Translations under genes and position numbers: made by a program
Origin: Alphaproteobacteria bacterium
GTDB taxonomy: Bacteria; Pseudomonadota; Alphaproteobacteria; Bin95
DNA: 64,000 bases
NCBI GenBank assembly: GCA_963665325.3
Contig: OZ224045.1
Coordinates: 2,400,001 to 2,464,000 of the forward strand
Reading direction: 5' to 3'
Notes under the pieces: generated by a model
Databases searched by the model: none
What the model saw: only the letters and a program-made list of their open reading frames with translations
Told to the model about the DNA's origin: nothing
Part shown: one piece after another, positions 1 to 64,000 of the stretch
How positions within the stretch are numbered: position 1 is the stretch's first letter
Layout: each line of letters begins with the position of its first letter

Positions 1-156
1 GTCGTGAAGCAGCCGAGGCTCGGACCCATATGGCGGTCGGAAGCCGGCATGCCGAGTCGTCCATAGACCTCGAGCCAGGCATCCATGCGGCCGGGATGGA
101 AGTCGTAACTGCGTTGTTCGATCAACATGGGGCGAACGAGGCTCCTTCGCAGGGGA

Positions 157-828
157 TCAGGGGTCGAGGCGGACCCGGTCGCCGTACCGGGTGCCGTGGT
201 AAAGCGGTACCGGATGGGATGGATGCGGGCGGCCGACTTCGGCCGTCCGGTGCCGCACCTCCTCCAGCGCCCTGGCGGTGACGCCGGGCGTGGCGGGCAT
301 CGCGACAGCGCGGTCGATGGCGATCCATTGCAGGTCCTGCAGTTCCCCGCTGCCGCCGAGTTCGCCCTCGGCATGGCGGCTGTCGGCGAGGAAGAAGCGC
401 GCGTGAAAGCGCCGCACATCGCCGCGCGGCGTGATCGCCCGGAACACATAGTCGAGCACATCGAGCCTGGGGGCGAGGCCCGTCTCGTAGAAGGGATGCC
501 AGGAGGCCGGGATGCGGTCCATATCCTGCAGTCCGTCATGCGGGGTGCCGACGGCGAGCCCCGTTTCCTCGAACGCCTCCCGGATGGCGGCCAGGCCGAG
601 CGCGCGCGCGCGCCTTGCCGTCGCATTGCGCTGCAGGCATTCGAGCACCGGCCTGCGAAGGTCTCCCAGCGGCTGGACGCGCCCGTCTTCGGGATCGACC
701 CTGCCGCCGGGAAACACGAACGTGTTGGGCATGAAGGCGTGGCGCGGCGACCGGCGCCCCATTAACACCTCGATTTCCTCCGCCTTCCGGCGGTAGAGAA
801 TGAGCGTGGCGGCGTCGCGCGGTCGCAT
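157..828 (-). CDS. NUDIX hydrolase
   Basis: Start reassigned to ATG at 828 (MRPRDAATLIL). FVFPGGRVD and AAIREAFEETG form the Nudix box. Confidence 0.85.
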   Translation of the reverse strand: MRPRDAATLILYRRKAEEIEVLMGRRSPRHAFMPNTFVFPGGRVDPEDGRVQPLGDLRRPVLECLQRNATARRARALGLAAIREAFEETGLAVGTPHDGLQDMDRIPASWHPFYETGLAPRLDVLDYVFRAITPRGDVRRFHARFFLADSRHAEGELGGSGELQDLQWIAIDRAVAMPATPGVTARALEEVRHRTAEVGRPHPSHPVPLYHGTRYGDRVRLDP

Positions 829-936
829 AAGGCATTCCTGAATTGCGGGGAGTCCGAGTCTGCCGGATTCCTCGCGCTGCCGACAGGGAGAATTCCGGGC
901 TACTATCGCCGCAGCGGCACGGGGGGAGATGCAGGC

Positions 937-2142
937 ATGGCGAAGGCGTTCGACGGGGTGCGGGTGATCGATTTCACGCAGGTGATCGCCGGCCCGTTTT
1001 GTACGCAGCACCTGGCAATGATGGGCGCCGATGTCATCAAGCTGGAACAGCGGACCGGCGGCGACCAGGGACGCTACCTGATCGGAGACAACGATCTCGG
1101 CCGGCTCGGCATGTCGCCGATGTTCCTGTCGATCAACTCCGGGAAGCGGGCGCTTACGCTCGACCTCAAGCATCCCCGTGCCTGCGAGGTGGTGCACCGC
1201 CTTGTCGCCGGGGCGAACATTGTGGTCGAGAATTTCAAGGCTGGCACCATGGACAGGCTCGGCTTCGGCTACGAAGCGTTGAAGGCGATCCGGCCGGGCC
1301 TCGTCTTCTGTTCCATCTCGGGTTACGGGCAGACCGGCGCCTATGCCGGCGCGCCGGCCTATGACGGTGCGATCCAGGCGGCGTCGGGCATGATGTCGGT
1401 CACCGGCCATCCCGACACCGGGCCGGTGCGGGCGGGCTTTACGGCGGTGGATCTCTCCACGGGCATTACCGCCGCCTTCGCCTGCGCCTCGGCGCTCTAC
1501 CGCCAGAAGGCGACGGGCGAGGGCCAGCATCTCGACGTGACCATGTTCGAGGCGTCGCTCTCAATGCTCGCCCCGCTGCTGATCGACTACCTGACCACCG
1601 GCAGTCTGGCCCGGCCGGTCGGCAACTCATCGCCGGCGCGGATCCCGACGGCGGACTCATTCCGCGTCAAGGACGGATCGCTCCTGATGACCTGCCTGAC
1701 CGAGCGCCAGTGGCAGGGCCTCTGCGGGGCGCTCGACCGCCCAGGCCTGGCCGCCGACCCGCGCTTCGCCGACAACGAAACGCGCAAGGCAAACCAGGAG
1801 GCCCTGCGGGCGGCGCTGGAGGAAGCGTTTGCAACCGACACGCCGGACGGGTGGACGAGACGGCTGGCGGCCGCGGGCGTGCCAGCGGCGCCGATCAACG
1901 ACATTTCGCAGGCGCTGGACCATCCGGCCCTTGCCGAGCGCCGGTTCGTCGAGCGCCGCCCGGGGCCGGCCGGCATCGACCGCGACGTCTATACCGTCAA
2001 CCCGGCCTTCCTCGCCGAACCCGACGGGCCCGGGACCGCCCGCCCGCCGCCGGAGCACGGCGCGCACAGCGACGAAATCCTCTCCGAGATCGGTTATTCG
2101 GAAGCGGAGATCGGCGATCTGCGCGAGGCGGGCGCTGTCTGA
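937..2142 (+). CDS. CoA transferase family III (CaiB/BaiF)
   Basis: GVRVIDFTQVIAGPF, GADVIKLE, NSGKRALTLDLK, SISGYGQTG, PAYD. Confidence 0.92.
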   Translation: MAKAFDGVRVIDFTQVIAGPFCTQHLAMMGADVIKLEQRTGGDQGRYLIGDNDLGRLGMSPMFLSINSGKRALTLDLKHPRACEVVHRLVAGANIVVENFKAGTMDRLGFGYEALKAIRPGLVFCSISGYGQTGAYAGAPAYDGAIQAASGMMSVTGHPDTGPVRAGFTAVDLSTGITAAFACASALYRQKATGEGQHLDVTMFEASLSMLAPLLIDYLTTGSLARPVGNSSPARIPTADSFRVKDGSLLMTCLTERQWQGLCGALDRPGLAADPRFADNETRKANQEALRAALEEAFATDTPDGWTRRLAAAGVPAAPINDISQALDHPALAERRFVERRPGPAGIDRDVYTVNPAFLAEPDGPGTARPPPEHGAHSDEILSEIGYSEAEIGDLREAGAV

Positions 2143-4310
2143 GCCCGCCGCCCGCCGGGCAGGACTCCCTGCGTCGCAAACGTATCGCCCAGGTCCCGGA
2201 AGACGAGGCGAACCGTGACCCGGTTGTCCGCATCGCCTCCGGCAACCTTGTATTCCCGCTCGAGAGCCGCCTCGAACAGCAGACACTCGTCCCCGTATTT
2301 CAGGCCGGCGCCGCCGAGCAGTGAGCGGCCCGCTTCCAGATCCCGCCGGTACCGGCTGAAGGTGGACCAGTTCGTGTCCATTTCTGCGCTCAGGATGACG
2401 TCGATCTGCTCGCGTGCCTCATCTTCTCCCACCGGCATCGGATCGGGGTCGTTGACGCCGACAGCCCTGGCGTAACGGGCCTCGAAGCGCAGCGGGTCCA
2501 GGTCCACCGAAAGGTCGAGAGCGGTCTGCCGGGCGGTGAGGTCGTCCTTGTCAAGACGGAAGCGGTAGCCGAGCGAGGTCCTGTCTCCGGCGGTCAGACC
2601 GATTCTGCCGACGATATCGGAAACGGCGGTATCGAGCCCGGAGCCCGGCGGCGCATCCCGGTTCGCCTTCCGGCGCCGGCTCTGCCCGATGCCGGTTTCG
2701 ATATGCCAGTCGCTCTGGCTATGGAGACCGACCTGGAGTCCGTAATCGACGCGCTGGCCTGTCTCTGCGCCGTCCAGTCCCGGAAACCGGTTGAGCGCGA
2801 AGAGGTTGGCGAATTCGAACTCGACGGCCCGGTTGTCCTCCATGGGGAATTCGTCGGCATCGGCGCTGTTCCGGCCGAGCACGACCTGCGCCCTGGGCTC
2901 GACCGTCAGCTGCAGGTCTTCCATCCCGCCGGCCAGCAGGTAGCTCCAGCCGGCGGAGGCCTGCGGCAGCAGGCGGGCGTTGCTGTCGTCCGCGGCATTG
3001 TCCTCATGCACGAGGTCCCCATGCGCGAAGTCCGCCCGCAGGCCGGCGCCGGCTTCAAGGCGGTGGCCGCCGTCGGTGAAGCGCTCCAGCCGCCAGCGGC
3101 CCTCGAGCGTCACGCGCTGGTTTTCGTCATCGCGCCGGCGGTGCAGGGCGGCCCCGGCCGCCTGCAACAGCCATATTCCGTCCGGCGACGGGCCGCTTTG
3201 CCATTCGTAGAGGAGTTCAGGCGCCGCCAAAGGGGATGCCTCGCCCGACACGCCTTCGCGCAATTCCTGGACGTCGAATGCCCCAATACGCGCATAGCCT
3301 CGGTCGAAGAACCCTTCCGCTTCGGCGAAGCTCGGCAATGTTTCGCTGCCATCGAACCCGACCAGGTCGAGATAGCCGTCGTCCGAGGTTCGGTAGAACT
3401 CGCCCCGGAGACGCCATTCGTCGCTTGCATGCGTCTCGCCCTTGAGACGGATATGCCCGCGCGGCCCGCTGCCTGCCCGTTCCTTCGCCACCTTGTCGAG
3501 AGTCGCGAGGCTGCCGGAAACCTCCAAGCGCCCCCCATCGAACAGATGCCGGTACTCGCCAGCGCCCACAAAGCCGCGCTCAGCGACGATGATCGGAATG
3601 AAGGTCGCGTCCTCGTTCGGCGCGATATTCCAGAACCACGGCGTTTCGACCCGGGCGCCGAGGCCGCTGCGATGCCCGACCGTCGGCGCGAGGAAGCCGG
3701 TCTTGCGGGTGACGTCCGGGTCGGGGTGGCTGAGATACGGGGTGTAGAGTACCGGAACCCCCCACATCTCCAGCACGGCGTCGCGGTAAGTCACCTGCTG
3801 TTCGACCCTGTCGTGGGTGACGCGCCGAGCCTTCACCTGCCATACCGGCGCCTCGGACGGGTCCTCGCCACAGGGCTCGCAGGCGGAATACACGGCCTGG
3901 TTGAGGTCGGCCCGCGTGCCGCCGTGTAACTGTCCCCAGCTTGCCGCCAGCCGCGAACCGGTACCGAGCCGGGCCTTGAATTGCTCGACGAAACCGTCCC
4001 TGAGATCTTCGGTAAGTTCGATTGAATCCGCGAACAGGACCTCGCCGTCCGGTTCGATCAGGGTGACGTTGCCGTTCGCCCGTGCAATTCCGGTATTCCG
4101 GTCGAGAACGACCCGGTCCGCGCGCAGGACGCGCCCCTCGCGGGCCAGTTCGACATTGCCCACGGCCGTCACGACATTGCGTTCGCGATCGAAATCGAGC
4201 CGGTCGGCCTGGAAGAGGAGCGGTTCGCGCCCCGCGCCGGCGCCGGTCTGAGCCGCAGCGCCGGAGCCTATCGCCAGGCTCAACAGCAGAAGGACACGGA
4301 GCGCCTTCAC
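2094..4310 (-). CDS. lptD: LPS-assembly outer-membrane protein LptD
   Basis: Signal peptide, OstA-like N-domain (AVGNVEL, LRADRV), YSACEPC, PYLSHPDP-RKTGFLAP, C-terminal Y-DECL. Confidence 0.88.
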   Translation of the reverse strand: MKALRVLLLLSLAIGSGAAAQTGAGAGREPLLFQADRLDFDRERNVVTAVGNVELAREGRVLRADRVVLDRNTGIARANGNVTLIEPDGEVLFADSIELTEDLRDGFVEQFKARLGTGSRLAASWGQLHGGTRADLNQAVYSACEPCGEDPSEAPVWQVKARRVTHDRVEQQVTYRDAVLEMWGVPVLYTPYLSHPDPDVTRKTGFLAPTVGHRSGLGARVETPWFWNIAPNEDATFIPIIVAERGFVGAGEYRHLFDGGRLEVSGSLATLDKVAKERAGSGPRGHIRLKGETHASDEWRLRGEFYRTSDDGYLDLVGFDGSETLPSFAEAEGFFDRGYARIGAFDVQELREGVSGEASPLAAPELLYEWQSGPSPDGIWLLQAAGAALHRRRDDENQRVTLEGRWRLERFTDGGHRLEAGAGLRADFAHGDLVHEDNAADDSNARLLPQASAGWSYLLAGGMEDLQLTVEPRAQVVLGRNSADADEFPMEDNRAVEFEFANLFALNRFPGLDGAETGQRVDYGLQVGLHSQSDWHIETGIGQSRRRKANRDAPPGSGLDTAVSDIVGRIGLTAGDRTSLGYRFRLDKDDLTARQTALDLSVDLDPLRFEARYARAVGVNDPDPMPVGEDEAREQIDVILSAEMDTNWSTFSRYRRDLEAGRSLLGGAGLKYGDECLLFEAALEREYKVAGGDADNRVTVRLVFRDLGDTFATQGVLPGGRRAQTAPASRRSPISASE

Positions 4311-6064
4311 CGACCGGCCGCGTAGCCTTGCATGAGGCGGGGATTGGCGGCCGCCTTCAACAACCCGTCATCGCGCGCGCAGGCGCTGATTCGCCCGATG
4401 CTCCAGGGGCCGATGATTTCCACATCGTGACCGCGACGGCCGAGTTCAGCAACGGTGTCCGCGGGCAGGCGTTCCTCTACAGCAAGCCGGCCGGGGTCGG
4501 CCTGGCGCGGGTAGAAGGACGACGGGAAATGGTGGCTCTGGAAGGTGGGCGCATCGATTGCCGCCTGCAGGTTCATGCCGTGGTGGATATGGCGTAGGAA
4601 GAAGATCAGCGACCACTGGTCTTGCCCGTCGCCGCCCGGCGTGCCGAAGGCCATCCAGGGCTCGCCGTCGCGGAAGGCGAAGGAGGGGCTGAGCGTGGTG
4701 CGGGGCCGTTTCCCCGGCGCGAGCGAGCCCGGCAGGCCCTCTTCCAGCCAGAACATCTGCATCCGCGAGCCGAGGCAGAAGCCGAGCGAGGGGATGACGG
4801 GCGAGCTTTGCAGCCAGCCGCCGGAGGGCGTCGCCGAGACCATGTTGCCCCAGCGGTCGATCACATCGAGGTGGCAGGTGTCGCCGTCGGCCAGTGCCAT
4901 GGTGGGCTCGCCCGCGCCCAGCACCGGGCCGCGCCGCTCGCCGACGCGCACCGTCGAAGCGAAGCCGTCCACCGCGCCCGGGCGAATCTCCCGGCTGGCC
5001 TCCCCGCCGACAAGCTTGCGCCGCTCGTCGTTGTAATCGTCCGACAACAACCGCTCCATCGGCACATCGACATGGGCCGGATCGCCGTAGAACGCCTCGC
5101 GGTCGGCGAAAGCAAGTTTTGCGCATTCAACAACGACATGCGCGAAATCAGCGCCGAGCGGGTCCATGCCTTCGATGTCGAACCCCTTGAGCAGCGCCAA
5201 TTGCTGCAGGAACACGGGTGCTTGCGACCAGGGCCCGGCCTTGGCGACCCGGTAGCGGCCGTAATCGTAGGTGAGCGGTTCCTCATAACTCGCCCGCCAG
5301 TTCGCCATGTCGTCGCCGGCGAGCAGGCCCCGATGGTGCCGGCCCGAGCTGTCCATGACTTCGCTGCCGGCTGCGAAATCGGCTATCGCCGCCGCGATGA
5401 AACCCTCCTGGAAGATGCGCCGGGCCGCCTCTATCCGGTCCTCCCGCGAACGCCCGGCGGATTCGGCTTCCTCGACCAGCCGCGTCCAGGTCCGCGCGAG
5501 CGCCGGATTGCGGAACAGCTTGCCGGCCTCCGGCAGCCGCCCGCCTGGCAGATAGACCGCTGCGGACGTTGGCCATTCTTCGCGGAACAGCGCTTCCACC
5601 GAGGCGATGGTTGCGACCGCGTGGCCGACCAGCGGGTAGCCGCCGCCGGCGAATTCGATGGCGGGGCGCAGCAGCCGTGCCAGCTCCATCGTGCCGTAGT
5701 CGCGCGCGATCGACAGCCATGCATCGACCGCACCCGGAACGCAGGTCGCCAGCAGGCCGGTCCCCGGCACGATGTCGAGGCCGAGCCCGCGGAACGCGTC
5801 GATAGACGCCGCCCCGGGCGCCGGCCCCTGGCCGCAGACGACCCGCAGGCGCTCTTCGTCCGCGCTCCATATCAGCGCGGGCATGTCGCCGCCGGGGCCG
5901 TTGAGATGCGGCTCGACCACCTGCAGCGCGAAACCGGCGGCGACCGCCGCATCGAAGGCGTTGCCGCCCTCTTCCAGCACGGCCATGGCGGTGGCCGACG
6001 CGAGCCAGTGGGTTGAGGCCGCAACGCCGAAGGTGCCGAGCAATTCAGGACGAGTGGTGAACAT
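4307..6064 (-). CDS. ggt: Gamma-glutamyltransferase family protein
   Basis: GGNAFDAAVA, nucleophile DTCHLDV, PGKRPRTTLSP, GTPGGD. Confidence 0.92.
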   Translation of the reverse strand: MFTTRPELLGTFGVAASTHWLASATAMAVLEEGGNAFDAAVAAGFALQVVEPHLNGPGGDMPALIWSADEERLRVVCGQGPAPGAASIDAFRGLGLDIVPGTGLLATCVPGAVDAWLSIARDYGTMELARLLRPAIEFAGGGYPLVGHAVATIASVEALFREEWPTSAAVYLPGGRLPEAGKLFRNPALARTWTRLVEEAESAGRSREDRIEAARRIFQEGFIAAAIADFAAGSEVMDSSGRHHRGLLAGDDMANWRASYEEPLTYDYGRYRVAKAGPWSQAPVFLQQLALLKGFDIEGMDPLGADFAHVVVECAKLAFADREAFYGDPAHVDVPMERLLSDDYNDERRKLVGGEASREIRPGAVDGFASTVRVGERRGPVLGAGEPTMALADGDTCHLDVIDRWGNMVSATPSGGWLQSSPVIPSLGFCLGSRMQMFWLEEGLPGSLAPGKRPRTTLSPSFAFRDGEPWMAFGTPGGDGQDQWSLIFFLRHIHHGMNLQAAIDAPTFQSHHFPSSFYPRQADPGRLAVEERLPADTVAELGRRGHDVEIIGPWSIGRISACARDDGLLKAAANPRLMQGYAAGR

Positions 6065-6133
6065 GGGCTGCGACTCTATCCGCTCGCGGGCCTGCTATAA
6101 AGCCATGCCGAACGGAAGCGGGGGAATGGCAAA

Positions 6134-7324
6134 ATGGGCGAACGGCCGATGGACGGCATCCGGGTTCTGGATGCGGCAACCTTCATTGCCGGCCCGCACG
6201 CGGCGACGATCCTGGGCGAGTTCGGCGCGGAGATCGTCAAGATCGAGCAGCCCGGCGGGGACCCATGGCGGCGCTACGGCACGCCGAGCGCCCGCGCCGA
6301 CAGCTCGCTCGCCTGGCTCAGCGAGTCGCGCAACAAGCGCTCGATCACGCTCAACCTCCGTGCGCCCGAAGGGGCTGCCCTGTTCCGCCGGCTGGCGGCG
6401 GATGCCGACGTGGTGTGCGAGAATTTCCGCCCCGGCACCATGGAGCGCTGGGGCCTCGGCTACGATGAACTGTCGGCGGCCAATCCGGGCCTCGTCATGC
6501 TGCGGGTCACCGGCTACGGCCAGACCGGGCCCTACCGCCAGCGTCCGGGCTTCGCCCGCATCGCCCACGCGTTCGGTGGCCTCACCCATCTTGCAGGCTT
6601 TCCCGGCGGTCCGCCGGTAACGCCCGGCTCGACCTCGCTCGGCGATTACATGACAGGTATGTACGGGGCGCTCGGCGTGCTGATGGCGCTCCGCGAGCGG
6701 GATCGCTCCGGCCTCGGTCAGGTCATCGACCTTGCGCTTTTCGAGCCGGTGTTCCGGGTGCTTGACGAGCTTGCGCCCGCCTACGACGCCGTGGGGACGA
6801 TACGCGGACCCGAGGGGTCGAACACGCTCAATGCCTGCCCGCACGGGCATTTTGAATGCGGCGACGGCCGCTGGATCGCCATTGCCTGCACCAGCGACAA
6901 GATGTTCGAGCGCCTGACCGGCGCCATGCAGCGGCCGGACCTGCAGGAGCGCTATGGCGAGGCCCGCGCCCGGCTGGCGGAGCGCGAGGTCGTGGACGAG
7001 GCCGTTGCGGCCTGGCTCGGCGCGGTGGACCGCGACGACGCGATGGATCGCTGCCTTGCGGCGGAGGTGCCGGTCGGGCCCGTCAACGCAGTCGATGAGA
7101 TTTTCGCCGACGCGCATTTCGCCGCGCGGGACGCGATCCTGCGGATCGACGATGCCGATACCGGGGAGATCGCGGTGCCCGGCGTCGTGCCGAAGCTCTC
7201 CCGCACGCCCGGCCGGGTGGACCGGCTGGGCCCCGCCCTCGGCGAAGCGAACGAGTCGGTTTACGGCGCGCTCGGCCTTTCTTCGGAGGACATCGCCGAA
7301 CTCGCCCGCAAGGGCGTCGTCTGA
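6134..7324 (+). CDS. CoA transferase family III (CaiB/BaiF)
   Basis: GIRVLD, GAEIVKIEQPGGD, RNKRSITLNL, ENFRPGT, GYGQTGPY. Confidence 0.92.
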   Translation: MGERPMDGIRVLDAATFIAGPHAATILGEFGAEIVKIEQPGGDPWRRYGTPSARADSSLAWLSESRNKRSITLNLRAPEGAALFRRLAADADVVCENFRPGTMERWGLGYDELSAANPGLVMLRVTGYGQTGPYRQRPGFARIAHAFGGLTHLAGFPGGPPVTPGSTSLGDYMTGMYGALGVLMALRERDRSGLGQVIDLALFEPVFRVLDELAPAYDAVGTIRGPEGSNTLNACPHGHFECGDGRWIAIACTSDKMFERLTGAMQRPDLQERYGEARARLAEREVVDEAVAAWLGAVDRDDAMDRCLAAEVPVGPVNAVDEIFADAHFAARDAILRIDDADTGEIAVPGVVPKLSRTPGRVDRLGPALGEANESVYGALGLSSEDIAELARKGVV

Positions 7325-7417
7325 AACGGGCTCGCCTCGACAGGCGGGTTCGGGAGTGGCTATTCTGCCAAGTCCGTTTGCCGGGCTGTAAACCGGGGGA
7401 GCTTGGGGGGAAGCCGT

Positions 7418-7864
7418 TTGCCGAAATCGGACCTGATCGCCGGTATCGTGTTGCTGGTTTTCGGCCTCGTCATGCTGGCCGTGGTTATCCCGACCCAGAC
7501 CTCCGAGGGAGGCGACGCGACTATATCGCCGGCGCTGCTGCCGCAGATCTGCTCCGTGGGGATCACCGGCCTCGCTGTCCTGCTGACCTTGCAGGCGACC
7601 GGCCGCCTGCGCCGGGGCGTGGCGGCCGGCGTCGCCGTGCCGGCGGCCGAATGGTGGTCCGCGCTTGCGGTGCTGCTTGCCGTGGTCGCGGCCATTGCGT
7701 TGTTCGTATGGGTTTCGCCGGCGGTGGCGGCCGTGCTGCTGATCGTCGGGCCGATGCTCTATATGGGCGAACGGCGCATCTGGCTGCTTGTGGGCATTCC
7801 CGCTGTGCTGATCGTCGGCGCCTGGTTCCTTTTCTACCGCGTGCTCGGCACGGCAATCGTCTGA
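7418..7864 (+). CDS. tctB: Tripartite tricarboxylate transporter small membrane subunit
   Basis: Four hydrophobic segments, directly upstream of tctA. Start is uncertain (TTG at 7403 or 7418). Confidence 0.75.
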   Translation: MPKSDLIAGIVLLVFGLVMLAVVIPTQTSEGGDATISPALLPQICSVGITGLAVLLTLQATGRLRRGVAAGVAVPAAEWWSALAVLLAVVAAIALFVWVSPAVAAVLLIVGPMLYMGERRIWLLVGIPAVLIVGAWFLFYRVLGTAIV

Positions 7865-7882
7865 CGACGGAGGGCTTTCGCT

Positions 7883-9394
7883 TTGGAATCCTTCCTGCCC
7901 GTTCTCGAATCTGCCTTCGCGCCGGGCAATCTCGCCTGGATCCTGTTCGGCGTCACGCTCGGCTACCTGGTGGGCGCATTGCCGGGCCTCGGCAAGGGCA
8001 CGGCGACGGCCGTCGCCATCCCGCTCACCTTCTACCTCTCGCCGCTCGCAGCCATCGCCTTCCTCGTCGGCATTGCGAAGGGGTCCACCGCCGGCAGCGC
8101 CGTTTCGGCGATCCTGCTGAACACGCCGGGCGAGCCTTCCTCGACGCCGACAGCCATGGCCGGATACCCGCTCGCCCGCGCCGGCAAGGCGCAGAAGGCG
8201 CTGAAGATGGGCCTGTTCGCCTCCGTCATCGGCGACCTGTTCTCGACGATAGTGCTGATCCTGGTCGCGCAGGAACTTGCCGAATATGCGCTCGGCATTG
8301 GCCCGGTGGAGCTGACCGGCATACTCGCCTTCTCTATGGTGTTCATCGCCGGCCTGTCGGGGCGATCGATGATAAAGGGCCTGATCGCGGGGCTGTTCGG
8401 CATTCTCGTCTCCTGTATCGGCCTTGAGGTGGAAACCGGGTCGCCGCGCCTGACCTTCGGCATGATCGAGGTCTATGACGGCCTGCCGCTGATCCCGGTC
8501 GCCATCGGCATGCTGGCGCTCTCGGAAATGATGATCCAGATCGGCCAACGCCAGCGGCTCCAGGAGGAGGCCGACCTGCTCAGGGGCTCCGGCATACGCG
8601 AGGACCGGATCGTCACGCTCGGCGACTGGCGGCGCTCCGCGAGAGCGATATTGCGCGGCTGCCTGATCGGCACCGGGGTCGGCATCCTGCCGGGCCTCGG
8701 CGCGAGCGTCGGCTCGTTCCTTTCCTACGGGGCGGAGCGCAAGGCCTCCGGGCGCGGCGCCGACTTCGAGGAAACCGGAGCCATCGAAGGCGTGGCGGCG
8801 GCGGAGAGCGCCGACAATGCCGTCGTGCCGGCCTCTTTCGTGCCGCTCTTCGCCATCGGCATTCCCGGCAGCGTCATCGCCGCCATCCTCATCGGGGCCT
8901 TCACGATCCAGGGCATCACGCCCGGACCGCTGCTGTTCCTGGAGAACCGCGACCTGATTCTCGGCGTCTATATGTCGATGATCGCGGCAAGCCTGTTCCT
9001 GCTGCTGATCGGCTATTTCGGGCAGAACGTCTTTGCGAGGATCGTTCGTATTTCCCCGGCATTGGTGATGCCGGTCGTGGTGTTTCTGTGCTGTTTAGGC
9101 GCCTATCTCCAGGGCGGCGGGGCTTTCGGTATCGGCGTCATGGTGGTGTTCGGAGTCATCGGCTTCTTCGCCAAGAAATACGACTTTTCGTTCGTCACTT
9201 TCCTGATCGGGTTCGTGATCGGGCCGTCGTTCGAACTATCGCTGCGCCAGACGCTGGGCCTCGTCACCGATGTTTCCGAACTTCTCGACCACCCGGTCGC
9301 GCTCGCTTTCGGCGCATTGGCCGTGTTCGGCGTGTGGAGGCTGACCGTGTTGCAGCGCCGCCAGCACGAAGCTATGGTTCGAGATCAACCTTAG
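7883..9394 (+). CDS. tctA: Tripartite tricarboxylate transporter large membrane subunit
   Basis: GALPGLG, AILLNTPGEP, GVAAAESADNA, GIPGS motifs. Confidence 0.92.
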   Translation: MESFLPVLESAFAPGNLAWILFGVTLGYLVGALPGLGKGTATAVAIPLTFYLSPLAAIAFLVGIAKGSTAGSAVSAILLNTPGEPSSTPTAMAGYPLARAGKAQKALKMGLFASVIGDLFSTIVLILVAQELAEYALGIGPVELTGILAFSMVFIAGLSGRSMIKGLIAGLFGILVSCIGLEVETGSPRLTFGMIEVYDGLPLIPVAIGMLALSEMMIQIGQRQRLQEEADLLRGSGIREDRIVTLGDWRRSARAILRGCLIGTGVGILPGLGASVGSFLSYGAERKASGRGADFEETGAIEGVAAAESADNAVVPASFVPLFAIGIPGSVIAAILIGAFTIQGITPGPLLFLENRDLILGVYMSMIAASLFLLLIGYFGQNVFARIVRISPALVMPVVVFLCCLGAYLQGGGAFGIGVMVVFGVIGFFAKKYDFSFVTFLIGFVIGPSFELSLRQTLGLVTDVSELLDHPVALAFGALAVFGVWRLTVLQRRQHEAMVRDQP

Positions 9395-9444
9395 AAGAGC
9401 GTGGAATAGCGTTCGCAGCGGGCGTTGTTGTCGGGAGGGACAAG

Positions 9445-10395
9445 ATGAGAGCACTTTCGAAGGGAATTTTCGCGGCCTTGTTTGCGCTTTGCGCCGCGTT
9501 GCCGGCGTCGGCGACCGATTGGCCGACGGGCCCGGTTACCATGCTGATCGGCTACAAGGCCGGCGGCGGCACGGACACCAAGGGCCGCGTGCTCGCGAAG
9601 ATCCTGACGCGCGAACTCGGCCAGCAGGTGAATGTCATCAACCGGGCAGGCGGCGGCCAGGCAGTCGCGCTCGAGGGCTTCAAGAACGAGGAGCCCAATG
9701 GCGACATGTTCTTCTTCGGCGCCGTGTCGGGCATAACGCTCAATCCGCAGATCAACTCGGCGCTGCAGTTCAGGGCCGACGACTATGTGTACGCCGGTGG
9801 GTTGACCGAATTCCAGGTGACCATGGTTGCGCCTGCAGACGCGCCGTTCGACGATATGGCCGGCTTCGTCGCCTACGCGAAAGAGAAAGGCAAGATCAAA
9901 TATGCTTCTCTCAGCCCGGGTGCGAAGATCGTCATGCAGGCCATCGCGCGCCAGTCGGGCCTCGAGGTGGACTATATCCCGACCAAGGGCGGGCGCGGCA
10001 TGGTGCAACTCGTGCTTTCCGGCCAGGTCGATTTCGCCTATTCCGGCGGCATCCACGCGCGCTATCCGGGCAAGTTCAAGACCATCGCCGCCGTCTCGAC
10101 CAAGCGCCTCGGCAACTACCCCGACACCGAAACGCTGATCGAAGCGGGCTATGAGGGCGTCGCCATCGATGCTCCGACCGTCGTCGCCTTCCCCAAGGGA
10201 ATCGACCCGGCCATCGTCGCCAAGATGGAGGCGGCGCTGAAAGTCGCGTCCACCGACCCCGACATGATGAAGATTTCGAAGTCGATCAACATGCCGATCG
10301 TTTACCAGACGGCCGCCGAGGCATCGCAGCTTGTCGAGGACTCCGCCGCCGCAATCGCCGTCATGCTGGACACTATCGGCTACAAGGCAAGCTGA
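9445..10395 (+). CDS. tctC: Tripartite tricarboxylate transporter substrate-binding protein (Bug/TctC)
   Basis: Signal peptide, WPTGPVTMLIGYKAGGGTD, N-AGGG; SD GGAGG before ATG 9445. Confidence 0.88.
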   Translation: MRALSKGIFAALFALCAALPASATDWPTGPVTMLIGYKAGGGTDTKGRVLAKILTRELGQQVNVINRAGGGQAVALEGFKNEEPNGDMFFFGAVSGITLNPQINSALQFRADDYVYAGGLTEFQVTMVAPADAPFDDMAGFVAYAKEKGKIKYASLSPGAKIVMQAIARQSGLEVDYIPTKGGRGMVQLVLSGQVDFAYSGGIHARYPGKFKTIAAVSTKRLGNYPDTETLIEAGYEGVAIDAPTVVAFPKGIDPAIVAKMEAALKVASTDPDMMKISKSINMPIVYQTAAEASQLVEDSAAAIAVMLDTIGYKAS

Positions 10396-10414
10396 CACGA
10401 GGAGACCGGCAACC

Positions 10415-11239
10415 ATGACTTACGAGACCATAGAAGTCCGTCCGCTGACTCCGACCGTCGGCGCAGAAATCCACGGCGTCAACCTCGCCGAACCGATGGG
10501 GAACCACCAGTTCACCGAAGTCCACGATGCGCTGATGCGCCATGAGGTGATTTTCTTCCGTGAGCAGGAGATGACGCTGGATCAGCACAAGGATTTCGGC
10601 CGGCGGTTCGGGGAACTGCATATCCATCCCTTCCGGCCGGGTCCCGAGGGCCATCCTGAGATCCTCCGGATCCACACGGACGCCAATTCGACCCAGATCG
10701 CGGGCGAGGCCTGGCATTCGGACGTCTCCTGCGACCCCGAGCCGCCATTGGGATCGATCCTGCATCTGCACACCGTGCCGGAAGAGGGCGGCGACACGCT
10801 GTTCGCCAGCATGGCGGCGGCCTATGACGCGCTGTCGGAGCCGATGAAGGAGTTCCTCGGCGGGCTGACCGCCATTCACGACGGCACGCGGAACTATCGC
10901 GACCGCAGCGCGCGTGACGGCAGGGAAGACACCAAGGTCTATCCGCGCGCCGAGCATCCGGTGATCCGCACCCACCCGGTGACCGGCAGGAAGACGATCT
11001 TCGTCAATCCCGTGTTCACAGAGCGGCTGAAGGACATGCCGCGCGACGAGTCGGACGCGATTCTGGGGTTCCTCTATCGGCACAACGCCAAGTCGAAGTT
11101 CCAGGCGCGGTTCCGCTGGCAGGCGAACTCTGTGGCCTTCTGGGACAACCGCAGCGTCCAGCATCTGGCGATGTGGGACTACTATCCAAATGTGCGGTCC
11201 GGCAACCGGGTGACGATCCAGGGCGACCGCCCGTTCTGA
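10415..11239 (+). CDS. TauD/TfdA-family Fe(II)/2-oxoglutarate dioxygenase
   Basis: WHSDVS, GGDTLFA, HPVIRTHPVTG, WDNR-QH; SD GAGGAG. Confidence 0.92.
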   Translation: MTYETIEVRPLTPTVGAEIHGVNLAEPMGNHQFTEVHDALMRHEVIFFREQEMTLDQHKDFGRRFGELHIHPFRPGPEGHPEILRIHTDANSTQIAGEAWHSDVSCDPEPPLGSILHLHTVPEEGGDTLFASMAAAYDALSEPMKEFLGGLTAIHDGTRNYRDRSARDGREDTKVYPRAEHPVIRTHPVTGRKTIFVNPVFTERLKDMPRDESDAILGFLYRHNAKSKFQARFRWQANSVAFWDNRSVQHLAMWDYYPNVRSGNRVTIQGDRPF

Positions 11240-11260
11240 CCGGAAAGGGCGCCCCGGCAA

Positions 11261-11335
11261 TGGCTGGGGCGCCTGGATTCGAACCAGGGATCGCGGGATC
11301 AAAACCCGCTGCCTTAACCACTTGGCTACGCCCCA
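11261..11335 (-). tRNA. tRNA-Gln (anticodon TTG)
   Basis: Minus strand reads TGGGGCGTAGCCAAGTGGTTAAGGCA-GCGGG-TTTTGAT-CCCGC-GATCCCTGGTTCGAATCCAGGCGCCCCAG-CCA, a full cloverleaf with encoded CCA. Confidence 0.96.
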
Positions 11336-11423
11336 CCGCAGTGCCGCCCTTATAGCGCCGGCCGCCGGGACCGCAACTGTCACGGGCGTGCGGGACAGGG
11401 CGGCTGGGAGGAAGGAGGCAACG

Positions 11424-12221
11424 GTGCTGACGGATGCCGAGATCGAAGCCTATCGCCGCGACGGCTATGTCGTGCCGGCCGGCTTCCGCCTCGATGACAA
11501 TGAGATCGAGACCCTGCAATCCGCTGTCGAGCGGGTGCTGAGCGACAATCCGGATGCCGAGCCCGACCGGATCATCAACCCGCATCTGGATCGGGGCCGC
11601 CCCTATCGGCTGCGCGGCAGCCGCGCCTTCCATGCCATCGTGCATGACGGCCGGATCCTCGATATGGCCGAGGCGGTCATGGGTCCCGACCTCGTGCTGC
11701 TGTTCACGCATCTCTTCTGCAAGACGCCCCGGAGCCGGCGTGTCGTTCCGTGGCACCAGGACGGCCCTTTCTGGCCGGTCGAGCCGATGGCCTCCTGCAC
11801 GGTCTGGCTGGCGCTCGACAAGGTCGATGCCGGCAATGGTGCGATGCGGGTGATTCCCGGCTCGCACCGCGAGCCGTACCGCCGCCACGAGCTGGTGGAC
11901 GATCCCGACTCGACCCTGAACCGGGAAATACCGCGCCCGGATATCGACGAGAGCGCGGCGCACACGATCGAGCTGGAACCGGGACAGGTATCGGTCCACG
12001 ATATCGGCATCGTCCACGGATCGGCTGCCAATACCTCCGGGCGCCGCCGCGCGGGGTTCGCCATGCGCTACATGCCGGCGACGAGTTGCGTCCACCGCCG
12101 GATCGAGAACGCCGCGGCGGATTGGGGAGACCTGCCGGTGGAACTGGTGCGCGGCCGGAACCGGCACCCGGGCACCGACTTTTCGCTGGGCGATTTCGGC
12201 GAGCCTTGGCCGGCGGGGTGA
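11424..12221 (+). CDS. Phytanoyl-CoA dioxygenase (PhyH) family protein
   Basis: LT-AEIEAYRRDGY, PWHQD, NGAMRVIPGSH, HGSAAN-S-RR; SD AAGGAGG before GTG. Confidence 0.9.
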   Translation: MLTDAEIEAYRRDGYVVPAGFRLDDNEIETLQSAVERVLSDNPDAEPDRIINPHLDRGRPYRLRGSRAFHAIVHDGRILDMAEAVMGPDLVLLFTHLFCKTPRSRRVVPWHQDGPFWPVEPMASCTVWLALDKVDAGNGAMRVIPGSHREPYRRHELVDDPDSTLNREIPRPDIDESAAHTIELEPGQVSVHDIGIVHGSAANTSGRRRAGFAMRYMPATSCVHRRIENAAADWGDLPVELVRGRNRHPGTDFSLGDFGEPWPAG

Positions 12222-12480
12222 GGCGCGCCGCCGGCAGCCTGCGAACGGCGCCCGCCATATTCGGAGCATCGCTACGGAAGCGGTACGGCAGAGTGCGGTG
12301 CGGTTGGAGAAACCGGCCTCGGTAGGGGGTCGGAAACTCAATTCCTGGCCTGCGGAAGGGGCGCATGGGAGAAACGGGCGGAAAAGGCAGGCTGCGGCAC
12401 AGGCCCACTCCACCCGACTGTCTCTCCGGGGTGGCCTCCTTGGGCCGGACAGATTCATGCGGCGTTCCTGACCGGGTTCC

Positions 12481-14103
12481 ATGAAATACGGTTCATTGTC
12501 CTGCGATTATCTGGTCGTCGGGTCCGGCGCAGCGGGCGCCGTGGTCGCCGCACGGCTTTCGGAGGACCCGGACGTTTCGGTCATGCTGCTCGAGGCAGGC
12601 GGGCGCAACGACAGCCTGCTCCTGCGCCTCCCCGGCCTCGGGTTCGCCGCTGCGAACCATCCCAAGTTCAACTGGAGCTTCAGGGCCGACCCGGTTCCCG
12701 GGATGGAGAACCGCGAACTCACCTGGCTCCAGGGACGGGTGCTGGGCGGTTCGAGCAGCATCAACGGCATGATCTACACGCGGGGCCATTCCCGTGAATA
12801 CGACATCTGGCGCCAGATGGGCTGCGCCGGCTGGGCGTTCGAGGACCTGCTTCCCTATTTCAGGCGCTCGGAAGCGAACGAGCGCGGCGACGGGCCGTGG
12901 CACGGCGGGGCAGGCCCCGTGCGGGTGCGGCGCGCCCGGCCCGGCCTGCCGATCTGCGAAGCGTTTCTCGGGGCGGCGGCAGAGGATGGGTTCCCGGTCC
13001 TCGACGATCTCAACGCCGACGCGGGGGAGGGGTTCGCCTTCTATGACATCAATGCCGGCGGCGGGCGGCGCATGAGTACGGCGACGGCCTATCTCGAGCC
13101 CGCAGCATCGCGGCAGAATCTCGACATCCGCACCGGCGCCACTGCGTTGCGGGTCGTCATCGACGGGGGGCGGGCGTCCGGCGTCGAGGCTCTCATCGGC
13201 GGCAGGCAGGTCTGCATCTCGGCCCGGCGGGAGGTCGTCCTTTCCGCCGGCGCGATCAAGACACCGCAGTTGCTGATGCTATCCGGCATCGGTCCGGCGG
13301 ATGTTCTTTCGTTGCACGGCATTCCGGTTGTCCAGGACGCGCCGAATGTCGGCCGCAACCTGCAGAACCATGCCTGCTATCGGCTGCAATATCTCTGCAA
13401 TGCGCCCGTATCGGCGAGCCGGCATCTCCGCCCGCACAACGCCGTAGGGGCGGCGCTGCGTTACGCGCTGTTCCGGACCGGCCCGCTCGCGGAGACCTAT
13501 GCCGTCGCCGGCGGCTATTTCCGGACCGACCCGGCGCTCGAAGTCCCGGATGCGCAGGTCGTGCTGCTCTCTGCGCTCGGGCCCGCAAGGACCGGCGGCG
13601 CCACCTTCCGTATCCGGGACCTGATCCCCGACCGGCACGGTTTCGGCCTGACGGTCTATCAGGGTTCTCCCCGCAGCAGGGGCGCCGTATCGCTGCGCTC
13701 GGCGGACCCGCTCGACCGGCCGCGGATCGAGGCGGGCTATTTTTCCGACCCCCGCGACATGGAAGTCCTGGTCAAGGCCGTGAAGCGGATGCGGGGCATG
13801 ATGCGGCGCCCTGCAATCGCGAAATATATTGACCGGGAGTTGTTGCCGGGCGAGGCCGTCGCGGACGACCGCAGCCTGGAAGCGGACGTTCGGCGCAACG
13901 GCGCAACCGCCTACCACCAGTGTGGAACATGCGCGATGGGGCCAAGAGAGGATTCCGTCGTGGACTCCGAACTCCGGGTGCGCGGCGTCGAGGGCTTGAG
14001 AATCGCGGACACGTCGATCATCCCGCGAATTCCGAATGCGGCGCTGCATGCGCCCGCGATCATGATCGGGGAAAAGGCGGCAGCGCTCGCCAAGGGGGAA
14101 TAG
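12481..14103 (+). CDS. GMC-family FAD oxidoreductase (choline dehydrogenase-like)
   Basis: GSGAAG, GRVLGGSSSINGMIY-RG, HQCGTC, LRVRGVEGLRIAD. Confidence 0.92.
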   Translation: MKYGSLSCDYLVVGSGAAGAVVAARLSEDPDVSVMLLEAGGRNDSLLLRLPGLGFAAANHPKFNWSFRADPVPGMENRELTWLQGRVLGGSSSINGMIYTRGHSREYDIWRQMGCAGWAFEDLLPYFRRSEANERGDGPWHGGAGPVRVRRARPGLPICEAFLGAAAEDGFPVLDDLNADAGEGFAFYDINAGGGRRMSTATAYLEPAASRQNLDIRTGATALRVVIDGGRASGVEALIGGRQVCISARREVVLSAGAIKTPQLLMLSGIGPADVLSLHGIPVVQDAPNVGRNLQNHACYRLQYLCNAPVSASRHLRPHNAVGAALRYALFRTGPLAETYAVAGGYFRTDPALEVPDAQVVLLSALGPARTGGATFRIRDLIPDRHGFGLTVYQGSPRSRGAVSLRSADPLDRPRIEAGYFSDPRDMEVLVKAVKRMRGMMRRPAIAKYIDRELLPGEAVADDRSLEADVRRNGATAYHQCGTCAMGPREDSVVDSELRVRGVEGLRIADTSIIPRIPNAALHAPAIMIGEKAAALAKGE

Positions 14104-14148
14104 CCGACATGAACGAACCGATACTCGAACCGGACCTGCCTCCGCCTC

Positions 14149-15462
14149 CTACGCGCCGACCAGATTTCCCCTGAGCGTCGTCGCCTCATATTCCCGGCGG
14201 AAGATGCCGCGCTGCTGGAGGATAGGAACCACACGGTCCACGAAATCCTCATAGCCGCCGGGCACGACCGCCGGGGTGACGTTGAAGCCGTGGCAGCCGG
14301 TCTCCCGCCAGATCGCCTCCAGCTCGTCCGCGACGTCCTCCGGCGTCCCCAGGAGCTGAGGAATGAGTCCCGCCAGGCCGGAAAGTCGGACGGCCTCGCG
14401 AAGGGAAATCCGCTCGTCTCCGAACATGCTCGACATCGCCTTGACGAGCCCTTGCGACGCCTGCGTGTCGACTTTCCGGAGCGGCCTGTCGATATCCACG
14501 GTCGCGAGATCGACGCCGAAGGTGCCGGATATGCGCGTCAGCGCCGCGTCGATGGGAATGCGCGCCAGCATCCCGTCCCTGCGCCGGACGGCTTCCTCAC
14601 GGCTGTCGGCGACGAACGGCTGGACCGCGAAGGTGACTTTCGGCTCGCGGGGGCCGCCGAGTTCGCGGGCCGTAGTGCGGATCTGCGTCATGAAAGCTTT
14701 CATGCGCTTCAGGTCCGGCTGGATGGAAAAGATGACATCGGCATGGGTGACTGCGAATTGTTGCCCCCGCCCCGAGGATCCGGCCTGGAAGAGCACTGGC
14801 CGCGCCTGCGGGGAAGGCAGAACCGAAGGCGTAGCGCGGCAACGGAAATACCGCCCGTCATGCGCGATCTTCCGAATCCTGGAAGGGTCCGCCAGCACGC
14901 CGGCCGACCTGTCCGCCAAAACGGCGTCCGGCGGAATGCCCTGCCAGAGCTTGTAGCAGACCTCCATATACTCGTCGGCCCGGTCGTAGCGCTCGTCATG
15001 GTCCATCACGTCGAGCCCGAGCGCCCGGTGCTCGGACCTCGCATTGCCGGTGACGATGTTCCACCCGACCCGACCGCCGGTCAGGTAGTCGAGGCTGGAG
15101 AGGGACCTTACGGTCAGGAACGGGTGCTGGCTCGCGACGGAGACGGTGGCCGCAATGCCGAGATGGCGGGTCGCCGCTCCCATGACACCGATCAGCGCAA
15201 CCGGATCGTGCGCCGGCCAGCTTACGCCGTGCCGGACGGCGACATCGGTCGTGTCCTTGTAGAAATCGTAAACGGCGGGCACGTCGGCGAAGAACAGGCC
15301 GTCGAACCGGCCGCGCTCCATCGTCCGGGCGAGGTCCTGCCAGTGCTCCATCGATCCGAAGCCGTCGATCTGCCGGTCTTCGGGGTCGGCCCAGCTGAGC
15401 GTCATGTGGTTGATGGGCGTGTACATCATGAAGCCCAGCAGATGCATTCTGTCTGCCGCCAT
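14149..15462 (-). CDS. NtaA/DszA/SnaA-family FMN-dependent monooxygenase
   Basis: ERGRFDGLFFAD, LDYLTGGRVGWNIVT, HDERYDRADEY, PVLFQAGSS, TLRGNL. Confidence 0.9.
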   Translation of the reverse strand: MAADRMHLLGFMMYTPINHMTLSWADPEDRQIDGFGSMEHWQDLARTMERGRFDGLFFADVPAVYDFYKDTTDVAVRHGVSWPAHDPVALIGVMGAATRHLGIAATVSVASQHPFLTVRSLSSLDYLTGGRVGWNIVTGNARSEHRALGLDVMDHDERYDRADEYMEVCYKLWQGIPPDAVLADRSAGVLADPSRIRKIAHDGRYFRCRATPSVLPSPQARPVLFQAGSSGRGQQFAVTHADVIFSIQPDLKRMKAFMTQIRTTARELGGPREPKVTFAVQPFVADSREEAVRRRDGMLARIPIDAALTRISGTFGVDLATVDIDRPLRKVDTQASQGLVKAMSSMFGDERISLREAVRLSGLAGLIPQLLGTPEDVADELEAIWRETGCHGFNVTPAVVPGGYEDFVDRVVPILQQRGIFRREYEATTLRGNLVGA

Positions 15463-15481
15463 CGACCGAGCCTTCCAGGGC

Positions 15482-18400
15482 TTACCCGCCGGGCCTTCCG
15501 TAACCGCCGGCGCCGCTTGTGCGGATGCTCACCACGTCGCCGCGCTTCAGCGTGCGGATTTCCTTGGAGCCGAGCCGCTCCCCATTGCCGTCGGGATTGA
15601 GCACCGTCTCCCCGAGTGCGCCGGGCTCGCCGCCGAATACGCCATAGGGCCGGCTCTCATGCCGGTCGCCGAGCAGCGTCAGCACGCCTTCGCCGGCCAG
15701 AAGCTCGATATCCTTGCGCAAGCCGCTGCCGCCCTTGTGCCGGCCCGCGCCGCCCGTGCCGTCGAGCAGTTCCACCCGGTGTATCAGCACCGGCAGATTG
15801 GTCTCATGCACTTCCACCGGAATGTTGGAGCAGTTCATCACGGGGCTGAGGCCCTCGGGCCCGTCGCTGTCCGCCCGGCCGCCATAGCCCGCCAGGATCA
15901 GGTCATAGAAGACGTAGGGCTTGCCCGTGCGGTCATCGATCCCGCCGATATTGGGATTCGACCAGTGGCTGAAGGCGCCCATCGCACGCTCCGGCATGGC
16001 CTGCGCCATGGCGCCGTTGATGGTATCGAAAATACGGACCTGCAGCGCGGCCCGGCCTCCAGACGGGGCGGGGAACTTCGGATTGAAGAAACTGCCTTCC
16101 CGCGCCGCCAGCCTTATCGGTCGCATCGCGCCCGCATTCTGCGGGCTGAACGGGTCGCAGAACACCTTGACCGCGAAATATGTGTAGGCGCGTGTGTAGT
16201 TGATGTAGCTGTTGATGGCGGCCGGCACCTGGTCCGAGGAGCGGGAGAAATCGACCGTCACCTCCGCGCCCTCGGGCCCCTCGGCGAAGGTGATGTCCAC
16301 ACCGAAATGGATCGGCGCCGTGCCGGGGCCGTAATCGTCCATCTGATCGTCGAAGCTGTAGGTGCCCGGCGGCACGCTTGCCAGCGCGGCACGCATGCGG
16401 GCTTCGCTGCGGTCGAGAATGTCGTCGAAGGACTGCTCGACAACTGGCCGGCCGTGGTCTCTGAAGAGCTGCCGGAAGCGCTCAGCAGCGGTCAGGTTGG
16501 CGGTGTGCTGCGCCATCACGTCGCCGCGGACCTTCTCCGGCACGCGGGTGTTGGCAAGCACCATCGAAAGGATGTCGCGGTCGATCTGCCCCTCGCGGCA
16601 GAAGCGCACCGGCAGGATGCGGAAGCCCTCCTGGAACGATTCCGTCACGCCGTGGACTTTCTGCGAGCCCGGCGCGGCGCCGCCGACATCCATCTGGTGG
16701 GCCGACGCGGCGACATAGCCGAGCAGGTCGTTTCCCTCGAAGACCGGCATGACCTGGAAGAAATCCGGGAAATGGCCGGAGCCCATCCAGCTGTCGTTCA
16801 TCAGGATGCTGTCGCCGGGCTTCAGCGTCTCGGGCGGATAGGCCTCGGTCACATGCCGGATGACGAAGGGCATGGAGCCCAGATGGCCCGGTGAGAAATT
16901 GCCCTGCGCGATCATCCGGCCTTTTGCATCGAACACGGCGGTGGAGAAGTCGTCGCCTTCGCGCACCGCCTCGCTGAAGGCCGTGTGCCGCATGGTGGTG
17001 CCGAGTTCCTCGGCGATGGAGACGACGGAGTTCCAGATGACGGTGAAAGTGATGGGGTCGATCGACACCTCTACCGCCTTGGCGCCGCTGCACGGGCCGG
17101 CGGTGGTGGGTCTGGCCCGGTCTTCCGGTTCCTGTTCGGACGCCACCTGCTCGACGTCGATCAGCAGGTGGCCGCCCGGCCCAAGCCGTGCGCGGTCGCC
17201 CGGTGGGATGACGGTCGTCGCCTCGGCGTCCTCCACGATGGCCGGCCCTTCGATCAGGGTGTCTGGGCCGATGGCCTCGCGTCGCCAGATCGCCGTCTCC
17301 GTGATGCCGCCCGCTTCGGGGAACCAGGCTCGCCTCATGCCCGGCGGCTCGCCAATCGGCCGTGCATCGGCTTCTACGGCGGATACGTCCCGCGAGCCCG
17401 GAACCACGGCCGCCAGCGCCCAGTCCACGCCCTCGACCCCGCTTGCCGGGTCTTCCGTGCGGTAGCGGGCCTTGTAGGCGGCGCGGAACGCAGCCTCACA
17501 GGCGCCGATATAGCCTTCGCCGATCCTGCCCGCCGGCAGGTCCACGTGGATTTCGAAGCCCTGGCCGGTATGGCGCATATAGGCGAAGCGCCGGAACTCC
17601 GGCTCCGATGCTTCGGGCAGGCGGGCCAGATCTTCCGCCAGCCGCGCCTCAAGCTGTGCATAGATGGCGGCGATGTCCCCGGGCGCCGCCTCGTCCAGAC
17701 GTAGCAGGCGGGTGACGGATGCATCCAGCCGGCTCTCCGCGGCCAGCATGCCCACGGCCGAGCCGACGCCGGCGGCCCTTGGCACCACGACCTGCCGGAC
17801 GCCCAGCGACCGCGCGATCCGCGCCGCATGCAGCGGCCCGGCTCCGCCGAATGCCACGAGCGCGTATTTGCGGGGGTCGCGGCCGCGCTCCACCGAAACG
17901 ACGCGCAGCGCATGTTCCATATTGCCGGTCGCGACCAGATGGACGCCCCAGGCGGCCTCCGCTGTGGACAGGCTGAGCGGTCCGGCGACATGGCGGCGGA
18001 GCGCCGCCTCGGCCTGGGCCGGGTCGAGCGCCATCGCGCCGCCGTTGAAATAGGCGGGGTTGAGGTAGCCGAGGGTGAGGTTCGCGTCCGTCACCGTAGG
18101 CCGCAAGCCGCCGATGCCGTAGCAGGCGGGGCCGGGGTCCGCGCCCGCGCTTTCCGGCCCCACCCGGATGGCGCCGTCCACGGCCGCGGCGACGGAGCCG
18201 CCGCCCGCGCCGATCTCGATGAGCTCGACCGCCGGCACATTGATCGGCAGGCCGGAGCCCTTCTTGAACCTGACCGGATCGATCTCGAACACCGGCGCAA
18301 TCGCCGGCTCGCCTCCGTCGATGGCGCCGAGTTTTGCCGTGGTGCCGCCCATATCGAAGCTGAGCACGCCGTCCGCGCCGATGTCCCGGCCGATCCGCCC

Positions 18401-19228
18401 CGCGAGCAACACGCCCGCAGCCGGGCCGCTCTCGACAATGCGGACGGGGTATTCGCCTGCCAGCGCGGGCGAGACGAGCCCGCCGTTCGACTGCATGATG
18501 GAAAGTTCGGCCGACGAGCCGGCAGCTGCGAAATCCTCTGCGAGCCGGCGCACATAAGCGCCCACCAGGGGCTTCACGAAGCTGTTCGCGACCGTGGTGT
18601 TGGTGCGCTCATATTCTCTGAGCTTCGGTGAGACATCGACCGACAGGCTGAGCGCCGCGTCGGGCACGCGCGCGGCGACGGCCCTGCCCACGGCCCGCTC
18701 ATGGGCGGGGTTGGCATAGGCGTGGAGCAGCGCCACCGCGACGGCCTCGTAGCCGTCCTCAGCGATGCGCTCCAGAACCAGGGCAAGCTCTTCCTCGTCG
18801 AGCGGCTCCAGCACCTCGCCCTCGAAGGTCACCCGCTCCCGCACTTCGAAAATCCGGTCGCGGGGAATCAGCGGGTCCGGCTTCCGCATGTGGAGGTCGT
18901 AGGTTTCGTAGCGTTTCTGCCGGCCGAGGATGAGTACATCCCGGAAGCCGCGCGTTGTAATCAGCGCCGTCTTCGCCCCGCGCCGCTGGATGATGGCGTT
19001 GGTCGCGACAGTCGTTGCGTGGAGAACCTGCCCTATGCCGTGCGCGCCCGCTCCGGCCTTTTCGAGCAGCGCCGGCAGGCCGTTCCGGACCGCTTCGGAA
19101 GGGTCGGCGGGCGTCGAGGGAACCTTGTGGACCGCAACGCGGCCCGTCGCCTCGTCGCGAAGCACGAAGTCGGTGAAGGTACCGCCAACATCGATTCCCA
19201 TTCGGTAGGCGGGTTTCTTGTCAGTCAT
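15482..19228 (-). CDS. Fused hydantoinase/5-oxoprolinase A+B subunits
   Basis: N-half: DVGGTFTD, ESGPAAG, DMGGTT, GAGGGS, GPESAGADPGP. C-half: DPITFTVI, DFST, GHFPD, GAGGYG. Confidence 0.9.
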   Translation of the reverse strand: MTDKKPAYRMGIDVGGTFTDFVLRDEATGRVAVHKVPSTPADPSEAVRNGLPALLEKAGAGAHGIGQVLHATTVATNAIIQRRGAKTALITTRGFRDVLILGRQKRYETYDLHMRKPDPLIPRDRIFEVRERVTFEGEVLEPLDEEELALVLERIAEDGYEAVAVALLHAYANPAHERAVGRAVAARVPDAALSLSVDVSPKLREYERTNTTVANSFVKPLVGAYVRRLAEDFAAAGSSAELSIMQSNGGLVSPALAGEYPVRIVESGPAAGVLLAGRIGRDIGADGVLSFDMGGTTAKLGAIDGGEPAIAPVFEIDPVRFKKGSGLPINVPAVELIEIGAGGGSVAAAVDGAIRVGPESAGADPGPACYGIGGLRPTVTDANLTLGYLNPAYFNGGAMALDPAQAEAALRRHVAGPLSLSTAEAAWGVHLVATGNMEHALRVVSVERGRDPRKYALVAFGGAGPLHAARIARSLGVRQVVVPRAAGVGSAVGMLAAESRLDASVTRLLRLDEAAPGDIAAIYAQLEARLAEDLARLPEASEPEFRRFAYMRHTGQGFEIHVDLPAGRIGEGYIGACEAAFRAAYKARYRTEDPASGVEGVDWALAAVVPGSRDVSAVEADARPIGEPPGMRRAWFPEAGGITETAIWRREAIGPDTLIEGPAIVEDAEATTVIPPGDRARLGPGGHLLIDVEQVASEQEPEDRARPTTAGPCSGAKAVEVSIDPITFTVIWNSVVSIAEELGTTMRHTAFSEAVREGDDFSTAVFDAKGRMIAQGNFSPGHLGSMPFVIRHVTEAYPPETLKPGDSILMNDSWMGSGHFPDFFQVMPVFEGNDLLGYVAASAHQMDVGGAAPGSQKVHGVTESFQEGFRILPVRFCREGQIDRDILSMVLANTRVPEKVRGDVMAQHTANLTAAERFRQLFRDHGRPVVEQSFDDILDRSEARMRAALASVPPGTYSFDDQMDDYGPGTAPIHFGVDITFAEGPEGAEVTVDFSRSSDQVPAAINSYINYTRAYTYFAVKVFCDPFSPQNAGAMRPIRLAAREGSFFNPKFPAPSGGRAALQVRIFDTINGAMAQAMPERAMGAFSHWSNPNIGGIDDRTGKPYVFYDLILAGYGGRADSDGPEGLSPVMNCSNIPVEVHETNLPVLIHRVELLDGTGGAGRHKGGSGLRKDIELLAGEGVLTLLGDRHESRPYGVFGGEPGALGETVLNPDGNGERLGSKEIRTLKRGDVVSIRTSGAGGYGRPGG

Positions 19229-19557
19229 TTTCCATTATCTACCAATGCTTTACGATGTGTATCGTATCACCTGCACAGGAAGCATCCAGTTCGCCCGCAA
19301 TTGTACCGTAAGCGGATTTTCCTCAACTCTGAGTCCAGCGCACCATGGGCGCATTCTGTCCTTGGCAACTTCCTGCACGAGCCATCCTGCACATGCCGCC
19401 TCGGCCCTTCGCGCGTCGTTGAAGTGGGTAGTGCAGGGTACGAGGTTGCGGGCCAAGGTATCAAGCGGTCGGCAATTCTTCCGATGTGGGCCTGACCTGT
19501 CCCCGAGGCGCTTCTCTTCCGGTTCTGCGGTGTAGTTACTCCCCTGGTTGAAGACGG

Positions 19558-19582
19558 TGGCTGGTTTGCTCCGCCGTTGACA
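19558..19582 (-). mobile_element. Orphan IS21-like terminal inverted-repeat remnant
   Basis: Minus strand TGTCAACGGCGGAGCAAACCAGCCA resembles IS21-family ends; no istA/istB follows. Confidence 0.45.
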
Positions 19583-19641
19583 CCAGCACCGCCGGTATTG
19601 GCCGAGCCGCCAGGTCGTCCGAATAGGCGGGGCCACCTCAC

Positions 19642-19670
19642 TTGGGGAAGTTGCCCGCCTCTGTCATAAT
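19642..19670 (+). promoter_or_regulatory. Candidate sigma70 promoter for a leaderless smt transcript
   Basis: TTGGGG-N17-CATAAT with extended -10 TG; ATG lies 6 nt after the -10; no SD visible. Confidence 0.45.
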
Positions 19671-19676
19671 GCTCAC

Positions 19677-20708
19677 ATGGCTCGTTCTTCCGCCAAACGG
19701 GCGGCTTCCCGCTCGCTCGCGAATCTAGCTCCGGACGACGTGAAGTCCGTGGTGGACGACTACGCGGCGATTTACGACGCCGGCGAGCAAGGCAGGAGAG
19801 AGCAGTACCGCTCGCTCGTAAATCATTATTACGACCTTGTGACCGACTTCTACGAGTTCGGCTGGGGCCAGTCCTTTCACTTCGCGCCCCGGCGCCGGGG
19901 TGAGAGCTTCAAGGCGTCGCTGCTCAGGCACCAGCATTTTCTCGGCGACCGGTTGTCCCTGGAGCCGGGGATGCAGGTGCTCGATGTGGGATGCGGGGTC
20001 GGCGGGCCGATGGGCAATCTGGCGCGCTATTCCGGAGCCGGCTTTGTCGGCATCAACAACAACACCTACCAGATCGAGCGCGCCAAACATCACACCCGGG
20101 ATGTCGGGTCGTTGTGCCGCTTCATCCACGGCGACTACATGCGGATTCCCGAAGGAGACGATTGCTACGACGCCGCGTTCGCCATCGAGTCCATGCCCCA
20201 CGCGCCGGACAAGGCGGGGGCGTTCCGCGAAATCCTGCGCGTCCTGCGCCCGGGCGCCTGTTTCGCGGGTTACGAGTGGTGCCTCACCGACGATTTCGAC
20301 CCTGAAAACGCGGAGCACCAGTGGATCAAGAACGAGATCATGGTCGGGGATGCGCTGCCGGAAATCGCCTCCATGCCGGAGATTTGCGACGCCTTGCGCA
20401 CGGCCGGGTTCGAACTGCTGGAAGCCAAGGACCGCGCCCCCGAGTCGGACCCCGGGATGCCCTGGTACCGCGCCCTGCAGGGCCGCGATCTCACTCTTTC
20501 CAGCATCCCGCGCACGCCTTTCGGTCGGGCCCTCACCAATCTGACGCTGCGGGTCGGAGAGAGGCTGCGGCTGTTTCCGGAGGGTTCCCGCGCGGTCAGC
20601 ACGCTGCTGAATGCGGCGGCGGACGCGCTGGTCGAAGGCGGCAGGACCGGCATCTTTACGCCGATGTTCTTCTTCCTCGCCCGCAAGCCCCTGCGCCCGG
20701 AAGACTGA
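19677..20708 (+). CDS. smt: Sterol C-24 methyltransferase (ERG6/SMT family)
   Basis: NHYYDLVTDFYEFGWGQSFHFA (region I), LDVGCGVGGP (II), GINNN-YQ, IESMPHAP (III), LRPG-YEW (IV), C-terminal LVEGG-GIFTPMFFFLARKP. Confidence 0.93.
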   Translation: MARSSAKRAASRSLANLAPDDVKSVVDDYAAIYDAGEQGRREQYRSLVNHYYDLVTDFYEFGWGQSFHFAPRRRGESFKASLLRHQHFLGDRLSLEPGMQVLDVGCGVGGPMGNLARYSGAGFVGINNNTYQIERAKHHTRDVGSLCRFIHGDYMRIPEGDDCYDAAFAIESMPHAPDKAGAFREILRVLRPGACFAGYEWCLTDDFDPENAEHQWIKNEIMVGDALPEIASMPEICDALRTAGFELLEAKDRAPESDPGMPWYRALQGRDLTLSSIPRTPFGRALTNLTLRVGERLRLFPEGSRAVSTLLNAAADALVEGGRTGIFTPMFFFLARKPLRPED

Positions 20709-23700
20709 CCGAAGCCGCTTCGGCGGCAAGGCGGACAGCCGGAATCGACCGGTCCCGGCGGCGGCGCTCGTAAAGACCGAGCGCGTGCAGCGGGAAATAC
20801 TGGCGATAGAGGACGTAGTCCAGCAGGGCCGTTCGGAAGAAAACGCCGGCCATGTCCTGTTTGGGCCACGTCCCTTCTGCCTCCTGCGTGTCCAGCAAGA
20901 ACCTGGCGCCCCGCGAAATAGCGGCCCAATTCGAGTCGCCCGCCTCAAGAAGCGCGATCAGCGCCCAGGCGGTCTGGATGACCTGGCTTTCCTCGTGAGA
21001 GACATAGCGGCCGGTCAGGCACCCGCTGTGATGCTCGCCCCAACCGCCGTCGTCCCGCTGGCGCTCCAGCAGCCAGCGGCAGGCCGAACGCAGCGCCGGA
21101 TCGCCGGGAGACGCCCCGGCGGCAAGAAGACCTCTGACTCCGAACAGGGTGCCGTAAATGAACTGAACGCCCCATACGCCGCGCCACGACCCGTCGGTCT
21201 CCTGGGTCCGGCGCAGCCACGAATCGGCCCGGGAGACGGCATCCGCCACTGCCCCATTTGCGATTCCGGGACAGTGCTCCCTGCACGCGCAGAGCGCCGC
21301 GAGGCAGGACGCGGTACATTCGACAAACGAATGCTCGGTCATCGAGTCGCCGAACATCTCGGCGGGATTCAGCCACTCCAGGCCGAAAGCCGAGCGTCGC
21401 GCCTCGTAGCTGCCGAAGCCGCCGTCGCGGTTCTGGCCGCGCAACATGAACCCCACCGCATCGCCCAGCGCGGCGCTGTCTGCATCGGCGCCCCGGGCGG
21501 CGACAATCCCGAGCACCGCCTCCGCGGTGCAGTCGCTCACCGGCCAGCCATGCCATCCCCCGGCAAAACACCATCCGCCCCTGGGGTCGGTGCGGTAAGC
21601 CTCGCGAAACCCTTCGAAGCTGGTGTCGATCTGCTCGCCCAGCAGGAAACCGGCTCCGCGCCCGAGTGCGTCCCCGACCCCGGCGGGCTCGGGCAGCGCC
21701 GCCAGCGCCTGCAGCGCGAACCCGGTGTCCCAGGAGGCGCTTCTCGCACCGGTCACACGCGCTCCCTGCTCCTCGTCCTCCCAGATCCAGCCGTCCAGCT
21801 GCGCGAGCGCCTCGTGAAAGTCGGGGTCGTCCGGATCGTGGAGCCACAAGGCAAGGATGTTGAGGAGACCGCTGACCGGGGAGATACTGGTGTGGCTGGT
21901 GGTTTGCAGCTCCCACTTTATGCGCCGGACCATGTCTTCCGCGCATCGGGCGCGCAGGCGTTTGCCGTGGAACCGTTCGAACAGCCGGGCAAGCCCGTAT
22001 CCGATCTTGAGCCAGGCGCTCGGCCGCGCGTAGAGGTCTGCATCCCGCAAGCGGTTGCGGGATGCAGAAAAATCGACGCCGGCAAAGCCCTCCGGGAACA
22101 GTTCCTCCCGCAAGGAGGCGATCTCGGGCGTGACGGGCGCCTGGAACCGGCGCGCGTAAATCGCCGCCATCGCCATGTAGATCAGCCGCGTATGGCAGTA
22201 CCAGTTCGAGGGGTGCAAAGGTATCCGGCGCGGCAGGCTCCAGAGCTCCGGCAGAACCGCGGTCACCCCTCGCCAGTCATAGAGGTTGAGAAGCGCCAGC
22301 CAGAACTTCCCCCAGCTCGGAATGGCGAGAACCCCCTCGGCCTGCAGGAACCGCCGGGCCGGCGTGACCAACGGATCGTCCCGCTCGACACCGAGCAGTC
22401 TCGCCGCGACATAGACGAGCGCGGTGACGAACAGGTGCGGCGGCGAATGCTCGTGCAGGCCCCATGAGCCGTCTTCGAGACGGGTCCGTTCGAAGGAGCG
22501 CAGCACACGCCGGCGCCGCCCGGGCTCCAGCGGCCGCCCGATAATGCAGTGCAGCAGCGCATATTGCGCGGTGAGCATGGGGCACCAGACCATCTCGCCT
22601 TCCCAGGCCCCGTCCTCTCTCTGTAGACTCAAAAGGCGCGCGGCTGCGCTCCTCAATGCCGGACCGGCGTCGGGCGATTCGATTTCCTTCGGGCCGGCAG
22701 GCCTGGAGGATTCGACGCCCGGAGACATGGAGTACAGGAACGCGCGGGCCAGTCTGTTCCGGGTCTGCCTGCTCTCCTCCCGGCCCTCGCGACTCGCTTT
22801 CCGCAGCTGCCGAACGCCGCTCTGGAGCCACCAGATGCGAATGGCGAGCGCCCTGAAAATGGCCCGGGTCCGATGCGAAGCGAACCGGCGGAAGGAGAAC
22901 GGATTCTCCCGGGTCAGCGCCCGGGTCACCGTTCCGCAAAATGCGAGAGTCATGCCGATCGCGGAGCGGTCCTCGCAGGCGAGTATCCGCGTGGTCCGGT
23001 CCCGATACGCTGGATTCGCCCGCCAGCCTCGGTAGATCGCGGATCTGAGGGCGACTGCTTCCACGCGATGATCGGCGAAGACCTCGTAGAGCCCCATTGC
23101 GAGGAACTCGGGAATGCGGGTCGCCCGGAAGCGTTCAGCGGTGAAGTCCCGAAAGCGCTCGTTCTCGGCGAGCGTCAGCGCATCGCCGAAACCAAGCGTC
23201 ATGCCGACCGCCGTCATGGGATGGTAGTGCCCGGCCGCGTCGCCGATCAGAACCCGGCGCGGGCTTCCGTATGTGACGCGCGGCCTCAGCTGATTGGCCG
23301 CCGCATGGAATTGGCCCGCCCGCAACGCCTCGACGAAGGCCGGCCCGAGGGCCCCCGGCAGCAGCCCGGCGCAGGATTCCGACAGGAAGGCAACCCGGTC
23401 CCGGGGCGTCCAGCGGTCCAGCGGAAGATCGACGATGACCCGGACGCAGCCGTCGGCCAGAGCGTATATGAGAATCGGACCCGGCCCGCCCAGCACCACA
23501 TGCCCGTAGCCTTCGAAGGGCAAGCCCGCTTCGCCTATCGTGACCCCCAGCATTCGGGAGCATAGCATCGGGTCCGTGGACAGACCCAAAGATTGGCGCA
23601 CGATCGAGGCCCGGCCGTCGGCACCGACAATGCGCGCAGCGGCTATGGAGCGTTCGGCGCCGTTTGCCGAGAAGGTAACGCGCTCGTCATCGACCGCACT

Positions 23701-24090
23701 GACCCGCGCGTGGGAAATGAAATCGACGTCGGCTTCGTCCTCGATGGCTTCGCGGAGGCTCGAGACGAGCAGCGCATGATCGCATGCCAGACCGCGGGAC
23801 CCGTCCGGATAGGGAAGCAGGATCGGATCTGAGCCGTCCTCCGGGAACACCGCAAATCCGTTGCCCGGCGTGCTTCGGGGCAGCGTGTCGATGTCTATCC
23901 CGATGTCGCGCAATATCCTGACGGCCGGCGGATGCAGCCACTCGCCGGCCAAACGCCCCGACGCCTTGGGATTGGCTTCGAGGAGGGCCACCCGGGCACC
24001 CTTGCGCGCATGGGCGAGCGCGCACAGGCTCCCTACCGGGCCCGCGCCGACAATGGCGACATCGTAAGGCCGCTCGGCGGCGCCGCTCAT
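20656..24090 (-). CDS. osc: Squalene epoxidase-oxidosqualene cyclase fusion protein (1144 aa)
   Basis: N-terminal: GAGPVG, GEWLHP, GADG-S-VR, GDAAGHYHPMTAVGMT. C-terminal: QREDGAW, IPSWGKFWLALLNLYDW, WYCHTR, GWPVSDCTAE, several QxxDGxW repeats, YRQYFP. ATG 24090 overlaps the cyp51 stop (ATGA). Confidence 0.93.
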   Translation of the reverse strand: MSGAAERPYDVAIVGAGPVGSLCALAHARKGARVALLEANPKASGRLAGEWLHPPAVRILRDIGIDIDTLPRSTPGNGFAVFPEDGSDPILLPYPDGSRGLACDHALLVSSLREAIEDEADVDFISHARVSAVDDERVTFSANGAERSIAAARIVGADGRASIVRQSLGLSTDPMLCSRMLGVTIGEAGLPFEGYGHVVLGGPGPILIYALADGCVRVIVDLPLDRWTPRDRVAFLSESCAGLLPGALGPAFVEALRAGQFHAAANQLRPRVTYGSPRRVLIGDAAGHYHPMTAVGMTLGFGDALTLAENERFRDFTAERFRATRIPEFLAMGLYEVFADHRVEAVALRSAIYRGWRANPAYRDRTTRILACEDRSAIGMTLAFCGTVTRALTRENPFSFRRFASHRTRAIFRALAIRIWWLQSGVRQLRKASREGREESRQTRNRLARAFLYSMSPGVESSRPAGPKEIESPDAGPALRSAAARLLSLQREDGAWEGEMVWCPMLTAQYALLHCIIGRPLEPGRRRRVLRSFERTRLEDGSWGLHEHSPPHLFVTALVYVAARLLGVERDDPLVTPARRFLQAEGVLAIPSWGKFWLALLNLYDWRGVTAVLPELWSLPRRIPLHPSNWYCHTRLIYMAMAAIYARRFQAPVTPEIASLREELFPEGFAGVDFSASRNRLRDADLYARPSAWLKIGYGLARLFERFHGKRLRARCAEDMVRRIKWELQTTSHTSISPVSGLLNILALWLHDPDDPDFHEALAQLDGWIWEDEEQGARVTGARSASWDTGFALQALAALPEPAGVGDALGRGAGFLLGEQIDTSFEGFREAYRTDPRGGWCFAGGWHGWPVSDCTAEAVLGIVAARGADADSAALGDAVGFMLRGQNRDGGFGSYEARRSAFGLEWLNPAEMFGDSMTEHSFVECTASCLAALCACREHCPGIANGAVADAVSRADSWLRRTQETDGSWRGVWGVQFIYGTLFGVRGLLAAGASPGDPALRSACRWLLERQRDDGGWGEHHSGCLTGRYVSHEESQVIQTAWALIALLEAGDSNWAAISRGARFLLDTQEAEGTWPKQDMAGVFFRTALLDYVLYRQYFPLHALGLYERRRRDRSIPAVRLAAEAASVSLPGAGACGRGRRTSA

Positions 24091-25496
24091 TGGAAAACGC
24101 CCGGCTCCGAACGACGACGGTAGCGGACCCGGCACGGTGTCTCGGGGCCCGTCACCCAGCTGCCGTAATTCGGACGCGGAAACCTGGTACCGGGAAGGAA
24201 GTCGAAGCGGTCGAGCAGAACGGTCCAGATCGCCTTGAGCTGCATGTAGGCGAAATTCTTTCCCATACACGCGTGTTTGCCGCCGCCGAAGCCGATCAGG
24301 GCGTAGTGATGCTGTTTGTCCTCGCTGGCGGGCGGCGCGAAACGGTCCGGGAAGAACTGCTCCGGGTCGGCGAACACATGGGGCAAGCGGTGGGAGACCG
24401 CCGGCGACACCATGGCCATGGCGCCGGCGGGCACGATATTGTCCCCATAGCGCAGGGGGCTGAGCACCTTGCGGATCAGCAATATCAACGGCGGGTGCAG
24501 CCGCTCGCACTCGCGCACGGCATTCTCCAGCACGGTTTGCTGCCGGAGACTCGAGATGCCAATGGCTTCCGCCTCGCGGTAGACGTCGTGCATCTCGTCT
24601 CTGACCCGCTCCAGGTAGGATGGCGCCCTCAGGAGCTCAAGACCGGTCCAGGTCGCGAGCACCGCGCTCGTGTGCTGGCCCGCGAACAGGACCGTCAGCA
24701 GGATCCCCGTTATCTCGTCGTCGCTCGGGGCGCGTCCGTCCTTGTAGCGCGCGTCCATGAGCGTCTGCATGAAATCGTCGGGGCTGGCTCCGAAACGGCG
24801 GCGCGCCGCCATGATCCCGCCGAAGATCTCGGCCACTTTCCGCCGCGCCCTGTCGCGGGTTCGATGGGCGGCTGTAGGAAGTTTGGGGAGAAAGAACCCG
24901 AGCGTGTTTATGCCGTTTTGCAGGTCGTGGTACGCCTCGGCGAAACCGGCGTCCACCTGGTCGCGGACTTCCTGCCCGATGAGGCAGCGGCTGGCGATCT
25001 TAACGGTGAGCTCGTTCATCGCGTGCGGCAGGTCGATTTCCCCGTGCTCGCCGAGGGCATCGGCAAACCGCTTCGTTTCGTCGAACATGATGAGCGCGAA
25101 CCTGCGCATGGCGGCTTCGCGGAGCGCCGGAAACAGGAACCCCAGCTGCTCGGACATGATTTCGGGGGAAGCGTCATAGGCCACGCCGCGTCCGAAGATG
25201 GGTATCGTGAACCGGTAGACGGCCTTGGCGTTCAGCTGTTCCTCGGGCGCCCTGAAATAGAAGTCGTGGGCTTCGGGCCCGGCGAAGAGAACGAAATCGC
25301 GGGGACCGAGCCTGAAGCGGAAGAGCTCGCCATGCTCCCGCCAACCGCGGCTCAGCATGGCGACGGGATCCCTTTGAAACTCCGCCAGATGGCCCAGAAG
25401 CGGCCACCCGCCCGCGAGTTGGGGAGCGCCCTGCTCCACACGCGGCGCGGGCTCCGCCGGATGCAGGGTTGCCGGATTGTGGGACCGGTTCGCCAT
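24087..25496 (-). CDS. cyp51: Sterol 14-alpha-demethylase, cytochrome P450 CYP51
   Basis: CYP51 signature VYRFTIPIFGRGVAYD, I-helix FAGQHTS, ECERLHPP, heme motif FGGGKHACMG. Confidence 0.92.
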   Translation of the reverse strand: MANRSHNPATLHPAEPAPRVEQGAPQLAGGWPLLGHLAEFQRDPVAMLSRGWREHGELFRFRLGPRDFVLFAGPEAHDFYFRAPEEQLNAKAVYRFTIPIFGRGVAYDASPEIMSEQLGFLFPALREAAMRRFALIMFDETKRFADALGEHGEIDLPHAMNELTVKIASRCLIGQEVRDQVDAGFAEAYHDLQNGINTLGFFLPKLPTAAHRTRDRARRKVAEIFGGIMAARRRFGASPDDFMQTLMDARYKDGRAPSDDEITGILLTVLFAGQHTSAVLATWTGLELLRAPSYLERVRDEMHDVYREAEAIGISSLRQQTVLENAVRECERLHPPLILLIRKVLSPLRYGDNIVPAGAMAMVSPAVSHRLPHVFADPEQFFPDRFAPPASEDKQHHYALIGFGGGKHACMGKNFAYMQLKAIWTVLLDRFDFLPGTRFPRPNYGSWVTGPETPCRVRYRRRSEPGVFQ

Positions 25497-25504
25497 CCTC
25501 GCCC

Positions 25505-26605
25505 TCAATGGATAAACGGCAGCATCGAAAAGCGCGCCTGCTGCCTGTAGCGCTCCCACAGCTCGCCATATTTGGCGCGGCAGCGCCGCTCATCGCGCGT
25601 CGAGCGGTGCCATAGCAGGCCCGCCAGCCACGCCGGCAACAGGAAAGGGAACCAGGACGCAAGTCCGGTAGTCAGCGCGAAAGCGAGGTAAACGCAAATC
25701 TCGCCGGTATAATTGAGATGGCGTCCGATGCCCCAGAATCCGGAGACCAGCAGGCGCCCGTCCAGGGTCCGGGCGGGTTGTCCCCAGATCGCGATATCGG
25801 GGTCACGCTTGAAGCGGTGCTTCTGCTGGTTGGCGCCGCGGAAAAGCCAGAAGCCGAAGACGAACAACAGGGCGATCGCCGCCGCGGCGGCCGGAGACAG
25901 CGGTTCCGGTGCGTGAACCAGCCACCAGCCGGGCAGACAGTAGAAGAACGGTACCAGCACGTAGTCGCCCCAGACCAGCATCCACCCGAAGCGCTCGCTG
26001 ATGATGTCCCAGGTGTGGATCATTCCGTGCTCGAACTGGAAGTAGTTGAGCACGTAGAGGAACGTGAAGACCTGATAGAGCGCCATCGCCAGGGTAAGCT
26101 CGCCGTAGGTCTCGTACTGCACGACGGCAAACGATGCGTTGATCAGCGCCAGGCCGATGAGGGAGGGGCGGTAGCTGAAGAACTTCAGGTCCAGCCCGAG
26201 CCAGACCGGGCCGGCATCGACACCGCAGAAGAACCCCCGCAAGAATCCCGGCGATGCGTTGGGCGCCAGCGCCCCCCGCAGATACAGCCAGCCGGCGAGA
26301 GCAAAGGCGAATCCGTTCGCGGCCACGAACAGGGCCGCAAAATGGGTATGCAGCACGGATAGGGAGAACCAGCCGAAGGCCTGCGCGAAGCCTGCCGCGA
26401 GCGCGGCAGCCAGGAACAGCGCGAGGCCGTTGAGCTTGTAGACGCGCTGCCCGCCCTCGGCATCCGGCCCCGCGATGCGGCGGCCGGGCAGCAGCATCGA
26501 TCCCAGGAACAACACCGCGACAAACACCAGCGCCATCGCTGCCGCTTCGAGCAACGCCCCGCCAGAAAGCGCGGACGACAGGTTGGACGCCTCAGACGTG
26601 GGCAT
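25505..26605 (-). CDS. ERG4/ERG24-family sterol reductase, probably delta-14 reductase
   Basis: YKLNG, DLKFFSYRP, TWDIISERFGWMLVWGD (FACKEL-like), LLVSGFWGIGRHLNYTGE, RDERRCRAKYG. Confidence 0.88.
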   Translation of the reverse strand: MPTSEASNLSSALSGGALLEAAAMALVFVAVLFLGSMLLPGRRIAGPDAEGGQRVYKLNGLALFLAAALAAGFAQAFGWFSLSVLHTHFAALFVAANGFAFALAGWLYLRGALAPNASPGFLRGFFCGVDAGPVWLGLDLKFFSYRPSLIGLALINASFAVVQYETYGELTLAMALYQVFTFLYVLNYFQFEHGMIHTWDIISERFGWMLVWGDYVLVPFFYCLPGWWLVHAPEPLSPAAAAAIALLFVFGFWLFRGANQQKHRFKRDPDIAIWGQPARTLDGRLLVSGFWGIGRHLNYTGEICVYLAFALTTGLASWFPFLLPAWLAGLLWHRSTRDERRCRAKYGELWERYRQQARFSMLPFIH

Positions 26606-27692
26606 CGCCCTTCTCCGGTCCACGCGCCAGATACTCGCGCCATTTGCGCACGGTCACTTCCTGAAAGGCCTTCACCACCGGATTGAACTCGACGGGACGG
26701 GCGTCCCAATGTTTCTCGTAGCCCTCCTGCTCCGCTTCGAGCGCAAATTGGTCCTGGGCGAGCAGGGGGCCGATAAGCACACGGTTGGAGATATTCATGA
26801 CCGCGGTCATGGCGAAACGGGGAATGCGCACCGGGAGGAAAGGTATCTTCAGCGACTTGAAGTAGAACAGGAAGAACACCCGGGTGGTGCGCTCATCCAC
26901 AGGCAGTACGAAAAGCCAGTGCTTTATCTCGTCGTCGGTGTTCGACCACTGGTAGGGATATTCGTAGCAGAGCTTCATGCTGTTGGTGTCGAGCCGCTTG
27001 TGGTCCACGAACAGTCCGGAGATGCGCCCGCGCCCGACGCGGGTGTCATAGGCGAGATGCACATCGTCCCCGACGGTCTCGCAGGAGACGAGCTCGGCTC
27101 CGTCGAAGGGCCGGTAGCGGCGGTGCAGATGCGCGTGGGTGAAGTCGCTCACATTGTCGATCACCATCGAGTGATGCGCCGACCAGGTGAAGCGCAGCGG
27201 CACGCAGGTCCACCGGCCAGGGCCCTCAAGCTCGGGAATGTCCGGAATCCGGCGCATTTCGGCCTGCTCAGGATCCCCGGGGAAGAGCCAGATCAGGCCG
27301 TAGCGGACCTTCACCGGATAGGTCTTGAGCGCGAGCCGCGGAAAGCTTCGCCCGTTGCCGTCATACGGGACCCCGGCCGGACGCTCTTTTCCACCGTACT
27401 CCCAGCCATGATAGGCGCATACCAGCCGGCACCCTTCCACATGGCCGATGGAGAGCTTGAGCTGGCGATGCGCGCAGCGGTTCTCGATCGCCTGGAAGGA
27501 GCCGTCCGTTCCGCGAAACAGCGCAATCGAATGTTTCCAGAAGACGACCTCGACCACCGTCCCCGGCTTGACCCGGCGCACTTCCTCGACCGCATACCAG
27601 TAATTCGGGTCCATACCCGCGGCGCGCGCCTGCTGACGCAGGGTGCCCGCGTCCTCGAACCCGGGCGGGTGTGCACTCGGCGCCGGCGTCAT
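26592..27692 (-). CDS. sdmA: Rieske non-heme iron oxygenase, probable sterol C-4 demethylase (SdmA-like)
   Basis: CAHR and CAYHGW Rieske ligands, DNVSDFTHAHLH mononuclear Fe site. The SdmA assignment rests on the sterol operon context and coupling to the SDR. Confidence 0.72.
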   Translation of the reverse strand: MTPAPSAHPPGFEDAGTLRQQARAAGMDPNYWYAVEEVRRVKPGTVVEVVFWKHSIALFRGTDGSFQAIENRCAHRQLKLSIGHVEGCRLVCAYHGWEYGGKERPAGVPYDGNGRSFPRLALKTYPVKVRYGLIWLFPGDPEQAEMRRIPDIPELEGPGRWTCVPLRFTWSAHHSMVIDNVSDFTHAHLHRRYRPFDGAELVSCETVGDDVHLAYDTRVGRGRISGLFVDHKRLDTNSMKLCYEYPYQWSNTDDEIKHWLFVLPVDERTTRVFFLFYFKSLKIPFLPVRIPRFAMTAVMNISNRVLIGPLLAQDQFALEAEQEGYEKHWDARPVEFNPVVKAFQEVTVRKWREYLARGPEKGDAHV

Positions 27693-28849
27693 GTCGGGCT
27701 CCCGTCGGGCATTGCCTGCAAGCCCTGGGGCGGTGCGGGACTTTCCGCCTGTCTCGCAGCGCACCGACCCGGGACGTCCGCACGGGGTCGTTTCGCCCGC
27801 GGATTCCCGATCGCGTTGCGGCCGTAGTGAAACGCATAGGCCTCATGGACCGCATCGCGGATGCCGGTCGGCCGGTAGCCGAGTTCCCGTTTCGCCTTGC
27901 CGAGATCGGCGTGGCGGCACTTCTTCAGCAGGCGTATGGCGCCGGGGGTGAAGCGCTGGGGAAAGCCCGGGTGGAACCGGCTCAGGTAAAAGCTCGCCAT
28001 CTCCGAAAAGACGAGCATCAGGCGGGTCGGAATCCGCCGGCGCGGCCGCGGGATTCCCGAGACCTCCTCATAGAGGCCCACGATCTCCGAGATGGTCTTG
28101 TACTCGCTGCTGAAGATGTATTTCTCGCCCGAGCGACCGAGGCGCATGCACAACAAATGTCCTTCGACAATGTCGCGTGCCGCGACAAACTCGAAACCGC
28201 CGTCGATATAGGCGCGGAGCTTGCCGTCGGTGTAATCGCACAAGGTTCTTCCCAGTCGCGAGGGGAAGAAATCGGCGCCTCCCACCACAGCACAACATGT
28301 TGCGACCACGACATCCTGTCCCGCCGCCGCGGCGCGCCAGCATTCCTGCTCGACGAGCGACTTGCTGCGCTCGTAGGGCATCGTGCGCTCCATGGGATAG
28401 AACAGCATCGTCTCGTCGCTGGGCGCGGACGGGTCGTCCAGATCGTAACCGACGGCGCTGAAGGAGCCGGTCACCACCACCCGCCCGGCCTCGGCTTCCC
28501 GCGCCGCCTGCAGCACGTTTCGGGTGCCGAGGACATTGCACTCGAAGATTTCCCGGCGGTGGGCGCGGTTGCCTTCGATGGTCGAGATCTTGGCTGCGAC
28601 ATGATAGACGCCCCGACAGCCGGCGAGCGCCTGCCTTACGGCATCCAAGTCCCGAATGTCGCCGAACGCGTGTTCGACATCGAGGCCTTCCAAAGCCTCG
28701 TTGTTGTCCTCATGCCTCAACAACACCCGGACCCGCACGCCGTCGTCGAGCAGCCGGCGCACGAGATTGGCGCCGACATGCCCGGCCGAACCGGTAACGA
28801 AAACGGGCGGCGTCGATGAGCCCGGCGGTATGCTCGATGCTGAAGCCAT
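27689..28849 (-). CDS. sdmB: Extended SDR / 3-beta-HSD-like NAD(P) enzyme, probable SdmB-like C-4 decarboxylase-reductase
   Basis: VTGSAGHVG, GDIRD, HVAA, NVLGTRNV, YERSK; ATGA overlap with the Rieske gene. Confidence 0.7.
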   Translation of the reverse strand: MASASSIPPGSSTPPVFVTGSAGHVGANLVRRLLDDGVRVRVLLRHEDNNEALEGLDVEHAFGDIRDLDAVRQALAGCRGVYHVAAKISTIEGNRAHRREIFECNVLGTRNVLQAAREAEAGRVVVTGSFSAVGYDLDDPSAPSDETMLFYPMERTMPYERSKSLVEQECWRAAAAGQDVVVATCCAVVGGADFFPSRLGRTLCDYTDGKLRAYIDGGFEFVAARDIVEGHLLCMRLGRSGEKYIFSSEYKTISEIVGLYEEVSGIPRPRRRIPTRLMLVFSEMASFYLSRFHPGFPQRFTPGAIRLLKKCRHADLGKAKRELGYRPTGIRDAVHEAYAFHYGRNAIGNPRAKRPRADVPGRCAARQAESPAPPQGLQAMPDGSPT

Positions 28850-29214
28850 CGGAGAGGAGTTCCGCTATGGGGAACGCGGGTGCGCGCCCGTTCGTGCTCC
28901 CCAATAGTGCGGCATCTTCATGACTGTACCTCCATCTTCGGGATGACCCCCGCGCCGACCGACCGGTGCGATGCCCAACAAAGCAGAAACTAGATGGCTC
29001 AATACTATAATGTCCAAGACGATTTAATCATATTGTTCATGAGATTTTCCAATGGATAACCCTGCCGCGGCGCACTCCGAAAAGCGGGTTTCCATTTCCG
29101 TCCCGACCCTCTCCAGACGCGTCCTTGAATAAGGAAAAACGCCCAAATGTCAATAATGCTACTGAGTCAGGCGCTCAACTTCCCGTGCTCCGCCAGAGCT
29201 GCCGCAGGCACCGG

Positions 29215-29595
29215 CTGCATGCCGCCAATGTTCAGGACCGCGACGGCGCGCCGGACGTGCTGAAATCCATACGCAATGCATGTCCCAGGCTCGGCCGCCT
29301 GTTCGCCGATGACGCCTATGCCAGGCCGAAACTGCGCGGCGCCTTCGACAGGATCGGAAAGCGGTCGCTCGAGATCGTCAAGCGTTCCGACAATGCAAGC
29401 GGCTTCGACGTCATCTCCAGGCGATAGGTCGTCGAACGCACCTTTGCATGGCTTGGGCGCTGTCGACGGCTCCCACGGGAACCCGAAAAATCCATCGCCA
29501 CCAGCAAGGCTTGGACGGCCATCGCACACATCCACCTCACAAACCGGCACCTCAAAAGGCCATGTCATCATTGACCGGCTTCCGAGCCGGGCTCT
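29215..29595 (+). pseudogene. IS5-family transposase C-terminal remnant
   Basis: HAANVQDRDGA, LFADDAY, GFDV-RR*VVERTFAWLGRCRRL with in-frame TAG at 29425; IR-like GAGCCGGGCTCT follows. Confidence 0.8.
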
Positions 29596-31313
29596 TCGGC
29601 AGCCGAGAAGAACACACTTCATGACGATCTACCTGATGGGAGGCGAGGTCCCTGTCTCGCTTCCGGCATCCAAGACGGGTATTAACCGGCTGAAACCCAC
29701 CCCGGTGAAAACTTCCTACCGCGGCCTCGGTGCACGCCGCCTACGCCCCCGACTCCCGCCAACAGCGGAACGAGAAGTCCGCGGCGCTTGACACGACCCG
29801 GGAAACACACACATTAGGTCCGACGGTGCCTGGACCGGTTGGGTAAACAGCGACGGCGCGAGCACTTGGCCGGATACGCAGATCGACGCCTTGCAACGAT
29901 AGCCGAATTATACGGTGCCCATTGCTGGAGGCCAATCGCGTCAACAGAGAGGCTTTTGATATGAACTCACCCAGTCCTTTGAACCTTCCGGAAGAGCTAA
30001 TCGTAATGCTTCTCAACGAGCAGACCGGATATTTTTACCAAGTAGAAGGCTGGACATTGAACTGCGTCATCATTGGTGCAGTCCTGGCCGATCTATCACT
30101 GAAATCGCGTATCGATACAGACGAAGAATCGCTCTTCTTGGTCGACTCAACTAAAACAGGAGAACCGATACTCGATCTATGCTTGGAAGAAATCAAATCG
30201 CACCCCGATCAACAGAACACACGTTACTGGTTAGAGAAACTTACGGTTCATTCGGAAACCATTATCGATGCTACGTTAGAACGCTTAGTTAACTTAAAGA
30301 TTTTTACGCATCATGATGGCGGATTCTATACACTCAACCACTCCAACTGGCATAACATCAAGTCCGAGATTGAACAAGTGATCTTTACCGATACTATTCC
30401 CAGTCCCAGAGATTCTTTGATAATTGGTCTTTTGAACGCTTGCAACATCATTCGCTTTATCTTCGAACTTGACGATGACACGGAAGTCAAAATCAAATGG
30501 ATTTGCAACTTGGAAGCAATTAATCGAAAAATGTCCTCCAGCCTGGAACAGGTTATAATTACTCCTGCTATACGATCCACGCCTCTCAGTAAAAAGATTC
30601 CAAAGATTTCTCTGAAGGACCTTTTATCAAATCGACGCTTCTGGGACGGAAATGTTCCAGCACTAATTGCAAGTATCGCTAACCAACATGGCCCCGTCTT
30701 CCAGTTGCAGCTGCCATTTAAGAAGCCGACCACCTTTCTGGCCGGGCCCGAAGTTAATCGATGGGTACATCGGAATGCTCGTACGCATATGACTTCCGGA
30801 AATTATTTTCGCGAGTTAGAAGAGGCCTGCGGCGCACAAGGCTTAATCACGTCCCTGGATGGCGCCGACCACTTTCGACTCCGCAAAGTGATGAGGAGTT
30901 ATTACTCGGCAAGAAAATTCATTGAAAGACTAGATGACGTGTGCAAATTACTCCGGCAATATATGTCAAATCAGAACTGGCAACCCGGATCTGTAATAGA
31001 AGTAAAGCGCGATACTCGTCTGATGATTAACTTACAAATGACTCAAATTACCGTCAGCACCGATTCGCAGGATATTTTTGAAGAACTGGTCGCGTGGAAG
31101 GAAAGAGCGTCCAATTGCTACGTTGGGCATCTGATGCCGAATTTCATGGCACGCACTCCGGCGATGAACAAGCGCTTCAAACTTCTTGGTGCCTTTATGC
31201 GACGAATCGAACAAAACCACACACCCTTTCAACGCGCGGGGGCGGTTCGGGAACTGGCGGACGATGTGTTCAGTTTACATCGCAGCGACCCCCAGTTTCT
31301 TCCGGAACAGAAT

Positions 31314-32080
31314 CTAGGTCGTGGACTCATAAGCACGTAGCCAGAGTCTGATAGTTGCGATCTTGATCATGGCCAGGAAGTTGGCCGCGAGCTTTTCGTA
31401 GCGGGTGGCGATGCGGCGGAACTGCTTGAGCTTGTTGAAGGCGCGTTCGATACGATTTCGCAATCGATACAACAGTTTGCTGAAGGCGTGCCTGGTCTTC
31501 GCGCCTTCTCGGTCGGGGATGATCGCGACGGCATCGCGTTGCTCGATCAGCTCACGGATCCATTTGGCGTCATAGGCCTTGTCGGCGATCAGGAAACTGT
31601 CGGGCGGCAGGTTCGCCAGCATGGCGCCGGCGGTCGTGCTGTCGTGTGCCTGGCCGGGGCTGAGGTCGTAGCGGATCGGCAGACCGGTAACGTCCGCCAC
31701 GGCGTGGATCTTCGTGGTCAGTCCACCACGGGAACGACCCATGCAACGATCCGGACCCCCCTTTTTGCACCCGCCGCGTGCTGGTGAACCCGGACGCTCG
31801 AACTGTCGATCATCTGCACGTTGCTGTCGTAAGCCTCCACCACCGCATCCATCAACTGATCCCAGACGCCCTTCTTGCGCCAGCGGTTGAACCGGTTGTA
31901 GCAGGTCGTATAAGGCCCGTAGCGCTCCGGGAGGTCACGCCACGGCGCCCCCGTGCGAAGCACCCACAGAATGCCGTTCAACACTCGGCGATCGTCCACC
32001 CGAGGGACGCCGCGGGGCTTGTTCGGCAGCAGCGGCTCAATCACACGCCATTCGAAGTCCGTCAGATCGTAGCGGCCCAT
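31314..32080 (-). CDS. IS5-family transposase, OrfA+OrfB joined by a frameshift
   Basis: OrfA LTDFEW, WRDLPERYG, IDSSSVRVH; OrfB GRSRGGLTTKIH, ADKAYD, RNRIERAF. Slippery AAAAAGGGGGG at 31756-31766; the stop codon is supplied by the target TA. Confidence 0.9.
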
Positions 32081-32153
32081 CTCCAAGCTCCCTGAGGTTG
32101 GGAGCTTGAATCACATCTTCGCAAATCACGAAACACCTTATGGGTACACGACC
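31317..32153 (-). mobile_element. Complete IS5-family (IS427-group) insertion sequence, 837 bp
   Basis: 17-bp IRs GGTCGTGGACTCATAAG / GGTCGTGTACCCATAAG; TA duplication at 31315-31316 and 32154-32155 (CTAG target). Confidence 0.93.
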
Positions 32154-32843
32154 TAGTATTCATGTTGGCCGCTGCACCGACGCTTCAAAGCATTTATGTC
32201 GGCGACCTTTTGGGCTTTGCGCTTTACGAAATGGCCAAACATCCTGAGCTCGCAGCGCAGATCAGGGAGGAAGCAAACATCTTTTTTGATGACGAGGGCG
32301 TGGACCGTGGCAAATTTCTGCAGCAATCCGATACGGCTTCACGTCGTTTTCTTATGGAGTGTTTGCGGATGTACCCCATTGTCTGTATGCAAGCCCGGAA
32401 CGTGGCGAACTCCTGCACGGTGGAGAATTTCGCTTTGCCTCTCGGGGAACAGGTGATAATCGCGCAATCCGCAGCTCACTATATGGATGACAGTTTTCCG
32501 GATCCTTACAAGTTTGACATTGATCGCTATTTGCCTCCACGCAACGAGCATCAAAGGCGCGATTACGCGCCATACGGTCTTGGGACGCATATGTGTGTGG
32601 GGTACGTATGGATGAATTTGCAAATGATTGTGACTCTACTGATGATCGCATATCACTTCGAGTTCGCGCCGCCGCCGGAAAATCACAAGCTCAAGATCAG
32701 TCCATTTCCTACCTTGTCAGTTTCAAAAAAGCTCAAGCTCCGCATTGCAAATAGGCTTCATGAATTATCGGCGTGAAACCTTTGTTTACCTTTCACTGAT
32801 TGCCCCAATGCAGACCTGACGCAGAGGAGCTTCGTAGGTAGCC

Positions 32844-35189
32844 ATGCCGCTAATCGCCAAAGGTGCCAAATCGCGTTTTTTTAACCTAATTGTGACTCGA
32901 TGCGTATGGACGGTAGTCGCCTCGGTCGCGGTCATCGCGGCCCTGGCGGCGGGAATGCAGCATCTGGTAGTAGTCGATGTGGGCATTCGAAATCATTTCA
33001 ATGAAAATGATCCACAACTGGCCAAATTGGAACAATTCGAAGAAGCGTATGCAGTGTCGGACAGCGTGCTTGTTGTTGTCGCACCCACCGGCGACACGAT
33101 TTTTACGCGCGAGGCACTGCTGACCATTGAGAAGCTAACCGATGCGCTGTGGTGGACGCCGTATGCTACCCGTGTTACCTCAATCACTAATCACTCACAT
33201 ACGGAGGGAAACGAAACGGGATTGGTTGTCGAGCCGTTGGTCAAAGACGCGACCTCGCTTGACAAAATGGAAATCGATAGAATTCAAACGATTGCACTTT
33301 CCAGTCAAGAGATAGCCGGTCGCCTGGTTTCTCACGATGGCCGTCTGGCGGGGTTGGTTGTTAGTCTAGCTCTTCCCGAAGAGGATCGGGAGAAGACAAA
33401 GCTTGAAGTGGTCAACGCACTCTCCGGTCTCATCAATGAGCAGCGCGGCGCATACTCGGACGTCGAATATCACATCTACGGGGAATTGTTGCTGGATCAG
33501 ACGATCCGCAAGGCGCTGGATGAAGATATGTCCGTTCTTGCGCCGATTGCGTTTGTGACGATGATGCTGGTTGCCATCGTCGTATTGCGTTCGGTTTGGG
33601 GTGTTTTAGGCATATTGACGATGCTGATAGCGGTTATGACTTCTGGCTTCGGTTTCGCAGGCTGGGTCGGTCTAAAGTTTTTTGCGGAGAGCGCAGCAGC
33701 ACTATTCGTGTTAATGGCCATCGCGATCGCGCACTCCGTACACTTGATCCAAGGAATGACGAAGGGCATGCATGACGGGATGGAGCGCAGGGCCGCGATC
33801 ATTCACGCACTGGAAATCAATGGCCGTCCGATTTTTTTGACTTCGATCACCACCGCGATTGGGTTTTTGAGTTTAAATTTTTCAGAAATGCCTCCGTTTC
33901 GAGTGATGGGAAATATTGTGGCGATTGGTGCCATGTGTGCGTTTGTTTATTCGGTTACTCTTTTGCCAGCACTGTTGGCAGTGATGCCTATGCGGGCTCC
34001 AGTCAAGGGGGAAGCTGGGGTAGAGGTTTTTGACCGCTTGGGCAGTTTTGTTGTTTCGAAGAGCACCGCGCTGCTTTGCGTTTTTGCTGTGCTGTCGTTG
34101 GTGAGCGCAATTGGAGTCTCGAGAATTGAGTTAAACGATAATAATCTAAAGCTACTTGATGAAAGTTACGAGCTGCGGAGGTCTGCGGACTTCATCAACC
34201 GGAATTTTTCTGGTTTAGATACATTGGAGTATTCATTGAGCTCCGGGCGAGAGGGGGGAGTTACTGACATAGACTATCTGCGTCAAGTCGATGCATTCGC
34301 TCAATGGCTACGGGGGCAACCGGAGGTCTCGCACGTGACCTCGATTGTCGATATACTGAAACGGTTGAACCAAGATCTGCATAGTGGGGCTGATGGTTCC
34401 TATGCTCTTCCCGAGAACTCGGACCTTGCGGCTCAGTACCTGGTTCTTTATGAGTTTTCTCTTCCGGTCGGGCTCGATTTGAACAATCTGATCAAGTTTG
34501 ACCGTTCAGCAACTCGCATGACAGTTGTGATCGAGTTCATGTCGGTCAGGGAGCAGATAGAACTCGATGACCGTGCGTTAGCTTGGTTGCAAAAGAATGC
34601 GCCCGAAATTCAAACCGGAGCGACCGGCGTTACAATGGTCAGTGCTTATTCAGTGATGAGGAATATCGTCAAGATGTTGATCGGCACCATTATCGCGATG
34701 TCCATCGTTTCGGTTATTTTGATTTTTGTCTTTAAGAGTGTACGTTTGGGACTATTGAGTTTGGTGCCTAATTTTCTGCCAGCCATTATCGCGATGGGGG
34801 TATGGGGTTATGCTGTTGGGACGGTTAGTATTGCCGCATCGATTGTTACGGCGATAGCGTTTGGTATTATCGTGGACGATACCATTCATTTGTTATCGAA
34901 TTACCTGAGAATGCGTGATGAGGGCAGGGCGCCTGCGGAGGCAATCGTACCGACTTTCAAACAGGTCGGTAAGCCGCTGTTGGTTACCACGTTGATTTTC
35001 GCATTGGGATTTTTGGTCTTCGGTGCATCGGGCCTTTCGACCAATCAGACACTCGGGGTTTTGGTGGGTCTCACGATTGTCATTGCATTGGTCGCTGATT
35101 TCCTTTTGTTCCCGGCGCTGCTTGTGGTGCTCGATAGTCGGAGATCGCGATCGAATGAGCCTGCTCCGGATAGGCCGCAGGGGGTGTAG
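32844..35189 (+). CDS. MMPL/RND-superfamily transporter (candidate lipid/sterol exporter)
   Basis: Two repeats of TM + periplasmic loop + 5 TM; LTSITTAIGFLSL, NFLP, GIIVDDTIH, ADFLLFPALL. Confidence 0.88.
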   Translation: MPLIAKGAKSRFFNLIVTRCVWTVVASVAVIAALAAGMQHLVVVDVGIRNHFNENDPQLAKLEQFEEAYAVSDSVLVVVAPTGDTIFTREALLTIEKLTDALWWTPYATRVTSITNHSHTEGNETGLVVEPLVKDATSLDKMEIDRIQTIALSSQEIAGRLVSHDGRLAGLVVSLALPEEDREKTKLEVVNALSGLINEQRGAYSDVEYHIYGELLLDQTIRKALDEDMSVLAPIAFVTMMLVAIVVLRSVWGVLGILTMLIAVMTSGFGFAGWVGLKFFAESAAALFVLMAIAIAHSVHLIQGMTKGMHDGMERRAAIIHALEINGRPIFLTSITTAIGFLSLNFSEMPPFRVMGNIVAIGAMCAFVYSVTLLPALLAVMPMRAPVKGEAGVEVFDRLGSFVVSKSTALLCVFAVLSLVSAIGVSRIELNDNNLKLLDESYELRRSADFINRNFSGLDTLEYSLSSGREGGVTDIDYLRQVDAFAQWLRGQPEVSHVTSIVDILKRLNQDLHSGADGSYALPENSDLAAQYLVLYEFSLPVGLDLNNLIKFDRSATRMTVVIEFMSVREQIELDDRALAWLQKNAPEIQTGATGVTMVSAYSVMRNIVKMLIGTIIAMSIVSVILIFVFKSVRLGLLSLVPNFLPAIIAMGVWGYAVGTVSIAASIVTAIAFGIIVDDTIHLLSNYLRMRDEGRAPAEAIVPTFKQVGKPLLVTTLIFALGFLVFGASGLSTNQTLGVLVGLTIVIALVADFLLFPALLVVLDSRRSRSNEPAPDRPQGV

Positions 35190-35295
35190 TTGGGGATTTG
35201 GGTCGTTTATGGCGTTGATGAGGCGCGAAGCGGGATTTGTAAGGTAGACGGCCTGATTGAGCCGGCTGTGTTCGTGGCATTTCCACGGCAGGAGT

Positions 35296-35576
35296 GTATG
35301 CATCCTCCGAAGGCCGCAGGGGTAGGTAGGCTGCCTTTGAGCGGTGGGTGCGTGGGAGGCGGATTGGTTTGTGGCGTGGGCCGGCTTATGTGGCTTGATC
35401 GGGCCTCTGCTCCGGAACCGAGTTCCAGGGAAGGAGTTCGTCGAGTCGGCTCTGCGGGGTCTCGGCGATCGGGCCGAGAACATCGGCGAACCAGGCCTGC
35501 GGATCGACGTTGTTTAGCTTGGCGGTGCCGATCAGCGTGTAGATCGCCGCCGCCCGGATGCCGCCGCGGCCGGCCG
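35296..35576 (-). mobile_element. IS66-family right-end remnant
   Basis: TnpC C-terminus GGIRAAAIYTLIGTAKLNNVDPQAWFADVL-RLDELLPWN, then GCGGCCTTCGGAGGATGCATAC resembling an IS66 terminus. Confidence 0.8.
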
Positions 35577-36377
35577 TCAGCCGATACGGGCGGACATGCC
35601 GCCATCGACCGGCAGGTTGACACCGGTGATGAACCCGGCTTCGTCCGAGGCGAGGAACAATGCCGCATGGGCGGTGTCCCAGCCCGTCCCCATCTTCTTG
35701 TTGAGCGGGATCTGGGCGTCGCGGGACGCGCGGACCTCTTCGGCGGAAACGCCGCTCCTGCGGACGCGGTAGCCGATGGAGATCGGCGTGTCCATCAGGC
35801 CCGGCATGATGACGTTGCAGCGTATGCCATAGTCCCAATTGGTGCTGGCGAGCATGTGGCAGAAGGCATTCATGCCGGCCTTGGACGCCTTGTAGATCAC
35901 GCGGTCGGCCGCACAGACAGCGATGATCGAGGATACCGCGACAATCGCGCCCGACCGCTGCTCGCGCATGATCGGCACGACCAGCCGAGACGTGCGGTAG
36001 AGACCCTTCAGGTTGACGTCCATCACCCGGTCCCAGACCTCTTCCGGCAGCGACATCGGGTCGTTATCCAGCCCGTCTCCGGTGATGCCTACATTGTAGT
36101 GCAGGATGTCGATGCGCCCGTGCCGGTCGGTGCAGGCCGCAACGAAGGCGGCGCAGTCCCCGTTGCTGGTCACGTCGCCCCGCACCGCGATGCAGTCGCC
36201 GCCTTCCGCGCGGATCATGGCAGCAGTCTCCTCGGCCGAGGCGAGGTTGTTGTCCACCGCCACCACCTTCGCCCCCTCGCGCGCAAACAGGATCGCCGTC
36301 GCGCGGCCGTTGCCGACCGTGTCGCCGTCCTGCTGTCCGGCGCCCACGACCAGCGCCACCTTGTCCTTCAGCTTCAT
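35577..36377 (-). CDS. SDR-family NAD(P)-dependent oxidoreductase
   Basis: KVALVVGAG, GNGRA, YKASK, IRCNVIMPG, ITGVNLPVDGG. Confidence 0.92.
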   Translation of the reverse strand: MKLKDKVALVVGAGQQDGDTVGNGRATAILFAREGAKVVAVDNNLASAEETAAMIRAEGGDCIAVRGDVTSNGDCAAFVAACTDRHGRIDILHYNVGITGDGLDNDPMSLPEEVWDRVMDVNLKGLYRTSRLVVPIMREQRSGAIVAVSSIIAVCAADRVIYKASKAGMNAFCHMLASTNWDYGIRCNVIMPGLMDTPISIGYRVRRSGVSAEEVRASRDAQIPLNKKMGTGWDTAHAALFLASDEAGFITGVNLPVDGGMSARIG

Positions 36378-36502
36378 CGCTCTCGTCCGCCGACCGCTCC
36401 GGTTACGCCTTCCATCTTGCTCCCGCCGCCGACCATCCTCAACCGCGCTCCGGAGCGCCGCCGATGAGCATTCCCCTGTCGGTCATGTTATTCGTAAGCG
36501 CC

Positions 36503-37396
36503 ATGGCGCAAGAACCGCTCGAAGACGATCCGGAGACGTCGCCGCGCTACCTCACGACGAAAGAAGTGGCGGCACTTCTGCGCGTGAGGGAGCGCAAGGT
36601 GTACGACCTCGCCGCTGTCGGCGGGATTCCGCACCGGCGGATCACGGGGAAGCTGCTCTTCCCGCGCACGGAAATCCTGGCGTGGATCGAGGGAGGCGGC
36701 GGTGCCGAATCTCCGGAGCGGCCGGAGGTGCTTACCGGCTCGCACGATCCGCTGCTCGACTGGGCCGTGCGCGAATCCTCGTCGGGGCTTGCGACGCTCT
36801 GGAACGGGAGCCTCGACGGCCTGGACTCCTTCGCCGGCGGTCGCGCCGCGCTTGCCGGGCTGCATATCCCGGAGGAAGCGGACTGGAATGTCCGGACAGT
36901 TGCCGGCCGAGGCATACGCGACTCCGTGCTGATCGCCTGGGTTGCGCGGGCTCGGGGCCTCGTTCTGTCCGAGCGCGTATGCGAAGAGGTTCGCCGCATT
37001 TCCGATCTCAAGGGCAGGCGGGTCGCCATGCGCCAACCGGGCGCCGGGGCTACGGCGCTCTTCGAGAAGCTCCTGTCGAGGGAAGGGCTCGCGGCGACGG
37101 ACTTGGTCCCGTCGGCGGAACTGGCGCGAACCGAGAGCGATGCGGCGGCAGCCGTGGCTGCGGGAGACGCGGATGCGGCGCTGGGCATCGAAGCAATGGC
37201 TCGGCAATTCCACTTGCCGTTCCTGCCGATTGTGCAGGAGCGGTTCGATCTGCTGATCGACCGGCGTTCCTATTTCACCGAACGGGTGCAAGCGCTCATG
37301 GCTTTCGCCCGCAGCGACGCCTTCAGCCGCAAGGCTGATGCGATGGGCGGCTACGATCTGTCCGAGACCGGTCATGTGCGCTGGCTTTCGCCCTGA
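36503..37396 (+). CDS. Excisionase-type HTH + molybdate-binding PBP-domain transcriptional regulator
   Basis: YLTTKEVAALLRV-GKLLFPR (HTH_17); GSHDPLL, GSLDGL, RQPGAG, ERFDL (PBP domain). Confidence 0.82.
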   Translation: MAQEPLEDDPETSPRYLTTKEVAALLRVRERKVYDLAAVGGIPHRRITGKLLFPRTEILAWIEGGGGAESPERPEVLTGSHDPLLDWAVRESSSGLATLWNGSLDGLDSFAGGRAALAGLHIPEEADWNVRTVAGRGIRDSVLIAWVARARGLVLSERVCEEVRRISDLKGRRVAMRQPGAGATALFEKLLSREGLAATDLVPSAELARTESDAAAAVAAGDADAALGIEAMARQFHLPFLPIVQERFDLLIDRRSYFTERVQALMAFARSDAFSRKADAMGGYDLSETGHVRWLSP

Positions 37397-38166
37397 CGCG
37401 CCAGCGACGGCACGCAGACCGTGCCGCCGTCCGCCAGTCGCTCCACGCGGACATCGATCCCATAAACGGCGGACAGCGCCTCCTCGGTGAGGGCGACGGC
37501 GGGCGTACCGGTTGCCCGCACACGGCCTTCGTGGAGCAAGGCGACATCGGTACCGACGGCGAAGGCGTGGTCGGGATCGTGGGTCGAGAGGATGACCGTG
37601 AGCCCGTCGGCGGCAAGCCCGGCGATTTCCCGGAGCACCAGCGCCTGGTTGCCGAAATCGAGACTGGCGGTCGGCTCATCCATGATGAGCACCTGAGTTT
37701 CCTGCGCCAGCGCCCGCGCGATCAGCACGAGCTGACGCTGGCCGCCGGAGAGCCGGGTGTAATCCGCTTCCGCCAGGTCGCCGATGCGCAGACGGTCGAG
37801 CGCGGCCCGCGCAGCTTCGCGGTCGATTTCGCCCGGTTGCGAGAAGAGGCCGAGCCGCGCCGTCCGGCCCATCAGGACAACTTCGAATGCGGACCAGGCG
37901 AAGGGTGGCGTATGTGCTTGCGGCGCATAGGCGATGCGCCGCGCAATCTCGGCTCGCGAGAGCCCGTCGAGCGGCTGGCCCTCCAGAAGCACCTGCCCGC
38001 CCCGCGCCGGAATGAGGCCGAGTTGCGTGCGGAACAGCGTGGTCTTGCCGGACCCGTTTGGGCCGAGCAGGCAGAGCACCGCGCCCGGCCCGGCGGCGAG
38101 CGTTATGCCGGACCCGACCTCGTGCCCCGGATAGCCGATCGCGAGATCGCGGGTTTCGACGGTCAT
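37372..38166 (-). CDS. ABC ATPase, iron-chelate/cobalamin (FepC-like) class
   Basis: GPNGSGKTT, LSGGQRQ, MDEPTASLD, STHDPDHA. Confidence 0.9.
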   Translation of the reverse strand: MTVETRDLAIGYPGHEVGSGITLAAGPGAVLCLLGPNGSGKTTLFRTQLGLIPARGGQVLLEGQPLDGLSRAEIARRIAYAPQAHTPPFAWSAFEVVLMGRTARLGLFSQPGEIDREAARAALDRLRIGDLAEADYTRLSGGQRQLVLIARALAQETQVLIMDEPTASLDFGNQALVLREIAGLAADGLTVILSTHDPDHAFAVGTDVALLHEGRVRATGTPAVALTEEALSAVYGIDVRVERLADGGTVCVPSLARQGESQRT

Positions 38167-39164
38167 GCCCATGCGCGCCGGCCCCGTGCGAGCAGCCAGA
38201 GGAAGAAGGGCGCCCCGACCACGGCGGTCAGGATGCCGAGCGGCACTTCGGCGGCGGAGATCGTGCGCGCCAGCGTATCGACCGCCAGCATATAGCCGGC
38301 GCCGAGAAGGGCGGCGGCCGGCAGGAGCCGGCCGAAGCCGGGGCCGACGAGCATGCGGGCAATATGGGGGATGACGAGCCCGACCCAGCCGACGACGCCT
38401 GCAACCGCGACGACGCTCGCCGTGATGAGGGTGGCGCAGAGGACGACAATGAGGCGGAGCCGCCCGGCCTCGATGCCGAGCGCGCGGGCCTCCTCGTCGC
38501 CTAGCGCCAGGACATTGATCCTCCAGCGCAGGAGAATCAGCGGCACGAGGCCGAAGGCCACGACCGGAGCCGCCGGGAGGAGGTCGGCGGCCTTCACTCC
38601 GGCGAGGCTGCCGAGGAGCCAGAAGGTGATGGCAGGGAGCTGGTCGTAGGGGTCGGCCAGCACTTTCAGCAGGGAGGTCGCTGCGCCTGCGAGCGCGCCG
38701 ACCACCACGCCCGCCAGCACCAGAATGAGCGTGCGGTCGCCCGTCCGTACCGCAGCCGCAACGAAGGCGACGAGCATGACGGCGCCGAGCCCGCCGGCGA
38801 ATCCCAGGAGTTGGATGGCCGCGACCGGAAGTGACAGGAATATCCCGAGAACGGCGCCGAGGCCCGCCCCGGCCGAGACGCCCAGAATGTCGGGCGACAC
38901 GAGCGGGTTGCGGAAGATCGTCTGGTAGCAGGCGCCCGCCGCCGCCAGCGCCGCGCCGACCAGCAGCGAGGCGGCCACCCTCGGGAGCCGGATCGCCAGC
39001 AGCACCGTTTCCGCCTGGCTCGTGCTTTCGCGGCCCGTCAGCACGGATATCGCTTCGACGAGCCCGAGCGGATAAGGCCCAATCAGGAGCGCGGCGAAGC
39101 TGCTGAGGATCAGCGCGCAGGTAAGCCAAAGCGCCGTTCCCCCATGCGTGCGAACGGCGGTCAC
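38163..39164 (-). CDS. FecCD/BtuC-family ABC permease
   Basis: IRLPRV, FRNPLVSPDILGVSAGA, FWLLGSL, GWVGLVIPH. Confidence 0.9.
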   Translation of the reverse strand: MTAVRTHGGTALWLTCALILSSFAALLIGPYPLGLVEAISVLTGRESTSQAETVLLAIRLPRVAASLLVGAALAAAGACYQTIFRNPLVSPDILGVSAGAGLGAVLGIFLSLPVAAIQLLGFAGGLGAVMLVAFVAAAVRTGDRTLILVLAGVVVGALAGAATSLLKVLADPYDQLPAITFWLLGSLAGVKAADLLPAAPVVAFGLVPLILLRWRINVLALGDEEARALGIEAGRLRLIVVLCATLITASVVAVAGVVGWVGLVIPHIARMLVGPGFGRLLPAAALLGAGYMLAVDTLARTISAAEVPLGILTAVVGAPFFLWLLARGRRAWA

Positions 39165-40198
39165 GGTGCGCGTCCGCCCGCCCACTCCAGCAGCCGGTCG
39201 AGCTTCGCTTGGCCGAGGTCGACATGGTACCAGAGCTTGTAGAAAGCCCTGGTTTCGGCGCGCAGGTCGCCCGGCCACAGATCGGGATAGAAGAGGCCGG
39301 CGAGCCATTTCAGTCCCATCATCCGGTTGATGGAAGGCGGCCGGTCGATCCAGCCGAACGGCGCGGTCGGGGAGAGATAGACCCGGCCCCGGCGGACGGC
39401 TGCAATCCCCTGCCAGAGGGGTTCCTTCCAGACGCGGTCGTAGAAGGTCTGGTCCCAGGTGACGATGGTGTCGGGGTCCGCCACGATCACCTGCTCGGGC
39501 GACGCCCGGACGAGCCCGTAGCGGCCCGGCACATCGGCCACGTTCCGTCCGCCCGCAAGTTCGATGATCTCGGTGTTGATGGACCCCTTCAGCCCCGTCT
39601 CGAGGCCGTCCGGCCCGCGGGCGAGATAGACGCGCGGGCGCTCCTTTGCGGGCACGGCGCCGAGCGCGGCCTCGAGTTGCGCGAAGGTGGCCTCGACATC
39701 CGCCGCAAGGGCCTCTCCGCGTTCCGGAACGCCGAGCGCCTCGCCCAGAAGGCGGAGCGAGGCCGCCGTTTCGGAAAAGCGTCCGTTGACGAGGACATAG
39801 GGAATTCCCGTCTGTTCCTGGACGCGGTTTGCGAGGTCGATATACGTGTCCCGCACGGACCCGAAATCCACGATGAGGTCGGGCTTGAGCGCAATCACCC
39901 GTTCGAGGTTTGCGCCGCCGCCGCGGCCGGTGAGCCGGCCTGTCTCGGGAAGCTCGCGCCAGGGTTCGGCGATATAGGGCTTCTCGTAGTCCCGGAGTGC
40001 GCGCGGCCATCCGAGCAGCGCCTCCGGCTTGAGCGCATAGACCAGGATCGAAGCGGGCGGCCCGGCCGCAAAGACACGCTCCACCCGGTCCGGGATTTCC
40101 ACGGCCCTGCCGGCGGAGTCCTCCACCATGCGCGCTTCGACCGATATGGCGAGGCTGGCGAGCGCAACCGCCAGCAGGGAACGCAAGAACCCTGTCAT
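39161..40198 (-). CDS. Class III (iron-chelate-type) ABC substrate-binding protein
   Basis: Signal peptide, DSAGRAVEIP, PDLIVD, PFGWIDRPPS. Confidence 0.88.
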   Translation of the reverse strand: MTGFLRSLLAVALASLAISVEARMVEDSAGRAVEIPDRVERVFAAGPPASILVYALKPEALLGWPRALRDYEKPYIAEPWRELPETGRLTGRGGGANLERVIALKPDLIVDFGSVRDTYIDLANRVQEQTGIPYVLVNGRFSETAASLRLLGEALGVPERGEALAADVEATFAQLEAALGAVPAKERPRVYLARGPDGLETGLKGSINTEIIELAGGRNVADVPGRYGLVRASPEQVIVADPDTIVTWDQTFYDRVWKEPLWQGIAAVRRGRVYLSPTAPFGWIDRPPSINRMMGLKWLAGLFYPDLWPGDLRAETRAFYKLWYHVDLGQAKLDRLLEWAGGRAP

Positions 40199-40255
40199 CC
40201 CGCAATCCTTATGCCAGCCGGTCCCGCCATGCCAGCGAAGGCCCGCCTGCATCCG

Positions 40256-41083
40256 TCAGCCGCCGGCGTTCGGGAAGAAGAGCTGCTTGCCGTCCACCTT
40301 GTAGGATGCGATGGCCGCCTGCCCCTCCCGGGAGAGCATCCAGTCGAGGAATTGCCGGCCAAGACCGGCCCTGACATTCGGGTGCTTCTCCGGGTTCACC
40401 AGCACGATGCCGTACTGGTTGAACAGCCTGGGGTCGCCCTCGACGAGGACCCGGTGGCCGTTCTTGTTGCCGAAACTCATCCAGGTGGCGCGGTCGGCCA
40501 GCACGTAGGCGCCCATGCCGGCGCCCATGTTGAGCGTTGCGCCCATGCCCGAACCGGTTTCGCGGTACCAGCCGCCTGAGGCTGCCGCCACATCCACCCC
40601 GGCTTCTGCCCAGAGTGCGAGTTCCGCCTTGTGCGTGCCGCTGTCGTCGCCGCGCGAGGCGAAGGGAGCCTCGGCCCTTGCAATCCTGCTAAGCGCCGCC
40701 ACGACATCGTTCGACCCCGCGACACCGGCGGGGTCCTCATCCGGGCCGACTATGACGAAATCGTTGTACATGAGGTCGAAGCGCGCGATGCCGTTACCCT
40801 CCGCCACGAACTCTTCCTCGGAGGGTTTCGAGTGGACGAGCAGCACGTCGCCGTCGCCATTGGCCGCATTCCTGATCGCCTGGCCCGTGCCCACCGCGAC
40901 GACCCGCACCTCGATACCGGTCTTCTGCCGGAACAGCGGCAGGATGTGGTCGTACAGGCCCGAGTTCTGAATTGATGTCGTGGACTGGACGACGATGAAT
41001 TTTTCCGTCGCGGCCAGCGGTCCAACCGCGATGAACCCGGCTGCCGCGAGCGCAAGGACGATAGGCCGGAACACGATATCCAC
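40256..41083 (-). CDS. tupA: Tungstate ABC transporter substrate-binding protein
   Basis: STTSIQNSGL, AVGTGQA, SRGDDSGTH, LFNQY; start uncertain (41074 or 41083). Confidence 0.88.
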   Translation of the reverse strand: MDIVFRPIVLALAAAGFIAVGPLAATEKFIVVQSTTSIQNSGLYDHILPLFRQKTGIEVRVVAVGTGQAIRNAANGDGDVLLVHSKPSEEEFVAEGNGIARFDLMYNDFVIVGPDEDPAGVAGSNDVVAALSRIARAEAPFASRGDDSGTHKAELALWAEAGVDVAAASGGWYRETGSGMGATLNMGAGMGAYVLADRATWMSFGNKNGHRVLVEGDPRLFNQYGIVLVNPEKHPNVRAGLGRQFLDWMLSREGQAAIASYKVDGKQLFFPNAGG

Positions 41084-41093
41084 GCCCGCGGGT

Positions 41094-41888
41094 CTATGCT
41101 TTCGGGGACGGCGAATCGAGATAGAGGCGGCCCTGCAGCCAGGCGCGGGCGGCTTCCGAGCGGGGCGCATCCAGCACATCTTCCACGCGGCCGGTTTCCA
41201 CGACCCGTCCGCCATGCAGGAAAACCAGATCGTCGCCGAGGCGCCGCGCCTGCCCGATGTCATGCGTGACGAGCACGGTCGCGACGCCGCTCTCATGCGC
41301 TTCGGCGACCAGCCGTTCGATGGCGTGGGTCGAGCCCGGATCGAGGCTGGCCGTCGGTTCGTCGAGGAACAGTACGCGCGGCGCACAGGCCAGCGCGCGC
41401 ACGACCGCCAGACGCTGCTGCTCGCCCCCCGACAATACGCGCGCCGGACGGTTCGCCAGGTCGCCGAGGCGCGAGCGTTCCATCGCTTCGGCTTCCCGCG
41501 CTTTGCGCTCCGGCCCTGCCAGCCCGCGCACCGCGAGCGCGAAGCGCAGATTGCCGAGCACGGAGCGGCGCAGCAACACCGGGCGCTGGAACACCATGGC
41601 CTGATCGCGGCGGCCGTCCCGGTCCAGGGGGCGTCCCTGCCATAGCACTTCGCCTGCAGTCGGCCGGATCAGGCCGTGAAGCAGGCGCAACAGCAGGCTC
41701 TTTCCGGCGCCGTTGGCGCCCATGATCACGGTACGCGTCCGGGGCCGGATATCGATGTCGATGCCGTCGATGAGCCGCTTGCCGCCGCCATCGAAGCGGA
41801 GGCCGCGCGCCCGAAGCAACGCGCCGCAAGGGCCTTCGCCCTGCAGCGGGGACGCCGGCGCGGTCATATCGGGCGCTGCGTCAAACAT
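41094..41888 (-). CDS. tupC: Tungstate ABC transporter ATPase
   Basis: GANGAGKS, VFQRPVLLRRSV, LSGGEQQR; lies between tupB and tupA. Confidence 0.85.
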   Translation of the reverse strand: MFDAAPDMTAPASPLQGEGPCGALLRARGLRFDGGGKRLIDGIDIDIRPRTRTVIMGANGAGKSLLLRLLHGLIRPTAGEVLWQGRPLDRDGRRDQAMVFQRPVLLRRSVLGNLRFALAVRGLAGPERKAREAEAMERSRLGDLANRPARVLSGGEQQRLAVVRALACAPRVLFLDEPTASLDPGSTHAIERLVAEAHESGVATVLVTHDIGQARRLGDDLVFLHGGRVVETGRVEDVLDAPRSEAARAWLQGRLYLDSPSPKA

Positions 41889-42588
41889 AGGCCATCCTCA
41901 CGGCCGATGCCCTGAGCGTCATGGCGGCACCGTTCACCGCCACCGCGATGGCGAGCAGCACCACGCCGAGCGCAAGCGCAAGTTCCAGATTGCCCTTGGA
42001 GGTTTCCAGCGCGATCGTCGTGGTCATGACGCGGGTCACATGGTTGATGTTGCCGCCGACGATGATGACCGCGCCCACCTCCGCCACCGCGCGGCCGAAG
42101 CCGGCGAGAGCCACTGTCAGGAGGCTGTAGCGCGCATCCCACAGCAGCGCGGCGACCCGGTCCAGAGGCCCGACGCCGAGCGAGTCGAACTGTTCGGCAT
42201 ATTCGCGGTAGTAGTCTTCCACCACCTGCCGGCTGAGCGCGGCGACGATAGGCGTGACGAGAATCGTCTGCGCGATAATCATGGCTGCCGGCGTGTAGAG
42301 AAGGCCCAGCGGACCCAGCGGCCCGGCTGCCGACAGCATCAGGTAGGCAATCAGTCCCACGACAACGGGCGGCAGGCCCATCAACGCGTTCAGGATGACG
42401 ATTGCGGCTGTCCGTCCCGGAAACCGGAACGCGCCTACCGCCGCGCCGAGCGGCAGGCCGATGGCGCAGGAGATGGCAACGGCCGTCAGCGTCACCCTGA
42501 GCGACAGGCCGATGATCTCGATGAGGTCGGAGTCCCAAGCCAGAATCAGGCCGAACGCCTCGCCGAGAATCTCCCAAAAACTCTCCAC
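41881..42588 (-). CDS. tupB: Tungstate ABC transporter permease
   Basis: LMGLPPVVVGL, GFGRAVAEVGA-IVGGNI, TRVMTTTIALETSKG. Confidence 0.9.
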   Translation of the reverse strand: MESFWEILGEAFGLILAWDSDLIEIIGLSLRVTLTAVAISCAIGLPLGAAVGAFRFPGRTAAIVILNALMGLPPVVVGLIAYLMLSAAGPLGPLGLLYTPAAMIIAQTILVTPIVAALSRQVVEDYYREYAEQFDSLGVGPLDRVAALLWDARYSLLTVALAGFGRAVAEVGAVIIVGGNINHVTRVMTTTIALETSKGNLELALALGVVLLAIAVAVNGAAMTLRASAVRMAYV

Positions 42589-42615
42589 TCCGCGTTTCCT
42601 CCCGCGAATCGGAAG

Positions 42616-42633
42616 AAAAACATAAAAAACATA
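42616..42633. repeat. Tandem direct repeat (AAAAACATA)x2, candidate operator
   Basis: Perfect AT-rich 9-mer duplication in the divergent tupB/MOT1 promoter region. Confidence 0.5.
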
Positions 42634-42778
42634 CTAAATCCACAAATTCAGCAGGAATTTCAGCTGTGGTCGACCGGTGGAAGCCGGAACTTTTCAGCAT
42701 CGCGCGGGCCTTTCCCGCACCGGTGCGACGCTGTACGCTTTCCAACTGGACAGGCGCCAAAACAACAAGTTGCCGAAG

Positions 42779-43918
42779 ATGCCCGGGTTCGACGGACAGC
42801 GCGGCGGATTCCTCGAACGCCTGCGTTCGGCAGGCGGGGAAGTTTCGGGCGCGTTCGGCGATCTCGGCACGCTCCTGCCTTATGCGGTTGCGGCAATAGG
42901 CGCCGGCCTCCTCGCCCCGACGCCGGTCTTTGCGGGCTTTGCGGCGGGCTACCTGCTGGTGGCCGGGATCTACCGGATGCCCGTTTCCGTCCAGCCGATG
43001 AAGGCGCTCGGCGCGGTGATTGTCGCCGGCGGGCTGACAGCGGTCGAAACCGCTTGGGCAGGCGGCATTGTCGGCGCGGTTCTCCTCCTGCTTGCGGCCG
43101 TTCCGTCTTTCGAGAGGGCTGCCCGCGCGATTCCCCAATCGGTCGTCACTGGGCTCCAGGCCGGCCTCGGCCTGATGCTCGGAACGGTCGCCTTCGGCCT
43201 GATGAGCCAGGACTGGATCGTGGCGTTCGCGGCGCTCGCCGTGCTGGGGCTCTCCTTCGTTCTGCGGCGCGGGCCCTGGGCACTCGCCGTGGTTGTCGGC
43301 GCCGTGCTGCTGGCGCCTTATGCAGGCCCGCCCGCAGTCCCGGCCATGCCGGCCGGGGGCGCCGCTTCCGTCCAGGCCGTGGTGTCGGGCGTGCTGGCGC
43401 AACTGCCGCTCACCTTGCTCAACGCGGTGGTCGTCGCCGCCGCCGTGGCGCGTTCGCTCTATCCTGACCGCGCCTCGCATGTGGGCGAGCGCAAACTCGC
43501 GGCCACGAACGGGCTGCTGAACCTCGTTCTCGCGCCCCTGGGCGCCATGCCGATGTGCCACGGCGCGGGCGGCATCGCCGCACACCACCGCTTCGGCGCC
43601 CGCGGCATCGGCGCGCCGCTGACGATCGCGGCCTGCTGCGGCGCGGTTGCCCTGATGGGGCAGGAGGTCGTCGGCATTCTGATGGCGATCCCGCCCGCGG
43701 CGGTGGGGGCGCTGCTCATTTATGCGGCGGTCGACCTGATCCTGAGCCCGAGGCTGCTCGACGCCCGCCCGGATTGCCGGCCCGTCATCGCCGCCGCCGC
43801 GCTTGCGACGGTCTTCTGGGGCGCGCTGGCGGGCCTGCTGACGGGTCTGGCCGCCGAGGTGCTGCGAGTCCATGTCTGGCGGAAGCTTCGACCGGGCTCG
43901 CCGGAACCGGGCGCGTAG
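42779..43918 (+). CDS. MOT1-family molybdate transporter
   Basis: EVSGAFGDLGTLLP, PVSVQPMKA, QLPLTLLNAV, PMCHGAGG-HRFGAR. Confidence 0.85.
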   Translation: MPGFDGQRGGFLERLRSAGGEVSGAFGDLGTLLPYAVAAIGAGLLAPTPVFAGFAAGYLLVAGIYRMPVSVQPMKALGAVIVAGGLTAVETAWAGGIVGAVLLLLAAVPSFERAARAIPQSVVTGLQAGLGLMLGTVAFGLMSQDWIVAFAALAVLGLSFVLRRGPWALAVVVGAVLLAPYAGPPAVPAMPAGGAASVQAVVSGVLAQLPLTLLNAVVVAAAVARSLYPDRASHVGERKLAATNGLLNLVLAPLGAMPMCHGAGGIAAHHRFGARGIGAPLTIAACCGAVALMGQEVVGILMAIPPAAVGALLIYAAVDLILSPRLLDARPDCRPVIAAAALATVFWGALAGLLTGLAAEVLRVHVWRKLRPGSPEPGA

Positions 43919-43935
43919 TCCGGGCAGAGGCCTGT

Positions 43936-45033
43936 TCACACGCCGCCATAGGCGCCGCCTACCTCTTCGGGCGCAATGGCGACGGTCTTGATGACGGCGT
44001 AGCAGGACACGCCTTCGGCCAGACCCAGCGCCTCGGTAGAGCGGCGGGTCGCGCGGGACAGGATCGTGCCGGCCCTCGTGCGCACGGAGACGATGGCGCC
44101 GGGCCCTTCGCCCGCCCGGACCGATTCGACCGTGCCCGGCAGGATGTTCAGCGCCGACAGGCCTTCCGGCTCCCTGCGCGACAGCAGCACTTCATGCGCC
44201 GCAATCCGGACCCTGATCCGGCTGCCGGGCGCGTGCGGCACCCTCGGCAGGAACAGCCCGATGCCGCCGGCGTCGATTTCGGACAGCCCGTCGTCGTGAT
44301 GGCGGACCACCGCCGCCTCCAGCACCGCGCCGGCGCCGCGCGCGCCCACCGGCGTGACCGTCGGGTCGCCCAGCAACTCGACCGCCGGGCCCTGGCGCAC
44401 CGTCTTTCCGTCCTCCAGGGCAATCACGGTCGTCGCAAGCCGCGCCACCTCCGCCGCGGAATGGCTCACATAGAGCACGGGCACCGACACCTCGTCCCTG
44501 AGCCGCTCGAAATAGGGCAGGATTTCCGCCTTGCGCGCCTCGTCCAGCGAAGCCAGAGGCTCGTCGGCGAGAATGAGCCGGGGGCTCGCCAGCAGCGCGC
44601 GCCCGATCGCAACCCGCTGCTTCTCGCCGCTCGACAGCGCCCCGGGGCGGCGGCCCAGAAGATGCCCGATGCCGAGCATTTCGACGATGCGCCCCATATC
44701 CTCTCGCGGCCCGTCCTTCGGTGCGAACCAGCGGCCGTAAAGCAGGTTCTGGCGGACGGTGAGATGGGGGAAAAGCCGTCCCTCCTGGAAGATATAGCCG
44801 AGCCGGCGGCGGTGGGGCGGCAGCCACGCGCCGCGTGCGGTGTCGAACAATACCCATCCATCGGCGGCCGCGCGCCCTGCGTCCGGCCTGAGAAGCCCCG
44901 CCACGGCGTTCACGGTCGTCGTCTTGCCGGACCCGGAGCGGCCGAAGAGCACGGTCACGCCCGGCGGCGCCTCGAAGGAAACGTCGAGTTCGAAGCCGGG
45001 AAAGGCGTGGCGCAGGGTCACGGAAAGCGTCAT
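43936..45033 (-). CDS. modC: Molybdate ABC transporter ATPase
   Basis: GRSGSGKTT, FQEGRLFPHL, C-terminal SALN/TOBE domain. Confidence 0.92.
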   Translation of the reverse strand: MTLSVTLRHAFPGFELDVSFEAPPGVTVLFGRSGSGKTTTVNAVAGLLRPDAGRAAADGWVLFDTARGAWLPPHRRRLGYIFQEGRLFPHLTVRQNLLYGRWFAPKDGPREDMGRIVEMLGIGHLLGRRPGALSSGEKQRVAIGRALLASPRLILADEPLASLDEARKAEILPYFERLRDEVSVPVLYVSHSAAEVARLATTVIALEDGKTVRQGPAVELLGDPTVTPVGARGAGAVLEAAVVRHHDDGLSEIDAGGIGLFLPRVPHAPGSRIRVRIAAHEVLLSRREPEGLSALNILPGTVESVRAGEGPGAIVSVRTRAGTILSRATRRSTEALGLAEGVSCYAVIKTVAIAPEEVGGAYGGV

Positions 45034-45722
45034 GCGCCAGCCACCCGTCTCGCCACCCGCCGCGCGACGATCTCGGAGAGCAGCAGCGCCGCCATCGAGA
45101 CGGCGACCGCGATCACGACCAGCCGGAGCGCGGAGGCTTCGCCGCCGGGAACCTGGAGGAAGGTGTAGATGGCCGTCGGCAGGGTCTGCGTCTGGCCGGG
45201 GATGTTGGAGACAAAGGTGATCGTCGCGCCGAACTCGCCCATCGCCTTGGCGAAAGCGAGGATCGCGCCGGCGAGGATGCCGGGCAGGACGAGCGGCAGG
45301 GTGACGGTCGCGAAGACCCAGGGGCCGGAGGCGCCGAGCGTCGCGCTCGCCTGTTCGAGCTTCGGGTCCACCGCTTCGATGGAAAGCCGGATGGCGCGGA
45401 CCATGAGGGGAAAGGCCATGACCGCGGCTGCCAGCGCCGCGCCCGTCCAGCGGAAGGCGAAGACGATGCCGACCTCCTGCAGCAGGCTGCCGAGGGGCCC
45501 GCGGGTGCCGAATGCCAGCAACAGCAGGTAGCCCGTCGCCACCGGGGGCAGGATGAGCGGCAGATGCACCAGCCCGTTCAGGAGCTGTCGGCCCGGGAAG
45601 CGCCAGCGCGCGAGCGCATAGGCGGTCAGCACGCCGAGCGGCAGGCTCGCGAGCGTTGCCCAGAACGCGACGCGCAGGGACAGCGCGACCGCCTGCCACT
45701 CCTCGGGGCTCAGCCAGTCCAT
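45030..45722 (-). CDS. modB: Molybdate ABC transporter permease
   Basis: HLPLILPPVATG, FAKAMGEFGATI, TLPTAIY. Confidence 0.93.
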   Translation of the reverse strand: MDWLSPEEWQAVALSLRVAFWATLASLPLGVLTAYALARWRFPGRQLLNGLVHLPLILPPVATGYLLLLAFGTRGPLGSLLQEVGIVFAFRWTGAALAAAVMAFPLMVRAIRLSIEAVDPKLEQASATLGASGPWVFATVTLPLVLPGILAGAILAFAKAMGEFGATITFVSNIPGQTQTLPTAIYTFLQVPGGEASALRLVVIAVAVSMAALLLSEIVARRVARRVAGA

Positions 45723-45731
45723 GCCGCAATT

Positions 45732-46640
45732 CTACTCGAACGAGACGGCAAAGCCTTGCCGCTCGAATGCCGTTCGTGCGGCGGGTCCGCGAAGCCAGGC
45801 GAGGAAGCGCCGATTGAGCGGGTTGCCGCTCGCGGCCACGGCAGCGGCGGGATAGACGATGGGCGGGTGGGTATCCGCCGGGAAGGTGCCGGCGACCGTC
45901 ACATTGTCATCGGCCGCGGCGTCGGTGGCATAGACGATTCCGAAAGGCGCCTCGCCGGAAGAGACCAGCGCCAGCGCCGCGCGCACATTGTCCGCCTGCG
46001 CCACCTTCGGCGCGACGGCCTCCCAGGCGCCCAGCGACCTGAGCGCGGCCTTGGCGTAGATCCCGGCGGGCACCGCATCCACGAGCGTCATGGCGAGGCG
46101 GCCCCCGCCAAGCATGGCGGCGATGTCCATGCCCGGTGCGATCTCCACCTTTGCCGCATCCCGGCCGTGGGCGACCAGCACGAGGGCGTTGCCCAGCAGG
46201 TCGAAGCGGCTTGCGGGGTCGACGAGGCCGTCCCGCTCCAGCGCATCCATCCAGCCGGGATTGGCGGAAATGAAGATGTCCGCTGGCGCGCCGTGCTGGA
46301 TCTGGCGGGCAAGCGCGGAGGAGCCGGCAAGCGACGCAGCGACGGCATGACCGGTCTCCCGCTCGAAGCCGGCGGAAACTTCGTCCATCGCGTTCTTCAG
46401 GCTGGCCGCGGCGAACACCGTGAGCCCGTCGGCGCCGAAGCCGGGCACGGCGAGGCCCAGGCCGAAGGCGAAGCCGGCGGCGAGTCCGAACAGGCGGCGG
46501 CGGATGGACGGAATCGGCAAGGGCGGCGCTCCCTGGCGGTCGGCGCGTTCGGGCGGTCCGGCCAATTGGCCTGTTTCCGCCAGCCCGGCAAGGCCCTGCC
46601 GTTCGGCAGGACGTCCCCGCGAAGTGTCATGAATTGTCAT
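45732..46640 (-). CDS. modA: Molybdate ABC transporter substrate-binding protein
   Basis: VFAAASLK, SSALARQI-GAPADIFISA, VPAGIYA, GIVYATDA; start uncertain. Confidence 0.9.
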   Translation of the reverse strand: MTIHDTSRGRPAERQGLAGLAETGQLAGPPERADRQGAPPLPIPSIRRRLFGLAAGFAFGLGLAVPGFGADGLTVFAAASLKNAMDEVSAGFERETGHAVAASLAGSSALARQIQHGAPADIFISANPGWMDALERDGLVDPASRFDLLGNALVLVAHGRDAAKVEIAPGMDIAAMLGGGRLAMTLVDAVPAGIYAKAALRSLGAWEAVAPKVAQADNVRAALALVSSGEAPFGIVYATDAAADDNVTVAGTFPADTHPPIVYPAAAVAASGNPLNRRFLAWLRGPAARTAFERQGFAVSFE

Positions 46641-46834
46641 GTTCCGTCATGGCCGGGGGTGCGCGCGTCTCCCGTCCGATCCCTTTCCGTCGTGCCCGGA
46701 TCTCCCCCTCCGTGACGGGAAAAGGTTCGGTCTGGCAGGAAGTCGCCGTCGTCGCAGCCCTCCTGTGCTTCCATCGCCTCCCGGCAGGCGCGCTTCCGCG
46801 CGAGCGCGCGCTTGGTCCGATCGATGATGGGCAT
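46637..46834 (-). CDS. Small hypothetical protein (65 aa) upstream of modA
   Basis: Strong SD AAAGGAG before ATG 46834; stop overlaps the modA ATG (ATGA). Confidence 0.45.
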   Translation of the reverse strand: MPIIDRTKRALARKRACREAMEAQEGCDDGDFLPDRTFSRHGGGDPGTTERDRTGDARTPGHDGT

Positions 46835-46841
46835 TAGGCGC

Positions 46842-47070
46842 GGCTCCTTTCGTTTCGCTCGGGTTCGATACCGGAAGCCCGGCTGCGGTGCGGGACCGCG
46901 CCGGGAGGACGGCGTTGACGGACAGACAGGCCGCCCGGCGGGGAGCGACCCTGTTTCGCGCGTATCGCGGGCGGGCGCGGGCGCGCGTTTGCGCCGGCGC
47001 GGTTCGCGCGCCTGATTGCGCGCGCGAGCCGGAAGGCGCACTTCGCCTGTGCGTCGAATCGGGGTCGTCC
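46842..47070 (-). ncRNA. Candidate Moco-RNA-like riboswitch leader
   Basis: Long structured GC-rich leader with GAAAC-AGGGT, CCTCCCG and terminal GAAAGGAG in Moco-motif order, upstream of modABC. Confidence 0.35.
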
Positions 47071-47216
47071 CGCGCCGGGCCGGCGCGAAGGGAAGCGGTC
47101 CGCGCGAGGTTTGCTTCCCTCAGGGTCATTCTAACACGGATATTGTGTGATCAAGCTCTTTCGGGAAATTTTTCAAAATATGCGAACGAACGATTTCGTC
47201 CCGGCGGACCGGACCT

Positions 47217-48140
47217 TCAGCCGCCGATCAGGATGAGGATACCGGCGACGACGAGCAGGATGCCGATGACTTCGACCCGCGTGCTCCGCTCCTTGAAGAT
47301 GAAGATGCCGGCGGCGAAGGTGAAGACCAGCTCGATCTGGCCGAGCGCGCGGACATAGGCGACGTTCTGGAGCGTCATGGCGGTGAACCAGCCGATGGAG
47401 GAGAGCGCGCCGGCGAAGCCCGCGAGGCTTGCCCAGCGCCAGGATCGCAGCACCGCGGCGAGCTGGCCGGGCTCGCGCCAGGTCATCCACAGCGCCATGC
47501 CGACCGTCTGGGCCAGAATGACGAAGGCAAGCGTGAAGCCGGCCTGCATCAGGAAGCCCGGCCCCTCTCCGGAATCCAGGCCTCCGAGCGACAGCGACGC
47601 CGCCCGGAATGAAACCGCCGAGATGCCGAACAGCGTGCCGGAGAAGATGCCGATCAACGCCGTCTTCTCGGTCCAACCCAGCCACAGCCTGCGCCAGTCG
47701 AGCTCGCTCTTCGCGGTGGAGAGCAGCATGACCCCGATAAGGCTGATGAAGATGGCCACAGCGGCGGCAAGCCCGATGCCGTCGCCGAGGATGACCAGCC
47801 CGAACAGGGCCGCCTGCACGGTTTCCGTCTTGGAATAGGTTGTGCCGACCGCGAAGTCGCGGAAGGAAAACAGCCAGACCAGGCAGAAGGTTGCGCCGAT
47901 CTGCGTCACCCCGCCGAGGAGGCCGAAGATGACGAACGTCGCATTGGGCTCGGGCCACTCCATCCCGGCGCCGTAATGCAGCGCCAGCACATAGGCGACC
48001 AGGAAGGGAAACCCGTAGCCGAACCGCGAGAAAGTGGCGCCCGAGTTCGAGAGTACACCCTTGAGGTGCTTCTGGACGGCGCTTCGGAGGTTCTGGCAAA
48101 AGGCGGCGAGGATCGTGATCGGGATCCAGAGCTCGATCAA
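47217..48140 (-). CDS. DMT/EamA-family transporter
   Basis: About 10 TM; AAFCQNLRSAVQK, FAVGTTYSKTE, AYVRALGQIE. Confidence 0.85.
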   Translation of the reverse strand: MIELWIPITILAAFCQNLRSAVQKHLKGVLSNSGATFSRFGYGFPFLVAYVLALHYGAGMEWPEPNATFVIFGLLGGVTQIGATFCLVWLFSFRDFAVGTTYSKTETVQAALFGLVILGDGIGLAAAVAIFISLIGVMLLSTAKSELDWRRLWLGWTEKTALIGIFSGTLFGISAVSFRAASLSLGGLDSGEGPGFLMQAGFTLAFVILAQTVGMALWMTWREPGQLAAVLRSWRWASLAGFAGALSSIGWFTAMTLQNVAYVRALGQIELVFTFAAGIFIFKERSTRVEVIGILLVVAGILILIGG

Positions 48141-48742
48141 CTGGATACAGCCTCCGTAATCCGGTCGCGCAACATCTCGAGGCGATCCCCGCCCCAGAAC
48201 AACTCATCCTTGAAAAGGTAGCTCGGCACGCCGAACACGCCGAGCTCCTCCGCCTCCCGAAGCACCTCGTCATGGCGGCGGCGGCCTTCGTCTTCCGCCC
48301 ATTCCGGGAAATCGTCGGCGCCGGGCACGCCCGCTTCCTCCAGCACCGAAGCGATGACGGTGGGGTCCTCGATTTCGAGCTCGCGCTTCCAGAAGCGTTC
48401 GAACACGCGGTCGATATAGGGCTCGAACCGCCCGTGGTCCTGCGCGCGGAGCATGCCGATATGGGCGATGGAGCTGTCGAAGATCTTCTGCGGGCCGCGC
48501 ACGGTCAGCCCCACCTGGTTCGCGAGCCGCCTTGCGTCCATGTAGCTGTACAGCACGCGGCGCCACTGGTGCGGGTTGCGCGTCTCCACCGCGCCCAGGA
48601 AATCCGGGATTTCCAGCGTGTAGAACTTCCAGACGGGGGCGATGCCGAATTCCGCCGCGAGCTTCCGCGTCGGACCGATGGCCAGATAGGCATAGGGGCT
48701 CTTGACGTCGATATAGACGGTAAGTTCGGGGGCAGCGGTCAT
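48137..48742 (-). CDS. 2-hydroxychromene-2-carboxylate isomerase / DsbA-like (kappa GST) protein
   Basis: KSPYAYL, GVFGVPSY, FWGGDRL. Confidence 0.85.
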   Translation of the reverse strand: MTAAPELTVYIDVKSPYAYLAIGPTRKLAAEFGIAPVWKFYTLEIPDFLGAVETRNPHQWRRVLYSYMDARRLANQVGLTVRGPQKIFDSSIAHIGMLRAQDHGRFEPYIDRVFERFWKRELEIEDPTVIASVLEEAGVPGADDFPEWAEDEGRRRHDEVLREAEELGVFGVPSYLFKDELFWGGDRLEMLRDRITEAVSS

Positions 48743-48772
48743 GGGTTGTGTGATTCCTCAATGACGTTTGCA

Positions 48773-48967
48773 CTATGACGAAGCGTTGTCGTCCGGCCAT
48801 TTCCAGACGACCTGTCCGTCTTCGAACACGGCCACCGGCGTGCCGTTCTGCGCCGCCCGTCGCCACGCCTGCCTGGCGGCCCTCTGCATCGCCGCATTCA
48901 CTTTTTCGACATCCAGATGCGGCGGGCGCTCTTGCGTTTCCCTCTCTCGGGGCGGAACTGGGTTCAT
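48773..48967 (-). CDS. Small hypothetical protein, possible partner of the zeta-like ATPase
   Basis: ATGA-coupled to the upstream gene, SD GGAG; AMQRAARQA-GTPVAVFEDGQVVW. Confidence 0.6.
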   Translation of the reverse strand: MNPVPPRERETQERPPHLDVEKVNAAMQRAARQAWRRAAQNGTPVAVFEDGQVVWKWPDDNASS

Positions 48968-49482
48968 TGCTTGGATTCCTCCAGCAACACCGGCGCGGGA
49001 CCTGAACTATCGTACATGAGCACATTATCCACCAGCGGACGATAGACGCGCTCCAAATTTCTCCGCCCCGCATGAAAACGGCGGCGAACGACTGCTTCCG
49101 GCACTTCGTGGCCGCCCTCGGAGACTCTTTGGCGGACGCGGGCGACGGCCGTTTCCGGGGTCGGCAGACCCAGGAAATACAGCGTCACACGGTAGTCGTT
49201 AGCCTGCCAACGAGGAATGGAACGAGCGTGGCCGACGCCGCTCAGCGTCGTCTCGAAGGCGAAGCTCTCACCTCTGGCGACATATTCCCGGATCATCTCG
49301 ATCATCAGCCGTCCCGCACGGTAGGCAACCGACTCCGGTCGAAACGGGCTCAGTCCTGCCGCAATCGCATCGGCGTTGATAAAGTCGGGACATTCGGCTT
49401 CTCTCGGCAGAAATTGCGTCGCGAAGGTCGTCTTCCCGGCCCCGTTCGGGCCGCCGATAATCAATATTCTCTTGTCCGCCAA
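48964..49482 (-). CDS. Zeta-toxin-like P-loop ATPase/kinase
   Basis: GGPNGAGKTT, FINADAIA, SFAFETTLSG, RVRQRV-GGH. Confidence 0.85.
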   Translation of the reverse strand: MADKRILIIGGPNGAGKTTFATQFLPREAECPDFINADAIAAGLSPFRPESVAYRAGRLMIEMIREYVARGESFAFETTLSGVGHARSIPRWQANDYRVTLYFLGLPTPETAVARVRQRVSEGGHEVPEAVVRRRFHAGRRNLERVYRPLVDNVLMYDSSGPAPVLLEESKQ

Positions 49483-49598
49483 AATCCGGATGCCGCCAAC
49501 GAAGGAACACGCGGTATAGTCGAATCACTCGACTGCCGCTTGCGGGAGGAACGGAAAATGGCATGCACGGCGCCGATTGTCGAACCAGCGGAGGCCGA

Positions 49599-50558
49599 AT
49601 GAGCGGCCTGCGCGAACGGGCGCCGATGGACCCGGAGATGCGGGCCTTCCTCGACGCGACGACGGATACCGCAACGCAAGCGCTCGACCCGTTGGAGACG
49701 CCGCTGCCGGAAATGCGCCGGGCGATGGAGGCCGGGCGCATCGGCTATGCCGCTGGCGGGCCAGCGATGCGCGAGGCGGTGGACCGCGCGCTGGACGGAC
49801 CCGGACGACAGATCCTCGCGCGGTTCAACATGCCGGAGGTCGAGGGGCCGCTGCCGGCCTTCGTGCTGCTGCATGGTGGCGGCTGGACATGGAACACGAT
49901 CTACACCGGCGACCGCACGGCGCGCGAATATGCCGCCCGCGCGGGCGTGGCGGTGATCGCGCCCGACTATTCGCTCTCCCCGGAATACAAGTTTCCGCAG
50001 GCGCTCAATGAGTGCGTGGCGGCGCTCCGGGCGGTGCGTGCGGGCGCGGAGGAATGGGGCATCGACCCGGACCGGATTGCGGTCGGCGGGGATTCGGCCG
50101 GCGGCAACCTGGCGCTCGCCGCCGCGCTCATGTTGCGCGACGAGGGCGAGGACTGGCTTCGCGGTGCGCTGCTCAATTACGGCGTGTTCGACAGCGACTT
50201 CACCCGTGAGAGCTACCGGCTCTATGGGGGCGGGGACCTCTATCTTTCGAGCCGGCTGATGCGCTTCTTCTGGAACAACTATGTGCGCTCGCCGGACCAG
50301 ATGACCCATCCGCTCGCAGCACCGCTCAAGGCCGACCTCGCAGGCCTGCCGCCACTGCGCGTCGCCGCAGCGGAGCTGGATGTGCTGGCGGACGAAAGCC
50401 TTGCGCTTGCCGAAAAGGCGAAGCTCGCCGGGGTGGACACCGAATATGCGCTCTATGAGGGCGTCACCCACGGATTCCTGAGGGCGTCCGCCTCGGTCGC
50501 CAAGGCGGAACGCTGCCTTGCCGACGGCGCCCTTTGGCTCAACCGCATTCTCGCCTGA
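49599..50558 (+). CDS. Alpha/beta hydrolase (HSL family esterase)
   Basis: HGGGW, GDSAGGNLA, D-L-DE, HGF. Confidence 0.9.
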   Translation: MSGLRERAPMDPEMRAFLDATTDTATQALDPLETPLPEMRRAMEAGRIGYAAGGPAMREAVDRALDGPGRQILARFNMPEVEGPLPAFVLLHGGGWTWNTIYTGDRTAREYAARAGVAVIAPDYSLSPEYKFPQALNECVAALRAVRAGAEEWGIDPDRIAVGGDSAGGNLALAAALMLRDEGEDWLRGALLNYGVFDSDFTRESYRLYGGGDLYLSSRLMRFFWNNYVRSPDQMTHPLAAPLKADLAGLPPLRVAAAELDVLADESLALAEKAKLAGVDTEYALYEGVTHGFLRASASVAKAERCLADGALWLNRILA

Positions 50559-50576
50559 AACCGGAGCACCGATCCC

Positions 50577-51209
50577 ATGCCGGAAGAACGCCTTTCCTAC
50601 TACTGCACCATGGCCTCGCCCTGGACCTATCTCGGCCATGACGAGTTGCTGGCGCTCTGCGCCGGAAACGGCGTGGCCGTGGACATATTGCCCGTCGATC
50701 TCTCCGACGTGTTCTCGGTCTCCGGCGGGCTTCCCCTGCCGCAGCGGGCGCCGCAGCGCCGGGCCTACCGCCTGGTCGAGCTGCAGCGCTGGCGGGCGCG
50801 GCGCGGCGCCGACCTCAAGCTGCATCCGAAATATTTCCCGGCCCCGGCTGACCGCGCTAATTGCATGGTGGTGGCTGCCGTTATGGGCGGCCTCGACGGG
50901 GTGGCGCTGGCCGGCGCGCTGATGCGCGGCGTGTGGGCCGAGGACCGCAATATCGGCGATGACGTGGACCTTGCCGCCATCGCCGACGCCGCCGGCTTCG
51001 ACGGCGCGGGCCTGCTGGCGGAGGCCGGCGCCGGCGCTGTGCAGAACCGCTACAACGCGCAGACTGAACGGGCCAAGGCCGCCGGCGTGTTCGGGGCGCC
51101 GACCTATGTGTGGCGCGGCGAGCCGTTCTGGGGCCAGGACCGGCTGGACTTCGTTGCGCGCGCGCTGGCGGGCGAGACCGAGGCCATTGCGCTGCCCGAG
51201 GAGGCGTGA
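50577..51209 (+). CDS. 2-hydroxychromene-2-carboxylate isomerase family protein
   Basis: SPWTYLG, QRRAYRLVELQRW, GVFGAPTY, FWGQDRL. Confidence 0.88.
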   Translation: MPEERLSYYCTMASPWTYLGHDELLALCAGNGVAVDILPVDLSDVFSVSGGLPLPQRAPQRRAYRLVELQRWRARRGADLKLHPKYFPAPADRANCMVVAAVMGGLDGVALAGALMRGVWAEDRNIGDDVDLAAIADAAGFDGAGLLAEAGAGAVQNRYNAQTERAKAAGVFGAPTYVWRGEPFWGQDRLDFVARALAGETEAIALPEEA

Positions 51210-51216
51210 GGAGCCC

Positions 51217-51822
51217 ATGGCCGGGAAGACCGTCGACTATTTCTTCTGCATGAACTCGCCCTGGGTCTATCTCAGCCAGCGCCGGCTTGAGGAGATCGCC
51301 GAAAGGCAGGGCGCCGGCATCGTCTACCACCCGGTGGACCTCCGGGAGATGATGCTGAGGTTGATCGGCATGGACGACCCGCCCGAGCGCTCGGAACTGC
51401 ATCGCGCCTACGGCAAGCGCGACATGGAGCGTTGGGCGGAATATTACGGCCTGCCGCTCTCCGACGAGCCCCGCTACTACCCCGTCTCGCAGCATCTGGC
51501 GGCGCGCGTGGTGGTGGCCGCCGACCGGTTCGGCGCGGACGTGGCCCCGCTCGTGCTGGCGCTGCCGCGCGCCGTCTGGGCCGAGGACCGGGACATCGCC
51601 GACAAGGGAGTGCTGACCGCCATCTGCGAGGAATGCGGCCTGCCGGGCGACATCCTGTTGCGCGCGGCCGACGACACCGAGACGCTGGAACGCTTCGGCG
51701 CCAACACCGACGAGGCGCTCGCGCGCGGCGTGTTCGGCATTCCGAGCTATGTGGTCGGCGGCGAGATCTTCTGGGGCCAGGACCGGCTGGACTTCGTCGA
51801 GCGCGCGCTCGCCGCCGCGTGA
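51217..51822 (+). CDS. 2-hydroxychromene-2-carboxylate isomerase family protein
   Basis: SPWVYL, RGVFGIPSY, FWGQDRL; SD GAGGAG. Confidence 0.88.
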   Translation: MAGKTVDYFFCMNSPWVYLSQRRLEEIAERQGAGIVYHPVDLREMMLRLIGMDDPPERSELHRAYGKRDMERWAEYYGLPLSDEPRYYPVSQHLAARVVVAADRFGADVAPLVLALPRAVWAEDRDIADKGVLTAICEECGLPGDILLRAADDTETLERFGANTDEALARGVFGIPSYVVGGEIFWGQDRLDFVERALAAA

Positions 51823-52742
51823 GGCTCCTACACGGCGGCGATCTCGGGCAGGCCCGCTCAGCCTTCGGCGAGCCCGAGGGTGGCTGGATCGACCTTTCGA
51901 CCGGCGTCAATCCCTGGCCGTGGCCCGCGCCGCCGCTCTCACCGGATGCGCTGACGCGGCTACCTTCCGAAGAGGGGCTAGCCTACCTTGCCGCCGCCGC
52001 TGCACGGGCATTCGGCGCGCGGCGGGCATTGCCGGTGCCAGGCGCGCAGGCGGCAATCCAGCACCTGCCGCACCTCCTGCCGCCCGGCGATGTTGCGGTC
52101 GTGTCGCCAACCTACGGGGAACACGCGCTGGCCTGGGCGGCGGCAGGCCACCGGGTGCGCGGGGCGTCGGAGCCGGAACCGGCCCAGGTGCTCGTCGTGA
52201 GCAACCCGAACAATCCCGACGGCCGCCGGTGGCGCCCCGAATCGTTGCTTGCGGTCGATTGCGGCCTGCTGGTCGTGGATGAATCCTTCGTCGATGCCGT
52301 GCCCGAGCTCTCGCTGGCGGGCCATGAGCATGTCGTCGTGCTGCGGTCGTTCGGCAAATTTTACGGGCTGCCTGGGCTCCGCCTCGGCTTCGCGCTCGGC
52401 CCCGACGGGCTGCTGGACAGGTTGGCCGCACGGCTCGGTCCCTGGCCCGTCTCCGGCCCCGCCCTCGAAATCGGCCAGCGCGCCTATTGCGACGATGCCT
52501 GGGCCGCGGAAACGCGCGCGCGGCTCGAACGCGCAGCGAGCCGGCTCGACGATCTGTTGGTCGCGCGCGGCTTCGAGGTGGTGGGCGGCACGCCGCTGTT
52601 CCGCTTCATCGCAGGCGAGGGCGGCGCGGCGCGCTTCGCCCGCCACGGCCTCTGGGTCCGCAGCTTCCCGGACATGCCGGACCGCTTCCGCCTCGGCTTG
52701 CCGCCGGACGAGGCCGCCTGGGCGCGGCTCGCGCGCGTTTGA
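51819..52742 (+). CDS. cobD: Threonine-phosphate decarboxylase (cobalamin pathway, PLP-dependent)
   Basis: HGGDL, WIDLSTGVNP, NPNNPDG, VDESF, RSFGKFYGLPGLRLG; GTGA overlap. Confidence 0.88.
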   Translation: MRLLHGGDLGQARSAFGEPEGGWIDLSTGVNPWPWPAPPLSPDALTRLPSEEGLAYLAAAAARAFGARRALPVPGAQAAIQHLPHLLPPGDVAVVSPTYGEHALAWAAAGHRVRGASEPEPAQVLVVSNPNNPDGRRWRPESLLAVDCGLLVVDESFVDAVPELSLAGHEHVVVLRSFGKFYGLPGLRLGFALGPDGLLDRLAARLGPWPVSGPALEIGQRAYCDDAWAAETRARLERAASRLDDLLVARGFEVVGGTPLFRFIAGEGGAARFARHGLWVRSFPDMPDRFRLGLPPDEAAWARLARV

Positions 52743-52746
52743 GCCG

Positions 52747-52770
52747 AGCCCCGCCGGGCGGCGGGGCTTT
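52747..52770. terminator. Hairpin terminator between convergent genes
   Basis: AGCCCCGCC-GGGC-GGCGGGGCT followed by TT. Confidence 0.6.
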
Positions 52771-52781
52771 GCTTGTGCGGG

Positions 52782-53612
52782 CTACGGCGAGAAGGACACC
52801 GTGTCCGGAATTTCCGTGATCTCGCTGTATTTCAGCATCGCTTCCTTCATGCGCCGCTCATTGTGGCCCAGAAGGTTGTTCCACTCCGCCCACCAGTTCA
52901 GGAACTTCTTGAAGGTAGGGTCCATCTCGCTGCGAATGCCGAAATAGCCGGGCAGCGCCGCGCGCGGCTTCGGATTGTTGAAGGTACCGAGCCCGGGGTT
53001 CTTCTCCTTGGCGATCATGCTGGACAGCACCGTGGTGGTGAAGGCGTCGGCCCGCCCGGAGCTGACCGCAAGGATGATCTGCGAGAACTCCTTGAACTGG
53101 ACCTGGGTCGCCTTGGGCGCCCATTTTTCAAGCAGGAGCTGATCCGAGGTTCCGGTCATCACCGCGACCTTCACGTCGGGATTGTTGTAGTCGGCCCAGT
53201 TCTTGCCCTCGAAGTTCTTGTTGTTCACGGTCACCCACTCGATCCAGTAGATCGGGCCCGCGAAGTCGATCGCCGTCGCCCGCACGGGCGTCGCCTGCAT
53301 GCCGGCCGCGAAGTCCACCTTGCCGGAGGAGATCGCCAGAACCAGCTCGCTCCAGCCGCCGACCTCGACCATGTTGAGCTCGACCTTGAGCTCCTTGGCG
53401 ACATCCTTCGCCATCTCGATCAGCGCGCCGCCCCACTCGTTCGTGTCCTTGTCCTTCACGAAATAGGGCGGATAGTTGAACACCGCGAACTTGACCTCGC
53501 CGCTGCTCTTGATCCGCTCCCAGGTGGACTCCGCCTGGCCCGCGGTCGTGCCCCCGACCAGTAACGCTGCGGCCACGAAGGCCGATGCCAGCGTGGCGAA
53601 TAGCCTCTTCAT
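52782..53612 (-). CDS. Polar amino-acid ABC substrate-binding protein
   Basis: Signal peptide, STWERIKSSG, PPYF, GKVD, SGRADA; SD AAGGAG. Confidence 0.88.
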   Translation of the reverse strand: MKRLFATLASAFVAAALLVGGTTAGQAESTWERIKSSGEVKFAVFNYPPYFVKDKDTNEWGGALIEMAKDVAKELKVELNMVEVGGWSELVLAISSGKVDFAAGMQATPVRATAIDFAGPIYWIEWVTVNNKNFEGKNWADYNNPDVKVAVMTGTSDQLLLEKWAPKATQVQFKEFSQIILAVSSGRADAFTTTVLSSMIAKEKNPGLGTFNNPKPRAALPGYFGIRSEMDPTFKKFLNWWAEWNNLLGHNERRMKEAMLKYSEITEIPDTVSFSP

Positions 53613-54027
53613 GAGTTCTCTCCTCCTTGTAGGTCGGATTCTCCAAAACCGGGATTGTCTGACAGGCGCAGCAATATTCAACGGAGAACTTACATTATCT
53701 CATCCAGAAGTTCATTTGAGCCTCCCAAATGGGAGGAAATGACAATATTTTCCGCTGCCTCGTTTTCGGATGCCGGCGGGGCGGGTTTGCGCGAAAGCGC
53801 CGCAAGCCGTTCCGCTTGCGTCGATCCCGGCTGCTGCTGCTATTGACCGGGCTTTCCCGCCCCTATACGGAACGTGCTGCGATGCCGACGGTTGCAGGCG
53901 CCCCAGGCGTTTGGGGGAACGCCGAGGGCGGGTTGCGGAATATGCCGCGGAACAATCCCGGAAACCTTCCGAACGGTGCCGAAACGACGGTCGGGATGCC
54001 GGAGGCGCGTGTGAGCGAGTGGGTTGC

Positions 54028-55163
54028 ATGACCGGGAAGCGGACCCGACAGAAGATCGAACGCCTACGGGTGCATGTCGTCGACATCCCGGTCCAGGCCG
54101 TCCACTCACACGGCAGCGGCGACATATCGGGTGTCACCAGCGCCATTCTGGAAATTGTTACGGATGGCGGCCTCACCGGATGGGGCGAGGCGTCACCCTG
54201 GCCCGTCTTTACTGGCACGGTCGAAGCGAATGCGGCGGCGCTGCATGTCCATCTGCGCCCGCATCTGCTTGGCGAGGACCCCGTACAGGTCGAGAGGCAC
54301 ATGGCGATGGCGGACCGGGTCGTCGTCGGCTGCCCGGAAGCGAAGGCTGCGCTCGAAGCGGCGCTTCTCGACATAACGGGACAGGTGAGCGGTTTGTCGG
54401 TCTCGGAACTGGTGGCGGCCGCCACCGCGACCGGGTGCCGCTCAGCTTTTCCGTCGCCAATCCCGACTTCGACGCCGATCTCGACGACATCGCCCGCATT
54501 ACCGGAGACGGCGTGCGCATCCTGAAGATCAAGACCGGTTTCGAGGACCATGTCTTCGACCGGATGCGGTTGGAGAAGCTGCGCGCCCTCTACGGCGATA
54601 CGCTCAGCCTCCGTATCGACTACAACCAGGGCCTCAGGGCCACGGACGCCATCCGCACCCTGCGGGACCTGGAGTGCTTCGGGCTCACCTTCATCGAGCA
54701 GCCGGTGAAACGCCATGAACGCGCCGCGCTTGCGGAGATAACCCGCGCCCTTGACACGCCCGTCATGGCCGACGAATCGGTGTTCGATCCGCGCGAGGCG
54801 ATGCAGGGTGTGTCGATGCGGCTCGCCGACATCTTCGCCCTCAAGATCATGAAGTCGGGCGGTATAAGGCGCGCCCTTGAAGTGGCTGCGATCGCACGCT
54901 TGGGCGGCATCGACGTCTATGGCGGCTGCATGTTCGAGACCGGTATCGCCCATGCCGCGGGTGCGCATCTGATGGCCGCCTTGCCGGACCTTCATCTCGG
55001 CTGCGAGTTCTACATGTCCAGCTACTATCTGAAGGAGGACATCCTGGCCGAGCCGTTTCCCGTTCGGAACGGCATGGTGCATGTCCCCGACGGGCCGGGG
55101 CTGGGCATTGCCGTCGATCCGGACCGGCTGGCGAAATACCGAACCCTGCTGCTCGAAAAGTAG
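54028..55163 (+). pseudogene. Mandelate racemase/muconate cycloisomerase-family enolase with a 1-bp frameshift
   Basis: N-half GLTGWGE and ALLDI in one frame; KIKTG, DYNQG, EQP, DES, KIMKSGG in another. The frame switches at about 54413 (GTGGC where GTGGGC is expected). Confidence 0.8.
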
Positions 55164-55178
55164 AGCTAAAGAGCCCTT

Positions 55179-55979
55179 TTACCCCTCCGTTTCCTGGCGC
55201 CGGAACCGCGTGAGAAAGGCTTGGGTGCGAGGGCTCCGAGGGTTCGCCAGTACCTCGCCGGCTGAGCCCTCCTCGATCACCTCTCCCTGGTCCATGAAGA
55301 CCACCCGATCCGCTACGTCCTGCGCGAAACCCATTTCATGGGTCACGACGACCATCGTAGCTCCATCGCGGGCCAGGCCCTGCATCACGGCCAGCACCTC
55401 GCCGACGAGCTCGGGGTCGAGAGCGGATGTCACCTCGTCGAACAGCAGCACCTCGGGCTTCATGGCGAGCGCACGGGCTATGGCCACGCGCTGCTGCTGG
55501 CCGCCGGACAGCTCGCGCGGCAGCCGGTCCTCCATCCCCGAGAGCCCGACACGGGTCAGGTGTTCCATGGCGAGCCTGCGGGCTTCCGCCGCCGGAATCC
55601 TCTGGACGACCGTCGGGCCGACCATGACGTTCTGCAGCGCCGTCTTGTGGGCGAACAGGTCGAATTGCTGGAATACCATGCCGAACTGGGCGCGGAAGCG
55701 CGCCAGGTTGCGGCCCGTAGGCAGGCTGCGCCGGTTGGCGAAGTCCAGTTCCCGGTCGCCGACGCGCAGCGTGCCGCCGGTCGGCTCCTCCAGCAGGTTG
55801 AGGCAGCGCAATGTCGTGGACTTGCCGCAACCGGACGGGCCGATGATAACGACCACCTCACCCGCATGGACATCGAGGGACACGCCCCGCACGGCCTCGA
55901 CCGAACCGTAGTTCTTGCGGAGGTTGCGCAGGGACACCGTCGGGTGGCTGCGGGGGCCGGTTCCGGAGCTATTGATCAC
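55179..55979 (-). CDS. Polar amino-acid ABC ATPase (GlnQ-like)
   Basis: [47 protein letters not shown]. Confidence 0.92.
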
Positions 55980-56631
55980 TGCGCGCCTCCAGCCGTTTGC
56001 CCCACTGCGTGATCGGGTAGAGCAGCACGAAATAAGCGACCGCGACGCCTGTATAGACCTCCAGCGGCCGGTAGGTGTCGGCCACCACCAGATAGCCCGT
56101 GTACATCATGTCCGGGACAGCGACGACATAGAGGAGGGCGGTGTTCTTGAACTGGATGACCGACTGGTTGACGAAGGGCGGCACCATCCGGCGGACGGCC
56201 TGCGGCAGGATGATGTGCTGCATCATCTCCCGGTAGGTCATGCCGATGGCCCGCGCCGCTTGCCACTGGCCCTTGTCGATAGAGATGATGCCGCCCCGAA
56301 AGATCTCGGTGGCGAAGCAGCCCATATAGAGCGTGAGCCCGATGCCGGCGGCCAGCCAGCCGGGCAGATCGACCTGGATGACGATCGGCAGGGCGAAGAA
56401 GAACCAGATGATCTGGACCAGCACCGGCGTGCAGCGGAACAGCTCCACATAGGCGTGAATCGGGACGGTCAGCCACCAGCGGTTCGCGAGCAGGCCCATG
56501 CCGCAGACGACGCCAATGATGAGGCCGCCGATCACGGTTCCGGTCGCATAGGCAATGGTGACGAGCAGGCCTTTCAGCCACCACCCTTCGTAGCCGATGA
56601 AGACAGTGTAGAAATCCCAATTGTGTTCCAT
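55969..56631 (-). CDS. Polar amino-acid ABC permease
   Basis: [31 protein letters not shown]. Confidence 0.9.
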
Positions 56632-56677
56632 GGCTTCCTGTCTCCGTCTGCGGCGGCTCTCGGGCGGAGTCCGCGTT

Positions 56678-57922
56678 CTAGAACCGGTCGGGCCGGAAGG
56701 GCGCCAGGTCCACGCTCGGCGGGCGGCCGGCTGCGAGTTCGGAAACCAGCTTTCCCGTAATGCCGCCCATGGTGAGGCCCAGATGGTCGTGGCCGAAGGC
56801 GAACCAGGCATTCGGGAAACGCGGCGAGCGTCCGATGACCGGCTTCGAATCCGGATGCGAGGGGCGCGGGCCCATCCATTCGGTGATGCGCGCGCCCTTG
56901 AGGCCGGGGAAGAGTGCCTCCCCGTGGCGGCGGACGCGCGCGGCGACCCGGGGGTCCGGCGGGGCCTCCGGAGGTGCGAACTCGGCGACGCCGCCGACGC
57001 GCACGCCTTCGGCCATCGGCGTCACCGCGACATGCCGGTCCACCGAGATGATGCCGCCATTCATGGAAACATCCGTATCGCGGAACATCGCGTGGTAGCC
57101 GCGCTCGGCCTCTAGCGGCACGCGCGTGCCGAGCATGGCCGCGAGCCGCCTGGACCAGACGCCGGCCGCCACCACGACATTCCCGACCGGCAGGTCGCCC
57201 GCGTCGGTCCTGAGCGCGCGCACGCCTTCCGGGCCGATGTCGAACCCGCGCACCGTGCGCCTCTCCAGCCGGCCGCCGCGCAGCTCGAACAGGGAGGCCA
57301 GTGCCTGAACCAACCCTAGAGGGTTCACCGTGTGCGAGAAGTCGGCGACACGGTACGCCCGGACCACGGCGGGGCTGAGCGCGGGCTGCACCTGGCGCGC
57401 CTCGTCGCCGTCGAGCAGGTCCATCTGCACGCCGTTGCGCCGGCGCAGGTCGAACGCATAGGACGCGGCCCGGAAGCTCTCCTCGCTTTCGAAGGTGAAC
57501 ATCAGTCCGGTCCGGCTCATCTGGTGCTGCGCGCCTGCCTCGGCGACCAGCGGATCGAATGCCTCATGCACCTTGTCCAGCAGGCTCTGCCGGGCGGCGG
57601 CGTTCGCCTCGACACGGTCCCGGCGGGCGTTGGCGATGAAGCTGAGGAACCAGGGCAGGGCCTTTACCGTGTGGCCCCAGCGCAGTTTCAGCGGCGCGTC
57701 CGCGTCCAGCAGCATGCCCGGAACCTTCCGGAGCACGCCGGGCATGGCGGCAGGCGGGCAGGACGCCACGCCGAAGCCGCCGAGATTGCCGAAGGAGGCT
57801 TCCTCGCCGGGACCGCCGCGGTCCACGAGGGTGACGTCGAACCCCTCATTCTGGAGGTAAAGAGCGCAGCAGGTGCCGACCATGCCGGCGCCGACCACTG
57901 CGAAGGACGGTTTGCTGTCCAT
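56678..57922 (-). CDS. D-amino-acid dehydrogenase (DadA)-family FAD oxidoreductase
   Basis: GAGMVG, EASFGN, ERGYH, WMGPRPS-PDSKPVIG, FGHDHLGLT. Confidence 0.9.
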   Translation of the reverse strand: MDSKPSFAVVGAGMVGTCCALYLQNEGFDVTLVDRGGPGEEASFGNLGGFGVASCPPAAMPGVLRKVPGMLLDADAPLKLRWGHTVKALPWFLSFIANARRDRVEANAAARQSLLDKVHEAFDPLVAEAGAQHQMSRTGLMFTFESEESFRAASYAFDLRRRNGVQMDLLDGDEARQVQPALSPAVVRAYRVADFSHTVNPLGLVQALASLFELRGGRLERRTVRGFDIGPEGVRALRTDAGDLPVGNVVVAAGVWSRRLAAMLGTRVPLEAERGYHAMFRDTDVSMNGGIISVDRHVAVTPMAEGVRVGGVAEFAPPEAPPDPRVAARVRRHGEALFPGLKGARITEWMGPRPSHPDSKPVIGRSPRFPNAWFAFGHDHLGLTMGGITGKLVSELAAGRPPSVDLAPFRPDRF

Positions 57923-58005
57923 GCTTCCGGTTCCGGCTTTGCGGGTTGCGGAAGCGTCGCATATCCCGCCCCGAGAACCAACGCGCCCTCCGGCGGGCGC
58001 CGGCC

Positions 58006-58899
58006 TCAGGCCGCGAGCGGGCGTTCCCCCCGGATCAGGGTGCGGTGCAGGACGCGGGGCTGTGTGGCATCGACTTCCGTGCGGGCGTGCATGGTGCAGC
58101 GATTGTCCCAGATCAGCACGTCGCCCGGTCGCCAGACATGGGTCCAGACGATTGCGGGATCGGTCGCGGCGGCCCAGAGTTCGTCCAGCAACGCCTCGCT
58201 CTCCGCTTCGTCCAGTTCCACGATATGGCTCGACGGCGCCTTGTAGCGGCGCCCGAGATAGAGCGCCGCGCGGCCGGTGACCGGGTGGCGGCGCAAGAGG
58301 GGATGAACCGGACCCGGCACCTCGTCGCGCGAGGCGGGCGCCGTGACGGTGGGCCGGAGGCCGCCGGCGGTGTTGCGCGACGAATCGTGCCGGACAGTGA
58401 GGCCCGGCAGCCGGCGGCGCGTCGCCTCTGGCAGGCGTTCATAGGCGGCGTACTGGTTGGCGAAGGAGGTGTCGCCGCCGCCGTTCACGGGCACCTTGTG
58501 CGCGTAGAGGATCGAGCCTTTCGGGGGCTGTTCGACATAGGAGTTGTCCGTGTGCCAGGTGAGCTCCTGGCTGCCCGTGCCGGCATGGAGCTTCGCCGGC
58601 TTGCCGGTCTCGTCGAGGTTCGAGACGATGGAGATGCCCGGCAGGCGGCTGACGCGCCCGGTCTCCACGCCGTAGCCGCCCTTGAGGTAGTAGGAGCGCG
58701 AGCCCGCCTCCTGCGCGCCCCCCATCGCTTCCGCCAGCGCCAGCAGGTCCTCGTCGGCAAGCGTCTGGTCCCGGAACAGCAGCACAAGATGGTCGGACCA
58801 TGCCCGCTCCAGCGCTTCCGCGTCCAGCGGCCGGGACAGGTCCACGCCGCGGACTTCGGCGCCCAGAGCATCTCCGCTGGGAACGATTTCGAACGCCAT
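58006..58899 (-). CDS. TauD/TfdA-family dioxygenase
   Basis: WHTDNSY, GGDTSFAN, HPLLRRHPVTG, WDNRCTMH-R. Confidence 0.9.
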   Translation of the reverse strand: MAFEIVPSGDALGAEVRGVDLSRPLDAEALERAWSDHLVLLFRDQTLADEDLLALAEAMGGAQEAGSRSYYLKGGYGVETGRVSRLPGISIVSNLDETGKPAKLHAGTGSQELTWHTDNSYVEQPPKGSILYAHKVPVNGGGDTSFANQYAAYERLPEATRRRLPGLTVRHDSSRNTAGGLRPTVTAPASRDEVPGPVHPLLRRHPVTGRAALYLGRRYKAPSSHIVELDEAESEALLDELWAAATDPAIVWTHVWRPGDVLIWDNRCTMHARTEVDATQPRVLHRTLIRGERPLAA

Positions 58900-58970
58900 C
58901 GGTCTCCCTCCCCACCCGTCGGCCTGCCGAGGCTATAGATGTTTCCGCCGCCGTAAAGCCGGCGGGCGCG

Positions 58971-60440
58971 TCACGACCGCCAGAAGTGGGGGGTAAAGAG
59001 GAGGAGGACGCTCAGCACTTCGAGGCGGCCGAGGAGCATGCCGCAGATCAGCACCCATTTGGCCGGGTCGTTGAGCGACGAGAAATTGCCCATCGGGCCG
59101 ATGGTGTCGCCGAGGCCGGGTCCGACATTGGAGATTGCCGTAGCGGCGCCGGACACGGCCGTTTCCAGGTCGAGGCCGGCGATGCCGAGCGCCACCGTAA
59201 TCACGGCGAAAGAGGTGATGAAGAGGAACACGAAACTCGTCACCGAGGTCGCCACCGCCGCCGGGATCGGCTTGCCGGCGTAGTGGGGAACAAAAACGCC
59301 ATGCGGGTGGAGCAGGCGGCCGATCTGGGCGCGCGCCTCCGCAAACAGCACCTGGAGGCGGAACACCTTGATTCCGCAGGTGGTCGAGCCGGCGCAGCCG
59401 CCGATGAACATGAGGCAGAAGAGGGCGGCCGGTGCGAAGCCGCCCCACACGGAAAAGTCGGCGGTCACATAGCCGGTTCCCGTCATATAGGAGGTGGCAT
59501 TGAAGGCTACCTGCCTGAGCGCGACGAACGGGTCCACGGAGTTCACGGCCGCATGGGCCGCCGTCACCACCGCCACCGCCACGCCGAGGATGCCGAGAAA
59601 CGCCTGCACCTGGCTGTCGGAAAGCAGCCTTGCTCCGCGTCCGCGCAGCATCTGGATATAGAGAACGAAGGGCAGCGCCCCGGCGATCATGCCGGCGACG
59701 ATGATCCATTCCACGGCGGGGTTGCGGAACTCGCCGACGGAGCCGTCCATGGTCGAGAAGCCGCCCGTTGCGATCGTCGTCATCGAATGGACCACCGCAT
59801 CGAAGATACCCAGCCCTGCCGCATAGAGGCCGCCGGTCAGCACAATGGTCATGGCAAGATAGATCACCCCGATATGGCCGGCGATCTGCGCGGCCCTGGG
59901 CAGTACCTTCTCGGACCGGTCGCTCGACTCGATCCGGAATATCTGCATGCCGCCGACCCGGAGCAGCGGCGAGACCGCGATCGCGGTGACGATGATGCCC
60001 ATGCCGCCGAGCCATTGCAGCAGCGCGCGCCAGAGGAGGATGCCGGGCGCCATGTCGTCGAGGCCGATAAGCACGGTCGAGCCGGTGGTAGTGATGCCCG
60101 AGACTGCCTCGAACATGGCGTCGGTCACATCCAGATCGATATCCGAAAGCAGCAGCAGGGGCAGGGCGGCGAAAGCGCTGAGCACCACCCAACTCAATAC
60201 CGCCATCAGGAAAGACTGGCGCAGCGTGAGATAGCGGCGCAGTTGCGAACTCGGCCGCGCGGAGCGGCAGACGGCGATCAGGAGGCCGCCGACGAAGAGC
60301 GTAATCGCCGCGCCGATCAGGAAGACGGTCGATTCCGACTCGACGCGGTCCGCTTCGACTGCGGCGGGCAGCAACATGGCCGCGGCGAGCATGACCAGCA
60401 GCCAGCCGATAATGAAAAAGACCGGTCGAACGTCGATCAT
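58971..60440 (-). CDS. trkH: Trk potassium uptake membrane protein
   Basis: FEAVSGITTTG, LQWLGGMG, IATGGFS, GGCAGST, NVGPG, GRLE. Confidence 0.93.
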   Translation of the reverse strand: MIDVRPVFFIIGWLLVMLAAAMLLPAAVEADRVESESTVFLIGAAITLFVGGLLIAVCRSARPSSQLRRYLTLRQSFLMAVLSWVVLSAFAALPLLLLSDIDLDVTDAMFEAVSGITTTGSTVLIGLDDMAPGILLWRALLQWLGGMGIIVTAIAVSPLLRVGGMQIFRIESSDRSEKVLPRAAQIAGHIGVIYLAMTIVLTGGLYAAGLGIFDAVVHSMTTIATGGFSTMDGSVGEFRNPAVEWIIVAGMIAGALPFVLYIQMLRGRGARLLSDSQVQAFLGILGVAVAVVTAAHAAVNSVDPFVALRQVAFNATSYMTGTGYVTADFSVWGGFAPAALFCLMFIGGCAGSTTCGIKVFRLQVLFAEARAQIGRLLHPHGVFVPHYAGKPIPAAVATSVTSFVFLFITSFAVITVALGIAGLDLETAVSGAATAISNVGPGLGDTIGPMGNFSSLNDPAKWVLICGMLLGRLEVLSVLLLFTPHFWRS

Positions 60441-60456
60441 GACGCGCGGGGACGGC

Positions 60457-60849
60457 TCAGTGGATCGACTCCGCCGACCAGGGGCTGTCGAGCGAGAAGG
60501 CCGGAATGTCGATCTCGAACCGTTCGCCGTTCTCGCGCACCATCAGGTATTGCCCGACCATGAAACCGGACGCGGTCGGCAGCGGCGCGCCACTGGAATA
60601 CTCGAAGCTCTCGCCGGGCCTGAGCACGGGCTGCTTGCCGACGACGCCGGGGCCGCGCACCTCTTCGGCGCGGCCGAGCGCATCGGTGATCCGCCAGTAG
60701 CGCGACAGCAGCTGCACGGTGCCGTCACCCTCGTTCGCGATCTCGATATGATAGGCCCAGAAGTAGCGCCCCTCCGCCGGATCGGAATGGTCTTCCAGAT
60801 ATTCAGGGCGGACGCGCACACGCAGGTTTGCGGTCGTCTTCTCATACAT
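60457..60849 (-). CDS. apaG: ApaG protein
   Basis: YFWAY-I-I-N, QLLSRYW-ITD, GPGVVGKQP, FEY-SG, IPAFSL. Confidence 0.93.
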   Translation of the reverse strand: MYEKTTANLRVRVRPEYLEDHSDPAEGRYFWAYHIEIANEGDGTVQLLSRYWRITDALGRAEEVRGPGVVGKQPVLRPGESFEYSSGAPLPTASGFMVGQYLMVRENGERFEIDIPAFSLDSPWSAESIH

Positions 60850-61069
60850 GATGATTTGCTCCCGGAACGGTATTGTCCGGCATCGGCAACGCCTAAAGCA
60901 AGTCCCGAGAGCCGCCGTGCAAACGGCCCCCGTGCCCGGTTGGAGGAAGCAGGTCGGCCTTTCGTGCAAGACCGCGCTCAGCTATAGAGAGCGCTCCCGC
61001 CACCCGTTGCCGCCCCCCATGTTTTCCGGCTCCGCGCTCCTGTTCCGTCCTGCCGCCGGCCGAGGCTAG

Positions 61070-62038
61070 ATGCGGGTTTTCCGAAAATTCGCTGAACTGC
61101 CCGAGGACTCCCGGGGCGCCGTCGCGGCGCTCGGCAATTTCGACGGCGTGCATGGCGGCCACCGCGCGGTATTCGACGCGTGCCGGGACATCGCCGGCGG
61201 CGCCCCGCTGGCGGCGCTTACCTTCGAGCCGCACCCGCGCAGCTATTTCCGCCCGGATGACCCGCCGTTCCGGCTGACCTCGCTCCAGGGCAAGATATAC
61301 CAGCTGGAGCCGCTTGGGCTCGACCTGCTCTATGTGCTGGATTTCGACGAAGCGATGGCGGCGCGCTCGCCGGAGGCGTTCGCCCGCGAGGTGCTGGCGG
61401 AAGGGCTCGGCGTCTCGCGCGCTGTTGTCGGCGACGACTTCCGCTTCGGCCGCGGCCGGGCCGGCCGGCCGGAGGACCTCGCTGCGTTCGGCGGGGAATA
61501 CGGGTTCGCCGTCACCGTGATGCCGGATGTGATCGCGCCCGACGGCATCGGGTTTTCCTCGACGCGGGTGCGCGAGCACCTGGCCGGCGGCCGTCCCGTG
61601 GAAGCCGCGTGCCTGCTGGGCCATCCCTGGGAGATCGAAGGCCGGGTCGAGACCGGGGCGCGCCTCGGTCGGACCATCGGCTTTCCCACCGCCAATCTCG
61701 GCCTCGGCGACCTGTTGGTGCCGGCCCTCGGCGTCTATGCCGTCAACGCCGGCCTGGAAGAAGAGTCCGGCTGGGTGTGGCGCGATGCGGTCGCCAATCT
61801 CGGTGTGCGGCCCACCGTGGACGGCGAGAAACTGACATTCGAGGTCCATGTCTTCGACTTCTCGGAGGACATTTACGGCCGCGCGCTTCGCGTCCGCATG
61901 CTCGACTTCATCCGCCCTGAACGGCGGTTCGACGGCCTCGATGCGCTGAAGGCGCAGATTGCCGCGGACTGTGACACCGCCCGCGCCATGCTAGCGGACA
62001 GTCCGGCGGCAGCCGTCAGAGCAGGTCCCGCAACATAG
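61070..62038 (+). CDS. ribF: Bifunctional riboflavin kinase/FAD synthetase
   Basis: GNFDGVHGGH, TFEPHP, SSTRVR, GRTIGFPTAN, IRPERRF. Confidence 0.95.
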   Translation: MRVFRKFAELPEDSRGAVAALGNFDGVHGGHRAVFDACRDIAGGAPLAALTFEPHPRSYFRPDDPPFRLTSLQGKIYQLEPLGLDLLYVLDFDEAMAARSPEAFAREVLAEGLGVSRAVVGDDFRFGRGRAGRPEDLAAFGGEYGFAVTVMPDVIAPDGIGFSSTRVREHLAGGRPVEAACLLGHPWEIEGRVETGARLGRTIGFPTANLGLGDLLVPALGVYAVNAGLEEESGWVWRDAVANLGVRPTVDGEKLTFEVHVFDFSEDIYGRALRVRMLDFIRPERRFDGLDALKAQIAADCDTARAMLADSPAAAVRAGPAT

Positions 62039-62417
62039 CGACCAGCGGCCGGTCCGCCGGCGGCATGGGCCAGTCACGCATCTCGTTCGGCCGCACCCAG
62101 GCCAGGCGCTGGCCTTCCCTCGGCCGGGGAACGCCCTGCCAGACGCGGCACACGTAAAGCGGCATCAGCAGATGGAAGTCGGGATAGGCGTGGCTCGCGA
62201 AAGTGAGCGGCGCGAGGCAGGAGGCTTCCGTGTCGATGTCGAGCTCTTCCTTGAGCTCGCGCAACAGGGCCGCCTCGGGCGTCTCACCGGGCCCGGGCTT
62301 GCCGCCGGGGAATTCCCACAGCCCCGCCATCGCCTTGCCTTCCGGGCGTTGCGCCAGCAGAACGCGCCCGTCGCGGTCCACCAGGGCGGCGGCAACGACC
62401 AGCAGCACCTCGCTCAA
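62016..62417 (-). CDS. mutT: 8-oxo-dGTP diphosphatase
   Basis: WEFPGGK-GETPE-RELKEE; TTGA overlap with the argJ stop. Confidence 0.88.
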   Translation of the reverse strand: MSEVLLVVAAALVDRDGRVLLAQRPEGKAMAGLWEFPGGKPGPGETPEAALLRELKEELDIDTEASCLAPLTFASHAYPDFHLLMPLYVCRVWQGVPRPREGQRLAWVRPNEMRDWPMPPADRPLVAMLRDLL

Positions 62418-63637
62418 GAACGGTAGGACCCGTTGATGTCGATGTAGCCGTGGGTCAGGTCGCAGGTCCACACGATCGCCTTGCCGCGCCCGACGCCGAC
62501 ATCGACCGCAATGCCGATGTCCTGTCCCTGCATGTGCCGGGCGACAGGCGTCTCGTCATAGCCCGGCACCACCTGGCCGTCCCGGGTGATCTCCACCCCG
62601 CCGATGGCGATGCGGAGCGCGTCCCGGTCGGCCTTCTCGCCGGCCTTGCCGACCGCCATGACGATCCGGCCCCAATTGGCGTCCTCGCCGGCAATGGAGG
62701 TCTTGACCAGCGGCGAGTTGGCGATGGCAAGGCCGATGCGCTGTGCTGCGCGGGCGGAGGCCGCTCCAGAGACGGCGATCTCCACGAATTTCGATGCTCC
62801 CTCGCCATCGCGCACAATCTGGTGCGCCAGGTCGCGGCAGACTGCCTCCAGCGCCCGGGCGAAGCCGCGCAGCATGGAGACATCGGGCTCCGGATTGCCG
62901 GCTGCGCCGGTCGCAGCAACCAGCACCGTGTCGCTGGTCGAGGTGTCGCTGTCCACCGTGATGGCGTTGAAGCTGCGCTCGACCGCCCGGCTCGTCAGCC
63001 TCTGCAACAGGTCGGCGGGCACCGCGGCATCGGTGAAGACATAGGCCAGCATCGTGGCCATGTCCGGCGCGATCATGCCGGAGCCCTTGGCGATACCTGC
63101 AATCGTCACCGTCTCGCCGCCGATCCTCGCGGTCGCGGAGGCGCCCTTGGGAAAGGTGTCGGTCGTCATGATGGCGCGCGCCGCCGCCTCCCATGCGCCG
63201 GGCGCGAGAGCCCGCACAAGCCCCGGCAGCCTCTCGACGATGGTGCTCTCCGCCGGCAAAGGCTCGCCGATCACACCGGTGGAGGACACGAAGACCTCGC
63301 GCTCGGCGCATCCGAGCCCGGCGGCTGCGGCCGCGACGGTGTGCTCCACCGCGGCCCTGCCGAGCCGGCCCGTGAAGGCGTTGGCATTGCCGGAGTTGAC
63401 CACCATTGCCCGGGCGCGTCCGCCGGCCAGCGCCTCCCGGCACCACTCGACCGGCGCCGAGGCGGTAAGCGAGCGGGTGAGCGTGCCGGCAATGGCCGTA
63501 CCGGGAGCGAGCTCGGCCAGCAGCAGGTCGTCGCGGCCCTTGTAGCGGATGCCGGCATTGGTCGTGGCGACGCGGACGCCGCCGATTTCCGGCAATTCCG
63601 GGAAGCGCCCGGGCGCCAGGGGAGAAATCGTGTTCAT
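62414..63637 (-). CDS. argJ: Ornithine acetyltransferase / N-acetylglutamate synthase
   Basis: NSGNANA, SSTGVIG, KGSGMIAPDMATML, DTSTSD, DGEGA, DANWGR, INGSYRS. Confidence 0.96.
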   Translation of the reverse strand: MNTISPLAPGRFPELPEIGGVRVATTNAGIRYKGRDDLLLAELAPGTAIAGTLTRSLTASAPVEWCREALAGGRARAMVVNSGNANAFTGRLGRAAVEHTVAAAAAGLGCAEREVFVSSTGVIGEPLPAESTIVERLPGLVRALAPGAWEAAARAIMTTDTFPKGASATARIGGETVTIAGIAKGSGMIAPDMATMLAYVFTDAAVPADLLQRLTSRAVERSFNAITVDSDTSTSDTVLVAATGAAGNPEPDVSMLRGFARALEAVCRDLAHQIVRDGEGASKFVEIAVSGAASARAAQRIGLAIANSPLVKTSIAGEDANWGRIVMAVGKAGEKADRDALRIAIGGVEITRDGQVVPGYDETPVARHMQGQDIGIAVDVGVGRGKAIVWTCDLTHGYIDINGSYRS

Positions 63638-64000
63638 TGCGATTCCGCCGTTCCGTCGGGATTCAGGAGTTCGATCTCCGTGCCGGCGCGAAGCGTGTTC
63701 AGATGCTCCTGGAGGATGCGCTCGCTGAGCTGGCGTGCGAGCGGTCCCCGCACCTGGAGGAATTTCGGCGCCGGGGGCCGTTCGCTCCCGTGCAGCAGGA
63801 TGATGTGCCAGCCGAACTCGGTCTTGACCGGCTCGGCCGTATAGGACCCCGGCTCCAGCGCAAGCGCGGCTTTCTCGAAGGCCGGGATCATGGCGCCCTT
63901 GCCGAAGGCGCCGAGATCGCCGCCGCGCGACTTGCTGGGTCCTATGGAGTGTTGTTCGGCGAGCGCGGCGAAGTCGCCGCCCTTGTCGAGCTCGGTGATC
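63634..64000 (-). CDS. Parvulin/PpiC-type peptidyl-prolyl isomerase (5' part beyond the window)
   Basis: DFAALAEQHS, GGDLG, FEKAA, PVKTEFGWHII. Confidence 0.85.
   Translation of the reverse strand, partial: ITELDKGGDFAALAEQHSIGPSKSRGGDLGAFGKGAMIPAFEKAALALEPGSYTAEPVKTEFGWHIILLHGSERPPAPKFLQVRGPLARQLSERILQEHLNTLRAGTEIELLNPDGTAESQ

Follow-up and report, generated by a model that had tools for sequence, protein, structure and literature searches.

At positions 19677–28849 of the window, a stretch of 64,000 nucleotides that lies 2.40 Mb into a 2.57-Mb contig, we found six steroid genes in a 5.58-Mb genome of five contigs rated 100% complete (Table 1). Five of them, encoding an SdmB-like SDR, an SdmA-like Rieske oxygenase, an ERG24-type C-14 reductase, CYP51 and an SE::OSC fusion, follow one another in that order on the minus strand with short or negative spacers, and the sixth, encoding a sterol methyltransferase (SMT), converges on them and overlaps the SE::OSC gene by 53 bp at the 3' ends. 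An earlier note on this DNA had described a tight five-gene operon with a converging ERG6-like SMT. The ORF list and Pfam and NCBIfam scans bear this out, all six genes being present, open, intact and in the order it gave, and both of the minus-strand ATGA overlaps that it reported (27689–27692 and 24087–24090) can be read directly in the sequence. A 1.07-kb spacer with a GC content of 0.60, which holds a DDE transposase remnant, separates the operon from a low-GC module composed of a GPP34_L gene, split by an insertion sequence (IS), and a gene for an RND-superfamily transporter.

Table 1. Features of the steroid gene cluster and of the adjoining module (positions in the window)
Feature	Position	Strand	Remarks
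SMT, sterol C-24 methyltransferase (ERG6/SMT family; predicted)	19677..20708	+	343 aa; Sterol_MT_C 4e-22
SE::OSC fusion	20656..24090	-	1144 aa; likely ATG 24090; open frame 20656-24510
CYP51 sterol 14-alpha-demethylase	24087..25496	-	likely ATG 25496; ORF reaches GTG 25559; ATGA overlap with SE::OSC start
ERG24-type sterol C-14 reductase	25505..26605	-	likely ATG 26605; ORF reaches GTG 26623
SdmA-like Rieske oxygenase (predicted C-4 methyl oxidation)	26592..27692	-	ATGA overlap with SDR stop
SdmB-like NAD(P)-dependent SDR (predicted C-4 decarboxylase/ketoreductase step)	27689..28849	-	first operon gene
DDE transposase remnant	29125..29427	+	Pfam DDE_Tnp_1 1.3e-6
GPP34_L 5' part (GPP34 domain and P450 N-terminal half)	29922..31317	+	Pfam GPP34 1e-21; cut by IS
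IS5-family insertion sequence, 835 bp	31318..32152	-	DUF4096 6e-33, DDE_Tnp_1 2e-21
GPP34_L 3' part (P450 C-terminal half, haem-binding Cys loop)	32157..32776	+	p450 1.2e-27, profile 282-453
RND-superfamily lipid transporter (HAE3/HpnN-like)	32844..35189	+	781 aa; Patched/sterol-sensing-domain matches

The SE::OSC gene carries the Pfam domains FAD_binding_3, SE, SQHop_cyclase_N and SQHop_cyclase_C in a single ORF, and 55 of 57 related loci likewise have the fusion as an uninterrupted frame. Residues 7–304 match squalene monooxygenase (PDB ID: 6c6n, 6e-26) and residues 486–1115 match human lanosterol synthase (PDB ID: 1w6k, 1e-130), the best cyclase match. Both cyclase domains of the two-domain alpha-alpha toroid fold are found, and the OSC catalytic motif VSDCTAE is present at residues 851–857 of the fusion. 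The protein scores 736 bits against the oxidosqualene cyclase model TIGR03463, whose curated cut-off of 851 is not reached, and far less, 265 bits, against the squalene-hopene cyclase model. In the alignment to 1w6k, the residues at human positions 381, 449 and 453 are Ala, His and Val, a mixed, non-canonical pattern at product-determining positions that fits neither the signature of lanosterol synthase (T/C-or-Q/V) nor that of cycloartenol synthase (Y/H/I) and leaves the cyclisation product uncertain. This mismatch, and a bacterial OSC that reportedly makes arborane triterpenols (Banta 2017), would be consistent with a cyclase yielding a non-sterol triterpenol on which the downstream enzymes act in place of a protosterol. 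We consider this highly improbable, as CYP51, the C-14 reductase and the C-4 demethylases fit only a 14-alpha-methyl, 4,4-dimethyl protosterol skeleton, and the conserved VSDCTAE motif and the human enzyme as nearest PDB cyclase likewise argue for a protosterol.

The operon P450 (Pfam p450, 2.5e-55) has characterised CYP51 enzymes as its full-length nearest relatives: the best 56 of the 60 PDB matches listed are all CYP51/14-alpha-demethylases, with the Methylococcus capsulatus enzyme at the top (PDB ID: 6mcw, 1e-102, residues 46–487). The reductase belongs to Pfam ERG4_ERG24 (8e-72) and is closest in the PDB to a delta(14)-sterol reductase (PDB ID: 4quv, 8e-64), and its adjacency to CYP51 suggests a regiospecificity for delta-14 rather than for delta-7 or delta-24(28). 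The M. capsulatus pathway includes SdmA and SdmB; in the window, the Rieske gene (Pfam Rieske and VanA_C) has NF052579 (SdmA, 4beta-methylsterol monooxygenase; 1e-120, 403 bits) as its best NCBIfam model and the SDR gene (Pfam Epimerase and 3Beta_HSD) has NF052578 (SdmB; 3.5e-88, 296 bits), with HpnA next at 230 bits. Neither score reaches the equivalog cut-off of 600 bits set for each model, but the two models are the best by far and the genes are adjacent and translationally coupled. The pair is SdmAB-like, and we predict that its products are C-4 demethylases. Unlike M. capsulatus, which has a CYP51-ferredoxin fusion, the window has a CYP51 that carries no ferredoxin, a fused SE::OSC and an SMT.

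The SMT contains PF08498 (Sterol_MT_C, 4e-22) and the class I SAM methyltransferase domain PF08241 (3e-17) and retains the Region I–IV motifs, with YEFGWGQSFHF as Region I and DVGCGVGGP as Region II. Of the 25 conserved positions listed in the Brown & Welander 2025 preprint, 21 could be mapped and all 21 are occupied by the conserved residue, E195 and G217 included; the C-terminal motif G352/F357/P359 (G....F.P) is also present. The earlier note had called this a eukaryote-type SMT, a description that holds at the level of the family and not beyond it; in our tree, which was built without eukaryotic sequences, the window protein falls within a clade of 86 SMTs from OSC clusters (support 0.99). 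These features support its prediction as a C-24 methyltransferase acting on a delta-24 sterol. An SMT that leaves C-24 unalkylated, being inactive on sterols or methylating another position such as C-4 (STRM-type), seems unlikely to us even with sterols being made. Such behaviour has precedents: C-4-methylating members of the SMT family exist in dinoflagellates and nematodes (PMC9136925, PMC6997595), 4 of 24 metagenomic SMTs left the substrates offered to them unmethylated (Brown 2023, PMC10070321), and four further SMTs with all conserved residues were inactive in vitro (Brown & Welander 2025 preprint). However, the known C-4 methyltransferases are eukaryotic, each mapped conserved residue is in place, the protein sits inside the large OSC-cluster clade, and the other 20 of the 24 metagenomic SMTs were active in vitro and alkylated C-24 (PMC10070321).

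A glycine at yeast position 249 is necessary, albeit insufficient, for propylating SMTs that form 24-isopropyl sterols (Brown & Welander 2025 preprint). The window SMT has an aspartate there (Asp225, at the same offset as G225 of the published Ap_sym_SMT; yeast numbers were assigned by motif offset rather than by alignment to yeast ERG6), which rules against a propylating enzyme. Among 96 related SMT sequences this position is D in 48, N in 32, I in 7, G in 5 and T in 2. The aspartate makes 24-methyl or 24-ethyl products likelier than 24-isopropyl ones, which we would not expect from this enzyme.

Taken together, the Pfam, NCBIfam and PDB matches support by homology the route proposed in the earlier note, from squalene through epoxidation, cyclisation, C-14 demethylation and reduction and C-4 demethylation to side-chain methylation, and with it de novo synthesis of a 24-alkyl sterol by the cluster. 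In this predicted scheme, squalene would be supplied by a candidate squalene synthase encoded elsewhere in the genome, on another contig (C3; TIGR01559 best match), and the fused SE::OSC would carry out epoxidation and cyclisation in one polypeptide to give a protosterol (lanosterol, parkeol or cycloartenol). CYP51 would then remove the 14-alpha-methyl group, the ERG24-type reductase would saturate the resulting delta-14 bond, the SdmA-like and SdmB-like pair would remove at least one C-4 methyl group, and the convergent SMT would add one carbon, possibly two, to C-24 of the delta-24 side chain. The genome encodes only one cyclase. It also has another ERG4/ERG24 paralogue besides the operon gene and a single FA_hydroxylase-family gene, a possible C-5 desaturase. 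No EBP-type C-8 isomerase was found in it (a search for ERG2 was uninformative, its control having matched in no genome), and we therefore expect a delta-8-type sterol that bears a 24-methylene or 24-methyl group (24-ethylidene being possible) and may or may not retain a 4-methyl group. This identity, like the chemistry of each step, is inferred from the enzyme assignments, which rest on homology.

Continuity of the assembly, one of the checks that the earlier note had asked for, is supported. Contigs from public run X1 cover all 30 of the 30 bins between 18500 and 37500 and contigs of a sponge metagenome run, X13, also cover the steroid cluster; given these contigs, the position deep inside a long contig and the near-complete genome, a chimeric assembly is very unlikely. 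The genome's contamination rating of 4.2% and a GC dip at 29.9–35.2 kb, which appears foreign, are what an assembly chimera or contamination by a eukaryotic host would have in its favour. Against both stand the bacterial operon structure with its stop/start codon overlaps, the bacterial type of the C-4 demethylases, the host-like composition of the operon, the location of the region 2.4 Mb into the contig and an orthologous region, GPP34_L and RND gene included, in a relative (G009); we regard the chance of either artefact as close to negligible. By kinship the host is indeed an alphaproteobacterium, as the earlier note had thought probable: where related loci are titled 'Alphaproteobacteria bacterium', their flanks match other parts of this genome at 88–91% nucleotide identity.

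The cluster recurs widely. Among 80 SMT-anchored loci in other species genomes, 54 contain all five operon genes at 61–96% amino acid identity; the five are colinear in 52, which indicates that the arrangement is not due to chance, and in 33 an SMT converges on them as it does here. The 54 five-gene loci carry nine taxon labels plus one unclassified, a spread that, at this level of identity, points to horizontal transfer of the cluster across phyla. Indeed, MAGs titled Nitrospirales, Thermodesulfobacteriota and Binatia share ~77–91% nucleotide identity with the window over ~9 kb and resemble it hardly, if at all, beyond the cluster. All 80 loci, the five-gene ones among them, are titled as MAGs and several have sponge-symbiont names, for example Porisulfidus and Poriferihabitaceae. 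Moreover, six studies each contribute a DNA run labelled 'sponge metagenome' that contains 0.41–0.43 of the words sampled from the stretch, and these runs, together with the taxon names, place the cluster in sponge-associated bacteria.

Clusters of this kind, SMT included, have been published and are not novel. Kelly 2022 (PMC9531527) reported clusters of steroid genes (CSGs) with the same layout in 115 of 537 sponge (Ircinia) MAGs from 10 phyla, together with purifying selection and horizontal gene transfer. In CSGs of Ircinia and Aplysina symbiont MAGs, a 'DFR' SDR and a hypothetical protein lie upstream of ERG24-CYP51-LSS, and at the 3' end an SMT or FDFT1 is encoded by the other strand (PMC9531527). 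The layout of the window is identical, with ERG24, CYP51 and LSS adjacent, in order and on one strand, and with a convergent SMT. In that report the SDR and the hypothetical protein carry no SdmB/SdmA annotation, and its accessible portion mentions no SE fusion; the copy described here differs further in belonging to a near-complete five-contig genome and in having the GPP34_L-RND module alongside. Metagenomic clusters in Brown 2023 (PMC10070321) resemble the window in combining an SMT with sdmAB and erg-type genes, and the methods of that paper refer to 'fused SMO/OSC homologs', which are like the SE::OSC described here. Very probably, then, 19677–28849 is a complete and intact member of the horizontally mobile, sponge-bacterial 'cluster of steroid genes', which an uncultured-type alphaproteobacterium carries in its chromosome.

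Within the order the distribution is patchy: of 17 genomes in the genus, 10 have the SE::OSC gene, and none of the 20 genomes from the two sister genera does. Some relatives carry decayed versions: the cluster is fragmented in G014, the SMT has an internal TAA in G009 and the SE::OSC is split in G012, which suggests that the sterol pathway is dispensable in some lineages. The window cluster could be a recently transferred island whose genes are intact but whose pathway is silent or heading for loss, held by drift and not by function, and besides the decay within the genus this reading can draw on an active IS that has already struck the neighbouring gene, on the transposase remnant beside the operon and, weakly, on one low-depth X13 contig that may join 19207 to 35565 as an empty site for a 16.4-kb segment. 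We nevertheless judge it quite unlikely. None of the six frames is interrupted and their starts are coupled, and the GC3 of the operon, 0.79–0.84 against 0.85–0.89 for host genes, shows that the steroid cluster is ameliorated to host composition and argues for long residence. For the three core genes of CSGs, an omega of 0.13–0.26 has been reported (Kelly 2022, PMC9531527), and six of the genes are touched by contigs from RNA libraries, which is a hint and no proof of transcription.

The neighbouring module has a different composition, the 5' part of GPP34_L having a GC content of 0.46 and a GC3 of 0.50 compared with a GC3 of 0.79–0.89 in neighbouring genes. The GPP34 and P450 domains do not form one ORF in the window, where the 835-bp IS cuts the frame. 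The 5' part aligns over residues 10–466 to an intact 672-aa ORF of a related locus (L011) that runs on in-frame into the P450 C-terminal half, and the 3' part shares 67% identity with that ORF at its C-terminal end. The element has the hallmarks of the IS5 family: a DDE_Tnp_1 transposase whose N-terminal part matches DUF4096, inverted repeats at its ends, a CTAG target duplication (31314–31317 and 32153–32156) and five full-length copies in the genome at 97.5–100% identity. Contigs from run X1 and from an RNA-library run, X21, skip exactly 839 bp at this site and represent an IS-free allele; in G009 (L095) no insertion breaks the orthologous gene, and an intact paralogue is present in the genome itself (C1:1245243-1247297). 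The module is thus compositionally foreign and, in this assembly, inactivated by the IS. Its RND transporter (GC 0.51) matches Pfam MMPL (3.5e-37), Patched SSD (2.5e-7) and Sterol-sensing (4e-6) and shares its superfamily with the HpnN/BstA-type lipid exporters of hopanoid and sterol transport. Its NCBIfam scores, 188 bits for HAE3, 132 of 752 for HpnN and 24.5 of 1400 for BstA, are all far under the curated cut-offs, which marks it by sequence as a distinct subfamily. In paralogous modules the RND gene is followed by a LolA-like carrier.

GPP34_L has been described as a hallmark of sponge symbionts, restricted to sponge-associated bacteria, with a proposed role in PI4P binding and modulation of phagocytosis (PMC11706023). 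The window copy shares its domain architecture and matches intact family members over their whole length, but is split by the IS, and here we find the gene physically paired with SMTs: of 80 metagenome loci anchored on GPP34_L, 37 have an SMT no more than 10 kb away, and in 23 the distance is at most 500 bp. This proximity suggests that GPP34_L is probably a sterol-tailoring enzyme. We found the pairing nowhere in print, and the words 'sterol', 'steroid', 'squalene' and 'methyltransferase' do not occur in the accessible main text of PMC11706023. Going further, we tentatively propose, with confidence just short of even, that GPP34_L is instead, or also, a membrane-tethered P450 that tailors sterol side chains, accompanied by its own SMT clade and often by an RND and LolA-like export pair. 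Many sponge symbionts, including ones that lack a cyclase (G013), might then remodel and traffic sterols, probably those of the host, by means of a portable 'GPP34_L-SMT(-LolA-RND)' cassette, and the window would hold such a cassette, minus its own SMT, docked onto a de novo sterol operon.

The steroid cluster is one more well-assembled example of a published phenomenon, and sponge bacteria with genes for 24-alkyl sterols make it harder to treat ergostane- and stigmastane-type steranes as biomarkers of eukaryotes alone. Its setting in a near-complete genome makes the inventory of the whole pathway possible and also allows the SMT to be predicted as non-propylating. Of greater use is that steroid gene clusters and GPP34_L, two 'sponge-symbiont hallmarks' that were published separately, are here linked. 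Should GPP34_L indeed act on sterols, the effector role proposed for it would have to be reconsidered, and GPP34_L with its adjacent SMT could bear on the origin of the unusual sterol side chains of sponges and on which partner makes them.

The earlier note had read a minus-strand set of five genes converging on a sterol C-24 methyltransferase (SMT, ERG6 family), and our ORF list and the Pfam and NCBIfam scans bear this out: the five genes span 28849 down to 20656, the SMT gene runs towards them and overlaps the cyclase gene by 53 bp, and both ATGA stop/start overlaps are read in the sequence. In terms of gene content, the sterol-synthesis interpretation also finds support. The first 56 PDB relatives listed for the P450 in the PDB sequence comparison are all CYP51. 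The cyclase half of the fused squalene epoxidase-oxidosqualene cyclase (SE::OSC) resembles human lanosterol synthase (LSS; 1w6k, 1e-130) and has the catalytic VSDCTAE motif, and the N-terminal half aligns with human squalene monooxygenase (6c6n, 6e-26). The six sterol genes have a GC3 of 0.79-0.84, similar to the 0.85 of the flanking hydantoinase gene and the 0.89 of the flanking adh_short gene. An ORF at 35190-36467 ('orf425') is probably spurious, having no Pfam or NCBIfam match and an Arg/Ala/Gly-rich translation; it is antisense to adh_short, the real gene at this site.

Features of the sterol cluster, its low-GC neighbour and related genes of the host genome (positions without prefix are those of the window; C1 and C4 are host contigs, and L086 is a locus of C4)
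Feature	Position	Strand	Remarks
SDR	likely start ATG 28849	-	best NCBIfam match SdmB model, 296 bits
Rieske/VanA_C oxygenase	likely start ATG 27692	-	best NCBIfam match SdmA, 403 bits
ERG4/ERG24 reductase	likely start ATG 26605	-	closest PDB entry delta-14 sterol reductase 4quv, 8e-64
P450 (CYP51)	likely start ATG 25496	-	best PDB entry 6mcw, 1e-102
SE::OSC	likely start ATG 24090, to 20656	-	one 1144-aa frame; FAD_binding_3 + SE, both cyclase domains; TIGR03463 736 bits
SMT	19677-20708	+	Sterol_MT_C domain
GPP34-domain ORF	29922-31340		5' piece of GPP34_L
P450 C-terminal-half ORF	32162-32776		3' piece of GPP34_L
IS5-family element	31318-32152	-	835 bp; DUF4096 + DDE_Tnp_1, inverted repeats, CTAG duplication
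Other full-length IS copies	C1:50298-51132, C4:233440-234274, C4:732025-732859, C4:732864-733698		
RND transporter	downstream of GPP34_L		781 aa; MMPL, Patched-SSD and Sterol-sensing (Pfam), HAE3/HpnN (NCBIfam), all below cut-off
adh_short	35577-36377	-	
Second ERG4/ERG24 paralogue	C4:374684-375823 (L086:5684-6823)		outside the cluster
Second GPP34-P450 module	C1:1.245 Mb (GPP34-P450 gene at C1:1245243-1247297)		intact

The cluster is a known kind of system, correctly read, since such clusters are described by both Kelly et al. 2022 and Brown et al. 2023. Among 537 MAGs from Ircinia sponges, the former found 115, belonging to 10 phyla, that carry "clusters of steroid genes". Upstream of the ERG24-CYP51-LSS core and on its strand are 'DFR' and a hypothetical protein, at the 3' end is SMT or FDFT1 on the opposite strand, and the clusters are under purifying selection and horizontally transferred (PMC9531527); as described there, this layout is gene for gene that of the window. 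The latter describe metagenomes, from sponges and from the environment, in which SMT genes lie together with sdmAB and further sterol genes; 20 of 24 such SMTs were active at C-24 in vitro. They mention "fused SMO/OSC homologs" in their methods and conclude that uncultured bacteria are capable of making side-chain-alkylated sterols de novo, stressing that this still awaits demonstration in an isolate (PMC10070321). The cluster type, the fusion and the biomarker implication were already in print in 2022-2023, so that the cluster itself is not novel.

The window (C1:2400001-2464000) belongs to a 5.58-Mb genome in five contigs, rated 100% complete and 4.2% contaminated, with only one triterpene cyclase, a squalene synthase candidate on contig C3 and one gene of the FA_hydroxylase family (C1:2211583). 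The second ERG4/ERG24 paralogue, 33% identical to that of the cluster, neighbours a TauD-family gene and an amidase gene; copies 72-73% identical to it are found within 10 kb of an SMT in two Gemmatimonadota-labelled loci (L039 and L046), and it may be a reductase of the delta-24(28) or delta-7 type. A search of the host genome for an EBP-type isomerase gave no match, and neither did one for ERG2, a result that is no evidence of absence since its control likewise matched in no genome. As the searches detected no isomerase, the pathway is predicted to end most probably at a delta-8 nucleus. The cyclase residues equivalent to human LSS positions 381, 449 and 453, which we take to separate lanosterol from cycloartenol synthases, are Ala, His and Val (fusion residues 782, 848 and 852), a signature that appears non-canonical, fitting neither of the two patterns, so that the first cyclic product cannot be called from sequence.

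In the window SMT, Region I (YEFGWGQSFHF) and Region II (DVGCGVGGP) are retained, as are all further mapped residues among those that the Brown & Welander 2025 preprint lists as conserved in functional SMTs. When yeast numbering is moved over by motif offsets, the offset being the same as that published for an Aplysina-symbiont SMT, the enzyme has Phe at position 83, which favours repeated methylation, and Asp (its residue 225) at position 249, where Gly is reported to be necessary for propylation and G249D mutants retain methylation. Because of these two residues, the products are predicted to be 24-methyl, possibly 24-ethyl, and not 24-isopropyl sterols. Gly is found at position 249 in five of 96 related SMT sequences (L092:9759, L093:8664, L010:2300, L025:10001 and L038:9479), which are candidate propylating enzymes; the two in L092 and L093 adjoin a gene for GPP34_L, the GPP34-P450 fusion that in the window lies to the right of the operon.

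More than 120 database clusters match the SMT at 76% identity or more. A scan of one genome per species gave 168 SMT relatives, and the best 80 of these, at 70-96% identity, are all titled MAG, with labels that include Alphaproteobacteria/Defluviicoccus/Rhodospirillales, Nitrospirales, Nitrospinaceae, Thermodesulfobacteriota, Binatia, Gemmatimonadota/Palauibacter, Acidobacteriota, Gammaproteobacteria (Porisulfidus, Pseudohongiella, Arenicellales), Rhodothermales and Poriferihabitaceae. All five operon genes are present in 54 of the 80 SMT-anchored loci (61-96% amino-acid identity) and colinear in 52, with the same convergent SMT in 33. An SE::OSC match occurs in 57 loci, in 55 of them as one open frame, the exceptions being a truncated copy and a locus end. 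Even MAGs labelled Nitrospirales, Thermodesulfobacteriota and Binatia share 77-91% nucleotide identity over about 9 kb of the cluster, and outside it little or nothing aligns with them; three loci titled 'Alphaproteobacteria bacterium' (L003-L005), in contrast, have flanks that match the host genome elsewhere at 88-91%. The window stretch itself occurs at a word share of 0.41-0.43 in six 'sponge metagenome' DNA runs from six studies and of 0.84-0.87 in two other runs.

An order-level survey of 37 species genomes, from one family and three genera, found SE::OSC in 10 and SMT in 11 of the 17 genomes of the host's own genus and neither gene in the 20 genomes of the other two genera. This patchy distribution is the pattern expected of a transferable island, and the evidence is of a cluster that is patchy, and sometimes decaying, within one genus. 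Among individual congeners, G014 (L094, G014:C1:2335000-2353000) has no ERG24 and, of CYP51 and SMT, fragments only, and GPP34_L and an RND gene are inserted within its operon; an internal TAA interrupts the SMT of G009, SE::OSC of G012 is divided into two pieces ~1.9 kb apart, and there are two stops in the G010 GPP34_L.

To the right of the operon, GC drops from about 0.65 to 0.40-0.54 (29.9-35.2 kb). Here a GPP34_L gene split by an insertion sequence (IS) is followed by an RND transporter gene, and a transposase remnant lies in the spacer towards the operon; an ORF antisense to the remnant (29167-29622, 'orf151') has no family match and is probably spurious. Because the GPP34_L and RND genes (GC 0.46-0.51, GC3 0.50-0.56) are unlike the host genome (GC 0.67, GC3 ~0.85) in composition and the operon is host-like, we read the two parts as having separate arrival times. 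The two GPP34_L pieces are a single frame of ~670-700 aa in L011 and 24 other loci, and the orthologous region is uninterrupted in the congener G009 (L095). The IS, with five full-length genome copies (97.5-100% identity) and three partial ones, looks recently active. An IS-free allele, in contigs that skip exactly 839 bp, is found in the RNA-library run X21 and in the DNA run X1, in which the insertion is polymorphic. Two of the C4 copies lie head to tail, 5 bp apart. The second module comprises a GPP34-P450 gene that encodes 685 aa, together with one RND and one LolA-like gene.

Contigs of a further run, the independent sponge-metagenome run X13, give little or no cover over 29912-34983 except for the IS. 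One depth-5 X13 contig, of 90% likeness, appears to join 19207 to 35565 with 28 other letters between, which would connect the 5' end of the hydantoinase gene with sequence immediately downstream of adh_short; it would fit an empty site lacking the entire 16.4-kb segment of sterol, GPP34_L and RND genes, and is only a lead. Contigs of the RNA-library runs X20 and X21 lie on SMT, SE::OSC, CYP51, ERG24, Rieske, SDR and GPP34_L, and since these are contigs for which DNA carry-over is possible, transcription is not demonstrable from them.

According to a 2025 Microbiome paper, GPP34_L occurs exclusively in sponge symbionts and is proposed to bind PI4P and to interfere with phagocytosis; the main text of that paper has no mention of sterol, steroid, squalene, lanosterol, cholesterol or methyltransferase, and its table places GPP34_L in many more symbiont genomes than carry steroid clusters (PMC11706023). 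A literature search of main texts found no paper connecting GPP34 and SMT. Of the 80 SMT-anchored loci, 21 have GPP34_L no more than 10 kb from the SMT (19 full length, five taxon labels) and 10 have an RND homologue at such a distance, counts that, like those that follow, are not independent, as the loci come from few metagenomes and related organisms. In the reverse test, 37 of 80 metagenome loci anchored on GPP34_L contained an SMT, which was at most 500 bp away in 23. Across the 80 loci, SE::OSC occurred in only 3, RND genes in 12 and LolA-like genes in 8, and control proteins encoded in the window flanks hit 0-2 loci. Of the 43 loci lacking SMT, 25 extend for 1.5 kb or more to each side of the anchor. 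Three congeners share a four-gene cassette, RND - LolA-like - SMT paralogue - GPP34_L (L091, at G013:C5:3227000-3246000, L092 and L093). The G013 genome is 100% complete and has three SMT paralogues, one of them in the cassette, and no SE::OSC, which suggests modification of sterols taken from outside.

In a tree of 127 unique, non-eukaryotic SMT sequences, a GPP34_L-adjacent clade (33 sequences, support 1.0; 26 GPP34_L-adjacent, none OSC-adjacent) stands apart from the clade of OSC-cluster SMTs, to which the window SMT belongs (86 sequences, support 0.99), a separation of labels that is inflated by the different anchors with which the two locus sets were picked. The best solved relative of a profile of 26 GPP34_L proteins is a bacterial CYP51, at 121 bits, with the next family at 102. 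Invariant in these proteins (alignment A1, n=26; numbering of L088:4244-6298) are the haem Cys (C626) and ExxR (E547, R550), and the consensus has Leu where CYP51 has its I-helix Thr (A-S-x-Y-L-G versus A-G-H-H-T-S, ~residues 480-500), a replacement that hints at unusual oxygen activation or non-monooxygenase chemistry. Foldseek with the GPP34_L model (pLDDT 85) placed M. capsulatus CYP51 first, essentially tied with P450 BM3; with this model, the structure search neither discriminated among P450s nor informed on substrate.

The genomic evidence on GPP34_L points to sterols. Judging by gene context, the GPP34 domain would serve as a membrane or lipid tether for the P450, the P450 may tailor the substrates or products of the SMT, and the RND and LolA-like pair would move the lipid. 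The physical linkage of GPP34_L and SMT is strong and, as far as main texts go, apparently unreported. The analysis thus adds a full inventory of the sterol genes of a near-complete genome, the prediction, based on residues, of a non-propylating window SMT, a cyclase with a seemingly non-canonical signature, evidence of a cluster that is patchy and at times decaying within one genus, and a physical link of the sponge-symbiont GPP34-P450 fusion with sterol methyltransferases.

Follow-up and report, generated by a model that had tools for sequence, protein, structure and literature searches.

Fusions of a squalene epoxidase (SE) to an oxidosqualene cyclase (OSC) are genuine and not new, having been printed as MsbE in 2020 and as 'fused SMO/OSC' in 2023, and they are common in bacteria of marine sponges. 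The closest described system, MsbE, comes from a sponge symbiont (Mohanty et al. 2020, Mar Drugs 18:124, PMC7074536) and likewise begins with an epoxidase that has flavin-binding residues and ends with a cyclase whose 'key valine' led the authors to call MsbE a lanosterol cyclase. The function of MsbE was assigned by annotation and not by assay, and the gene stands last in the order NAD(P) oxidoreductase, Rieske oxygenase, sterol reductase, C-14 demethylase and fusion, which matches the locus analysed in the present study. The same fusion was found in uncultured bacteria from demosponge metagenomes, within sterol clusters carrying sdmAB and sterol methyltransferase (SMT) genes, by Brown et al. 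(2023, Nat Commun 14:1859, PMC10070321). This is a methyltransferase paper, which places the OSCs of fused homologs in an all-bacterial Group 1 and mentions the fusion only in the methods, N-termini having been trimmed for the tree.

Kelly et al. (2022, Microbiome 10:164, PMC9531527) described 'clusters of steroid genes' from Ircinia symbionts with the order ERG24-CYP51-LSS, as here, and with flanks as here: 'DFR' and a hypothetical protein on the upstream side and, downstream on the opposite strand, SMT or FDFT1. In the portion of that article available to us, these clusters share approx. 74% nucleotide identity with the MsbE cluster and occur in 115 of 537 MAGs from ten phyla, with gene trees that conflict with the genome tree, and an omega of 0.17 is given for the gene named LSS/ERG7. 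Under that name the epoxidase half goes unmentioned in the same portion, where 'squalene' occurs once in the text, and the LSS alignment of 3765 positions fits a fused gene. Our literature search found no biochemical test of any fused member.

Gene structure and domain architecture

The window analysed is a 64,000-nucleotide stretch of an alphaproteobacterial genome, and all coordinates refer to it. The fusion gene and its parts are as follows.

20656..24090, minus strand: SE::OSC fusion gene (stop-free translation; both domains by Pfam; relatives of equal length and architecture)
22735..24090, minus strand: squalene epoxidase part, residues 1-452, with FAD and substrate domains and C-terminal helices 296-452 (Pfam SE and FAD_binding_3; phmmer; Foldseek)
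24031..24048, minus strand: GxGxxG (GAGPVG, residues 15-20) of the FAD-binding beta-alpha-beta unit (motif; invariant in 79/79 close and 8/8 distant fused proteins)
22666..22734, minus strand: flexible Pro/Ser-rich linker, residues 453-475 (23 residues; predicted structure; ends and starts of stand-alone SEs and OSCs; dN/dS)
20749..22665, minus strand: oxidosqualene cyclase part, residues 476-1114 (phmmer, Foldseek, TIGR01787, QW motifs)
21520..21534, minus strand: DCTAE, residues 853-857 (in the alignment D853 corresponds to Asp455, the catalytic residue of human OSC)
20656..20748, minus strand: C-terminal tail without conservation, covering residues 1115-1144 and the stop (conservation, pLDDT, relatives' ends)

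Translation of 20656-24090 gave 1144 codons plus a stop with zero internal stops, in agreement with the single stop-free frame proposed in the sequence-only reading. The longest mechanical ORF begins at a GTG at 24510 and would encode 1284 amino acids, the added part overlapping, in a different frame, the P450 gene upstream. The start codon at 24090 and the stop codon of that P450 gene share the sequence ATGA, as they do in 50 of the 51 loci that could be evaluated, and 1144-residue relatives align to the fusion protein from residue 1 onward. Pfam placed FAD_binding_3 at residues 9-308 (4.3e-24), SE at 154-352 (1.8e-21), SQHop_cyclase_N at 480-773 (1.1e-49) and SQHop_cyclase_C at 784-1108 (3.5e-54). 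At the C-terminus, residues beyond 1120 have conservation values of at most 0.12, pLDDT drops under 50 for 1128-1144 and relatives terminate at 1115-1128; the fusion gene and the convergent methyltransferase gene share 53 nt at their 3' ends.

The predicted structure of the whole fusion has a mean pLDDT of 91.6 and a pTM, which is a self-estimate, of 0.90, with pLDDT values below 50 confined to residues 1-4, 454-467 and 1128-1144. No transmembrane segment was found in the protein. When compared with human SQLE (6c6n), the SE half gave a phmmer E value of 1.5e-26 and a Foldseek match to 6c6n_A with a TM score of 0.82 (by target), an rmsd of 2.8 Å and 24% identity across 441 columns of a 450-residue target. 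[quoted passage not shown] The GxGxxG motif, E38, the DG motif (158-159) and the GD motif (283-284) are kept in all 79 unique close fused proteins.

The OSC half matched human lanosterol synthase (1w6k) with a phmmer E value of 1.4e-130, and by Foldseek (1w6j/1w6k) with an rmsd of 1.9 Å, a TM score of 0.84 (by target) and 36% identity, the fold being a double alpha/alpha-barrel. It contains five QW-type motifs and scored 497 bits on TIGR01787 (cut-off 322.7) and 736.4 bits, under the cut-off of 851, on NCBIfam TIGR03463 (2,3-oxidosqualene cyclase). The human residues D455, C456, C533, H232, Y503, W387, F444, W581 and F696 align with D853, C854, C925, H633, Y895, W787, F842, W973 and F1084 respectively, and each of these nine members of the catalytic set is kept in 78-79 of the 79 unique close fused proteins (D853 in 78, C854 and C925 in 79). 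The motif context is VSDCTAE in this gene and VTDCTAE in 32 rows of relatives. With the fusion as query no other cyclase was found in the genome, which has three matches to the squalene/phytoene synthase family. The architecture, domain limits and DCTAE motif read from the letters alone were thus upheld by Pfam and alignment, and the proposed check by Pfam and structure prediction recovered both domains, with Foldseek matches to human SQLE and human OSC.

Between the two halves, residues 453-475 have no predicted secondary structure, with pLDDT values below 50 at 454-467. The region had been described as 'basic, Pro/Ser-rich', which is fair for residues 432-476 (eight K/R, seven D/E and 11 P/S among 45 residues), although by structure only 453-475 form the true linker. 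Stand-alone OSCs begin at approx. 476-480 of the fusion numbering and close stand-alone SEs end within the linker. The median dN/dS, calculated from the 2330 of 3081 pairs with 0.15<dS<1.2, was 0.25 for SE residues 1-380 and 0.15 for the OSC, and for residues 456-480 dN/dS was 0.50. Judged by these ratios, both halves are under purifying selection. A contig from a run labelled as RNA, approx. 94% alike, also spans 22609-22779; it comes from a relative and is not evidence of transcription.

The sterol operon and island

The fusion is the last gene of an operon with the order sdmB-sdmA-erg24-cyp51-SE::OSC, and this operon lies on an island with the following features.

19229..35576, no strand: sterol island, 16.35 kb (two same-genus genomes lack the island at this site)
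19677..20708, plus strand: sterol C-24 methyltransferase homologue, convergent with the fusion (Pfam Sterol_MT_C 4.3e-22 and methyltransferase domains)
24087..25559, minus strand: cytochrome P450, candidate CYP51-type sterol 14-demethylase (Pfam p450 2.5e-55; ATGA overlap with the fusion)
25505..26623, minus strand: ERG4/ERG24-family sterol reductase (Pfam PF01222 8.3e-72)
26592..27764, minus strand: Rieske oxygenase, SdmA-like (C-4 demethylation; Pfam Rieske and VanA_C)
27689..28849, minus strand: NAD-dependent epimerase/3beta-HSD family protein, SdmB-like (Pfam)
29922..32776, plus strand: GPP34::cytochrome P450 gene split by an insertion sequence (IS), with N part 29922-31340, IS5-family element 31317-32152 and C part 32162-32776 (Pfam)
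32844..35189, plus strand: RND/MMPL transporter (HAE3, HpnN-like) with sterol-sensing-domain similarity (Pfam MMPL, Patched, Sterol-sensing)

The SdmA-like protein scored 402.9 bits on the NCBIfam model for 4beta-methylsterol monooxygenase and the SdmB-like protein 296.5 bits on that for SdmB, both under the cut-off of 600, and the transporter scored 187.7 bits (HAE3) and 132.3 bits (HpnN), again under both cut-offs. Among the best 80 related loci, the five-gene operon is colinear in 61, CYP51 lies upstream of the fusion in 69 and a sterol methyltransferase homologue is found in the flanks of 58. The remaining 11 loci have no CYP51 within the flank examined (up to 9 kb, two loci being short or cut), and nine of these carry GPP34-P450 and the RND transporter beside the fusion. 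These two genes often accompany the fusion. Intact GPP34-P450 forms of 674-689 amino acids (16 distinct proteins from 15 loci) exist, and all four that were scanned have both GPP34 and P450 domains. The IS5-family element in our copy has inverted repeats with CTAG on either side and is missing from the corresponding genes of G011 and L007.

In two sister genomes (G012 and G016) the hydantoinase gene and the SDR gene, which flank the island here, are separated by 18 and 36 bp, which represents the empty site, and in a third (G011) the same island is present at 90-94% nucleotide identity with different flanks. The island is horizontally acquired, and the relatives of the host are sponge-symbiont MAGs. 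No convincing end repeats were found for the island, the sole clear inverted repeat being that of the internal IS. The suggestion that the fusion makes two steps transferable as a single gene is half right: here it moved within the 16.35 kb island, elsewhere it mostly sits in the five-gene operon, and 11 loci have no CYP51 in the flank. We also considered an ORF at 19250-19636, for which Pfam gave nothing and tblastx matched none of the other loci and which was treated as non-coding, and an rRNA operon in a low-G+C stretch, where Rfam searches of 27000-38000 matched nothing and the stretch proved to be the GPP34-P450/RND module.

Distribution of fused and split forms

Searches of species-representative genomes (one genome per species) revealed 429 stretches that encode a relative of the fusion, the best 80 coming from at least seven phyla, with several record titles naming sponges. 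All 120 of the protein clusters listed, at 72-96% identity, carry both domains. The earlier statement that such fusions are known from only a few bacteria was wrong in scale. By the proposed survey of distribution the fusion is not rare, and it is already in print (PMC7074536, PMC10070321).

Natural unfused forms exist as well, and fusion is thus not obligatory. Close stand-alone SEs that end inside the linker were P0277 (72% identity; four members, each of 475 amino acids), P0279 and P0139. When 400 genomes drawn evenly from the same class were searched with P0277, two had a close match, and both were fused. In the OSC tree all 26 fused rows fall in one clade of 30 rows with 99% support, inside which there are also four OSC-only representatives. 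In addition, decayed copies of the fusion were seen, with stops in two loci (L032 and L065), D853G in a third (L086) and a two-piece gene in one genome (G008).

Alternative explanations

An inactive or repurposed SE half (for example a membrane anchor or regulator), with epoxidation left to another enzyme, would fit with the one FA_hydroxylase-family gene found elsewhere in the genome, the superfamily to which an alternative squalene epoxidase found in some eukaryotes belongs. It would also fit with F79 and H53, which in the phmmer alignment occupy the positions of human SQLE Y195 and Q168, so that the Tyr195-Gln168 pair is not matched, the Y195F variant of human SQLE having lost >90% of activity (PMC6327030). 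However, stand-alone bacterial SE representatives have F in 27/28 and H in 28/28 cases and SE-SQS fusions have both in 13/13, which indicates a clade-wide co-substitution and not decay, and since the pair is found across this bacterial SE clade we regard it as probably a lineage trait. No named, experimentally proven epoxidase was among the matches in our search for shorter SE-like proteins. The FAD motifs are moreover invariant, the SE dN/dS is 0.25, the fold matches SQLE across its 441 columns and the fusion is the sole PF08491 match in the genome, and we consider loss of epoxidase function very improbable. Another alternative concerns the product of the OSC half. Of A782, H847 and V851, at the product-specificity triad (lanosterol versus cycloartenol synthase), only the valine matches human T381/C449/V453, and histidine at the second position is the residue of cycloartenol synthases; M500 also takes the place of human Y98, in a part of the alignment with gaps where the position is uncertain. 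These residues might point to cycloartenol, parkeol or an arborane-type triterpenol, in which case the cluster would not start from lanosterol. We think this unlikely, as the triad is invariant in 79/79 close fused proteins, with H in 8/8 and A in 7/8 distant ones, and is thus a stable type, and as the downstream CYP51, Delta14-reductase and SdmAB suit a 14-methyl, 4,4-dimethyl protosterol of either kind. V851, which aligns with human V453, also corresponds to the valine from which MsbE was named a lanosterol cyclase in the published description (PMC7074536), and the product would be a protosterol, most likely lanosterol.

As for the fusion itself, the possibility that an assembly or sequencing artefact conceals a stop or frameshift in the linker is negligible: the frame is open across the SE-OSC junction in 86/86 loci examined (as alignment segments) from many assemblies, no indel appears anywhere along the gene in the contigs of three DNA runs, and contigs of two of these (X3 and X10, from two studies) bridge the linker gap-free at 22579-22956 and 22579-23095. 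The stop or frameshift in the linker that the sequence-only reading named as a refutation was not seen in these loci and contigs. Another proposal is that the fusion brings no kinetic benefit, having arisen when the stop codon that separated neighbouring sqmo and osc genes was lost, and is harmless or merely sets a 1:1 ratio between halves that act as independent monotopic enzymes. The close stand-alone SEs ending within the linker and the OSC-only members inside the fused clade indicate that fused and split states interconvert, and the linker is disordered and weakly constrained (dN/dS 0.50). On the other hand, the open junction extends over at least seven phyla, the single well-supported OSC clade formed by the fused rows implies that the fused state has long been retained, and a pTM of 0.90 for the full 1144-residue chain suggests that the two domains pack in a defined way. 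We hold a fusion of no benefit to be less likely than not.

Proposed function and significance

We consider it likely, with a probability of roughly 0.8, that the fused protein is a bifunctional MsbE-type enzyme of the membrane surface, which would convert squalene via oxidosqualene into a protosterol, and that its gene was acquired with the island. The analysis shows the architecture, intact frame, conserved catalytic residues, purifying selection, folds, island borders and wide distribution. The N-terminal group A flavoprotein mono-oxygenase (residues 1-452) would epoxidize squalene to 2,3-oxidosqualene, and the C-terminal class II cyclase (476-1114) would fold the latter into a protosterol after protonation of the epoxide by D853 of VSDCTAE. 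The disordered 23-residue tether would ensure that the halves are made 1:1 and lie side by side on the membrane, and tethering should shorten the path of the epoxide. Given the operon enzymes and the convergent sterol methyltransferase, the end products are likely to be demethylated, side-chain-methylated sterols. Enzyme activities, product, electron donor and channelling are what we infer here; channelling of 2,3-oxidosqualene within the fusion is plausible, and the confident two-domain model is compatible with it and says no more.

A bolder and rather doubtful extension would have the two domains packed rigidly, with the SE exit and OSC entrance on one membrane patch, giving true channelling that keeps the reactive epoxide, and its over-oxidation to dioxidosqualene, away from the bacterial membrane. 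The minimal unit spreading among sponge symbionts of many phyla would then consist of the one-gene 'protosterol module', GPP34-P450 and the RND pump, and would make, tailor and export a sterol-like lipid at the host interface. If this were true, the sponge-specific GPP34-P450 family would gain a metabolic role instead of the proposed phagocytosis-blocking role.

Sterol synthesis by sponge bacteria bears on which organisms make the sterols that underlie the sponge biomarker '24-isopropylcholestane', and also on the movement of eukaryote-like lipid pathways between bacteria. As natural split forms exist, the fusion family offers a natural test of channelling between two membrane-surface enzymes, and the Phe/His pair in place of human Tyr195/Gln168 is a point of interest for mutagenesis. 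The present copy is no new kind of enzyme; it is clean and complete and lies on a genome that is nearly complete itself, and the value of this locus lies in its exact island borders, in two sister genomes whose site is empty and in a third that carries the same island elsewhere.

Comparison with known systems

Human squalene epoxidase (6C6N) and lanosterol synthase (1W6K) have in common with the fusion their folds, the OSC catalytic set and the FAD motifs, but in eukaryotes they are two separate proteins, whereas the fusion is one, without a transmembrane segment and with F79/H53 for Y195/Q168. Another natural fusion in a bacterial sterol pathway is the CYP51-ferredoxin of Methylococcus capsulatus, which according to its description (Lamb et al. 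2021, PMC7947880) joins an enzyme to its redox partner and not two consecutive enzymes; the CYP51 of our locus is unfused. In comparison with MsbE, the host here is an alphaproteobacterium, and the locus adds a convergent sterol methyltransferase and the GPP34-P450/RND module.

An intact gene for a fused epoxidase and cyclase

The gene for the squalene epoxidase-oxidosqualene cyclase fusion (SE::OSC) occupies 20656-24090 on the reverse strand, and its translation gave 1144 residues with zero internal stops. Mechanical ORF calling would start the frame at a GTG at 24510, but the added part runs over the P450 gene upstream, which is read in a different frame. The fusion ATG at 24090 and the P450 stop overlap as ATGA, an arrangement shared by 50 of the 51 related loci that could be evaluated, and in relatives of exactly 1144 residues the alignment starts at residue 1. 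By tblastn with the fusion protein, both domains were found in one segment in all 86 loci, comprising 80 from species-representative genomes and six from the window's relatives, with the window's own locus included. One stop was present in each of seven segments, five being natural ends at residues 1115-1128 and two lying inside the cyclase half (residue 650 in locus L032 and residue 1011 in locus L065). The gene's 30 bins were all covered by contigs of three DNA sequencing runs, in which no indel was seen, and the linker (22666-22734) was bridged gap-free by contigs from two runs of two studies (X3, 22579-22956; X10, 22579-23095). Neither a stop nor a frameshift was found in the linker in any of the 86 loci or in the contigs spanning it. 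Together, the 86 loci and the gap-free contigs exclude, for practical purposes, an assembly artefact as the source of the single frame.

Both domains were recognized by Pfam, far over cut-off, and the DCTAE motif was located, so that the coordinates and description of the sequence-only reading, a stop-free 1144-residue frame, were correct.

Features of the fusion protein
Residues 9-308, FAD_binding_3 (Pfam)
Residues 15-20, GAGPVG (GxGxxG)
Residues 154-352, SE domain (Pfam)
Residues 480-773, SQHop_cyclase_N (Pfam)
Residues 784-1108, SQHop_cyclase_C (Pfam)
Residues 853-857, DCTAE

Two complete folds joined by a short linker

An AlphaFold2 model of the fusion, built on an 81-row alignment, had a mean pLDDT of 91.6 and a pTM (the model's own estimate) of 0.90, with pLDDT below 50 only at residues 1-4, 454-467 and 1128-1144. 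By Foldseek, the C-terminal half matches human OSC (1w6j/1w6k; rmsd 1.9 Å, TM 0.84 by target, 36% identity) and the N-terminal half matches human squalene epoxidase at 24% identity (6c6n_A; rmsd 2.8 Å over 441 columns, the target having 450 residues). Both folds are complete. Human squalene epoxidase (SQLE) has a membrane-associated helical domain, according to Padyana et al. (PMC6327030), and because the match to 6c6n_A spans 441 columns, helices 296-452 of the fusion are its counterpart. The true linker in the model is residues 453-475 only; when fused proteins are aligned with their unfused relatives, distant stand-alone epoxidases stop near residue 430-440 and stand-alone cyclases start near 476-480. 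No transmembrane helix was found among the 19-residue windows of the fusion, of which the top Kyte-Doolittle mean was 1.72, in a segment modelled as strand. We read the protein as probably monotopic, as are the catalytic domains of the corresponding eukaryotic enzymes, and the high pTM suggests a defined mutual position of the two domains, a placement that would fit both lying on one face of the membrane.

Catalytic residues, selection and product

The catalytic sets of both halves are conserved. On a HMMER alignment to human lanosterol synthase, D853, C854 and C925 of the fusion correspond to D455, C456 and C533, H633 and Y895 to H232 and Y503, and W787, F842, W973 and F1084 to W387, F444, W581 and F696, all of which we take to be active-site residues of the human enzyme. 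Each of the nine is kept in 78 or 79 of 79 unique close fused proteins (the 86 less L032 and L065 with internal stops, L046, which a contig end truncates, and four duplicates), the sole exception being D853G in L086, whose title marks it as a low-coverage contig. Around the catalytic Asp, VSDCTAE occurs in 50 and VTDCTAE in 32 of 87 aligned rows. In the epoxidase half, GxGxxG, E38, R46, the DG motif (158-159) and the GD motif (283-284) are kept in 79/79. Median pairwise dN/dS (Nei-Gojobori; 2330 of 3081 pairs, with 0.15<dS<1.2) was 0.25 for SE residues 1-380, 0.15 for the cyclase, 0.55 for helices 381-455 and 0.50 for 456-480, which indicates purifying selection on both halves and less on the junction.

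One point counts against an active predicted epoxidase half, namely the lack of the Tyr195/Gln168 pair of human SQLE. With the offset of the SQLE alignment fixed by the known positions G130, E153, Q168 and Y195, F79 and H53 of the fusion align with Y195 and Q168, and Padyana et al. (PMC6327030) report that Y195F and Y195A each cost the human enzyme >90% of its activity, ascribed to a Y195-Q168 hydrogen bond. F79 and H53 are, however, invariant in the fused family (79 of 79 close and 8 of 8 distant proteins); Phe is also present in 27 and His in all 28 of 28 stand-alone SE representatives, and both in 13 of 13 fusions of SE with squalene synthase (SE-SQS). We read Phe/His as a probable clade-wide co-substitution of bacterial epoxidases, not as decay; a protein search for a named bacterial epoxidase of proven activity, with which to compare these positions, returned none. 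The fusion is the sole PF08491 match in the genome, in which the fusion protein as query found no second cyclase. The genome also has a sole gene of the FA_hydroxylase family (PF04116; G000:C1:2211583-2211993), a family to which ERG3/ERG25 and the alternative squalene epoxidase belong.

As to the product, two positions of the specificity triad differ from human OSC, A782 standing against T381 and H847 against C449, where His is, we assume, the cycloartenol-synthase residue. V851 aligns with human V453, and all three residues are invariant in the 79 close fused proteins. It was on the basis of this 'key valine' that Mohanty et al. named MsbE, a sponge-symbiont fusion published in 2020, a lanosterol cyclase. 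Lanosterol is our best guess from the residues.

The best reading of these data is a bifunctional monotopic enzyme, whose N-terminal half would make 2,3-oxidosqualene and whose cyclase half would cyclise it at once, the two reactions being predicted to form the committed entry into a sterol pathway that was gained by horizontal transfer. We infer that such an enzyme would be active in both halves, release lanosterol, draw on an electron donor and channel its intermediate.

A sterol operon in a mobile, composite island

The fusion closes an operon of sterol genes, the four upstream members of which have overlapping ends. Among the best 80 of 429 related loci, with flanks of up to 9 kb around SE::OSC, the five-gene colinear order is found in 61, the P450 in 69 and the methyltransferase in 58. 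Three squalene/phytoene synthase family matches lie elsewhere in the genome.

Genes and elements around the fusion
19677-20708, convergent with the fusion, sterol methyltransferase homologue
24087-25559, reverse strand, P450 directly upstream of the fusion
25505-26623, reverse strand, upstream, ERG24-family reductase
26592-27764, reverse strand, upstream, SdmA-like Rieske oxygenase (NCBIfam SdmA, 403 bits against an equivalog cut-off of 600)
27689-28849, reverse strand, upstream, SdmB-like dehydrogenase (NCBIfam SdmB, 297 bits against an equivalog cut-off of 600)
29125-29427, DDE transposase fragment where the high-GC sterol operon meets the low-GC GPP34-P450/RND module
29922-32776, GPP34::P450 gene in the island's second half, cut in two by an IS5-family element
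31317-32152, IS5-family element with 20-nt inverted repeats and CTAG on both sides
32844-35189, RND/MMPL transporter (HAE3, HpnN-like) adjoining the GPP34-P450 gene, with weak BstA and sterol-sensing-domain similarity

These genes lie in an island that is mobile. In G012 and G016, same-genus genomes without the fusion, the hydantoinase/oxoprolinase and SDR orthologues are 18 and 36 bp apart; in the window, 16,348 bp (19229-35576) separate the hydantoinase/oxoprolinase gene (15482-19228) from the SDR gene (35577-36377). The closest relative with the fusion (G011, 95% protein identity) has the same island at 90-94% DNA identity between unrelated flanks. A strong fusion match was found in 10 of the 17 genomes of the genus, the window's included, and in none of eight genomes of the family's two other genera; contig ends truncate the matches in G006 and G015. 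In G008 the gene is in two pieces 1.9 kb apart (G008:C3:2418361-2423758), and this copy, like those of L032, L065 and L086, is decaying. The island is also composite, with a G+C of about 0.66-0.67 in the sterol operon and 0.51-0.56 in the GPP34-P450/RND part. Nearby, 37416-40228 is another 2.8-kb stretch without a counterpart at the site in G012 or G016, and its ORF at 37531-38295 has no Pfam match. The flanking fused hydantoinase A/B (oxoprolinase-like) gene is one of a very large set of paralogues, with 19 to 31 matches in each of five same-genus genomes.

Intact GPP34::P450 genes of 674-689 residues were found as 16 distinct proteins in 15 loci, with both domains in 4 of 4 scanned, and the IS is absent from the gene in G011 and in locus L007. 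The genome has a second, intact long-form GPP34-P450 paralogue (G000:C1:1245306-1247294; 49% identical to the island type), which may explain tolerance of the split copy. This architecture, GPP34_L (PMC11706023, 2025), has been called exclusive to sponge symbionts and proposed to block phagocytosis, in a text from which the word 'sterol' is absent; our literature search found no paper tying GPP34, sterol and symbiont together. Within flanks of up to 9 kb around SE::OSC, GPP34::P450 occurs in 28 and RND/MMPL in 30 of 80 loci, and where the flanks are complete but the CYP51 set is missing, both are present without exception (9 of 9). By sequence, the closest solved relatives of the P450 part are CYP51 enzymes (E about 1e-17). 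Because of its closeness to SE::OSC in those 28 loci, the evidence points to a likely part for GPP34::P450 in sterol chemistry, rather than or besides a role in phagocytosis. Long-form GPP34 is present in 10 of 10 genus genomes with the fusion vs 2 of 7 without, a weak co-occurrence since kin are not independent.

Distribution and history of the fusion

Among genomes chosen as single representatives of their species, 493 stretches matched the fusion query, of which 429 encode a relative. The best 80 of the 429 are all fused and 63-91% identical. Their record titles place them in Alpha- and Gammaproteobacteria, Nitrospirales, Binatia, Bryobacterales, Opitutales, Palauibacter and Thermodesulfobacteriota, and sponges are named in several; the sequencing runs in which the gene occurs bear either a sponge-metagenome label or a coded organism name. 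A close epoxidase was found in 2 of 400 evenly drawn same-class genomes, fused in both. In a FastTree phylogeny of the 79 close and eight distant fused proteins, Nitrospiria (12 rows) are nested among gammaproteobacterial rows, and the class label changes 8 times, against a minimum of 6 and 34 in shuffles, which argues for few between-class transfers followed by vertical spread.

Among the 50%-identity clusters checked, nine are SE::OSC fusions (P0016, classed by precomputed Pfam domains, P0122-P0127, P0133, which is without the DCTAE motif, and P0137). In the OSC-domain tree, a single clade of 30 rows with 99% support contains every one of the 26 fused rows together with four OSC-only rows, and the fusion may have had one origin with later splits. 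Stand-alone epoxidases with 56-75% identity and the same basic extension (P0277, P0276, P0279, P0139 and P0292) end inside the Pro/Ser linker, P0277 having four 475-residue members on several contigs. Such natural split forms look real, and since they exist, fusion is an option, not a necessity.

Other predicted fusions of early sterol enzymes are present in metagenomes. Thirteen clusters at 50% identity (P0195, P0198, P0200, P0202, P0211, P0220, P0224, P0235, P0242, P0251, P0259, P0261 and P0266) combine an SE domain with a squalene/phytoene synthase domain at the C-terminus, the roughly 400 residues in between giving no Pfam hit at E up to 1e-10, and one cluster, P0192, is a squalene synthase fused to OSC.

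Comparison with known systems

The fusion is already in print, as MsbE (Mohanty et al. 2020, PMC7074536) and as 'fused SMO/OSC homologs' of uncultured bacteria, from sterol clusters of demosponge metagenomes that also hold sdmAB and sterol methyltransferases (Brown et al. 2023, PMC10070321). We found no biochemical study of an SE::OSC fusion in the open-access literature searched. There is no mention of one in Hoshino and Gaucher (2021), where 'fused' occurs only in a cited title and 'fusion' is absent, or in Wei et al. (2016), where neither word occurs. In the portion of Kelly et al. (2022) available, an ERG24-CYP51-LSS cluster is described in 115 of 537 MAGs from 10 phyla, with horizontal transfer and an omega of 0.17 for 'LSS'; the epoxidase half of the gene is unnamed in that account, and the conflict it reports between gene trees and genome tree agrees with the transfers inferred here. 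The SE::OSC fusion is an already known kind, and the window's copy is a further member.
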